Under the pieces are notes generated by a model, which was not told where the DNA came from, did no database searches, and saw nothing but the letters and a program-made list of their open reading frames with translations. Positions 1 to 32,000 of a stretch of DNA of 32,000 nt are shown one piece after another. The position numbers were made by a program, and so were the translations under genes. Where the stretch lies: contig CAZECW010000060.1 in assembly GCA_964510585.1 (NCBI GenBank), positions 30,001 to 62,000 of the forward strand, in the 5' to 3' direction. How positions within the stretch are numbered: the stretch's first letter is position 1; each line of letters opens with the position of its first letter. The DNA comes from an uncultured archaeon (lineage in GTDB: Archaea > Asgardarchaeota > Jordiarchaeia > Jordiarchaeales > Jordiarchaeaceae).

Positions 1-2
1 CC

Positions 3-350
3 ACCGGAGGAAGACTAAAGGCGTTCAGCAAAAAGAAGAAAAGAGACCTTGGAGGAGAAGAAGCAAGACCCCAACTGGGCCCAGAGAAAAAGAAAATTAT
101 TAGAGCTAGAGGTAACAACAGAAAAATCAAGTTGGCCTTCAGCGAATACGCAAATGTAACCAACCCAAAAACTGGGAAGACCAAAAAAGTAAAAATACTT
201 AATGTGGAAGAAAACCCAGCTAACATAGATTTCTCAAGAAGAGGAGTGATAACACGCGGGGCAATAATTGATACAGAGTTGGGAAAAGCAAGAGTGACAA
301 GCAGACCAGGACAGGTAGGAGTGATTAACGCGGTTCTAATTAAATCCTAA
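3..350 (+). CDS. rps8e: 30S ribosomal protein S8e, 5'-truncated by the window edge
   Basis: Frame is open from base 3 ([17 protein letters not shown]...[11 protein letters not shown]) into the ORF-track segment. C-terminal motifs [42 protein letters not shown] are typical of S8e. Confidence 0.97.
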
Positions 351-410
351 AAGTAGCGCCAGAATTTCTGTTATGATGTTTTTATTCGCTACTCCATAAT
401 TTTTAACATT

Positions 411-812
411 CTATGGGCTTTCTTCGCTAACTTCTGCCTTAATATTCTTTATATTTAATTCCCTGCCACCTATTATGTCCGTGTTGTTGCTGTTGCACAT
501 TGGACATCTGGCGGTGAAACCCACCAGCGGAAGAAGGTGTGCCTTTTTTTGGTCTTCCTCTGAAACTGCGTCTCCGGAATACCCACAATCTTGACAGTGA
601 AGTTTTCCCGGGACAATTTTAATGTTTAATTTAGATTCACTGAGGGGCGTCTTTTCAGCTGCAATCTGAAACAGAAAAAGTAACTGCTCAGGATTAATAA
701 AGGTGAATTGACCTATCTCAACATTAATTTCTAAAATTTTTCTCACGTTGTTCGCTTCTGCTACTCGGGTCACTGTCTCTACGATGGAAACAGCTGTGGA
801 TAATTCATGCAA
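411..812 (-). CDS. hypA: Hydrogenase maturation nickel metallochaperone HypA/HybF
   Basis: N-terminal (M)HELS Ni motif with probable TTG start at 812 (ORF track starts at 824). Two Zn CxxC motifs (CQDC, CPMC) and C-terminal GGRELNIKNI. Confidence 0.93.
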   Translation of the reverse strand: MHELSTAVSIVETVTRVAEANNVRKILEINVEIGQFTFINPEQLLFLFQIAAEKTPLSESKLNIKIVPGKLHCQDCGYSGDAVSEEDQKKAHLLPLVGFTARCPMCNSNNTDIIGGRELNIKNIKAEVSEESP

Positions 813-927
813 GGATAACACCACAGAACCAAGGAATCAGCAAACTTAAAAACATTATCAGGCATATATACGACATAAACCACTTCAAATCGAGATAAAT
901 CTTCTGACAGTTGCGCAGGTGGCATAG

Positions 928-1236
928 ATGAAGAGAAAAGACAAGATAATACTTTATCCAGAGTATTTTGATTCAAGACTAACCAGAGCCAGCGGCCGCA
1001 GAGTGCCTCTAAACATTTCTGTACCAGCGCCCAGTATAGAGGAGCTGGCCCTAATTTCGAAAAGATTGGGTTACGAATTTGAAATAGAACCTCAATCAGC
1101 TCACCCCAGTAACTGGTGGAATAAACGCGGGAGAATTTTGATTAATAAAGATGACCTGAAAAAAAATGAAGTGGTAAAGACCATAGCCAGAATTCTTAGT
1201 AAAGCGAGAAAAAGAAAAAAGGAAAGAACCCAATAG
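928..1236 (+). CDS. srp19: Signal recognition particle protein SRP19/Sec65
   Basis: ILYPEYFDSRLTRASGRRVP, P..EEL and HPSNWWNKRGRILI motifs. Conserved position near rps8e and gar1. Confidence 0.95.
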   Translation: MKRKDKIILYPEYFDSRLTRASGRRVPLNISVPAPSIEELALISKRLGYEFEIEPQSAHPSNWWNKRGRILINKDDLKKNEVVKTIARILSKARKRKKERTQ

Positions 1237-1321
1237 AAGTGCCCCTTCCATTCTTTATGTTTTTTGGCAAGTTTATGATCTATTAACTGAAGCCTGTATA
1301 CAGACTCAAGGAGGATAATAA

Positions 1322-1588
1322 TTGAGACGACTTGGAAAACCCCTACACATAACCCCACGTGGCAACGCGATAATACAAGTAAATTTTGCTCCCAGAATTG
1401 GGTCTAAGGTAGTGACTAAAGAAATGAAGGAAGTAGGTCAAGTTTTTGACGTTTTTGGACCTGTAAAATCACCCTACGTATCCGTTAAGCTTAACGTTGA
1501 ACCTAGCTCTGCCGAAAATCTGGTCAACGAGGTCCTATACGAAATCATAAATAGTAAAAAAGAGAAGCGCCCGAAAAAAAGAAAATGA
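1322..1588 (+). CDS. gar1: H/ACA RNP subunit Gar1/Naf1 family
   Basis: MRRLGKPLHI...PRIGSKV...VGQVFDVFGPVKSPYVSVK matches the archaeal Gar1 pattern. Confidence 0.93.
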   Translation: MRRLGKPLHITPRGNAIIQVNFAPRIGSKVVTKEMKEVGQVFDVFGPVKSPYVSVKLNVEPSSAENLVNEVLYEIINSKKEKRPKKRK

Positions 1589-1869
1589 ACCATCATTTAA
1601 GGCAACTGGACGATTTAGATGGTGCAACCGAGAAGCAAAAGGAGAGATGAGTAATACCTTTTATTATCTCAAATACAATGGTAGTGCGTTATCAAAGGAT
1701 TGTGAGGAAATCGATCTCTAATTATCACAAACTGGAAAACTCATAAGTCGTTATTTCACCTAGGAAACATATGTTGGAAGGAGCGTAAGGAAAACTGTAA
1801 GTTAATATTTGCTATTTATTCAACTATTTTAGACGCTTAATATTTGGATGGAGACTCTATAAGTTACAT

Positions 1870-2139
1870 TTAAACGTGTCTTAGTGCGGATTTGAGAGCT
1901 TCGATAGATTTTTGCAAGTGTTCCGCAGCCTCATTCAGATGCTCAGCGACCTCACTTGTACCACTCTCTTCAAGTATTCGGGCATACTCTATTATCTTCT
2001 CTAAATGGCCTGTATTGTGTTCTATCCAGTGGGAAATTAGAGCCTTCAAGCGTTGAGTTCCAAGTTTTTCATGTTGATTTTCGTGCTCATTCTCATGTTG
2101 ATGGTTGCCGTGTTCATTTTTATGTTTCATTCCCTTCAC
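1870..2139 (-). CDS. Small His-rich helical protein, putative metal (Ni/Co)-binding
   Basis: His/Glu/Asn-rich quasi-repeat N-terminus (HKNEHGNHQHENEHENQHE) followed by L..HWIEHN..H, a pattern I recall from small proteins near metal-uptake genes. SD-like GGGGA/AGGTGA lies upstream. Confidence 0.7.
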   Translation of the reverse strand: MKGMKHKNEHGNHQHENEHENQHEKLGTQRLKALISHWIEHNTGHLEKIIEYARILEESGTSEVAEHLNEAAEHLQKSIEALKSALRHV

Positions 2140-2286
2140 CTAGTAAAATCAAATTTATTTTGGGATTGCTGTCAACCCCATTAAGAACTATTTTCCAATA
2201 AAACCTAATAGTCTTCCCTTTTTTTTACAAAATACCAAGAGTCACCCACTAGCCAACATATGCGTTGATGCATTTCTAAGGAGAAT

Positions 2287-2307
2287 CATATTTTGTGGCA
2301 AAATATG
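2287..2307. promoter_or_regulatory. Perfect 9-3-9 inverted repeat (CATATTTTG-TGG-CAAAATATG), operator or terminator
   Basis: Read directly. It lies between the trm1 stop and the His-rich gene start. Confidence 0.4.
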
Positions 2308-2400
2308 GGCGCATTTGTTTACACTTTGAGTGTAGGATATTTTAATTTTACTGAGCTTCCCTGATTGCACTTAATATTTCAGAAATGGGCGCATTTGTTT
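2305..2400. repeat. 16-bp direct repeat ATGGGCGCATTTGTTT at 2305-2320 and 2385-2400
   Basis: Exact copies 80 bp apart, one inside the trm1 3' end and one downstream of its stop. Confidence 0.85.
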
Positions 2401-3532
2401 TTAGTGCATTGTTTTTAAAATGGGTGTGTGTTACCAAATAGCCGCGCTCCCTTAGCTTAATCATAACTTTGTCCAACCTAGGGCAGGGAAGATTGAGCTG
2501 GTCGCATATGTAATGTAAATCATAGTAGGTAGCGGGTGCGTCTGACTCCTCAAGAATTGTGCTGAGAAGTTTTATGGATTTTTTATCTCCATTTTTTTTA
2601 GCATTTTCCAGAGTTTGAGACACAAATTCTCGAGATTGTATTTTACCGCACCATAAAGGACCTCCGATTAAGACGCCGCTCCCGCAAAGTGGACATGTAC
2701 CAGTTAATGTGCTGGCTATACCCGGTTTTAGTTGACGGAAGTGGCAACTCGGACAGTGAATAAGGTAGCCTACCTGCTCAACTGACTCATTTGTACTCTC
2801 CGCTCCAGCACTAGTTTTTAGGTAAGTGCGAATATAGTGATCGGTAGAGTGAGAGAGAAGAGGTGTCAGAGCTATTTCCCTTTTTGCTGCGGTCAGAACA
2901 GCGCAGGAAATAAGCAATCTTACTGCAACTTCGTGGCAGTACATTGTTCTTAGTGGAACCCCACCATACTTCCTTAAACAGGCATCTCTGTGTACACCAC
3001 ACAGGGGAGCCATATCAGTGGCAGTTAAACACAGCAAACCCTCATTTTTACGTAGTGCACTTAAAGCGGAGTCTAGAAAGGCAACCGGAGAACCGAATGG
3101 ATCAATGTCAATGACATCGAATCTTTTACCATAAGCAGCATTTTCTGAGAGGAGAAGATTGGCGTCCTTATTGAAGACCTGTATTTTACCCTGTAAATTA
3201 TGCATCTCCACATTTCTTTTAGCAACACTGAAGGCTTCAGGGCTGAGGTCATTAATTACTATTTCATCTACCCTCTCAACCTCTAAGGCAAAGCGAATAC
3301 CGCGGATCCCACATCCAGTCAAAGGCTCACAGATTTTCAAATTTCTTCCCGTTGACTGTTGGTGCGCCCTCACCGCATACACTGCAATATCACGATTCAG
3401 CTTCATAGTAGGATTGTAAAAAACTGGCACTTTGGGTAAGGGAAGCCCAGCTCCAAGCTTTTCAATGGGGGGACTATATGTGTAGAAGTCTACTTTGCCC
3501 TCGTGGTGAATAGTTATTCGGTAATTTTCCAA
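2348..3532 (-). CDS. trm1: tRNA (guanine-26-N2)-dimethyltransferase Trm1
   Basis: VFYNPTMKLNRD, EPLTGCGIRGIR, DIDPFGSP, TATDMAPLCG and H..STDHYIR motifs, with CxxC Zn-finger pairs (CPSC, CPLC). Confidence 0.97.
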   Translation of the reverse strand: MENYRITIHHEGKVDFYTYSPPIEKLGAGLPLPKVPVFYNPTMKLNRDIAVYAVRAHQQSTGRNLKICEPLTGCGIRGIRFALEVERVDEIVINDLSPEAFSVAKRNVEMHNLQGKIQVFNKDANLLLSENAAYGKRFDVIDIDPFGSPVAFLDSALSALRKNEGLLCLTATDMAPLCGVHRDACLRKYGGVPLRTMYCHEVAVRLLISCAVLTAAKREIALTPLLSHSTDHYIRTYLKTSAGAESTNESVEQVGYLIHCPSCHFRQLKPGIASTLTGTCPLCGSGVLIGGPLWCGKIQSREFVSQTLENAKKNGDKKSIKLLSTILEESDAPATYYDLHYICDQLNLPCPRLDKVMIKLRERGYLVTHTHFKNNALKTNAPISEILSAIREAQ

Positions 3533-3630
3533 CTTGAATAACCACCTTAATCAGACCATATGATTTAAATGAGGGGTAATTAACTTTCTCATAGAGATTT
3601 TCGACGATGAAATATTGGAGAGAGCCTTCT

Positions 3631-4290
3631 ATGTTTATTGCTGGAGTGGACGAGGCTGGCCGGGGACCGGTCATAGGCCCCATTGTCTGCGCAGGAGTTT
3701 TAGTCAGGGAGGAGGATATTTCGGAATTGGTCAAATTGGGAGTGAGGGATTCGAAGCTCCTTCAACCTTCTAAGAGGGAAGCTCTAGCACTTGACATACT
3801 TAAATATGCAGTAAAAGTGGCAGTTAAAATAATGTATCCCGAAGAAATTGACGCCGCTAGAACCAATGGTTTAAACCTGAATAAGCTTGAGGCCCAAATT
3901 TTTGCCGAAATAATAAATCAGCTTAAGCCAGATGTTACGTACGTCGACGCTGCCGATGTTAACCCAGAAAGGTTCTCTCAAATGATTAAAAATAGTCTTA
4001 TAGTAGACACCAAATTAGTTTCCCAGCATAAGGCTGATTTTAAAATTCCAGTAGTGAGTGCTGCCTCAATTATAGCCAAAGTGGAACGCGATAAAAAAAT
4101 AAGGGAGTTGAAAAAGTTTGGTGATGTTGGATCAGGGTATTGCCACGATCCCAAAACGATCTCCTTTTTAAAGGAGTGGGCCAGAGAACACGGCGAACTT
4201 CCCAGTTTCGTTAGGCATTCCTGGATTACAGCAAAAAATATTTTGGATGAACTGAAGCAGAAAGTTTTGGATGATTTTAAAAGCAGATAG
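3631..4290 (+). CDS. rnhB: Ribonuclease HII
   Basis: AGVDEAGRGPVIGP, GVRDSK, VDAAD, HKAD...VVSAASIIAKVERD and GSGY..DP motifs. Likely start is the ATG at 3631 (ORF track starts at 3607). Confidence 0.96.
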   Translation: MFIAGVDEAGRGPVIGPIVCAGVLVREEDISELVKLGVRDSKLLQPSKREALALDILKYAVKVAVKIMYPEEIDAARTNGLNLNKLEAQIFAEIINQLKPDVTYVDAADVNPERFSQMIKNSLIVDTKLVSQHKADFKIPVVSAASIIAKVERDKKIRELKKFGDVGSGYCHDPKTISFLKEWAREHGELPSFVRHSWITAKNILDELKQKVLDDFKSR

Positions 4291-4291
4291 T

Positions 4292-5269
4292 TTAGTTTTT
4301 AATACTTTTGAGCCCCTGCCTCTCATATATCAATTTAAAGAGGTCTTCCGGCTCCTCGATTGCTTGCAGTTCTTCTTTTGGTATTACCGGGACCTCGGTT
4401 GAAATGTTTTTAATCTTGTTGTCATCGAGAACAAACATCGCATATTTTTGCGCAACCTGTGAGACCTTCTCTATTGAAATTATTCTCTGCTCAATTCTTT
4501 TTTCCTGAGCATAGCCTAAACCGGTGATTACCACTTTTTTCTGGTCTTTTTGATCTGCGGTTAGGGCGTCAAATGGGGCTTTCCTAGCGAAGACCACTTT
4601 TAGTCCTAGCTCGCGAAGAGTTTGGCGGACTTCTTCTTCTAATTCGTCTTCGGCTTCTTGTTCCGGTATTTCCTCTTCTTCAGTTAACCATGAAACAATG
4701 TTAAAGGGAACCGCCAATGGAACATTTAGCACTTCCTCAAGCCTTATGGCGGTTTCCAGAGTGGAATCCATACCCCCTCTCTCATACTCATATATTGTTC
4801 TTCTAGAAACTCTGACACTGTTTGCCAATTCTCCGAAAGACATTTCCTTTTTTTCTCTGGCCCTTTTTAGAGACTCCCCGTCTATTTTTACGTATAATCC
4901 TCCTCTTTTGGCAAACACTATGGGGAAGATGTTCTTTTCGATAAACCTTTCAAAGGATTCAATATTAATAGCGGGTAAACCGTGACGCTCATATAAAAAC
5001 CAGTCCTGCACCGGCTCCTTTCTCGTTCTTTCTCCAATAATTATTGGGGAGGCGGAAAGCATTTTGGAAAGAATTTTTAGTTCTCTACCAGCGTCTTCTT
5101 TAAACGCATCGATATTTTCATGCACTTTTAAAAGAAGTAAACTTTCTCCTCTACGGGCCACTATATCGAAACAACTGGGTCGAAGATCCGTGTTTACTGT
5201 AACCCGGTAGCCCGCTCTCCACAAAATATTTTTAATATCCTGTATTATTTCTCGACGCTCAGGCGTCAA
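4292..5269 (-). CDS. Archaeal XRE/Cro-type HTH transcriptional regulator (COG1395-like)
   Basis: N-terminal SCFDIVARR..LLLLKV..NID domain, GGLYVKIDG, and central HTH MSFGELANSVRVSRRTIYEYERG. Confidence 0.88.
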   Translation of the reverse strand: MTPERREIIQDIKNILWRAGYRVTVNTDLRPSCFDIVARRGESLLLLKVHENIDAFKEDAGRELKILSKMLSASPIIIGERTRKEPVQDWFLYERHGLPAINIESFERFIEKNIFPIVFAKRGGLYVKIDGESLKRAREKKEMSFGELANSVRVSRRTIYEYERGGMDSTLETAIRLEEVLNVPLAVPFNIVSWLTEEEEIPEQEAEDELEEEVRQTLRELGLKVVFARKAPFDALTADQKDQKKVVITGLGYAQEKRIEQRIISIEKVSQVAQKYAMFVLDDNKIKNISTEVPVIPKEELQAIEEPEDLFKLIYERQGLKSIKN

Positions 5270-5452
5270 ATCGGTTACCTCAAATTCAAAGCATTTGAGT
5301 GCACTGATTGCTATATATATTAACTATTTTAATGATTTATTGTTATTTTACGGAAAGAAAGCATAGATATAAAAAACTTCCGTATAACAGATATTAAGGC
5401 GTGAATCTGGGAAGGTGAAGCTTAGTTCAAATTCGAGAAAAATGCTGTCCGT

Positions 5453-5956
5453 TTAAATTATTCCTTCTCTTAAGTCGGAATTCCTGAGGTTGATTTTAGT
5501 GGTTGCAAAGCCTATAGTGGTAAGCGACCTTATTTTTTTCCTTACTTCAAGCACCTGATGACGGTAAATGTAAGGAAGAAAACTGTGTTCCTCCATTGAG
5601 AAAGGGTTCTTCTCACCTAACAGTTTCATTACCACAGCCTGTTCTATTTTGCCCCCACCGATACTGAAAACACCCTCACCCATATCTATTCTCCTGATAA
5701 AGACTATGGGAAGTTGAATTCTTCCATGAAATTCCTTGGGAACTATGCTGGCTAAGAACTCCAGTTCTTTCCTCTCAAAGGGAATTCTATCCCCATTAAG
5801 AGTTATCACGTGGGGGTCCTTGGATTCCAAAAGCGTCTCCAACGTCTTATAATTTCGGGGTAGGTGGTCATTTATCTTGTCAATTTCACTTTTCCATATC
5901 TTTGCAAGAATGTCTAGTTTCATGGAAATCGCGACCCACAGCTGCGAATCTTCCAA
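5453..5956 (-). CDS. DUF61 (UPF0216) family protein
   Basis: INDHLPRNYKTL..LLE..DPHV...G...F...ELE.L and LPI pattern. Typical neighbour of fibrillarin. Confidence 0.8.
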   Translation of the reverse strand: MEDSQLWVAISMKLDILAKIWKSEIDKINDHLPRNYKTLETLLESKDPHVITLNGDRIPFERKELEFLASIVPKEFHGRIQLPIVFIRRIDMGEGVFSIGGGKIEQAVVMKLLGEKNPFSMEEHSFLPYIYRHQVLEVRKKIRSLTTIGFATTKINLRNSDLREGII

Positions 5957-5994
5957 TTATAATACTAAGCTTCCTTTTTCAACATTGGGGAAGG

Positions 5995-6690
5995 TTATTT
6001 GAATTTTGCTAGCACCATGGCATGAGCCTTATCGAAGGGTTCTAGATTGATAACCTGCAGTATCTCAAACCCTCTTTCCCTAAGAACATTAGTTTCCTCC
6101 TTAAAAACTATGTCGGGTTCTTTTGTCACATCTATGCTTTGCGCCTTTATGGCTAACAAAGTATAGCCGCCACTCTTAAGAAACATTTCAGAGTTATCCG
6201 CAAGAAGCCTGGCTTGCTCGGGTTGAGCAACATCACTATAAATGTTGTCAACCTGTTCAACCAGCATCCTGTACTTTTCTGGAAATCTGGCATCTGCGAG
6301 TATGGGAATCATGTTCCTCCTCTTTTCACACACTCTAACCAATTCTCTCATTACGCGAGGTGAAAACTCTACGCAGAATACGAGTCCATCTTTTCCCACT
6401 ATGTCTGCTACGTGGCTAGCGGTGGTTCCAGAAGCTGAACCCAGATATAATACTTTGTCGCCTTCTTTTATGGGAACCGTTTCAATTCCCTTGAGTATGG
6501 AGGCTGCCAATTTGCTTCGATAGGGCTCCCATAAACGATACTCTCTTCCCTCATAGGTAATTAGTTTCTCGCCGTAAACTTGGAATCCCGGTGAAATGTT
6601 TCGCGTTGCAAGGCGTTTCACGCCATCGTCACCTTCAACCAGAAATACGCCTTTGAATCTGTTGTGAGGTTCTACAATCAATTTATCCAC
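5995..6690 (-). CDS. flpA: Fibrillarin-like rRNA/tRNA 2'-O-methyltransferase
   Basis: VYGEK, YRLWEPYRSKLAA, VLYLGSASGTTASHVADIVG, VEFSPR, DVAQPEQA and LEPFDKAHA motifs. Confidence 0.98.
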   Translation of the reverse strand: MDKLIVEPHNRFKGVFLVEGDDGVKRLATRNISPGFQVYGEKLITYEGREYRLWEPYRSKLAASILKGIETVPIKEGDKVLYLGSASGTTASHVADIVGKDGLVFCVEFSPRVMRELVRVCEKRRNMIPILADARFPEKYRMLVEQVDNIYSDVAQPEQARLLADNSEMFLKSGGYTLLAIKAQSIDVTKEPDIVFKEETNVLRERGFEILQVINLEPFDKAHAMVLAKFK

Positions 6691-6696
6691 CTTACA

Positions 6697-7938
6697 CTAT
6701 TTTTCTTTTTTACGTCTTATCTTACTGCCGCCTGCCCTACCCCTTCTTTTGACGGGGGATGTGGTTTTTTTGGGTTTGTGTGGCGGAGGTTTAGGATACT
6801 TGGCTTTTATCTGTGTGATTCTTCGTTTAATATCCTCTTTTAATTCTTCTGCGACATATTCTCCTGTGAAGGCATCGATTCGTGCGGCAATTGCGAGTTT
6901 TCCAGCATAAACTCTGGCAATTTTGCCTCTCTGCCACCAAGGAGCTGTGTTAATTTCTGCATGTCGGAAGATTACTCCATGTTTTGGTGGCGGTGCACCA
7001 GTCCTTTTGCTACGGAAAAGGGCTTTTTCGGCACCTAGGATTTGGGTTATGCTTGAGGGCAACCGGGCTAGCTCATTAATACCTCCCGCCAAACTTATTA
7101 GTCGAGCGCCCAGAAGGGGACCGATTATGCCGTTAACATTTGGTGCCACTTCTTTCATCATTTCAGATATATACCTCTCAACCTCCCTCCTCAATTCGAA
7201 TAGTCTATAAGTTTCCTTTGCGATTTCTCTCAGAATTTCCATATCATCCTCTGAAATTTCGGCTCCCATTGATTTACGGGCTTCGCCCATAATTTTTGAA
7301 ACTGTTTCATCGGGGAGTCTCTGTAAATTCTTTAATTTTTCAGCGGTGAAATTCGACCTGAGTCCTAGTTCGCCCACTATTTGCACAAAGGCTTGATGGC
7401 TGGATACAATTTTGTCCAATTCCGGAAAGTGAAGACTATACCATTCCCTCACACGGGTGGAGAATAGGTTTAGAGTGTTGTCAATGTCGTCAAGTGAGAA
7501 CACCGCTTGTACTATCATTTTGTCCCGCTTTTCTCCCTCCTCCTTAATCTTAATCCGAGTTAATTGGGTGTTAATTTCCCAAAGAAGCTCATTAAACTCT
7601 GATTCGGATAACCCGCTTCTCACTCTATTAACATAATCTCGCAGTGCCATTCTGAATTTTTTCGCAACACCGGAGGGCTTCTCAATTTCAACCTTCACAT
7701 ACATTTTATCCCTGAGATTTCTAGCGAGTAGATCATCCTCTAAAACGAAGGTTACATCCTGACCCTTGAACTTGTCGACTAGATTTAATAGCTCCTCAAC
7801 CACCCCTCCTTCCTGCAATTGAATGATTTTCTCTACTGCACTTGAAACGTTTTCAGGCCACAAGGAGGAGGCTAATAGGTTTCCGTCCTGATCCAGTGCA
7901 AAAACACCAAACGTACTTTCTGTTAAGTAGACTCTCAT
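6697..7938 (-). CDS. nop5: C/D box RNP core protein Nop5 (Nop56/58)
   Basis: RVREWYSLHFPEL, APN...GPLLGARLISLAGG, QILGAEKALFR and PPKHGVIF..P..RGKIAR motifs with a basic tail. Directly upstream of flpA. Confidence 0.97.
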   Translation of the reverse strand: MRVYLTESTFGVFALDQDGNLLASSLWPENVSSAVEKIIQLQEGGVVEELLNLVDKFKGQDVTFVLEDDLLARNLRDKMYVKVEIEKPSGVAKKFRMALRDYVNRVRSGLSESEFNELLWEINTQLTRIKIKEEGEKRDKMIVQAVFSLDDIDNTLNLFSTRVREWYSLHFPELDKIVSSHQAFVQIVGELGLRSNFTAEKLKNLQRLPDETVSKIMGEARKSMGAEISEDDMEILREIAKETYRLFELRREVERYISEMMKEVAPNVNGIIGPLLGARLISLAGGINELARLPSSITQILGAEKALFRSKRTGAPPPKHGVIFRHAEINTAPWWQRGKIARVYAGKLAIAARIDAFTGEYVAEELKEDIKRRITQIKAKYPKPPPHKPKKTTSPVKRRGRAGGSKIRRKKEK

Positions 7939-8077
7939 TGTTATCCCATCCGCACCATTGAAATCCTTTTAACCCATAAAGACCATTTTTTCCGTGAACA
8001 TAGTAAATTTAAACGTTAAGTGAAATTTAGATTGCTTCCTTAAGAATATTGTTGAAACTAGGGCCGGAGGTCTAAAA

Positions 8078-8986
8078 TTGGCCAATATTTCAGTTAGCTT
8101 ATCTAACCTTAAACTGCGCAATCCAACCATGCTTGCATCCGGAATAATAGGAGTATCAGGGAAGCTTCTCTTAAGAGCGGCAAATGAGGGAGCTGGGGCC
8201 GTCGTCACCAAATCCGTCGGTCCGGAGCCCAGAAAAGGCTACGAAAACCCTTGTCTAGCAGAGGTTTCCAAAAACAATTATCTAAACGCAATGGGATTAC
8301 CCAATCCCGGCGTGAAGTTTTTTGCAGAAGAACTTAAAATAGCAAAAAGGGGAGGCGTTCCAGTTATTGCAAGTGTATTCGGAGGCACACCCTCAGAATT
8401 TTCATATGTTGCTTCCCTAATGGAGAAAGCTGGGGCGGATGCCGTTGAACTTAATGTTTCTTGCCCTCACAGCGAGGTTGCTACAATAGGCCAAAGCTGT
8501 GAGCTTGTAAGTGCAACAGTTAAAGAGGTTAGAAAAAAGGTAAAGATTCCCATTCTGGTTAAGTTGAACCCCAACGTGACAGACATTGTAGAAATAGCTG
8601 TCGAGGCAGAGAAAGCCGGAGCAGACATACTCACCGCAATAAATACTGTGAGGGCTATGGCTATAGATATAAATACCTGTAAACCAGTTTTGGCTAATCG
8701 AGTCGGTGGATTATCCGGCGAAGCATTAAGACCTATTGCGGTGCGATGCATCTATGAAATATATGAGCATGTAAAAATTCCCATAGTGGGAGTAGGGGGC
8801 ATTTTTCACTGGAGCCACGCCATAGAACATATTTTAGCAGGTGCAACAGCAGTTCAAATTGGTACCGCAATGGTAAACGGATTTCAAATTTTCCGCGAGA
8901 TATCACACGGCATCAAAAGATATCTTGAGAAAAAGGGATACAAAGACATTAAGGAAATAGTGGGCATCGCACACAAGGAGGGCTGA
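8078..8986 (+). CDS. pyrD: Dihydroorotate dehydrogenase class 1B, catalytic subunit
   Basis: LASG..G, VTKS, NAMGLPNPG, ELNVSCPH, VKLNPNV, INT and GGLSG..RP motifs. Confidence 0.97.
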   Translation: MANISVSLSNLKLRNPTMLASGIIGVSGKLLLRAANEGAGAVVTKSVGPEPRKGYENPCLAEVSKNNYLNAMGLPNPGVKFFAEELKIAKRGGVPVIASVFGGTPSEFSYVASLMEKAGADAVELNVSCPHSEVATIGQSCELVSATVKEVRKKVKIPILVKLNPNVTDIVEIAVEAEKAGADILTAINTVRAMAIDINTCKPVLANRVGGLSGEALRPIAVRCIYEIYEHVKIPIVGVGGIFHWSHAIEHILAGATAVQIGTAMVNGFQIFREISHGIKRYLEKKGYKDIKEIVGIAHKEG

Positions 8987-8988
8987 AA

Positions 8989-9783
8989 TTGATTAATAAG
9001 TCTCGGATTGTGAGAATCATTAAAACTAAACAGGAAACGCCAACCATAAAGAGCCTATTCTTCCAAGACGAGGAAGCCTCCAAATCCAAGCCGGGCCAAT
9101 TTTTAATGATTTGGATTCCGGGAATAGATGAAATTCCTATGAGTGTGTCCAGCACTAACCCTCCAGGAGTAACAGTTAAACGTGTAGGCAAAGGAACAGA
9201 ATCACTCAGCAATTTGGAAAAGAATGATGAAATAGGAATTAAGGGTCCCTACGGCAACGGCTTCACCATTACCGGTCAAAAGGTACTGGTTGTGGGAGGC
9301 GGGGTGGGAGTAGCCGCCCTTCTCCCCCTAATTAAACTGTTAACCAAGGAGAATAAAGAGACCACGGTAATTATAGGCGCCAAAACCAAACAAGAGCTGC
9401 TATTCAAAAGGGAAATAGAAAAACTAGTGGGGAAAGACCAGCTTATGATATGCACAGACGATGGCAGCGCAGGACTTAAAATGATGGCTAGCGACCTAGC
9501 TACCCACATCGTTGAAAAAAACAGTTACGACCAAATTTATACCTGCGGACCAGAAAAAATGATGTACAAAATATTCGAGTTAGCACAGAAAAAAGGCACC
9601 CCACTGCAAGCTGCTCTTGAAAGGTATATGAAGTGTGGATTTGGTTTATGCGGAAGCTGTGGCATAGGTCACCTCTTAGTTTGCAAGGATGGCCCAGTAC
9701 TGGACAGCCAAAGTTTAGAAAAAGTTAAAGAAGAATTTGGGAAACTTCGCAGGGAACCCTCGGGAGAATTTCAAAAAATTTGA
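8989..9783 (+). CDS. pyrK: Dihydroorotate dehydrogenase electron-transfer subunit
   Basis: PGQFLMIWIPG..EIPMS, GPYGNGF, GGGVGVA, CGPEKMM and [2Fe-2S] motif ERYMKCGFGLCGSC...CKDGPV. Confidence 0.96.
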   Translation: MINKSRIVRIIKTKQETPTIKSLFFQDEEASKSKPGQFLMIWIPGIDEIPMSVSSTNPPGVTVKRVGKGTESLSNLEKNDEIGIKGPYGNGFTITGQKVLVVGGGVGVAALLPLIKLLTKENKETTVIIGAKTKQELLFKREIEKLVGKDQLMICTDDGSAGLKMMASDLATHIVEKNSYDQIYTCGPEKMMYKIFELAQKKGTPLQAALERYMKCGFGLCGSCGIGHLLVCKDGPVLDSQSLEKVKEEFGKLRREPSGEFQKI

Positions 9784-9813
9784 TACACACCTCTGCGTAT
9801 TACTGAAAAATAA

Positions 9814-9845
9814 AAGCCATAATATAAACAATTATATTTAGGCTT
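9814..9845 (+). terminator. Imperfect inverted repeat downstream of pyrK
   Basis: AAGCCATAATATAA / TTATATTTAGGCTT, 12 of 14 positions complementary, 4-nt loop. Confidence 0.35.
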
Positions 9846-9918
9846 GCACAATAACTAATCGAACCCCCTCCACCACGATACAGCTTCGTCTGAGGTTTAT
9901 AAAAGCGGGGTTAGAGGA

Positions 9919-10863
9919 ATGATCGAAACAGAAAATCTGGAACAAAACATTTTCAAGGCGCAGAAACTTCTGAAATGGTTTGAAACAGAGGCTAACATTG
10001 ACAGAGCCCTTAGCAGCGAGGAAGGCCCCATTGAGCTAAGAAAAAGAGCAGGGGAGAACATTAACCAACTGAGAGAATTAATCCAATCCATTAAAAACAC
10101 ATCCCTTCAGAGGTGCCCTGAAAAAAACATAGAAATAGAGGAGAGCTACGCCTCTGCCATAGAGTCCCTAGAAGCTTTTGCCAAAATAATAGGGAATAAC
10201 GAGTTAAACGCTGCCAGAGCATTTCATTTAAGCCAAAACGCTCTAACCCAAATGTTAAATAAAATACACAAACTCGTCCTATCAATTAAACCCGCCGATG
10301 AGGACCCTCTCATTCTAAAAATTTTGGAATTAAAACAGAGAGTCGAAGATTTAGAGTCCGAAAGAGACCAACTATTCGCTGAACTCCACCGCATAAAATT
10401 CGGAGAAGAACCAATTTTAGAAACACACCCACTACAAAGCCCACACATCACATTCTCAGAAACTGCACAAAAAGAAATAGAAAAACTCCGAATGGAAAAA
10501 GAAGAACTAGAAAAACAACTAAACGAACTCAGAGGAGGAGAGAAATCCAAGGCCTACCAAAGCCTGTTAAAAGAGAACAATGAACTCCGAGAACGAACAG
10601 CCCGACTGACAGAAGCCCTCAGAATTACCAGAGCACAAAGCGAAAACAAGTTCAAACAACTACTACAAGAACGAGACGAGTGGCGAACCAAAGCTCTAGA
10701 AAAAACGGTACGCAGCATAGAAGAAACCATGTACGACCTAAGAAATCAACTTGAAAACCTAAAAAAAGAAAACCAACAACTTAAACAAAAACTAAACCTA
10801 ATCCCACAAAAAGAAGAAGAAAACACAGATAAAAGCCAAAAATATAACCTGTACTATGTCTAA
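9919..10863 (+). CDS. Hypothetical long coiled-coil protein with C-terminal YYV
   Basis: 314-aa ORF with SD-like AGAGGA. The Glu/Lys/Leu-rich second half has heptad periodicity. No family recognised. Confidence 0.8.
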   Translation: MIETENLEQNIFKAQKLLKWFETEANIDRALSSEEGPIELRKRAGENINQLRELIQSIKNTSLQRCPEKNIEIEESYASAIESLEAFAKIIGNNELNAARAFHLSQNALTQMLNKIHKLVLSIKPADEDPLILKILELKQRVEDLESERDQLFAELHRIKFGEEPILETHPLQSPHITFSETAQKEIEKLRMEKEELEKQLNELRGGEKSKAYQSLLKENNELRERTARLTEALRITRAQSENKFKQLLQERDEWRTKALEKTVRSIEETMYDLRNQLENLKKENQQLKQKLNLIPQKEEENTDKSQKYNLYYV

Positions 10864-11214
10864 AACCCCAGAAAAATAGTAAATCCCCACACGCTTAAGC
10901 GTCTCTGACAAACCCACATACTCCTACGCATTACAGATAAAGAAGGAAAATATGTCTTCCCGGCGAACATATAGCGAATTTTAAACCGCCAGTTTATACA
11001 AAAAGCTACCTACGTTAAAGCCTACTAAACACCTAGGTTTTTCTAGTAAACCATTATATGCCGAAGAGTCCTGGGAGAATGAAAACCTGTTTTTAATAGG
11101 AGTATATTCAAACCGAAAAACGTAAACAACAGAAACTATTTTAAGCAATTAAAAACAAAGAATTGTTTTAAATTCATAATAATAATCACCCATTGGAAAA
11201 GGAGGAAGAGACTA

Positions 11215-12135
11215 TTGGTTTACATGTCACTTTGGGAAATAATCTTTGACATCATAGTTCTAATAATTGTTTTCGGCTTCGTGTTCGCAGTGATAGGTGC
11301 GGGAGAAGTCCTCAGAAAAAAGAAAAACCTTGACCCCAGCTTCACCCGAAAAATGATTCACTTCTTTGCAGGAGACGCTATACTATTCTGCCCCTTCTTC
11401 ATAAACCCACAAATAATACCCATAATACCATTAGTGATGGGAATACTAATATTCTTCTCATCCCCAAAATCCCCCATAAAAAGCATGAAGTCCATGTTCG
11501 AAGTAATGGCAAGAGCTGAAGACTATGCCGCAGGCCACATCTACGGACCACTATATTACATCATTTCCATAGGCATCCTTGTAACCGCATTCGCCTACTT
11601 TGGAGGAGGAGCCTACTGGCCACTATTCACAATAGCAGCAATAGGACTATTCGCTATGTATTATGGTGACGGATTAGCCACCATCGTTGGCCAAAAATGG
11701 GGAAAACATAAATACACCATTAGAGGGTGCACACGAAGTATTCAAGGCTCTTTAACCGTGTTCATAATGACTGTTCTTTCAGCGTTCTTAGTTATATTCT
11801 ACTTTAACTTCTTTGGATTCTGGCCCAGTGTGCCACCAAACCAGTGGTTAACAATCTGGCTACTATATAATTTTAGCCCAATTATAGCCACTTATATCGC
11901 CGTAAGCATACTTCTAACTACACCCCCAGTCATCCCAATACTCACCTTAATCCTTATTTCGGGAATAGTGGGAGGAATAGTGGCGGCAATAATCGAAGGG
12001 TGTTCAGGAAGAGAACTAGACAACATATATGTACCATTAGTAGTCACTGCAGTGATATTACTCCTAGTCTTCCTAATGTCCCCCAGCTATTTTACAGTAC
12101 TGTCCTACAATTTGGGCAATATAATCCCTTTCTAG
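11215..12135 (+). CDS. CTP-dependent polyprenol/phytol/dolichol kinase family membrane protein (Sec59/VTE5/Dgk1-like)
   Basis: RKMIHFFAG, GPLYY and YGDGLATIVG..WG.HK....RS.QGS motifs, C-terminal DN..VP, many TM helices. SD GGAGG upstream. Confidence 0.85.
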   Translation: MVYMSLWEIIFDIIVLIIVFGFVFAVIGAGEVLRKKKNLDPSFTRKMIHFFAGDAILFCPFFINPQIIPIIPLVMGILIFFSSPKSPIKSMKSMFEVMARAEDYAAGHIYGPLYYIISIGILVTAFAYFGGGAYWPLFTIAAIGLFAMYYGDGLATIVGQKWGKHKYTIRGCTRSIQGSLTVFIMTVLSAFLVIFYFNFFGFWPSVPPNQWLTIWLLYNFSPIIATYIAVSILLTTPPVIPILTLILISGIVGGIVAAIIEGCSGRELDNIYVPLVVTAVILLLVFLMSPSYFTVLSYNLGNIIPF

Positions 12136-12163
12136 AAGTATGAACATAAAAAATGGTCTTAGA

Positions 12164-12186
12164 GGTGGCAAAAACATTTTGCTACC
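12164..12186. terminator. Hairpin between convergent genes
   Basis: GGTGGCAAAA-ACA-TTTTGCTACC: 9 Watson-Crick pairs plus one G-T, 3-nt loop. Confidence 0.45.
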
Positions 12187-12240
12187 CATCATATTTTTCT
12201 TACCACCTACTTAAAGCTGAAAAAGGAGTATATCGTTTAG

Positions 12241-13863
12241 TTAATAGGCGTCCTCATCTTCTAGAATGCCTGCCTCCCTGGCAAACTTTCCATATCCCAT
12301 CTTTATTAGTACTCTGGTGCTTCGGTTAAGTAGGAAGTCAATCCAAGTTTCTTCCGTAGGTTCGTTGTAGAATTTCCCAAATCTTTTTGCGTATTGTCTT
12401 TCGTCCTTGCTGGATACCAAGTTTTTGACTGCATTCTGTGAGAAAGCTATTTCTACATCGGCAGCATTTGCCTTGCTGTTGTTTATTTTTATCCCGTATT
12501 CGGTTCGCACTACGTGGAATGCTTCCAAGGGAGGTTTTTCGCTCTCAAAGCTTTCAAGAGAGTCGAAGATGGAGAAGTCTACTATTGAGTCCTTCACAAG
12601 ATCTGCAAATATGTTTGGGTGCTCATCTAAATATTTCATGAATCTTTGACCAAGAGTTAACTGTTCTTGGAGTTCCTGTGCTATTTTTGATTCACTTGTG
12701 TAGTTGTTCAGCAGGAATTCAGTGATGTCCATTACGTTTAATCCAGTGCTGTCAGCACCGTCTATGAGGTTTGTTTTGCAGAAGGGACAGGCGCTGACGA
12801 GGACTTCCGCTTGGGTTTCGGCTGCTTCAATTAGTCTCTCTTTAGATATTTTTACTGCTATATCTGGAAATGCTTTTTTCACCCCGCTTCCCGCGCCGCA
12901 GCAGTGTGCATATCTGCGATTTGTTTTCATTTCCACAAGTTCAACATTTGCGGTGGACTTTAGAAGATTGCGGGGTTCTTCAAATACATTCATGTGCCTA
13001 CCAAGGTGGCAGGGGTCATGATAGGTAACCCTAATTTTTTTGGGGCTGGCAAATGAAATTTTATTCTGATCCTTGAGTTTCTTTAAAAGTTCCACAACGT
13101 GCATTAACTTTACTTTGGTTCCATCCCATAGTGAGGCGTAGTCCTTAGCAAAGGTTCTATAACAACCAGCGCAGGAGAAAACTACTGTTTTCGCTCCCAC
13201 TTCATTAATTTTATCAATGTTATATATTGCAAATTCCTTCGCAGTTTTCACGAATCCAGTCCTAAAGAGGGTTGACCCGCAACACCTCTCATCGTCTAGG
13301 ATGGTAAAGTCTACGCCGGATTTGTGGAGTAGCTCTATGGTGGATTTAGCTATTTCTTTTCTGCGATAGCTTGAAGTGCAACCCACAAAGTATACTATAT
13401 CCGCCTTTTCCGGTATTGATATTGAATCCAGAAACTCTCGCCTTTTTTGATGGTCTTCTCCATAGGGATTAAATTTTTCGATAACGTTTTTTTGTATACT
13501 GGCGTGGGAATCCAAGAAATATCCCGCATCAACCAGCTCCCTTCTTAAACACTCCATCATAGAGGGGACATCAATACCACCCTCTATAGCTAAGCATGTT
13601 TCTTTACAGCTGGCACAGGTAAGGCAAAGGTTAGCCCATTGAACAATGCTTGGATCAACATCTAGTTCTCCTTCAAGTAGCTTTTTCAAAATAATTATTC
13701 TGCCCCGAGCGCTATACGTCTCGAAACCCAGAATGTTTCTTATGGGGCAGGGCATAGAAATATGTTTCTTGGCGGTGCTGATTTTAACTGAGTAAGCACA
13801 GTCCCCGCAACGCCCACATTTTTCCATTTGCTGTAGGTAGTCAGCTAAACCGTTAAAATTCAT
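12241..13863 (-). CDS. Fe-S/CCG-domain oxidoreductase subunit (GlcF/GlpC/HdrD-like) with an extra ~150-aa C-terminal domain
   Basis: CGRCGDC...CP and CLTCASCKETC ferredoxin motifs, FVGC, RCCG, YHDPCHLGR, HCCGAG and ACPFC CCG-domain motifs. Confidence 0.9.
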   Translation of the reverse strand: MNFNGLADYLQQMEKCGRCGDCAYSVKISTAKKHISMPCPIRNILGFETYSARGRIIILKKLLEGELDVDPSIVQWANLCLTCASCKETCLAIEGGIDVPSMMECLRRELVDAGYFLDSHASIQKNVIEKFNPYGEDHQKRREFLDSISIPEKADIVYFVGCTSSYRRKEIAKSTIELLHKSGVDFTILDDERCCGSTLFRTGFVKTAKEFAIYNIDKINEVGAKTVVFSCAGCYRTFAKDYASLWDGTKVKLMHVVELLKKLKDQNKISFASPKKIRVTYHDPCHLGRHMNVFEEPRNLLKSTANVELVEMKTNRRYAHCCGAGSGVKKAFPDIAVKISKERLIEAAETQAEVLVSACPFCKTNLIDGADSTGLNVMDITEFLLNNYTSESKIAQELQEQLTLGQRFMKYLDEHPNIFADLVKDSIVDFSIFDSLESFESEKPPLEAFHVVRTEYGIKINNSKANAADVEIAFSQNAVKNLVSSKDERQYAKRFGKFYNEPTEETWIDFLLNRSTRVLIKMGYGKFAREAGILEDEDAY

Positions 13864-13874
13864 CTACAAACACC

Positions 13875-15287
13875 TCACAAACCAAACACCATAGGATGTA
13901 GAATGTTATTGGGATCAAGAACCCCTTTGATTTTCTTCAAAAGGTCGTAGAAATTGGGTGATACATGGGAAAGACACTCCCCTTCCCACAGGGGCCCACA
14001 CCAATAGGGCACTGCACCACCAGTTGAAAATTCCATCTGTTTAAGTTCACTCCAAACTTTTTCCATCAGCGGCTTGTTTGTGGGGTCACCCATAAAGAGG
14101 GTAATCCAACCCGTACAGTAGCTTCTATCCACACCCAGAGCACTAATAATCCAATTCATACCCTTACCCTTAACATCATACTTCTTAAAGATCTTAAGTG
14201 CACCCTTTACAGTTTGGGGTAGAGTGGAGATGGGTCTCAAGTGGCAAGTATTATACCAGAAACCGGAATCAAAAAGAGGCTGAACCATGTTAAACATGTC
14301 GGTCCAATGAGCCTTAGACAGAAAGGTACCAAGAGACCGCCCATCCTTCTTAGCAATCTGGTCTACCAAATCTTTCTTTTTGTTGGCTATTTCCTCACTT
14401 TCTTCTTCTATTATAACCGCCAAAATGCATTCCAAGTGCTCATAGAAATCGAGATAAGAATTTGCCAAAAGATCAATTGAGTTTCTATCGCCCAGCAAAA
14501 CGAGCTCCTCAGCAAGATTCCTTCTCTGCAATTCATGCATAACTTTAGCGCAGTCCTCTATGCTGTCAAAACCATAGTCCGCAAAGGCTACTCCATTAGG
14601 AGTATAGTATACTTTAAGAGTTGCCTCAGTTTTTACACCGAGGGTCCCGTGGTCGCCCAGAAACAATCCAGTCAAATCATTGAATGTGGCATATCGGGCG
14701 AAAGTCTTTGCTTTGGGATTCCAGCCACTACCTGTATTAACAATCTCGCCCGTGGGCAACACAACTTCCAGACCCACAACGGAATCACAGGCACCACCCC
14801 ACTTACTGGCACCGCAGCCAATACTATTACCGCTCAGTGAGCCGCCAACGGTTCCCGCATTACCTCCATAGGGTCCACGGAATCCCAGTTTGAAACCTTT
14901 TTCCTTCAGTAAATGAATTAGTTCAGCCCACCTCAAACCTGCACCCACGGTAACCGTCATTGTGTCTTCGTCGAGCTTTTTCAGGTAGTCCATACGGGTT
15001 AAATCCAGCATTATTGCATTAGGCACGCGGGGCAGGGGGGCACCATTGATGCTGCTTCTAGCCCCTGCTGGAACTACGGGGATTTTTCTATCATTAGCAA
15101 GTTTTAGGATTTTTGAGACCTCTTCCGTGCAGCCGGGGCGGACTACAATTCCCGGAGAGTCTAATTGGAAGGGACTCGCATCTCGACTATAAGCTAAGAG
15201 ATCTATTGTGCTATCTCTAACGTTTTCCTCACCGGAAATGGCCACCAGTTCATAGTAAGAAGGATGGTGCTTTGCGCTCTCTAACAT
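13875..15287 (-). CDS. FAD-binding oxidoreductase (GlcD/D-LDH/AGPS/VAO superfamily)
   Basis: P..VVRPG.TEEVS.IL, TVGG, V.GLEVVLPTGE, G..GTLGV.TEATL and C-terminal DPNNILHP motifs. Co-transcribed with the Fe-S/CCG subunit (11-bp gap). Confidence 0.9.
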   Translation of the reverse strand: MLESAKHHPSYYELVAISGEENVRDSTIDLLAYSRDASPFQLDSPGIVVRPGCTEEVSKILKLANDRKIPVVPAGARSSINGAPLPRVPNAIMLDLTRMDYLKKLDEDTMTVTVGAGLRWAELIHLLKEKGFKLGFRGPYGGNAGTVGGSLSGNSIGCGASKWGGACDSVVGLEVVLPTGEIVNTGSGWNPKAKTFARYATFNDLTGLFLGDHGTLGVKTEATLKVYYTPNGVAFADYGFDSIEDCAKVMHELQRRNLAEELVLLGDRNSIDLLANSYLDFYEHLECILAVIIEEESEEIANKKKDLVDQIAKKDGRSLGTFLSKAHWTDMFNMVQPLFDSGFWYNTCHLRPISTLPQTVKGALKIFKKYDVKGKGMNWIISALGVDRSYCTGWITLFMGDPTNKPLMEKVWSELKQMEFSTGGAVPYWCGPLWEGECLSHVSPNFYDLLKKIKGVLDPNNILHPMVFGL

Positions 15288-15395
15288 TGTAATACCCTCT
15301 TGTGGGGAATAATTAGCGTAGAAAATTCTTTGCCCCTTTTAATTTTTTTCCCAATTTTATAATTAAAGTTCGCTTGTTTTATGATTATAACCAGT

Positions 15396-15443
15396 TTCGA
15401 CATTTATTTCGAATATTTAGCTTAAAATTCGAAATATGTTGAA
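15396..15443. promoter_or_regulatory. Imperfect inverted repeat in a divergent promoter, candidate operator
   Basis: Perfect 9-bp arms ATTTCGAAT (15406-15414) and ATTCGAAAT (15427-15435), plus outer arms TTCGACAT / ATGTTGAA with one mismatch. Confidence 0.45.
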
Positions 15444-15568
15444 CTAATCTCTGCAAATAACGATAATTTTTAATAAGCGCAAAACAGTTGAAACAGACCA
15501 CTTTATGCTCAAAAAATATCATCAATTATTCAAAAATACCTCTTGAGAGTGTTAGGAGCTGATAAGCG

Positions 15569-17086
15569 GTGACTATAGTAAACACCTCCAAAGATAAAAT
15601 ATTCGTTAAGGACAAATATTCAGGTGAAGTTATAGGTGAGTTGCCTGCGGACAACATGGATATTCTAAGAGAGAAAATCAAGAAAGTTTACAAACTTGAG
15701 GAAAAGATGCGAAATACCACTTTAGATGAGAGAATAGAGTTTATTAGAAGAGTTTCAAGAAGGATACGGTTGAAAAGACAAAAAATAAAGGAAACAATTG
15801 CAAGAGAAGGAGGACTCCCAATAAAATATGCCGATTGGGAAGTAGGTATGATATCTCAGGGCTACCTACACGCCGATTGGCGTGGAGAAATGATTGAGGA
15901 AAGAAAGATCCAAGCAATACGTGGAGAAAGCAGGGCCGCTTTTCACCCCTTAGGAACTTGCGGCTCAATGACTCCCAGAAACACCCCCTTCAGCCTTACC
16001 GGATGGGCAATAGGTGCCGCTTGGTTGACGGGTAATTCCCATGTTTTGAAGCCCTCAAGTGCGGTGCCACTCTCACCATTAATGCTCCTTGATCTTGCCC
16101 GGGATGTTGCGGATGACTTTCCAATCGAAGCTACCGAGATAACCGTTATGCCTGGTGATGAGGCAGCTACAGAATTTGTATCTAATCCTATGGTCAGCAT
16201 ATTCCTATTTTTCGGTAGTAGCCATGTCGGGAAACAGCTACTTATTGATTATGCAGAGTATCTTAAGAGCTGCACGCGTGCCCTGCCGTTTGCCGCGGGC
16301 TTTATGAATCAGGGCAAGTTCAAAAAATTCATTTTTGAAATGGCGGGAAACGATGCGGGAATAATTTTTGAGGATGTGGACATCGATAAAGCCGCCAACT
16401 TTGTAGTCAAAGCTGCACTCACAAATAGCGGTCAGCAATGCTTTAGCATGAAGAGGATACTAGTCCAAGACAGTATTTTCGACGATTTCCTAGATGCGAT
16501 GGTAAATTATACTTCAAAACTGAAAATGGGTAACCCACTAGACCCTACAGTAGACATTGGACCTCTAGGTTCGGAGAAAATAATGCTCATGATTGATTTT
16601 ATGGTGAAGGATGCCCTAAACAAGGGAGGCAAGCTTTTAATTGGAGGCGAACGCCAAGACCCCTTCTATCTACCTACAATAATAAAATTTGACAAAGAGC
16701 AGGTCATGGATCCCGACGAAAACAAGAGACCCTTCATGTGGGTTGAAGAAGCCTTCGGTCCCGCAAGAAGCGTTGTGCCCTTCCATAACGAGGAAGAAGC
16801 AGTGATGCTTGCTAATAGTACCACTTATGGTATGCGCGCTTCAATTTACTCTGAGGATCTAGACAAAGCAAACAGAGTTGCCCGAAAACTAGAAACCGCA
16901 GGGGTCTTCATAAACACAACACCAGGACAAGTAGACATATCATTCAAAATGGGCGGTGTTAAGGATTCGGGATTCCCACCAGGAGCACGCGACATAGTAA
17001 ATCACATGGTGAGAGAACAATTCATACATATTGAGGACGCCTTCCACGAAAAAGAAAAAGTGAAGGAGGAAGAAGAGGAGGAGTAA
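15569..17086 (+). CDS. NAD(P)-dependent aldehyde dehydrogenase (lactaldehyde dehydrogenase/GAPN-like clade)
   Basis: TPRNTP (catalytic Asn), LKPSS, FFGSSHVG, catalytic Glu in FEMAGND, catalytic Cys in SGQQCFS, EEAFGP and GGVKDSG. Confidence 0.92.
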   Translation: MTIVNTSKDKIFVKDKYSGEVIGELPADNMDILREKIKKVYKLEEKMRNTTLDERIEFIRRVSRRIRLKRQKIKETIAREGGLPIKYADWEVGMISQGYLHADWRGEMIEERKIQAIRGESRAAFHPLGTCGSMTPRNTPFSLTGWAIGAAWLTGNSHVLKPSSAVPLSPLMLLDLARDVADDFPIEATEITVMPGDEAATEFVSNPMVSIFLFFGSSHVGKQLLIDYAEYLKSCTRALPFAAGFMNQGKFKKFIFEMAGNDAGIIFEDVDIDKAANFVVKAALTNSGQQCFSMKRILVQDSIFDDFLDAMVNYTSKLKMGNPLDPTVDIGPLGSEKIMLMIDFMVKDALNKGGKLLIGGERQDPFYLPTIIKFDKEQVMDPDENKRPFMWVEEAFGPARSVVPFHNEEEAVMLANSTTYGMRASIYSEDLDKANRVARKLETAGVFINTTPGQVDISFKMGGVKDSGFPPGARDIVNHMVREQFIHIEDAFHEKEKVKEEEEEE

Positions 17087-17148
17087 ACCAAAATTTTTTG
17101 GACAATTGTAAAATGAAGATTATGACGCTCAAACTGGTGCTGCGCTCA

Positions 17149-17214
17149 AAGCCGGGAAAGAAACTTTTCTTCTCTTTTTCATTTACTCTTTCCCGGCTTC
17201 TGTTTCCTTTTTTT
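17149..17214 (+). terminator. 13-bp perfect stem plus T-tract between convergent genes
   Basis: AAGCCGGGAAAGA (17149-17161) / TCTTTCCCGGCTT (17187-17199), followed by TTTCCTTTTTTT. Confidence 0.6.
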
Positions 17215-17737
17215 AGGTAATGTGTCTTTTGAGTTCATCAATCGTTTTTTGAAATATTTGGAGTAATAGGTTCAATGTGTTCTCCGCATCTGTAAGTAGT
17301 TTTGTGAGATACTGTTTTTCTCTTGTTTCTTCATTATTTCTTGGGTTGAAGTGTTGCATAATTTTTTGGGCTTGTTTGATGCTTTCCTGAAGTTGCTTGT
17401 TGGTTTCTATCCATTTTAGTAGTCCTGCAATTATCATTTGGCTGAAGCTGGATTGGGATGAGTAGTAGGTTGTCCTATCCCCAGGTTTTTTGTGGCGTCT
17501 TATGGCGTTAAACTGTAGAAGAGTTTTAAGAGCTTGACTTACAGCGGCTAGACTGTAATTGGTTTTATCGCTAATCTGTTTCTGGGTGAGGGGTTCTGGG
17601 CTTAGTTGTATTGTGGCGAGAATTCTTCCAAGCATTGGGAAGCCGCCTCGTTCCTCCATTAACCGCTCCCAAGCCTGTGTGATTATTGATTTAGCAGATT
17701 GGAGTTCTTCTGCTTGCCGTATTGTTTTTTCGCTCAT
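17213..17737 (-). CDS. GbsR/MarR family transcriptional regulator
   Basis: G...MLGRI..T..LSPEPLTQKQI..T.YS.A.VSQALK.L wHTH with wing KKPGDR..YY, followed by a long helical C-terminus. Confidence 0.88.
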   Translation of the reverse strand: MSEKTIRQAEELQSAKSIITQAWERLMEERGGFPMLGRILATIQLSPEPLTQKQISDKTNYSLAAVSQALKTLLQFNAIRRHKKPGDRTTYYSSQSSFSQMIIAGLLKWIETNKQLQESIKQAQKIMQHFNPRNNEETREKQYLTKLLTDAENTLNLLLQIFQKTIDELKRHIT

Positions 17738-17768
17738 TTTAGGTCGAGATATTAAGTAATGGGGAAGG

Positions 17769-17806
17769 TTTATATATTTTACTAATTTTATTAATTATTA
17801 AAATTA
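17769..17806. promoter_or_regulatory. TATA box for the GbsR-like gene plus adjacent 24-bp near-palindrome
   Basis: Minus-strand TATATAAA at 17776-17769, 32 bp before the ATG. TAATTTTATTAATTATTAAAATTA (17783-17806) is self-complementary except for one pair. Confidence 0.45.
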
Positions 17807-17824
17807 CAAAAATTTGTAAAAAAG

Positions 17825-18475
17825 GTGCCTAAATTGAGGAACGTAAAATACTGGTTAAAGTTACCCATACGCATCATTTTCAAACCAAGAACTACAATGC
17901 AAGAACTTAAACAAAGTGAACCAATAAAAATTCCAATAATGTATATGCTCACCCTAGGTTTAATTACCTCTATAATGGCCGCTATTCTAACGCAGTATGG
18001 CATATCCTACGTTGATCCCAGAAATTGTGGAGGCTCAGCTCAAATTCTGGCAGGCTGGGTAATTGCTCACTACGGCTGTACATGGCCAACTCTAAGCCAA
18101 ATCTTAGGATACATATTACTAAACGAGTTTGGATACTTTATCCTCACAGTTGCCTTCATACCCTTTACCGCTCCGCTTGCCCGCTGGCTGACACTGAGAA
18201 ACACCGTAGACGCTCCAAAATCAGTCCGTTATTATGTTCTCAAATGTGTACAGGCAATATGCTACGGTATGACGCCAGCATCAATATTTGGGTGGATACC
18301 CAACCCAGTTAGCATAATAGGACTATGGGCCTCAGTGTGGCAGCTATACGCATTAAAAATCTTCTATGATTTTAACTGGAAAAAGGCAATAATAGTATTC
18401 GCGGCAGGTTTTCTGGGCGTATTATTCCTCCGGGAAATAGCATCACTACCCTGGATCCTTGGAGTTATACGCTGA
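17825..18475 (+). CDS. YIP1 family membrane protein
   Basis: IIFKPRTTMQEL N-terminal motif, about 5 TM segments, Y.MTP..IFGWIP...W..W...ALK pattern of archaeal Yip1 proteins. Confidence 0.72.
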   Translation: MPKLRNVKYWLKLPIRIIFKPRTTMQELKQSEPIKIPIMYMLTLGLITSIMAAILTQYGISYVDPRNCGGSAQILAGWVIAHYGCTWPTLSQILGYILLNEFGYFILTVAFIPFTAPLARWLTLRNTVDAPKSVRYYVLKCVQAICYGMTPASIFGWIPNPVSIIGLWASVWQLYALKIFYDFNWKKAIIVFAAGFLGVLFLREIASLPWILGVIR

Positions 18476-18644
18476 AATTCTTATGAACACGACTTGCACA
18501 AATACTAATTATTTTATGGCAAGGTGAAGCCTTTTTGGGTTTTTGAAGGAATTCAGGGTTCATTCAGTTTGATAATAGATATATAAGAGAAGAGTTTAAA
18601 ATTAATCTTAATTTAGTAAAGCAAATTGAATGGAGGGATAAGAG

Positions 18645-19568
18645 TTGGAGTACGATAAGGAGTTGACTTCTGAAATTAAAAAGTTCCTTCTTGATCAGGG
18701 AGCCGACCTCGTAGGTATCGCCCCTATCTCTAGATTTGAAGAGTGCCCTAAGGAAACCCACCCCCAACATTACATGCCGGATGCAACATGCGTGATATCC
18801 TTCGGAATGAAGATAATGAACGGGGTGTGCGATGTCTGGGGGGAGTATAATCAGCCTCACAAGAGTATTGCTCCATATCTGTTCTACGGATATGGATTGT
18901 TAAACTTTGACATGTCTCGGATAGGGAATCTCGTAGCAAAACGGTTGTTAGAATTCAGGGGCTACAAGTCCCTCATGTTTCCCCCAACTTGGATGATATC
19001 CCAGTATCGATTCATTGAGAGGGTTTTAGAGCCTTATGTTACCTTTTTGGCGGACTTTTCTCATCGCCACGCTGCTGTGGCCGCAGGGTTGGGAGAGTTT
19101 GGGTTTAATGGGTTAGTTTTGGTTCCAAAATTTGGTGCCCGTGTACGCTTTAACTCAATTATTACTAATGCCCCCCTAATGCCTGATCCCATGTATGATG
19201 GCCCTAAGCTTTGTCAGCCGGAGAAATGTGATTATAAGTGTGTTAGGGATTGTCCAACTGAGGCTTTAACTCTTGATGAAACCTTTACAGTGAGAATTGG
19301 CGATAAACAGTATGTGTATTCCAAGCCCAATAAGGTGAGGTGCATCATGGGCATATATGCTATGGTGAGAGGAACAGGGGCCAGGACGAGAAAAAGGTTA
19401 CCGCCCCGGGAAAAGAAGGAGATCACTATTGAGGATTTTGTGCAGGGACGCAAGGGTATTGGGGCATTTGACCAACTTTTTCTGGAGGATTGTCGGGGTC
19501 TAATTTGTGGAGACTTCTGCGGAAAGTGTCTTCACGGCTGCCCCGCACACAAATTCTACAAGGAGTAA
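18645..19568 (+). CDS. QueG/reductive-dehalogenase-like cobalamin-dependent 2x[4Fe-4S] protein
   Basis: GADLVGIAP, FSHRHAAVAAGLGEFG, P.FG.RVRF.SIIT, CQPEKCDYKCVRDCP and CGDFCGKCLHGCP motifs. Confidence 0.85.
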   Translation: MEYDKELTSEIKKFLLDQGADLVGIAPISRFEECPKETHPQHYMPDATCVISFGMKIMNGVCDVWGEYNQPHKSIAPYLFYGYGLLNFDMSRIGNLVAKRLLEFRGYKSLMFPPTWMISQYRFIERVLEPYVTFLADFSHRHAAVAAGLGEFGFNGLVLVPKFGARVRFNSIITNAPLMPDPMYDGPKLCQPEKCDYKCVRDCPTEALTLDETFTVRIGDKQYVYSKPNKVRCIMGIYAMVRGTGARTRKRLPPREKKEITIEDFVQGRKGIGAFDQLFLEDCRGLICGDFCGKCLHGCPAHKFYKE

Positions 19569-19654
19569 CTCTTCCATTGTAACCTTTTATTTCTTTATTA
19601 TGCCCCATTTAGTTGAAATACTAGTTTTTGGTTATTGGGGATTGTGTTATATGT

Positions 19655-21121
19655 TTATGGTTTTAGGAAGCCTTTAATGTTGTCGCGGAGTGATGCCCAA
19701 AAGGTGTGTTTTGTTATTGGCTGATTGATGTTTTCAATGCGGTTTATTCTGTAGTATGCTGGGGGGTGTGGATCGAATGCTAGCCATTCTAGTCTTCTGT
19801 ATCTTCGATAAAACGGCTCTCTTTTGTAGATGGGGAGTAGTTTTTTGTAGGCTATTTTTTTCAACCCGCTGGCTAATGCTTTGGGGTTTCCAATGTACTT
19901 TACCGCGTCTAAATCGCAGCGGGCCTCGAAGACTTTTCCTATGCTGACAACGAGTGCGAGGAAGGCGATGAGATAGAGAAGAAAGCCGTTATATCCCAAC
20001 ACAGCTATGTAGGGGGCGAATATGTAAAAGCGGAGGAGAAACTCCAGAATGACTAACCCGAATAGGATTATGGGGTCATGGTTTTTCAAGTGGCTTAACT
20101 CGTGGCCTATGACACCTATTAGTTCTTCTTCTTCAAGTTGCTGCATTATACCGGTGGTTATGATTATGGCTCCCAGTCGTGGCGAAGGCCCCATAGCCGC
20201 GGCATTTGCCACCTCAGTATTTGCTATAACTATTTTGGGCATAGATAGTTTGAAAGCTTCAGCAGCTCTTTTAACAAGTTGCCAGACGTTCACCGTTTTT
20301 ACTGAAATCCTGTCTGGCTGGCAATCAATGCCGTAGTCAACAAATATTTTTTCCGCCAGTTCACATGTAACTTTCTTATGCTTTGAAACTATTTCCCTGT
20401 AGATTTTTTCTCTTATTTCGGGAATTTTACCTGCGTTTGTTTTCAAAAATTGTTCATATTCTCCCATAGTGAGACTATATTGTAAGAGAATAACTTCTGG
20501 TCGATCTTCGGTGATTACCCAGTCACCCCTAGCCGCTAACCTACCAGAAAAAAGAGCAAACAATAGAAGAACAATTCCCCAAAGTAACGGTCCATAATCT
20601 TGAAACACAATGAGGAAAGTGTAGCTCAAGAATATGAACATGAAAAATACGCCATACATGCTTCGGGAGAAGAAAATATCAACCCACCTATTAGCCCTGG
20701 GTGATTCGGGAACCATCTTCTCCCCCTGCACATATGCAAAGTAGAGGGACATACTGGCCATCTGTTCCTCAAAAACCTGAACCATTAGAAGTGTGTCTTC
20801 ATACAGCTCATCCAAAAAAGATTTAGGAATATCCGCGCTGCTGGTCCGCATAGTTAACTTAATGGGAATACCAGCCTCAAGTGTAACCTCGACATAATTT
20901 CCCGTTTTAGGTATGTAAACCTTGTAGGCCAAACAGTTCCTGCCACCCTCAGTGTACAACTCAACCTCCCTAAAGTTACGGTAACCCTTGTAACGAGAGA
21001 GATAATACTTTTGTAAAAACTCTGGAAGATAACTCACATTTGCTGGTACCAGCTCAGTATCGATAGTGTATTCTACCACGCTTAGTAAGTTACTCCTTTC
21101 TGTCAAAGCAATTCGCCTCAA
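19655..21121 (-). CDS. M48 (HtpX-like) zinc metalloprotease with long N-terminal extension
   Basis: ANAAAMG, IIITTG, L.EEEL.GVIGHELSH (HExxH), E..CDLDA, ALASGLKK and HPP...RI motifs. The true start may be a GTG about 30 nt inside the ORF-track start. Confidence 0.88.
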   Translation of the reverse strand: MRRIALTERSNLLSVVEYTIDTELVPANVSYLPEFLQKYYLSRYKGYRNFREVELYTEGGRNCLAYKVYIPKTGNYVEVTLEAGIPIKLTMRTSSADIPKSFLDELYEDTLLMVQVFEEQMASMSLYFAYVQGEKMVPESPRANRWVDIFFSRSMYGVFFMFIFLSYTFLIVFQDYGPLLWGIVLLLFALFSGRLAARGDWVITEDRPEVILLQYSLTMGEYEQFLKTNAGKIPEIREKIYREIVSKHKKVTCELAEKIFVDYGIDCQPDRISVKTVNVWQLVKRAAEAFKLSMPKIVIANTEVANAAAMGPSPRLGAIIITTGIMQQLEEEELIGVIGHELSHLKNHDPIILFGLVILEFLLRFYIFAPYIAVLGYNGFLLYLIAFLALVVSIGKVFEARCDLDAVKYIGNPKALASGLKKIAYKKLLPIYKREPFYRRYRRLEWLAFDPHPPAYYRINRIENINQPITKHTFWASLRDNIKGFLKP

Positions 21122-21416
21122 AAAGAAGGGTGAGTCCTCTCTAAAATAATTAGTGCTTGTAATCTAAGGATAAGTATGAGTATATATATTTCTTTCATAT
21201 TTACACTCCTCCGCGAAGGTTGGGGGGCTTATCCCGCCAACTCCTTTAGATAACATTTGATAAAGTTTTGCTGCAAACATTTCTATCCAGAAGTATACAC
21301 TTAGAACTATTCCCACTTTTAATCTATACTAGTAGAGCTTGTAACAACTTGAGCAAAAAAATTAATATATAGTGATTTTTAAAAAATTAGTTAAACATAT
21401 AAGGATATGAGTCTAA

Positions 21417-22463
21417 ATGATTAAAACCAAATTAACCGAAATGCTTGGAATAAAATATCCCATAATACAGGCTGGAATGGGGCCCCATAACACTACAAAT
21501 CTTGCGGCTGCCGTGGCAAATGCGGGTGGACTGGGACTTATATCTAGCATCGGGATGGGTTACTTGGCTTTTATGGATAAGCCCCTTTTTGGATTTACCG
21601 AAAAAACTCCTAGAGAACAGATGCTTCGCTCAATTGAAACTGTAAAAAACATGACCAAAAAAACTGGGGGTATATTCGGAATAAATGTGCCTGTGGCAGT
21701 CGAGTTTCAATCCATTTCGAAAGAACTCATAGAAGCAGGGCTTGAAGCTAGGGAAACCGATGAGGAAGTTAGAAGAAGAATGAAGGTCGTAGTAACCTCT
21801 GCAGGGAATCCAGAACCCTTTGTAGAGAGTATAAAAGAATCGGGAGCTTACCATTTTCATGTATGCCCCTCACCCTACCATGCGAAAAAAGTTGAAGGAT
21901 TTGGCACCGATGTGGTAATAGCCTCTGGCCATGAGGGTGGCGGTCACGTCGCACATGAACCAGTACATACAATGGTTCTACTTCCAGAAGTTGTAAAGAC
22001 TGTCAAAATCCCTGTAGTTGCAGCGGGAGGCATTTGTGATGGAGCAACACTTGCAGCTGCTTTGGCTCTGGGTGCAGTAGGTGTTCAGATGGGTACGCGT
22101 TTTATTGCAACCAAGGAGAGTGATTTCCATCAACCCTACAAGGATTATGTTGTGAATATTAAGGATGTTAGGGACACCGTTTTGGCTAAGGGTCTCTTTG
22201 GGAAAATTAGGTACATGAAGAATCCCGCCGCATTAAGACTTTTGCAGGCGGAGCAAAGGGGCGCATCAGAAACAGAGCTTTTCAATCTTGAAATGGTGGG
22301 ATTCGCAGCTATTGATAAAGGGGACATAGAGAACTCAGCTATGGCGGGGGGTGAAGTAGCAGGTAGAATTTCAGATATCCCTACAGTGAGGGAACTTATG
22401 GAGCGAATTGTTAATGAAGCAGAAGATATCATTAGAAACAGGTTACCAAAATTAATCGTCTAG
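21417..22463 (+). CDS. Nitronate monooxygenase / FabK-like FMN oxidoreductase
   Basis: LGIKYPIIQAGMG, V.NAGGLGLI, GHEGGGH, PVVAAGGI.DG and GVQMGTRFIATKES motifs. Confidence 0.9.
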   Translation: MIKTKLTEMLGIKYPIIQAGMGPHNTTNLAAAVANAGGLGLISSIGMGYLAFMDKPLFGFTEKTPREQMLRSIETVKNMTKKTGGIFGINVPVAVEFQSISKELIEAGLEARETDEEVRRRMKVVVTSAGNPEPFVESIKESGAYHFHVCPSPYHAKKVEGFGTDVVIASGHEGGGHVAHEPVHTMVLLPEVVKTVKIPVVAAGGICDGATLAAALALGAVGVQMGTRFIATKESDFHQPYKDYVVNIKDVRDTVLAKGLFGKIRYMKNPAALRLLQAEQRGASETELFNLEMVGFAAIDKGDIENSAMAGGEVAGRISDIPTVRELMERIVNEAEDIIRNRLPKLIV

Positions 22464-22665
22464 TCTGTTTATTTTTAATATGAGGAGGGAGTTTCGGGTA
22501 AAGCTTACTTGAAGGGGTGTTTACCGCACCCTCTTTGTTGGGCTGCCTTCATTCTTTATGTTTTTGTTTAAAGTAGCACTCTTTGGCTTCTTTGGTAAAA
22601 GGATCTGATTCTAAAAACTGTTATCCTCCAATGGAGTGTGTTTGTAGAAAGTCAAAAAAAGGAGT

Positions 22666-23526
22666 TTAGCTTTTTATATGTAGTATTTTTCTGGCTTCTT
22701 TGGGTGTTGCAATTTCTCTTCCTATGTCCTCGGCCATTCTTACGACTTTCTCTACAAATTGGGCATTGCTTTTTGCGAGTTCACCCTTTGAGATGTATAT
22801 GCTGTCCTCCATGCCCACGCGTACGTGTCCTCCTAGTACTATGGTAACTGCGGCTATGGGGAATGCGTATCTCCCCATTCCCGCCGCCTGCCAAGTGGAG
22901 TTTGGGGGGATGCTCTCCACTAGGTGTATTAGATTTTTGGGTGTGGGGAGAATGCATTGACCTGGAATTCCCATTACGAAGTTAAAGTGTAGGGGTTCTT
23001 TGAGTGCCCCAATTTCTTTTAGGAGCATGACGTTGTTTATGAAGCCAGTGTCGTAGATTTCGAGTTCAGGTTTTGTTCCGTTTTCAAGCATTGTTCGGGA
23101 TATGTACTCTAACTCGGAATAGTTTTGTTTTAAGACGAAGTCTCTTATCCATTTTCGTTCTTCAAAATCGTATCTTCCTGTTAGTCCTGCGCCCACGCTG
23201 AATGATGCTAATTCGGGTTTGAAGGTGGGTATTAGTTCCAGTCTCTTCTCTAAGGGTATTGTTGCCGCACCGCCAGTGGAAACGCATATGATGGCATCGC
23301 ACTTCTGTCTTATTCCTTCAATTATTTTTCCGAAAATCTTTACATCTGTGGTGGGTCTATTTTGTTCGTCTCTGGCATGAACATGTATAATTGAGGCGCC
23401 TGCCTCCCAGCATTCATAGGCCTGTTTAATTATTTCCTCCGGCTTCTCGGGAAGATTAGGGTTATCGGCTTTGGTGTGAAAGTTTCCAGTTAAGGCTACA
23501 CATATTATTAGCTTCTCCATCTTCAA
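22666..23526 (-). CDS. Beta-keto acid cleavage enzyme (BKACE, DUF849/Kce family)
   Basis: IICVALTG, NPNLP..PEEI, EAGASIIHVHARD (metal HxH), STGG, PELEIYD, GGHVRVGMED and REIATP.EAR motifs. Confidence 0.93.
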   Translation of the reverse strand: MKMEKLIICVALTGNFHTKADNPNLPEKPEEIIKQAYECWEAGASIIHVHARDEQNRPTTDVKIFGKIIEGIRQKCDAIICVSTGGAATIPLEKRLELIPTFKPELASFSVGAGLTGRYDFEERKWIRDFVLKQNYSELEYISRTMLENGTKPELEIYDTGFINNVMLLKEIGALKEPLHFNFVMGIPGQCILPTPKNLIHLVESIPPNSTWQAAGMGRYAFPIAAVTIVLGGHVRVGMEDSIYISKGELAKSNAQFVEKVVRMAEDIGREIATPKEARKILHIKS

Positions 23527-23542
23527 CCGCCCATTTTTTGTG

Positions 23543-24349
23543 CTATTTTGCTTTAAAGTCTGGTTTGCGTTTCTCTATAAAGGCTCTTATTCCTTCCTTT
23601 GCATCTTCGCTTTGCCTTAGGGGTTCTGCTAAGTACTGTTCCAAGAGGAGACCTTCTCTTAAGGGCATTTCCATACCTCGGAGAACCGCCTTCTTTATTG
23701 CCCTAACGGCTAGTGGGCCCTTCTCACATATTTCTTGGGCGGTTTCCATTGCGGTGGGCATTAGTTTTGGGAGGGGCACTACTTTGTTGACAAGGCCTAT
23801 TTGGAGCGCTTCTTGCGCGTTTATTCTTTTCGCCATCATCATCATTTCAAGGGCTTTGGCTATACCTATTATTCTGGGTAATCTTTGCGTTCCACCGGCT
23901 CCGGGTATTATTCCTAATTGTGCCTCTGTTAGGCCGAAAACCGCGTTTTCTGAAGCTATTCTGATGTCGCAGGCGAGTGCTATCTCCATTCCTCCAGCCA
24001 AACAATAACCATTTATTGCAGCAATTATGGGTTTCCATATCTCGAGGTTTCTTGTTATTCCTCCAAGTCCTGGTTCCTTTTCTGCAATTTCCAAGCGTTC
24101 AGCTGAACTGAACTTGGAATAGAATTCTCCAATTTTTCTCACATCAGCCCCAGCGCAGAAGGACTTGTCTCCTGCTCCAGTTATTATTGCCACCCAAAGA
24201 TTTGGATCGTCTCTGAAATCTATCCACGCTTTGTTTAGCTCTACGATAGCGTCTGGGTCTAGTGCGTTTCGAACTTCAGGGCGATTTATGGTTATTATGG
24301 CTATCCTATCCTTCTTTTCGTAAATTATACTCATGTTAAACACATCCAT
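23543..24349 (-). CDS. Enoyl-CoA hydratase (canonical crotonase, CaiD/EchA19-like)
   Basis: NRPEVRNAL, FCAGAD, both catalytic Glu present (GGMEI and GLTE), PGAGGTQRL and DAKEG..AF.EKRKP. Confidence 0.93.
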   Translation of the reverse strand: MDVFNMSIIYEKKDRIAIITINRPEVRNALDPDAIVELNKAWIDFRDDPNLWVAIITGAGDKSFCAGADVRKIGEFYSKFSSAERLEIAEKEPGLGGITRNLEIWKPIIAAINGYCLAGGMEIALACDIRIASENAVFGLTEAQLGIIPGAGGTQRLPRIIGIAKALEMMMMAKRINAQEALQIGLVNKVVPLPKLMPTAMETAQEICEKGPLAVRAIKKAVLRGMEMPLREGLLLEQYLAEPLRQSEDAKEGIRAFIEKRKPDFKAK

Positions 24350-24351
24350 CT

Positions 24352-24801
24352 TTAAATTGGCTTAAAATAATCAATGTCCAGAATATTTCCCTCTCGCTGA
24401 TCCTTGAATACTGCTTGCACACGCATACCGGGTTTAATCTTATCTAGGTCCACTTCTCCAAGGATGTGAACAATATTGGTGTCCGCTCCATCAAGTTTAA
24501 TGATGCCGTAGGCCAACGGTGGCTTCTTGGGCAGGTTGGGGCTGGAGCGATAAGTAACAGTGTAGGCAATCAAAGTGCCCTTGTCTCCAACCTCTACCCA
24601 TTCATTGGTCTCCGCCATACACTTCCCACAATATCTACGTGGAGGTACCAGAATTTGGCCGCATTTGGGACACTTAACTCCCATAATTCTCTTGTTATCC
24701 CTAAGCTCTATGAAGAACTTGCTAGCAACGCGCCCCACACTATAGCTGAAGGGCAAAACAATCCTTGTAGGTAGTATGACAGCGTCTTCCTTCTCACTCA
24801 T
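24352..24801 (-). CDS. DUF35 Zn-ribbon/OB-fold protein
   Basis: CPKC..PPR..CGKC Zn ribbon, GTL..YT, I.LDGADT.I.H and MRVQAVF. ATG start at 24801 (ORF track starts at 24813). Confidence 0.92.
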   Translation of the reverse strand: MSEKEDAVILPTRIVLPFSYSVGRVASKFFIELRDNKRIMGVKCPKCGQILVPPRRYCGKCMAETNEWVEVGDKGTLIAYTVTYRSSPNLPKKPPLAYGIIKLDGADTNIVHILGEVDLDKIKPGMRVQAVFKDQREGNILDIDYFKPI

Positions 24802-24809
24802 TTTTAGTC

Positions 24810-25304
24810 TCACTCCTCAATTGTTCTAAAGAAAATAATGTCCGTGATGTTTCCTTCAAGTTCTTCTCTCCAAACGGCTTGAACCCTCATTCCGATTCTC
24901 ATCTTGCTTAAATCATTCTCTTCCAGAAAGTAGTTGATTGTAGTATCTGCGCCGTCCAGTTGAATGAGAGCCATCCCGTAAGGCACTGGCCTAGGCTTCC
25001 CAGTTCTAGGGTCTACGAATGGCTGATAAACTACAGTGTAGGCTTTAACCGTCCCCTTATCGCTAATCTCAGACCACCCATCTATCTTCTTGTAACATTC
25101 GCCACAGATGAGGCGGGGGGGCAGATAAACCCGGCCGCAACTTGAACATTTGGCACCTAAAATCTTTCTCTCCTCTTTCCAAGCTCTATAAAATTTAGTA
25201 TAGTAACTACCTCCAGACCAGCGGTACTCAAGATTCATATTTATGGAAACCCTAAGAAGATCCTTCTCTTCTTTTACTTCTTCCTTACCTTCACCCTTAG
25301 ACAT
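24810..25304 (-). CDS. DUF35 Zn-ribbon/OB-fold protein (second paralog)
   Basis: CSSC..PPR..CGEC, GTV.AYT, I.LDGADT and MRVQAVW. Confidence 0.92.
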   Translation of the reverse strand: MSKGEGKEEVKEEKDLLRVSINMNLEYRWSGGSYYTKFYRAWKEERKILGAKCSSCGRVYLPPRLICGECYKKIDGWSEISDKGTVKAYTVVYQPFVDPRTGKPRPVPYGMALIQLDGADTTINYFLEENDLSKMRIGMRVQAVWREELEGNITDIIFFRTIEE

Positions 25305-25316
25305 ATTTTTTGCCTC

Positions 25317-26474
25317 CTATAAATGGCTTGATAAAACCATCATATCACACCAAGTGTAAACACCGTATCCGTGAACTAGGACTGTTTCAACATCAGGCAC
25401 CTGCCTCTTACCACCCTTTCCATGAATCTGCAACGCTCCCTCCGCAGCCCTGATAACTCCTGAAGCACCCACAGGATTTGTGGATAGAACTCCCCCGGAA
25501 GGGTTTACGGGGAGCTCACCGTCCATTGAGGTAACGCCCTCATCCACTAGTTTGCCAGCTTCCCCTTCCTTACAGAATCCCATAGCTTCGTACCATGCCA
25601 TCTCAGCATAAGAAACTGGCTCGTATATCTCAGCAACGTCGAATTGTTTCAGAGGGTTAGTTATGCCTAACTTTTTATAGATTATATTGCAGCACTCGCG
25701 GATGGTTCTTATGGTGGCCAATCTGTTTATGTGATCCCCTAAATAGGGGGTATCGTGTCTGGTAACCGCAGCTTTAACCCAAGCGGGGTTTTCACAAAGT
25801 TCTTTTGCCTTCTTCTCGGAAGCATAAATAATTGCGCAGGCGCCGTCGGACTGTGGACACATATCAAACAAATGAATGGGATAAGCTATGTACCTTGAGT
25901 TCAAAACTTTTTCAACGGTTAAATCGGGAATGTGAAGGTGGGCATAGGGATTGTTCAAAGCGTTCTTCCTAGCTTTAACAGCAACTTTGGCAGCTTGCTC
26001 CTGTGTAACTCCCCTAGAAGCCATATATTCTGTTATGGAAAGTGCGAAGTTTCCAGGCGCAGCGGAGGCCACTGGTCTATCCCAGAAGGGATCGGCAAGA
26101 GCCATACCGGCAAATGTGTGGCCGTCAGAGTGTTTTTCGAATCCCACAACCATCACAATATCAAAGAGCCCCGATGCAGTAGTGTAATATCCGGCTATGG
26201 CTGCAGAGGAGCCTGAAGTGCCCCCAGTAGCAATCTTTAACTGGTGTTTCAGGTAGGCGCCAGCCCCTTCCGCAACCCACATGTCTGGAAGAGCTCTACC
26301 CTCAAATAGCTCCATATTATCTGTTATCACCGCATCTATATCCTTTATCTCTAATTGAGCATCTTCTAGGGCTCTACTTGCAGCTTCGAATACCATTTCT
26401 GCTTGATTAGCATCATTCCTTTTACTTACATGCTTGGTTTGGCCCGTTCCAATAATGGCTACATTTCTCTTCAT
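25317..26474 (-). CDS. Thiolase-fold protein, Ltp3-like (probable aldolase subunit)
   Basis: IIGTGQTK, FEG, NPYAHL..PD.TVEKV, CPQSDGACA, AEIYEP and VNPSGGVLSTNPVGASG..R.AE motifs. No nucleophile Cys (ATGGTSG) and GHP His replaced by Asn. Confidence 0.85.
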   Translation of the reverse strand: MKRNVAIIGTGQTKHVSKRNDANQAEMVFEAASRALEDAQLEIKDIDAVITDNMELFEGRALPDMWVAEGAGAYLKHQLKIATGGTSGSSAAIAGYYTTASGLFDIVMVVGFEKHSDGHTFAGMALADPFWDRPVASAAPGNFALSITEYMASRGVTQEQAAKVAVKARKNALNNPYAHLHIPDLTVEKVLNSRYIAYPIHLFDMCPQSDGACAIIYASEKKAKELCENPAWVKAAVTRHDTPYLGDHINRLATIRTIRECCNIIYKKLGITNPLKQFDVAEIYEPVSYAEMAWYEAMGFCKEGEAGKLVDEGVTSMDGELPVNPSGGVLSTNPVGASGVIRAAEGALQIHGKGGKRQVPDVETVLVHGYGVYTWCDMMVLSSHL

Positions 26475-26493
26475 TTAAGGGACACCTCCTCAA

Positions 26494-27651
26494 TCATCTG
26501 CCCACAATAACCACGCAGTGCATTTGCCCACAGGGACCGGTAGTCCCATGTGCCAGCGCTGTTTCTACTTCAGGCACTTGGCGTTTACCTGCTTCACCCC
26601 AGCACTGCTCTACAGTTTCAACCAGTCTGGTTAAACCTGCCACGATGTAGGGGTTTCCTGCAAGCATACCGCCTGAGGTATTGACTGGTAGCTCTCCGTC
26701 CATTTCAGTTATTCCCTCATCTATGAGCCTTCCGGCGTCACCTCTTTTACAGAAGTCCAGTCCCTCTAACCATAAAAGTTCCTGATAGGAGAAGGGTTCT
26801 GAAATTTCTGCAACGTCAATCTCCTTCAAGGGCTTATTGATACCTGCAAGTTCATAGGCTCTCTTGGCAGCTATGGTTAATGCGGAACACTCGGTAAGGT
26901 CTCGGTCGCCGAGGTAGTGGGAGTCGTAGCAGTTGCCCATTCCCTTAATCCAGACTGGTTCTCTCCCCTTTTCCCTAGCTATTTCCTTAGCTCTCTTCTC
27001 CGATGCCAGAATCAAGGCACATGCACCATCCGAAACAGGAGCTGCTTCAAGGGATTTGATGGGGTAAGATAATATTTCTGATTGAAGAACGTCGTCCACA
27101 CTTATGTTCATCGGTTGGTAGGCGTAGGGATTATTAAACGCGTTTCTATGATTTTTAACTGAAACCTTAGCAAAATGCTCCTCAGACAAGCCGTATTTAT
27201 TCATGTACCAACTTGCCTGTAACCCTGCAGAAGAGAGATAATCTAACCCCAACATCTGCTGGTAAACAGGATCAAAAACCCAATTAGTAATATCGTAGTG
27301 AGTACCCCTGGAACCTAAACAGTGGGCTACAACCATGACAACGTCAAAGTCGCCCGATAGAATATTTAAAGCTGCATGGAAGGCGGCCAGAATGCCGTCG
27401 TCGGCAACTCTGGTTTCTGAACCCATAACGCCCCCAACCACTTCAGTGAGGAATGCGCCAGAAGCAGTGGCGCCGTCCCAGAGGTCTACAGAGGCGCTCA
27501 CAGTGTTTTCGATGTCCTTTATGTTTAGACCTGCATCCTCCAGAACCTTGGTTACAACCTCGTAAGCAACTTCGGGAATGGTTTTATTCAGCACTAAACC
27601 ATATTTTGATTGTGCTGTCCCAACAATACCCACTTTTTCTGGTAGACCCAT
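26494..27651 (-). CDS. Thiolase-fold protein, Ltp4-like (probable aldolase subunit)
   Basis: S.D..DG, E.RV..D, FDP....L..D..S.AGLQA, APVSDGACA, VNTSGG.LAGNP and AHGTTGP.GQ motifs. ATG start at 27651; the ORF-track start at 27750 overlaps the upstream gene. Confidence 0.82.
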   Translation of the reverse strand: MGLPEKVGIVGTAQSKYGLVLNKTIPEVAYEVVTKVLEDAGLNIKDIENTVSASVDLWDGATASGAFLTEVVGGVMGSETRVADDGILAAFHAALNILSGDFDVVMVVAHCLGSRGTHYDITNWVFDPVYQQMLGLDYLSSAGLQASWYMNKYGLSEEHFAKVSVKNHRNAFNNPYAYQPMNISVDDVLQSEILSYPIKSLEAAPVSDGACALILASEKRAKEIAREKGREPVWIKGMGNCYDSHYLGDRDLTECSALTIAAKRAYELAGINKPLKEIDVAEISEPFSYQELLWLEGLDFCKRGDAGRLIDEGITEMDGELPVNTSGGMLAGNPYIVAGLTRLVETVEQCWGEAGKRQVPEVETALAHGTTGPCGQMHCVVIVGR

Positions 27652-27685
27652 TCTTCTACACCTAGTAGTCACTTGTTTTGGGAAT

Positions 27686-28486
27686 TCATTTGTCCTTGAA
27701 TTCCGCCTTTCTTTTTTCCAAAAAGGCGGCCATTCCTTCCCTTGTATCAAAAGTTGTGAAATTTATTAGAACAGTGTTTATGGAGTAGTCTATTGCTGTG
27801 TCTAGGTCGGTTGTCATCCATTTGTGAATGATGTCCTTCTGTGTGGCGAACACCGTGTTGCTATACCTTGTAAGTGTGTCTACCCACCGCTGAACTTCTT
27901 TGTCCAGTTCTTCTGGTGGCACCACTGCATTAACTAGTCCCCGCCGCTCTGCTTTTTCAGCATCCCAAAATTTTCCTGTAAGAGCCAGTTCTCTTGCGCC
28001 CATTATGCCAATAGCTTGAACCAGAATTGCGGCTTCCACAATGGCTGGGATTCCAACCTTGATGTTGGGAAGGCCGAACTTGGAGCGGTTAGTGGCAATT
28101 ATGAAGTCGCATGAAATTGCTAGTTCAAGTCCCGCCCCTAAACAGTAACCGTCAACAGCGCATATGATGGGTCTTTCACAGGTTCTACAGGCGAGAAAGG
28201 TTTTGTGTAATTGCTTGGGAATCTCTCTTTGCTTCCAAACTTCGCTGGGAAGGCTTACAAAATCGATGTCTGTTCCGGCGCTGAAAGCCTTATCTGTGGT
28301 GGATTTGATGACTATTACCTTTACTTCATCATCTTTTTGAAACTCTTTCAGTGTTTCCTCTATTTCGACTAATAGGTCCATGTTGATGGCGTTCAATTTT
28401 TCGGGGCGATTCAGAAATATTCTACCTACCGGAGGATCTTTTTGGGTGATTATTGTTTTGAGTTTTTTCTCTTCTTTTACTACCAA
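27686..28486 (-). CDS. Crotonase-family protein, atypical (second catalytic Glu replaced by Asn)
   Basis: NRPEKLNAI, FSAGTD, LGAGLEL, then FGLPNIKVGIP instead of FGLPE. SD GGAGG upstream. Confidence 0.88.
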   Translation of the reverse strand: MVVKEEKKLKTIITQKDPPVGRIFLNRPEKLNAINMDLLVEIEETLKEFQKDDEVKVIVIKSTTDKAFSAGTDIDFVSLPSEVWKQREIPKQLHKTFLACRTCERPIICAVDGYCLGAGLELAISCDFIIATNRSKFGLPNIKVGIPAIVEAAILVQAIGIMGARELALTGKFWDAEKAERRGLVNAVVPPEELDKEVQRWVDTLTRYSNTVFATQKDIIHKWMTTDLDTAIDYSINTVLINFTTFDTREGMAAFLEKRKAEFKDK

Positions 28487-28622
28487 CGAAATATGCCTCC
28501 TTCTAGAGTTAGTTTGTGTAAAATATACATTCTAATATACTCTTAACTTTGGAATTATATGTCCTATTGGATATTGGAGTTTTGTATCCTTGCAATTTTG
28601 CCATAAAAATCTTTTGTGATTT

Positions 28623-30362
28623 TTATAGCACTCCGAGGAAGAATCGTTCAGGGTCAAAGATTCTCAAGAGGAATAATTCTTGTTCGGATGGCGGTTCAAT
28701 TTTTTCAAGAGGGTCTGCTAACTCAACCTTCCATCCAGTGTTCTGTATAATTTTTTGAATCATTTCACTCTCCGAAATTCCTCTTTGAGCATAGTATTTT
28801 TTCAGAACCATAATTCCGTGTTCTTTTTCGAAAACTGCATGTGAGGTTATGATTTTGCTAACCTTTTCCCCGGGACATGTTATGTAGGGCACCTTATCTA
28901 CAAGACGCTCTTTGTTTTGCACCATTATCACCATGGTCTCCCTAGCTCTAGCAACTATGTCGTTGGCGCCCCCACTGCCCACCAGTGTAACTCCATCAGT
29001 TCTTGTTGAGTTAATGTTTCCGTACTTGTCAACTTGTCCAGCAGACAGAATGGCCATAGACTTGGGATAGTTGACATTTATTCCAATAGAACCCACCAAA
29101 TCGGTTATCATTTTGCATGTGGGTATGTTTGCCATAGTAAATATGAATGGGTCTGTTGGTTTTGGAAGATATCCAAACATGCCCCACTCCACGAGTAGAT
29201 CTACCAGAATGTTCTCAGATCTTAGTGTGTGGGTTGCCAGCCATGCAGCTAAGTTTGCCATGCCGATTCCTGCAAGGAGAATCTTGTAATCTTTACTTTT
29301 TATCGTTTTAACTAGTTCTCTGGAAGCTGTGACGATGGCTCTTTCCTCTTCGGTAAAATTATTGAAACTAGGCATATTACGTATAGTGTGGGGAAGCAGC
29401 TGCTTCCAGGAGTCGGGGTTACCTCTCCCCCTAAGAATCATCAGTCTCTCGAAGCCTAGTTTGTTCAAGTAACCTTGAAAGTTTCCAACATCATAAATCC
29501 ACTCTTTTATCCACTTTTGCATAGTCTCCTCTTTTTTACTGGCATTATTTAATTCGATATTAAAGGGAATATCTTGGTAATAGCTTGAGCCGTCAGGAGC
29601 GTAGAAAGAGAAGGGGTGAGCTCCAAAAGGAGTCTCACAAACAGCTTTTACAAAGTGGCCGGGAATATCAACCATTGGAGCGTTTTTCCTAATGAAATCC
29701 GTTGAAACAATTTTCTCAACTGTTACTATTGCCCCATTACGGCTAGCATAAGCGCCGTAAGCTCTTTCACTCATAGGTAACCCTATTATAGTGTTCCCAT
29801 TTGGGTCGGCGCACCAAGCATGGAGTATAGAGAAGTCGGGCTTCACAGCCTTGAGTAAACCCACTTTTTCCCCACTTCCAAAGGGATCATCAATGACAAG
29901 GAAGCTATCTTTTAACTCCTTCTCCATAGTTGAACCTATCATAGACTTTGTGGGTATAAACTTGACATCCAGAGCTCCCGCTAATAGTCTTAGAACTATG
30001 GAAAGCATTGACCAGTGCTCCACTTCCATGCCCTTATCAATAGCTCTCTGAAAGGCCCTTGAAGGAGAGGGGGCTGGAAAAACATTACCCATATAGCTTG
30101 CTATCAGCTTTTTTATTAGATTCGATGCCGCGAGTATCTGAACTTGCAGGGCGCTTCCTAAACAAATTATTTCAAACTGCGGATTCTTGTCTCTGAACTG
30201 TCTACATATTTCGCTTATGGCACTAAATGAACTCCTATTAGTAGATATGTGTAAAAACATTTTAGGTCGTATGTATTTCTTTATTGCTTCTTCCAAGGGG
30301 AGAACTTTGCTCTCTCCTTCGTAGAGCTCTGTTTTGAAAATGTCTTCATACTCTTTAGACAA
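28623..30362 (-). CDS. Class I CoA-transferase, alpha and beta subunits fused (GctAB/CatIJ-like)
   Basis: Alpha part WS..S...RLLAGA..V.F.PT.S..GS and H...AD..GN. Beta part AGIG.ANLAA, LVEWG (catalytic Glu position), GQVDKYGNINST and GSGGAND. Confidence 0.88.
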   Translation of the reverse strand: MSKEYEDIFKTELYEGESKVLPLEEAIKKYIRPKMFLHISTNRSSFSAISEICRQFRDKNPQFEIICLGSALQVQILAASNLIKKLIASYMGNVFPAPSPSRAFQRAIDKGMEVEHWSMLSIVLRLLAGALDVKFIPTKSMIGSTMEKELKDSFLVIDDPFGSGEKVGLLKAVKPDFSILHAWCADPNGNTIIGLPMSERAYGAYASRNGAIVTVEKIVSTDFIRKNAPMVDIPGHFVKAVCETPFGAHPFSFYAPDGSSYYQDIPFNIELNNASKKEETMQKWIKEWIYDVGNFQGYLNKLGFERLMILRGRGNPDSWKQLLPHTIRNMPSFNNFTEEERAIVTASRELVKTIKSKDYKILLAGIGMANLAAWLATHTLRSENILVDLLVEWGMFGYLPKPTDPFIFTMANIPTCKMITDLVGSIGINVNYPKSMAILSAGQVDKYGNINSTRTDGVTLVGSGGANDIVARARETMVIMVQNKERLVDKVPYITCPGEKVSKIITSHAVFEKEHGIMVLKKYYAQRGISESEMIQKIIQNTGWKVELADPLEKIEPPSEQELFLLRIFDPERFFLGVL

Positions 30363-30437
30363 GTTTAAACCCTCATATCCGATTTTATTTGTCTTAACGA
30401 TTTCCTCATTTTATGGGAACCGAGATTAAATGCATAC

Positions 30438-31484
30438 CTAGATTTGAATCACAATTCTAATGGGGTTTCCCACCTTTTTCTCCAATCTTTCCAGTCCCTC
30501 ATTTACCTGTTCAAGTTTTAACACCTGACTAATAGACCGTGAAAGATCAAGCTTCTTCATTTTAATTAACTCCAATATTCGGTCAATCTCCTCCTTGTTG
30601 CTGCCAAACGAGCCCATAACCTGATCTTCGCAGTAAACGAATATGTAGGGTGAAACCAGTTCTATTTTTTCTGGCCCAATTCCCACAATGACCGCTCTTC
30701 CACCTTTTCGAATACTTTTAACTGCTCGGTCTATGGTAGTCGCCATTCCCACGAATTCTAAAGCCAAGTCCACACCCTTGCCCCCTGTGATTTCGCTGAT
30801 TCTTTTACCCGTTTTCTCCCTAGCAGAATTTATGGTGAAGTCAGCTCCCAGCATCTTGGACCTTTCAAGAATTTCATCAGAAACATCTATAGCAATAATT
30901 TTGGAGGCCCCAGCCAATTTAGCTATCTGTATTGCGTGAGAGCCTAAACCTCCACATCCAAAAATAGCTACGGTCTCACCTAACCTTAGGTTTCCACGGG
31001 TGATTATCGCGTGGTATGGAGTTGCGACAGCATCACCAATAATGGCGGCTTGTTCGAAGGGAACACCCTCTGGTATTTTTGTAAGACAATTTTTAGGTAT
31101 TTTCAGGTAATCTGCCAAGCCACCATCTACGTGAAGACCCAGTATTTGAGCATTTACACAAAGCGCTTCGCGACCACTTCTACACGCGTAGCATGCGCCA
31201 CACGTGATGGAGGAAATAACTAGAACTTTATCTCCAATCTTCCATCCTTCCACCCCTTCTCCTATTTCCGCGATTTCTCCAGCTATCTCGTGTCCCAGAG
31301 TTATTGGTGTTTTTGCGGGGGGAATGGTGCCGTCGCGGGCTATGTGCACATCTGTGCCACAGATCCCACAGGCCTTAACTTTTATCAGCACCTCTCCCGC
31401 CCCAATTTTGGGAATAGGTAATTTTTCGATAGTTAGGGGTTCGCCGGCTTTGTAGAATCTTGCGGCTCTCATAGTAGCTTCCAT
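30438..31484 (-). CDS. Zinc-dependent medium-chain alcohol dehydrogenase
   Basis: CGICGTD, GHE, structural Zn CGACYACRSG...C, and Rossmann GCGGLG. Confidence 0.93.
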   Translation of the reverse strand: MEATMRAARFYKAGEPLTIEKLPIPKIGAGEVLIKVKACGICGTDVHIARDGTIPPAKTPITLGHEIAGEIAEIGEGVEGWKIGDKVLVISSITCGACYACRSGREALCVNAQILGLHVDGGLADYLKIPKNCLTKIPEGVPFEQAAIIGDAVATPYHAIITRGNLRLGETVAIFGCGGLGSHAIQIAKLAGASKIIAIDVSDEILERSKMLGADFTINSAREKTGKRISEITGGKGVDLALEFVGMATTIDRAVKSIRKGGRAVIVGIGPEKIELVSPYIFVYCEDQVMGSFGSNKEEIDRILELIKMKKLDLSRSISQVLKLEQVNEGLERLEKKVGNPIRIVIQI

Positions 31485-31509
31485 TAGTCACTAGCACTCC
31501 TATACTTTT

Positions 31510-32000
31510 TTAAAGCTTGAACACCTTTATGGCATTATCTCTTAGGAGTTTTTTCTTTACTTCGTAGCTTAAACCTAGTTCGTCAATCTCTTTAAGGCAT
31601 CTCTTGAAGTCTAGAAGGGGATAATCAGTTCCCCAGAGGACTTTATCCTGCCCCCAGGTTGCCACGAACTGTTTGAATGATCCGGGCCAGAATTTGGGTG
31701 CACGAGCAGAGGTGTCTATATAAACATTTGGAAATTTCCACGCTAAAATCATCATTTCCTCATGCCAAGGCTGACCAAGATGTCCGCCAATTATTTTCAG
31801 CTCAGGGAAAAACAAAGCAACCTCATCCAAGTATATGGGTCGCGCACACTCTGATGGCAAAAGCGGTCCGGTGTGACCTATCTGGATGGTAACCGGTATG
31901 TCAAGCTCGACACATTTTGCATAGATAGGATAATAGTATTTGTGATTTGGAGGCAAACCCACAATGCCGTCCGCATACTGGTAAGGCTCCAACTTGATGG
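31510..32000 (-). CDS. Amidohydrolase_2 family metallo-hydrolase, 5' part outside the window
   Basis: YYPIYAKC.EL.IPV..Q.GHTGP..PSE..RP, FPELKI..GH.G.PW, PNVYIDTSA and KVLWGTDYP. The frame stays open to the window edge. Confidence 0.9.
   Translation of the reverse strand, partial: IKLEPYQYADGIVGLPPNHKYYYPIYAKCVELDIPVTIQIGHTGPLLPSECARPIYLDEVALFFPELKIIGGHLGQPWHEEMMILAWKFPNVYIDTSARAPKFWPGSFKQFVATWGQDKVLWGTDYPLLDFKRCLKEIDELGLSYEVKKKLLRDNAIKVFKL

Follow-up and report, generated by a model that had tools for sequence, protein, structure and literature searches.

A probably horizontally acquired, mainly bacterial operon encoding a cysteine-less thiolase-fold pair in an Asgard archaeon: a possible route for aldol cleavage of branched or cyclic organic acids

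A conserved yet uncharacterised operon, seen mainly in uncultured bacteria, is present in the genome of an Asgard archaeon, where it encodes a pair of thiolase-fold proteins devoid of the catalytic residues of thiolases. On balance, the gene set appears to be a widespread bacterial operon, horizontally acquired, for degrading, without oxygen and in a CoA-dependent manner, a carboxylic acid on which beta-oxidation stalls at a substituted beta-carbon. The most likely target is a branched or cyclic organic acid, which would be degraded by aldol cleavage. A literature search found no paper describing the operon.

The window, i.e., the whole analysed stretch of 32,000 nucleotides, belongs to an Asgard archaeon of Ca. 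Jordarchaeia/Freyarchaeia. It is archaeal because genes for Nop5, fibrillarin, S8e and Trm1 lie inside it; Ca. Jordarchaeia/Freyarchaeota is the name carried by near-identical loci and by cluster mates at 90% identity. The original prediction had described ten co-oriented genes with a convergent NMO gene, and a Pfam profile search recovered all eleven, with strong matches, at the following positions, to which the genes found beyond the window are added:

21417-22463, plus strand: NMO_a, NMO/FabK-like FMN oxidoreductase (Pfam NMO, 6e-53), convergent with the operon
22666-23526, minus strand: BKACE, beta-keto acid cleavage enzyme (Pfam BKACE, 5e-96, full-length)
23543-24349, minus strand: ECH1, canonical crotonase (Pfam ECH_1, 2e-74)
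24352-24813, minus strand: DUF35b, Zn-ribbon and OB fold (Pfam zf-ChsH2, OB_ChsH2_C)
24810-25304, minus strand: DUF35a, Zn-ribbon and OB fold (Pfam zf-ChsH2, OB_ChsH2_C)
25317-26474, minus strand: ThlB (P0001), thiolase-fold protein of the Ltp3 clade (tree, NCBIfam)
26494-27651, minus strand: ThlA (P0002, residues 34-418), thiolase-fold protein of the Ltp4 clade (tree)
27686-28486, minus strand: ECH2, atypical crotonase (Pfam ECH_1, 3e-54)
28623-30362, minus strand: fused alpha-beta class I CoA-transferase of the glutaconate CoA-transferase type (PDB 1poi match)
30438-31484, minus strand: Zn-ADH, Zn-dependent medium-chain alcohol dehydrogenase (Pfam ADH_N, ADH_zinc_N)
31510 to beyond 32000, minus strand: Amh_a, amidohydrolase_2 (Pfam Amidohydro_2), cut by the window end
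Beyond base 32000, plus strand: AMP-forming CoA ligase, 560 aa
Beyond base 32000: second amidohydrolase_2, 279 aa
Beyond base 32000: ECH3 and ECH4, two further crotonases
Beyond base 32000: NMO_b, second NMO, paralogue of NMO_a
Beyond base 32000: 357-aa protein without family assignment

The ten minus-strand genes fit an operon, since the gaps between them span only -4 to 136 nt, the DUF35a and DUF35b genes overlapping by 4 nt. In homologues, ThlA starts at the ATG at 27651; the listed open reading frame opens at a TTG at 27750. The complete Amh_a gene encodes 282 aa (L003:10511-11359). The cluster continues for 7.7 kb past base 32000, up to the contig end, and the upstream search that had been advised retrieved an acyl-CoA ligase but neither an acyl-CoA dehydrogenase nor a carboxylase between base 32000 and the contig end.

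The arrangement is far beyond chance, as the same order is repeated in dozens of unrelated genomes. The core ThlA-ThlB-DUF35-DUF35-ECH-ECH-BKACE-amidohydrolase_2-ECH-ZnADH is kept as a unit, as had been anticipated, in uncultured bacteria from groundwater, sediment and sponges that span more than 12 phyla. Among the 36 related loci with enough flank, ThlA, DUF35a, ECH2 and BKACE are each present at all 36 and the remaining core genes at 32-34 (Zn-ADH at 34). Acyl-CoA dehydrogenases flank 44 of 51 related loci, TetR regulators and thioesterases also occur in the flanks, and some loci additionally encode a periplasmic binding protein; no oxygenase or carboxylase is found among the recurrent annotated flanking families. 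The conserved unit contains neither a P450 nor a sterol ring enzyme, and markers of aromatic or alicyclic metabolism, such as a ring reductase, are likewise absent. In a search of 201 Asgard genomes, an orthologue was found in one genus alone, that of the present host. Given this confined distribution, the archaeal copy was likely acquired horizontally from bacteria; as the operon is overwhelmingly bacterial, to speak of an archaeal route, as the original prediction did, is misleading.

Neither thiolase fold has the thiolase catalytic residues, as had been suspected: in the alignment, the nucleophile Cys, the Cys of HDCF and the His of thiolases are absent from ThlA and ThlB alike. ThlB has TGGTSG, without Cys, at the nucleophile site, Y284-E-P-V in place of HDCF and Asn333 in place of the His, while ThlA has a nucleophile loop shorter by three residues, SEPF at the HDCF site and Asn at the His site. 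Nine other paralogues in the same genome retain most or all of the motifs, seven of them all three. Tyr284 of ThlB aligns with the catalytic-base Tyr of Ltp2 (YDHF) and Sal (YDCY), which is essential in these solved aldolases (PMC12329534), and Y-x-P occupies the HDCF-equivalent position in every Ltp3-clade member. The second catalytic residue is missing in ThlB, with Asn at the position of Ltp2 Tyr344 and Pro at that of Sal Cys304. Although this counts against an aldolase, ThlB is proposed as the catalytic aldolase subunit with Tyr284 as the base, and ThlA as its degenerate, non-catalytic partner; the conserved Tyr and the relatives of the pair point to a putative retro-aldol chemistry. Alternatively, both proteins might be inert, serving only to scaffold the other enzymes or as lipid-binding carriers, a notion that accords with the loss of every canonical thiolase residue and with the annotation of relatives as 'lipid-transfer protein'. 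This is extremely unlikely, as the constraint on ThlB, with 79% mean column identity across phyla and with Thr86, Tyr284, Asn333 and other polar residues invariant where the active site used to be, far exceeds the needs of a scaffold, and the essential role of the equivalent Tyr in Ltp2 and Sal also speaks against it. Identity across phyla is 58-73% for ThlB versus 26-59% for ThlA.

Five ThlA-ThlB-type pairs are encoded in this genome, each flanked by two DUF35 genes, and DUF35a and DUF35b both have an intact CxxC...CxxC. The predicted ThlA-ThlB complex reached an ipSAE of 0.95 versus 0.00 for the best control, although the heterodimer and the homodimers are indistinguishable by prediction; at the mark applied, 58 of 80 solved complexes pass, as do 2 of 110 mismatched pairs. 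Contacts agree between runs to at least 94%, partner pLDDT is at least 91, and solved thiolase-fold dimers may explain why the pair passes.

Ltp2-ChsH2(DUF35) (PDB 6ok1) and Sal-Shy(DUF35) are biochemically proven steroid side-chain retro-aldolases, in which, as in ThlB, an SCP-x-type thiolase fold without the nucleophile Cys is joined by a DUF35 partner and Tyr comes first in the HDCF-equivalent motif (PMC12329534). However, Ltp2 is placed outside the A+B clade in the tree, Ltp2 and Sal are homodimers whereas ThlA-ThlB is a predicted hetero-pair with one degenerate subunit, and those systems employ a MaoC-type hydratase where this operon has a crotonase. In the PDB, ThlB matches 6esq best (149 bits) and ThlA matches 7yvy, an acetyl-CoA acetyltransferase, best (152 bits); both are likewise DUF35-associated SCP-x-type proteins, but they are true thiolases with the Cys, HDCF and His that ThlA and ThlB have lost. 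Aldol reactions are reversible, and the complex could in principle run in the synthetic direction, joining carbons in an aldol or Claisen-type condensation to build a branched acid or lipid. Some DUF35-scaffolded thiolase-superfamily complexes are indeed biosynthetic (PDB 6esq and 5m3k matches; PMC12960953), the archaeal thiolase/HMG-CoA synthase/DUF35 complex and PhlABC being the parallels. Nevertheless, those complexes use the active-site Cys lost here, the cluster has no HMG-CoA synthase-like partner, and its acyl-CoA dehydrogenase, CoA ligase, thioesterase and TetR neighbours are the usual set of a catabolic operon, which makes a biosynthetic direction very unlikely.

In the tree, ThlB falls within the Ltp3 clade (support 100/98) and ThlA within the Ltp4 clade (99/98); a grouping of the two with the Cys-bearing thiolases of the same genome was rejected (AU p = 0.00016), in agreement with the separation that had been expected. 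The best NCBIfam model for ThlB is NF006180, identified as the Ltp3 model because the actinobacterial gene that it matches at 753 bits adjoins genes of the Ltp4-model, tandem-DUF35 and F420_Rv3520c families. The resemblance to the actinobacterial Ltp3-Ltp4 locus is therefore real, as NF006180, the trees and seven common gene families indicate. The actinobacterial region, of the Rv3510c-Rv3523 type with a tandem-DUF35 protein, EchA19 and FadD19, likewise contains paralogous Cys-less thiolase-fold genes in tandem, two DUF35 domains and Y-x-P at the HDCF site, and has an amidohydrolase_2, an NMO, an AMP ligase and an ECH1-like crotonase nearby. Its amidohydrolase_2, predicted to lie close to the ltp genes and found 9 kb from ltp4, is 41% identical to Amh_a, and the crotonase closest to ECH1 (37% identity) is located there too. 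The subfamily assignments of the original prediction held at the level of clades, but none of the proteins reaches the curated Ltp3, Ltp4, EchA19 or Kce cut-off (ECH1 scores 263 bits against 400 on the EchA19 model), and the proteins are relatives rather than orthologues, with identities of just 40% (ThlB/Ltp3) and 30% (ThlA/Ltp4). Moreover, the DUF35 domains are separate genes in the archaeon and fused in the actinobacterium, the archaeal cluster lacks a P450 and an F420 oxidoreductase, and the examined actinobacterial stretches L110, L111 and L124 contain no equivalent of BKACE, Zn-ADH, ECH2, ECH3 or the CoA-transferase. Unlike the actinobacterial genes, the operon resides in an anaerobic Asgard archaeon or in uncultured bacteria.

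For Ltp3 and Ltp4 themselves we know of genetic evidence only, and of no in vitro assay. As relayed in PMC10398937, ltp3 and ltp4 were reported to be essential for the degradation of C24-branched sterol side chains (Wilbrink 2012). Together with the clade placements, the common gene families and an AMP ligase similar to long-chain fatty-acid ligases, this is consistent with the removal of sterol C24 branches or of hopanoid, phytanyl or geranylgeranyl chains via hydration and retro-aldol cleavage, as originally envisaged. Such a substrate is nonetheless improbable given the low identities, the genes without actinobacterial counterpart and a conserved unit with no P450, ring enzyme or other sterol-specific gene; the periplasmic binding protein, thioesterases and TetR regulators at some loci are traits of small-acid operons, and the groundwater, sediment and sponge-associated spread provides no link to sterols. 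The earlier interpretation as a whole is thus partly supported.

For the favoured breakdown of a beta-blocked organic acid, we infer the following chemistry and order of steps. Either the AMP-forming ligase or the glutaconate-type CoA-transferase would activate the acid. Its desaturation would fall to acyl-CoA dehydrogenases in bacteria and probably to NMO-type flavoproteins in the archaeal host, and ECH1, which retains both catalytic Glu in the alignment, would then add water. The resulting beta-hydroxyacyl-CoA, unoxidisable or unoxidised, would be cut by retro-aldol cleavage in the ThlA-ThlB heterodimer, which the two DUF35 proteins would cap. BKACE could then convert the beta-keto-acid product and acetyl-CoA to a shorter acyl-CoA and acetoacetate, while ECH2, ECH3, Zn-ADH and amidohydrolase_2 are candidates for isomerisation, alcohol/ketone interconversion, hydrolysis and decarboxylation. 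The HMG-CoA lyase step of leucine (Liu) and acyclic terpene (Atu) degradation cleaves a 3-hydroxy-3-substituted acyl-CoA and yields a beta-keto compound. The proposed ThlAB step would be a functional analogue only, both bypassing a beta-branch: HMG-CoA lyase is a TIM-barrel unrelated to the thiolase fold, BKACE has no role in Liu/Atu, and these pathways need a biotin carboxylase, which the conserved unit lacks. Counting against the proposed route, a beta-keto-acid product would require a carboxymethyl-type substituent on the substrate, no carboxylase is present, and three crotonases, Zn-ADH and amidohydrolase_2 are left without a defined place in the scheme.

With a dicarboxylate, BKACE would presumably obtain a free beta-keto acid even though no carboxylase is present, in line with an alternative in which an alicyclic ring pathway acts on a substituted cyclohexane- or cyclohexene-carboxylate, e.g., from monoterpenes or naphthenic acids. 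There, a crotonase, Zn-ADH and a second crotonase would form a ring-opening trio like Dch/Had/Oah of the benzoyl-CoA pathway, and the aldolase and BKACE would then strip the branch from the dicarboxyl-CoA, for example from a 3-substituted glutaryl-CoA to acetyl-CoA and a beta-keto acid. ECH3 adjoins Zn-ADH at most loci, and one or both hydratase Glu are absent from ECH2 (Asn replaces the second in the alignment) and ECH3, a loss that resembles ring hydrolases and isomerases of the crotonase family. Zn-ADH scores 177 bits on the 6-hydroxycyclohex-1-ene-1-carbonyl-CoA dehydrogenase (Had) model; however, it scores better on threonine (Tdh, 230 bits) and inosose dehydrogenase models, falling under every NCBIfam cut-off. 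As no crotonase reaches the ring-hydrolase cut-off and the conserved unit has no aromatic or alicyclic marker, this pathway is considered unlikely.

NMO_a scores 220 bits, below the FabK equivalog cut-off of 453. Of 80 related loci, only five have an NMO: four are Jordarchaeial, and the fifth, from a bacterial MAG, matches weakly at 29%; bacterial versions of the operon have acyl-CoA dehydrogenases where the Jordarchaeial loci have NMO. The best NCBIfam match of BKACE is Kce, the 3-keto-5-aminohexanoate cleavage enzyme (307 bits, under the cut-off of 382), but its context is devoid of lysine-fermentation genes. The fused CoA-transferase, found at just 9 of 80 related loci, matches PDB 1poi_A (5e-28) and 1poi_B (1e-10), the Glu of its VEWG aligning with VESG of GctB. 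Finally, the amidohydrolase_2 family has a conserved AIDxW where HxH is expected.

The genes named in the original prediction were all confirmed by ORF listing and Pfam scans, and the cluster is given below in transcription order, followed by the flavoprotein gene that converges on it. ThlA and ThlB denote the two thiolase-fold proteins, ECH a crotonase, and BKACE a beta-keto acid cleavage enzyme.

Genes of the cluster within the window
31510 to beyond 32000, minus strand, amidohydrolase_2 (first gene)
30438-31484, minus strand, Zn-ADH
28623-30362, minus strand, fused alpha-beta CoA-transferase
27686-28486, minus strand, crotonase ECH2
26494-27651, minus strand, thiolase-fold ThlA
25317-26474, minus strand, thiolase-fold ThlB
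24810-25304, minus strand, DUF35a
24352-24813, minus strand, DUF35b
23543-24349, minus strand, crotonase ECH1
22666-23526, minus strand, BKACE (last gene)
21417-22463, plus strand, NMO/FabK-like gene, convergent with the operon

The intergenic gaps of the minus-strand operon range from -4 to 136 nt, and translation of ThlA most likely begins with residue 34 of the listed ORF, an ATG, as it does in the homologues. Elsewhere, the window (C60:30001-62000 of a 3.78-Mb assembly, 96% complete) carries archaeal housekeeping genes, namely Nop5, fibrillarin, S8e, Trm1, and RNase HII. The original prediction had pointed past base 32000 for an acyl-CoA ligase, dehydrogenase, or carboxylase; the 7.7 kb that extend to the contig end hold the rest of amidohydrolase_2, a divergent AMP-forming CoA ligase, a second amidohydrolase_2, ECH3, a second NMO, ECH4, and a 357-aa protein, so that a ligase is present there, and an acyl-CoA dehydrogenase and a carboxylase are absent.

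The catalytic residues of the pair were compared in an alignment of all 24 thiolase-fold paralogues of the host genome with orthologues and with the solved thiolases 6esq and 7yvy. Both ThlB and ThlA lack the nucleophilic Cys, the Cys of HDCF, and the catalytic His, and thereby depart from SCP-x-type thiolases (EC 2.3.1.9 / 2.3.1.16) at all three points. ThlB reads TGGTSG at the nucleophile site, Y284-E-P-V at HDCF, and T-N333-P at GHP, and ThlA displays a three-residue deletion in the nucleophile loop (VADDG-ILAA), SEPF at HDCF, and GNP at GHP; the Cys-bearing paralogues of the same genome contain ACASG or FCASG, HDCF, and GHP. In the retro-aldolases Ltp2 and Sal, the counterpart of the thiolase HDCF is YDHF or YDCY, respectively, the Tyr of which serves as the catalytic base (Tyr294 in Ltp2, Tyr302 in Sal), and the general acid is Tyr344 in Ltp2 and the Cys of YDCY in Sal (2025 Sal paper, PMC12329534). 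Tyr284 of ThlB aligns with the Tyr of YDHF in an Ltp2 orthologue, thus placing the base residue of Ltp2 and Sal in ThlB; it does not vary among 12 orthologues drawn from different phyla (mean column identity, 79%), and Y-x-P occupies this column in every Ltp3-clade member aligned. ThlA, on the other hand, has a Ser at the base-Tyr column. ThlB lacks the general-acid residue found in the two solved aldolases and has Asn333 at the column of Ltp2 Tyr344 and Pro286 at that of the Sal Cys.

ThlA is also the less conserved partner (26-59% identity across loci vs 58-73% for ThlB), its length varies from 305 to 388 aa, and, from its sequence, it looks like a degenerate partner comparable to Ltp4. The prediction of a ThlA-ThlB complex, which is blind to the difference between a heterodimer and a homodimer and may have passed through likeness, since thiolase-fold dimers have already been solved, gave an ipSAE of 0.95 vs 0.00 for the best of three controls (58 of 80 solved complexes, but only 2 of 110 mismatched pairs, reach this mark), with contacts that agree to at least 94% between runs and a partner pLDDT of at least 91.

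The affiliation of the pair was approached through family models and trees. The best NCBIfam model for ThlB is NF006180 / PRK08313, at 393 bits (next model, 273), below its curated cut-off of 514, and ThlA scores 178 bits on NF005924 / PRK07937, below the cut-off of 419. The identity of these models was checked by searching actinobacterial genomes with NF005924 and annotating one region, in which a 354-aa gene (about 656-657 bits on NF005924) and an adjoining 393-aa gene (753 bits on NF006180) have as neighbours a tandem-DUF35 gene and a gene of TIGR03559 ('F420_Rv3520c'). We take this arrangement to be that of Rv3520c-Rv3521-ltp4-ltp3 in M. tuberculosis, and the match identifies NF006180 as the Ltp3 model and NF005924 as the Ltp4 model. 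At a distance of 22 kb in the actinobacterial genome, NF005892 picks out a gene that carries YDHF, the Ltp2 motif (PMC12329534).

Two trees were built, a quick one of 94 rows and a careful one of 63 rows (LG+C20 PMSF). In line with the subfamilies originally proposed, ThlB falls into the Ltp3 clade together with its orthologues, several host-genome paralogues, and the Ltp3 orthologues (23 tips; UFBoot/SH-aLRT 100/98), and ThlA groups with the Ltp4 orthologues (21 tips; 99/98). These clades group as sisters (75/94), and both Ltp2 and the Cys-bearing thiolases fall outside, which rules out orthology with Ltp2. A grouping with Cys-containing thiolases, together with thiolysis, had been named beforehand as fatal to the retro-aldol proposal; constraining the ThlB orthologues to group with the Cys-bearing paralogues, a group specified after the tree had been seen, costs 142 log-likelihood units and is rejected by the AU test (p = 0.00016). 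A true thiolase pair is thus ruled out by the lost residues together with the tree. ThlB is 39-43% identical to Ltp3 and ThlA 27-34% identical to Ltp4; as judged from these comparisons, the two proteins are relatives within the Ltp3 and Ltp4 clades and not orthologues.

The host assembly encodes 24 thiolase-fold proteins, 17 DUF35 proteins, 23 crotonases, 22 AMP ligases, 13 amidohydrolase_2 proteins, 10 NMOs, 6 BKACEs, and 5 glutaconate-type CoA-transferases. Five pairs of an Ltp4-like (A) and an Ltp3-like (B) gene are distributed over contigs C27, C28, C38, C60, and C139, and since each is flanked by two DUF35 genes, two thiolase folds and two DUF35 proteins constitute a recurring four-gene module. 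DUF35a and DUF35b, encoded next to ThlB, both match zf-ChsH2 and OB_ChsH2_C (Pfam) and both contain CxxC...CxxC, in keeping with the four-Cys zinc ribbon and succeeding OB fold that characterise DUF35 proteins. Additionally, C87 carries an odd thiolase-fold pair, and C12 and C193 carry lone Ltp3-like genes. Two BKACE genes lie 4-6 kb upstream of the A-B pair on C139, a type of pair (about 53% identity to ThlB) that is widespread in another Asgard family. One in-frame TGA occurs in each of two thiolase-fold matches of the host assembly (G000:C12:6660-7820 and G000:C139:19000-20145); stop-codon recoding is reported for Jordarchaeia in the title of PMC9723677.

In the actinobacterial genome examined (6.2 Mb), the best match to the amidohydrolase_2 of the window (41-42% identity) is located 9 kb from ltp4. 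Next to it come an NMO gene, an AMP ligase, and the crotonase most like ECH1 (37% identity), and further along a P450, an F420 oxidoreductase, a tandem DUF35, ltp4, and ltp3; seven gene families are therefore common to both regions. In contrast, the BKACE, Zn-ADH, ECH2, ECH3, and CoA-transferase of the operon have no counterpart in the three stretches of that genome that were compared (L110, L111, and L124). The proposed membership of a crotonase in the EchA19 subfamily is not supported by the equivalog model NF051848, on which ECH1 scores 263 bits, against a cut-off of 400 and barely above other crotonase models.

The operon is far more widely distributed than its archaeal host, with ThlB homologues at 65-73% identity in many bacterial assemblies. 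A ThlB scan of species-representative genomes yielded 80 related loci, all from metagenome-assembled genomes and none from a cultured carrier. These include four from Jordarchaeia/Freyarchaeota and one from Bathyarchaeia (80% identity); the rest are bacterial, from Thermodesulfobacteriota, Chloroflexota, Acidobacteriota, Rokubacteria/Methylomirabilota, Nitrospirota, Myxococcota, Alpha-, Beta-, and Gammaproteobacteria, and Actinomycetota (Acidimicrobiia, Solirubrobacterales, and Gaiellales). The closest loci, 94-99% identical, belong to Jordarchaeia and Freyarchaeota assemblies, and the window proteins share 90%-identity clusters with proteins of Ca. Jordarchaeia, Freyarchaeota, or Jordarchaeum, which places the host among the Asgard archaea. 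Loci with the isolate labels Cca_, Bpl_, and OFTM (L050, L070, L058, L064, L071, L078, L090, and L091) may, at a guess from the labels alone, represent host-associated marine samples, possibly sponge symbionts.

The usual gene order is ThlA-ThlB-DUF35a-DUF35b-ECH1-ECH2-BKACE-amidohydrolase_2-ECH3-ZnADH. Gene content was counted at the 36 non-Jordarchaeial loci whose sequence extends 8 kb or more downstream of ThlB (35 bacterial and one titled 'uncultured bacterium'): ThlA, DUF35a, ECH2, and BKACE are each present at all 36, ECH1 and Zn-ADH at 34 each, DUF35b at 33, and amidohydrolase_2 and ECH3 at 32-33 each. The core is thus retained as a unit (32-36 of 36 loci per gene), the lack of which would have counted against the original prediction. 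Acyl-CoA dehydrogenases recur at 44 of 51 related loci, often as two genes, along with TetR regulators, thioesterases, family III CoA-transferases, and a periplasmic binding protein; neither a carboxylase nor an oxygenase is found among the recurrent flanking families. Contrary to the bacterial loci, the archaeal cluster is devoid of an acyl-CoA dehydrogenase, 16 of which are encoded elsewhere in the host genome, has two NMO genes in their place, and carries a glutaconate-type CoA-transferase and the ligase in addition.

Among 201 Asgard genomes, a ThlB orthologue (at least 94% identity) occurs only in the genus of the window, in four of its five other genomes; the other Asgard genomes of this sample contain only a paralogue type that is 47-55% identical. 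The most economical reading of these sequences is that a bacterial operon was transferred into this Asgard genus, as argued by the broad bacterial spread and the cross-domain identity of 58-73%; the base of the ThlB-orthologue clade lacks resolution, so the direction of transfer is probable rather than proven.

The remaining components bear on the chemistry. BKACE, with a Pfam BKACE match of 5e-96 and 307 bits on the Kce equivalog NF052387 (cut-off 382), is by these scores a member of the BKACE family. No DUF35-BKACE fusion occurs among the 150 best BKACE representatives, in which the only fusions are GNAT-BKACE, 4HBT-BKACE, and BKACE-aminotransferase; in other organisms, BKACE is joined to an N-terminal GNAT acetyltransferase (P0216, P0235, P0265, P0266, P0271, and P0274), a 4HBT thioesterase (P0248), or a C-terminal class I/II aminotransferase (P0170 and P0201), the proteins being listed in this order of types. 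The CoA-transferase has matches to 1poi_A and 1poi_B, the two subunits of glutaconate CoA-transferase, as expected of class I, and the Glu of its VEWG aligns with that of VESG in GctB, presumably the catalytic Glu of Gct. Both hydratase Glu residues are present in ECH1, the second is replaced by Asn in ECH2, and ECH3 has neither but contains an Asp in IPDGGG and scores near PaaG-type isomerases. The amidohydrolase_2 family of the operon displays a conserved AIDxW where HxH is usual, and its best PDB relative is the uncharacterised protein 3irs. No curated equivalog cut-off (NCBIfam) is reached by any cluster protein, including ECH2-ECH4, Zn-ADH, NMO, and amidohydrolase_2.

We propose, as the most probable chemistry, a route in which an acid would be activated to its CoA ester and desaturated, ECH1 would hydrate it to a beta-hydroxyacyl-CoA, and a ThlA-ThlB-DUF35 complex would cut the latter by retro-aldol cleavage; BKACE would then convert the beta-keto-acid product and acetyl-CoA into a shorter acyl-CoA and acetoacetate. 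The presence of BKACE alongside the ThlA-ThlB pair without exception argues for a free beta-keto acid as an intermediate, which in turn suggests a substrate with a second carboxyl group; an intermediate of the 3-substituted 3-hydroxyglutaryl-CoA type may be envisaged. An alicyclic substrate opened by the crotonase/Zn-ADH/crotonase trio is a serious rival reading. A sterol or isoprenoid chain, as originally suggested, is possible, but it finds no direct support.

A broader and, in our estimate, rather improbable speculation is that the ten-gene unit represents an undescribed, globally distributed route by which isoprenoid-derived or similar acids would lose their beta-alkyl branches independently of biotin, ATP-dependent carboxylation, and oxygen. 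The heteromeric Cys-less aldolase, the atypical amidohydrolase_2, and BKACE would replace the carboxylase/HMG-CoA-lyase logic of the Liu/Atu pathways, the role of amidohydrolase_2 being that of a (de)carboxylase or hydratase for an unsaturated intermediate. The Asgard lineage would have taken the unit over from bacteria, perhaps to use isoprenoid lipid chains in anoxic sediment.

To our knowledge, aldol cleavage by Cys-less thiolase folds has so far been demonstrated for steroid side chains alone, in the two homodimeric enzymes Ltp2 and Sal, and we know only of genetic evidence for the Ltp3/Ltp4 hetero-pair. The literature search returned no paper describing the operon, none joining DUF35 with BKACE, none joining BKACE, enoyl-CoA hydratase, amidohydrolase, and thiolase, and none joining DUF35, enoyl-CoA hydratase, amidohydrolase, and acyl-CoA dehydrogenase; the Freyarchaeia genome paper covers beta-oxidation in general terms only. 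As a ten-gene, strongly conserved form of the module of an Ltp3/Ltp4-type pair and two DUF35 proteins, always with BKACE, the operon spans more than a dozen bacterial phyla and two archaeal lineages. New here are the finding of an archaeal host, the evidence that a transfer took place, the recognition of the NCBIfam models as those of Ltp3 and Ltp4, the two-clade tree and its AU test, the mapping of Tyr284, Asn333, and Pro286, the five DUF35-flanked A-B pairs in one genome, and the seven-family actinobacterial overlap. Should a branched or alicyclic acid that is common in nature prove to be the substrate, the operon would supply a missing piece of anaerobic carbon turnover; it would also stand as a clear example of an entire catabolic operon that moved from bacteria into an Asgard archaeon. 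Given its conserved Tyr284, ThlB is a well-defined target for the first biochemistry on the Ltp3 clade.

Two genes of the archaeal cluster are duplicated internally, and the pairs flank the divergent CoA ligase on both sides. The first amidohydrolase_2, of which window 31510-32000 is a part, lies in full at L003:10511-11359 (L003 being a stretch that runs past the window to the contig end) and the second at L003:13687-14526, with 77% DNA identity over the matched stretch, i.e., the C-terminal-coding two-thirds, and differing N-termini; the two 348-aa NMO genes lie at window 21417-22463 and L003:15485-16531. The 357-aa protein (L003:17520-18593), which closes the co-oriented run at the contig end and has a second copy elsewhere in the genome, gave no match in Pfam and NCBIfam searches, and four ORFs of the window (9919-10863, 11215-12135, 17825-18475, and 18645-19568; 216-314 aa) gave none in Pfam. 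Within 12241-17086 of the window, the minus strand encodes an FAD-linked oxidase (470 aa) together with a CCG-domain Fe-S protein (540 aa), both divergent from an aldehyde dehydrogenase (505 aa), next to which lies a MarR-type regulator (17213-17737); the genes of 12241-17086 could form a separate module for aldehyde or hydroxy-acid oxidation.

Follow-up and report, generated by a model that had tools for sequence, protein, structure and literature searches.

The question raised by this locus is which reaction could be performed by two thiolase-fold proteins that lack the catalytic residues of thiolases and are encoded next to two separate DUF35 genes. The locus lies in a window (the whole stretch of DNA that was analysed, 32,000 nucleotides) from an Asgard archaeon whose nearest named relative is Ca. 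Jordarchaeum madagascariense (94%). The reading favoured here, which is considered likely, is that the thiolase-fold proteins TA and TB together with the DUF35 proteins D1 and D2 constitute a retro-aldol C-C lyase that would act on a beta-branched acyl-CoA and feed BKACE (beta-keto acid cleavage enzyme).

The region 24352-27651 is filled exactly by four minus-strand open reading frames (Table 1), and the four genes and every motif quoted for them in the preliminary description (ATGGTSG, RVADDG, STNPVG, AGNPYI, HGYG, HGTTG and AEIYEP) were found in place. In Pfam, TA and TB each consist of Thiolase_N and Thiolase_C_1, and D1 and D2 contain one zf-ChsH2 and one OB_ChsH2_C (DUF35) domain apiece. 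D1 and D2 are adjoining, coupled genes with intact zinc ribbons, the GTG start of D2 overlapping the stop of D1. Six cassettes of this type, present as diverged copies, were identified in the host genome. An Rfam scan gave no match, and the counts of a promoter/terminator scan were the same as in shuffles.

Table 1. Features of the cassette and its surroundings (positions in the window).
Feature	Position	Strand	Description
BKACE (PF05853)	22666..23526	-	HxH and R-x-G-x-E-D motifs; below Kce cut-off
ECH2	23543..24349	-	Enoyl-CoA hydratase retaining the two catalytic Glu; EchA19 as top-scoring family (263 bits; cut-off 400)
D2	24352..24813	-	Single DUF35; 153 aa from GTG, or 149 aa from ATG 24801 (JGI call)
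D1	24810..25304	-	164 aa, one DUF35 unit made up of a zinc ribbon (two CxxC) and an OB fold
TA	25317..26474	-	385 aa, Ltp3-like thiolase-fold protein; Gly85, Tyr284, Asn333
TB	26494..27651	-	385 aa, Ltp4-like thiolase-fold protein; no nucleophile Cys, Ser284, Asn333
ECH1	27686..28486	-	Atypical crotonase; first Glu retained, second Glu replaced by Asn
CoA-transferase, fused A+B	28623..30362	-	Closest to glutaconate CoA-transferase (PDB 1POI); Glu at GctB catalytic position
Zn-dependent alcohol dehydrogenase	30438..31484	-	Frequent companion in the subclade
Amidohydrolase-2 protein	31510..32000	-	282 aa, extends beyond the window edge (L111:5511-6359); frequent companion in the subclade

When the proteins were aligned to solved thiolases, the column of the nucleophile Cys was occupied by Gly85 in TA and Gly86 in TB, that of the GHP His by Asn333 in both proteins, that of the HDCF His by Tyr284 in TA and Ser284 in TB, and that of the HDCF Cys by Pro286 in both. 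The thiolase nucleophile and the HDCF and GHP motifs of SCP2-type thiolases are thus missing, as had been proposed for the Cys and for the exchange of the GHP His for Asn, and these residues would exclude thiolase chemistry for TA and TB. Tyr284 and Asn333 of TA were each conserved in 100/100 members of the TA clade, including five actinobacterial Ltp3 proteins, which share the Tyr in the same column, as stated for Ltp3 in the preliminary description; therefore, the residue swaps in TA are not a matter of chance or decay. Active enzymes of the SCP2 type such as BbsB and PhlC retain the nucleophile Cys and the catalytic His, and by alignment the same holds for 6ESQ and 7YVY, unlike TA and TB. 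Such active SCP2-type thiolase/DUF35 complexes (archaeal acetoacetyl-CoA thiolase 6ESQ, BbsAB 7PXP and PhlBC 5M3K), which have the fold and the DUF35 partnership in common with the cassette, were the best sequence matches in the PDB.

The Tyr general base of Ltp2- and Sal-type aldolases (YDxF column) is present in TA as Tyr284 and absent from TB; in the same column, Tyr294 of Ltp2 and Tyr302 of Sal have been proven by mutation (PMC12329534). Residues of Ltp2 were taken from that study and from PDB 6OK1, and were mapped via an Ltp2-like protein in L095. The steroid C3 side-chain aldolase TcLtp2-ChsH2(DUF35) (PDB 6OK1) resembles the present system in its Cys-less thiolase fold, Tyr base and DUF35 partner, but it is a homodimer that needs Tyr344 and His296, its DUF35 domain is fused to a MaoC hydratase, and Ltp2 reaches only 102 bits to TA. 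The bile-acid C5 side-chain aldolase CtSal-CtShy(DUF35) (PDB 9MYR) has its Tyr base in the same column and a thiolase dimer flanked by two DUF35, for which the two DUF35 genes seen here in the sequence would be the counterpart; unlike the proposed heteromer it is a homodimer, its acid is Cys304 of YDCY and its product is an aldehyde. Neither known aldolase acid is found in TA, where the Ltp2 Tyr344 column holds Asn333 and the column of Sal Cys304 and Ltp2 His296 holds Pro286. TA is the probable catalytic subunit, and TB probably serves as its accessory or non-catalytic partner in a heterodimer.

Multimer modelling, which had been suggested as a check, was run for the TA:TB pair and predicted a confident dimer with an ipSAE of 0.94 compared to 0.00 for the best of three controls, a pass that may be explained by likeness to solved thiolase dimers. 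The ipSAE mark is reached by 58/80 solved pairs and 2/110 mismatched pairs. Contacts agreed to at least 95% between runs, and the partner pLDDT was at least 93. Asp56, Asp127, Gly372 and Gln376, which are conserved specifically in TB, were located in the modelled interface. An AlphaFold2 prediction of TA that was based on 18 aligned rows had low confidence (mean pLDDT 57) and was not used.

The acidic residues of TB could also be read as a second active site. TA would then be the lyase and TB an enzyme whose acidic, perhaps metal-binding site (Asp56/Asp59/Asp85) serves a neighbouring step, for example a hydration, hydrolysis or decarboxylation; alternatively, TB would supply the proton donor that TA is missing. 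Asp85, which lies beside the former nucleophile site and is absent from the list of interface residues of the model, is conserved in 78/78 members of the TB clade, Ltp4 included, and Asp56 in 77/78; all three Asp are invariant in a 56-sequence alignment, and in many TBs from other subclades the two catalytic columns still hold Tyr and His. However, sequences have diverged further in TB than in TA (mean identity of 44% vs 51%), the Tyr column of TB varies freely across the clade (Tyr 32, Ser 28, His 6, Thr 4), Ltp4 has Ala in place of Asp59, and the position of Asp56 within the modelled dimer interface gives a structural reason for its conservation. A second active site in TB is considered unlikely.

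It is still less probable that TA and TB each form a homodimeric enzyme of their own with one of the two DUF35 proteins, and that no four-subunit complex exists. Both Ltp2 and Sal, which have been characterised, form homodimers that contain two identical DUF35 domains (PMC12329534), and the TA:TB model does not discriminate a heterodimer from a homodimer. Lone TA-type genes also occur, and since two TA-type genes of the host genome have no TB on the loci examined, TA-type proteins may function without TB. Against this, TB is found immediately before TA in nearly all loci with enough flank, D1 and D2 have repeatedly been fused into a single chain, and Ltp3-Ltp4 has been described as a heteromeric aldol-lyase for C24-branched sterols (PMC6678751). 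Moreover, TB has little to do alone, because neither Tyr nor His is left in this copy. The favoured arrangement is a thiolase-fold heterodimer of TA and TB, which would probably be flanked by D1 and D2 with one DUF35 per thiolase fold.

D1 belongs to a distinct D1 lineage (support 0.986) and D2 to a D2-type lineage. Both are separate, long-lived lineages that were joined repeatedly as N-D1/C-D2, with short linkers of ∼15 aa (L050) and ∼37 aa (L022). In the survey of fused and split DUF35 across taxa that had been called for, the pair was split in 71/80 loci and fused in 2/80; among cultured organisms, Cupriavidus necator N-1 (L017) has a split cassette. On the TA tree, a single origin of the fused form was rejected (p-AU 4e-56). 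Because fusion arose at least three times, the split form is probably the ancestral state, as had been supposed, but it is not rare: it is the prevailing form outside Actinomycetes and no special relic. The idea that the pair mirrors the tandem protein of actinobacteria holds for the presence of two DUF35 domains in each, but a one-to-one match of D1 and D2 to its halves was not obtained, since both halves of the tandem protein score better with the D2 profile.

The suggested relationship to Ltp3 and Ltp4 was supported by the tree, in which the TA clade (support 0.999) contains actinobacterial Ltp3 and the TB clade contains Ltp4 (support of 0.73 at the base and 0.99 one node in). TA has the Gly/Tyr/Asn signature of Ltp3, and TB the Asp-Gly elbow and C-terminal Gln of Ltp4. 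In Actinomycetes, Ltp3 (Rv3523 type, PRK08313/NF006180) and Ltp4 (Rv3522 type, PRK07937/NF005924) adjoin a tandem-DUF35 gene (Rv3521 type), echA19 and an acyl-CoA ligase. The ltp4-then-ltp3 gene order, the two DUF35 domains and the adjoining EchA19-like hydratase are shared with the cassette; here, however, the DUF35 domains are encoded by two single genes downstream of TA and not by a tandem gene upstream. Actinobacterial references clear the PRK08313 and PRK07937 cut-offs (717-734 and 573-593 bits), whereas TA reaches 393 of 514 bits and TB 178 of 419 bits. The cassette is assigned as a distant, widespread relative of the bacterial Ltp3/Ltp4 pair. In the literature searched, no biochemistry was found for Ltp3/Ltp4 or relatives, and no structure of Ltp3/Ltp4 was found there or in the PDB; within that scope, Ltp3/Ltp4 is known from genetics only. 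The uncharacterised archaeal PRK06065/PRK06066 thiolase-domain pairs, of which one cassette is present in the host genome (C87), have the same four-gene anatomy with two DUF35 genes, are Cys-less and carry the Tyr in one subunit, but they form a sister group outside the Ltp3/Ltp4 clades, and TA and TB score ∼275 bits, below the cut-off of 455.

It is highly improbable that the cassette truly matches Ltp3/Ltp4 in function, with C24-branched sterol side chains, carboxylated and hydrated beforehand, as its substrate. The shared clades, EchA19 as best family of the adjoining hydratase and an acyl-CoA ligase ∼1 kb past the window edge would fit. However, identity is only 39-41% to Ltp3 (TA) and 30-33% to Ltp4 (TB), the scores are below all three family cut-offs, and the host is an anaerobic archaeon in which the other companions are BKACE, an atypical crotonase, an amidohydrolase and a Zn-dependent alcohol dehydrogenase. 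Carboxylation is a required prior step for Ltp3-Ltp4, whose product is a free carboxylate that requires re-activation (PMC6678751), but no match to biotin carboxyltransferase (PF01039) was found in the 96%-complete host genome, with the control positive in 12/14 genomes. Genes next to Asgard relatives that had been taken for possible biotin carboxylases proved to encode SCP2, an Fe-dependent alcohol dehydrogenase, an FAD oxidoreductase and a reductase of the FAD/2Fe-2S type. A sterol side chain is an unlikely substrate.

For the favoured retro-aldol lyase, the neighbouring genes suggest a possible substrate class and product. ECH2, BKACE and ECH1 are conserved companions of this subclade, and BKACE lies within the locus in 34/80 cases, 18/23 in this subclade, and also beside several TA subclades. 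A beta-branched acyl-CoA would be hydrated by the two-Glu hydratase ECH2 to a tertiary 3-hydroxyacyl-CoA, for which thiolysis is impossible because it is not oxidisable to a 3-oxoacyl-CoA. Tyr284 of TA would take the proton from the 3-OH, and cleavage of the C2-C3 bond would release acetyl- or propionyl-CoA and leave a ketone, which in this operon would most likely be a free 3-oxo acid or be converted to one. From the 3-oxo acid and acetyl-CoA, BKACE would form acetoacetate and a shortened acyl-CoA. TB would complete the dimer and, in this copy, take no part in Tyr chemistry. No route to the 3-oxo acid was identified among the carboxylases searched: in addition to the absence of PF01039, acetone carboxylase gamma, encoded by three genes in the host genome, is present in only 6/24 subclade genomes, and therefore it is not a conserved partner, and the idea that it supplies the 3-oxo acid in general was rejected. 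The fused CoA-transferase was likewise found in only 5/24 subclade genomes (E<=1e-40). In ECH1, a Glu ten residues past the lost second Glu is conserved in 20/20 orthologues. The amidohydrolase was considered as a candidate for the steroid ring-A beta-diketone hydrolase (PMC11780191) and belongs to the same family, but it has 282 aa compared to a 40 kDa band.

More tentatively, the four-subunit heteromer may represent a third way in which aldolases of the thiolase fold achieve catalysis, in which the base is the Tyr of TA and the proton donor lies elsewhere (the Asp cluster of TB or water). It might then lie at the centre of an undescribed anaerobic pathway for beta-branched or alicyclic acids that needs no carboxylase and comprises a hydratase, an atypical crotonase, the retro-aldolase, BKACE and an amidohydrolase, common to sulfate reducers, Myxococcota, Acidimicrobiia and Jordarchaeum. 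The Ltp3/Ltp4 family appears not to be reserved for sterols in Actinomycetes but to be in wide use among anaerobes and Asgard archaea, where it would serve to bypass beta-branches that block beta-oxidation, here with six copies in one genome. The module is widespread, and this copy alone is unsurprising. Its four small, separately encoded subunits, which are probably thermostable if the host is thermophilic, would form a convenient system for studying the mechanism and the missing proton donor, and the conserved BKACE link is a practical starting point for identifying the product.

It is scarcely credible that the cassette encodes a non-canonical thiolase or acyltransferase with a relocated cysteine: TA Cys206 is conserved in 100/100 members of its clade and TB Cys374 in 64/78, but the former count is partly circular (Cys206 was part of the search pattern), the same Cys occurs in 7/9 ordinary thiolases having their own nucleophile and presumably lines the pantetheine channel and not the reaction centre, Cys374 is replaced by Ala (11) or Gly (3) in 14 TBs, some of which are the partners of TA's closest relatives, and both oxyanion/base His are lost. 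In the preliminary description, the C-terminal CxG Cys was considered absent from both proteins; the motifs HGYG and HGTTG are indeed present, but Cys374 of TB, five residues past the HG motif, had been overlooked. In the SCP2-type branch, it is the Cys of HDCF, and not that of the C-terminal CxG, that serves as the second catalytic Cys.

The two thiolase-fold proteins TA and TB are encoded together with the single-DUF35 genes D1 and D2. The genes are spaced by 19, 12 and -4 nt, and their ribosome sites are GGAGG-like. The preliminary description of this cassette was correct, and every motif quoted in it could be found in TA and TB.

Genes of the two-thiolase/two-DUF35 cassette
Gene	Position	Strand	Feature
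TB	26494-27651	-	ORF, thiolase fold
TA	25317-26474	-	ORF, thiolase fold
D1	24810-25304	-	ORF, one zinc ribbon and one OB fold
D2	24352-24813	-	ORF, one zinc ribbon and one OB fold

When aligned to solved SCP2-type thiolases, both TA and TB have Gly at the nucleophile position, Asn in the column of the GHP His and Pro in that of the HDCF Cys; the HDCF His column holds Tyr284 in TA and Ser284 in TB. These columns bear out the claim that thiolase catalytic residues are missing, and judged from them a normal thiolase role would be impossible for TA and for TB. Concerning candidate alternative cysteines, TA Cys206, which formed part of the search pattern that gathered the TA relatives, occurs in ordinary thiolases too, and 14 of the 78 TB-clade members have another residue in place of TB Cys374. 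In three TA-type paralogues of the host genome (L100:6921-8192, L104:6615-7811 and L105:8315-9508), the residue just before the former nucleophile site is a Cys; two of these paralogues have no TB on the locus examined.

Phylogenetic analysis of 211 thiolase-fold proteins placed TA in a clade of 100 together with Ltp3 (support 0.999); the sister clade, with 78 members, contains TB and Ltp4. Actinobacterial loci ordered tandem-DUF35, ltp4, ltp3, next to a hydratase and a ligase, were used as references; the cut-offs of PRK08313 and PRK07937 are cleared by the two references tested, and that of EchA19 by the one hydratase tested. However, identity is 39-41% between TA and Ltp3 and 30-33% between TB and Ltp4, and the profile scores of TA and TB lie below the Ltp3/Ltp4 family cut-offs. 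They are regarded as relatives and not strict members. A PDB search with TA found no Ltp3-like chain (best match 149 bits), and a literature search found no biochemical paper on Ltp3/Ltp4. The cassette is a widespread variant of the known Ltp3/Ltp4 kind.

The characterised aldolases Ltp2 and Sal use Tyr294 and Tyr302 as base and Tyr344 and Cys304 as acid, respectively (PMC12329534). When Ltp2 residues were mapped through 6OK1, TA Tyr284 occupied the base position and was invariant in the TA clade (100/100), and the acid positions of Ltp2 and Sal corresponded to Asn333 (100/100) and Pro286. Thus, the first half of a retro-aldol reaction has direct precedent, but the proton donor has none. In the TB clade the Tyr column is freely variable, Asp85 is conserved (78/78), and Asp56, Ser114, Asp127, Arg250 and Gln376 are also kept. 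The product of the cassette is probably a heteromeric retro-aldolase that relies on Tyr and is kin to Ltp3/Ltp4; the operon, which also encodes BKACE, is anaerobic and uncharacterised.

The TA:TB model scored 0.94 (best control 0.00), with contacts agreeing at least 95% between runs and a partner pLDDT of at least 93. The score mark is met by 58 of 80 solved pairs and 2 of 110 mismatched pairs; since solved thiolase dimers exist, this pass may show likeness only, and the score cannot tell a heterodimer from a homodimer. The modelled interface includes several conserved TB-specific residues. D1 and D2 form distinct lineages, and the fusion order N-D1/C-D2 recurs in loci L022 and L050 and in 6 of 7 database clusters, which lends indirect support to the predicted four-part complex.

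The 80 genome loci compared were the best among 591 matches found with a pattern derived from TA, so that Actinomycetes are under-sampled. At least two single-DUF35 genes were present in 71 of them and a fused gene in two, and the remaining seven loci were truncated or had one such gene. The fused state requires three changes on the TA tree, where a single fused clade was rejected (p-AU 4e-56). A split arrangement is seen in the PRK06065-type outgroup and in the complete cassettes that branch deeply, on contigs C38 and C27. The suggestion that the split genes represent the ancestral state is therefore probably right, although being split is the usual state and not a peculiarity of this locus.

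The tight subclade that contains TA has 25 members (support 1.0; sister to Desulfobacteraceae), and its mix of taxa, including Myxococcota, Acidimicrobiia, Anaerolineae and others, suggests horizontal exchange. Besides TB, TA, D1 and D2, the operon common to this subclade encodes a two-Glu hydratase, an atypical crotonase and BKACE; acyl-CoA dehydrogenases, an amidohydrolase and a Zn-ADH are often present as well. BKACE was found within 34 of the 80 loci, adjoining several TA subclades; the chance rate is estimated at ~2-3% from six BKACE genes in 3.8 Mb, with kin not being independent. At L094:1890-3461 a DUF35 domain and BKACE share one reading frame, a possible physical link between cassette and BKACE. 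The crotonase ECH1 (27686-28486, minus strand) has Asn at the second catalytic Glu and a new Glu ten residues on, identical in 20/20 orthologues; this residue set is undescribed, and the enzyme is possibly a hydrolase, isomerase or decarboxylase.

BKACE converts a free 3-oxo acid and acetyl-CoA to acetoacetate and acyl-CoA (PMC11961710). The proposed Ltp3/Ltp4 product is a free carboxylate (PMC6678751), the kind of free acid that BKACE would cleave. In the sterol route carboxylation must come first (PMC6678751). No carboxyltransferase was found in the host genome (3.78 Mb, 96% complete) and acetone carboxylase was rejected as a conserved partner; by inference, the substrate is more likely already dicarboxylic or a ring-opened alicyclic compound. 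The dicarboxylic candidate would be a 3-substituted glutarate, given a fused CoA-transferase closest to glutaconate CoA-transferase; the alicyclic candidate is suggested by the amidohydrolase family, which includes a beta-diketone hydrolase (PMC11780191). The CoA-transferase (28623-30362, minus strand) joins A and B subunits in one chain, and matches of fused length occur in 5 of 24 subclade genomes. Acetone carboxylase gamma is present thrice in the host genome (C139:1017-1352, C131:13256-13591 and C52:5405-5740), whereas biotin carboxyltransferase was not found there.

Six two-thiolase/two-DUF35 cassettes (contigs C60, C28, C38, C139, C27 and C87) and two lone TA-type genes were identified in the host genome; they lie on separate tree branches and are thus not recent duplicates. 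Two different such cassettes lie within ~10 kb on loci L053, L069, L072, L074, L076 and L081. The closest named relative, Ca. Jordarchaeum madagascariense, has the identical gene order and a TA identity of 94%, which places the host among the Asgard archaea, in the Jordarchaeia/Freyarchaeia; these two names are equivalent (PMC11291895). Of five further genomes in the genus, four carry TA-like genes, and with these queries neither a close TA-like gene nor an ECH1 orthologue was found in the complete genome G005 of this genus.

Several ORFs of 170-360 aa gave no Pfam match at E<=1e-6 (window 9919-12135 and 17213-19568; L111:12520-13593, on the host locus reaching past the window edge). An aldehyde dehydrogenase gene is divergent to minus-strand genes for a CCG-domain protein and a FAD-linked oxidase (12241-17086); these have no link to the cassette. 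The cluster extends ~6.4 kb beyond the window. At or beyond the edge, two near-paralogous amidohydrolase-2 genes (L111:5511-6359 and L111:8687-9526, both minus) flank an acyl-CoA ligase, followed by a PaaG-like crotonase, an NMO/FabK-like flavoprotein and another crotonase. NMO/FabK-like flavoproteins of 348 aa each are present at both cluster ends (window 21417-22463, plus; L111:10485-11531, minus).
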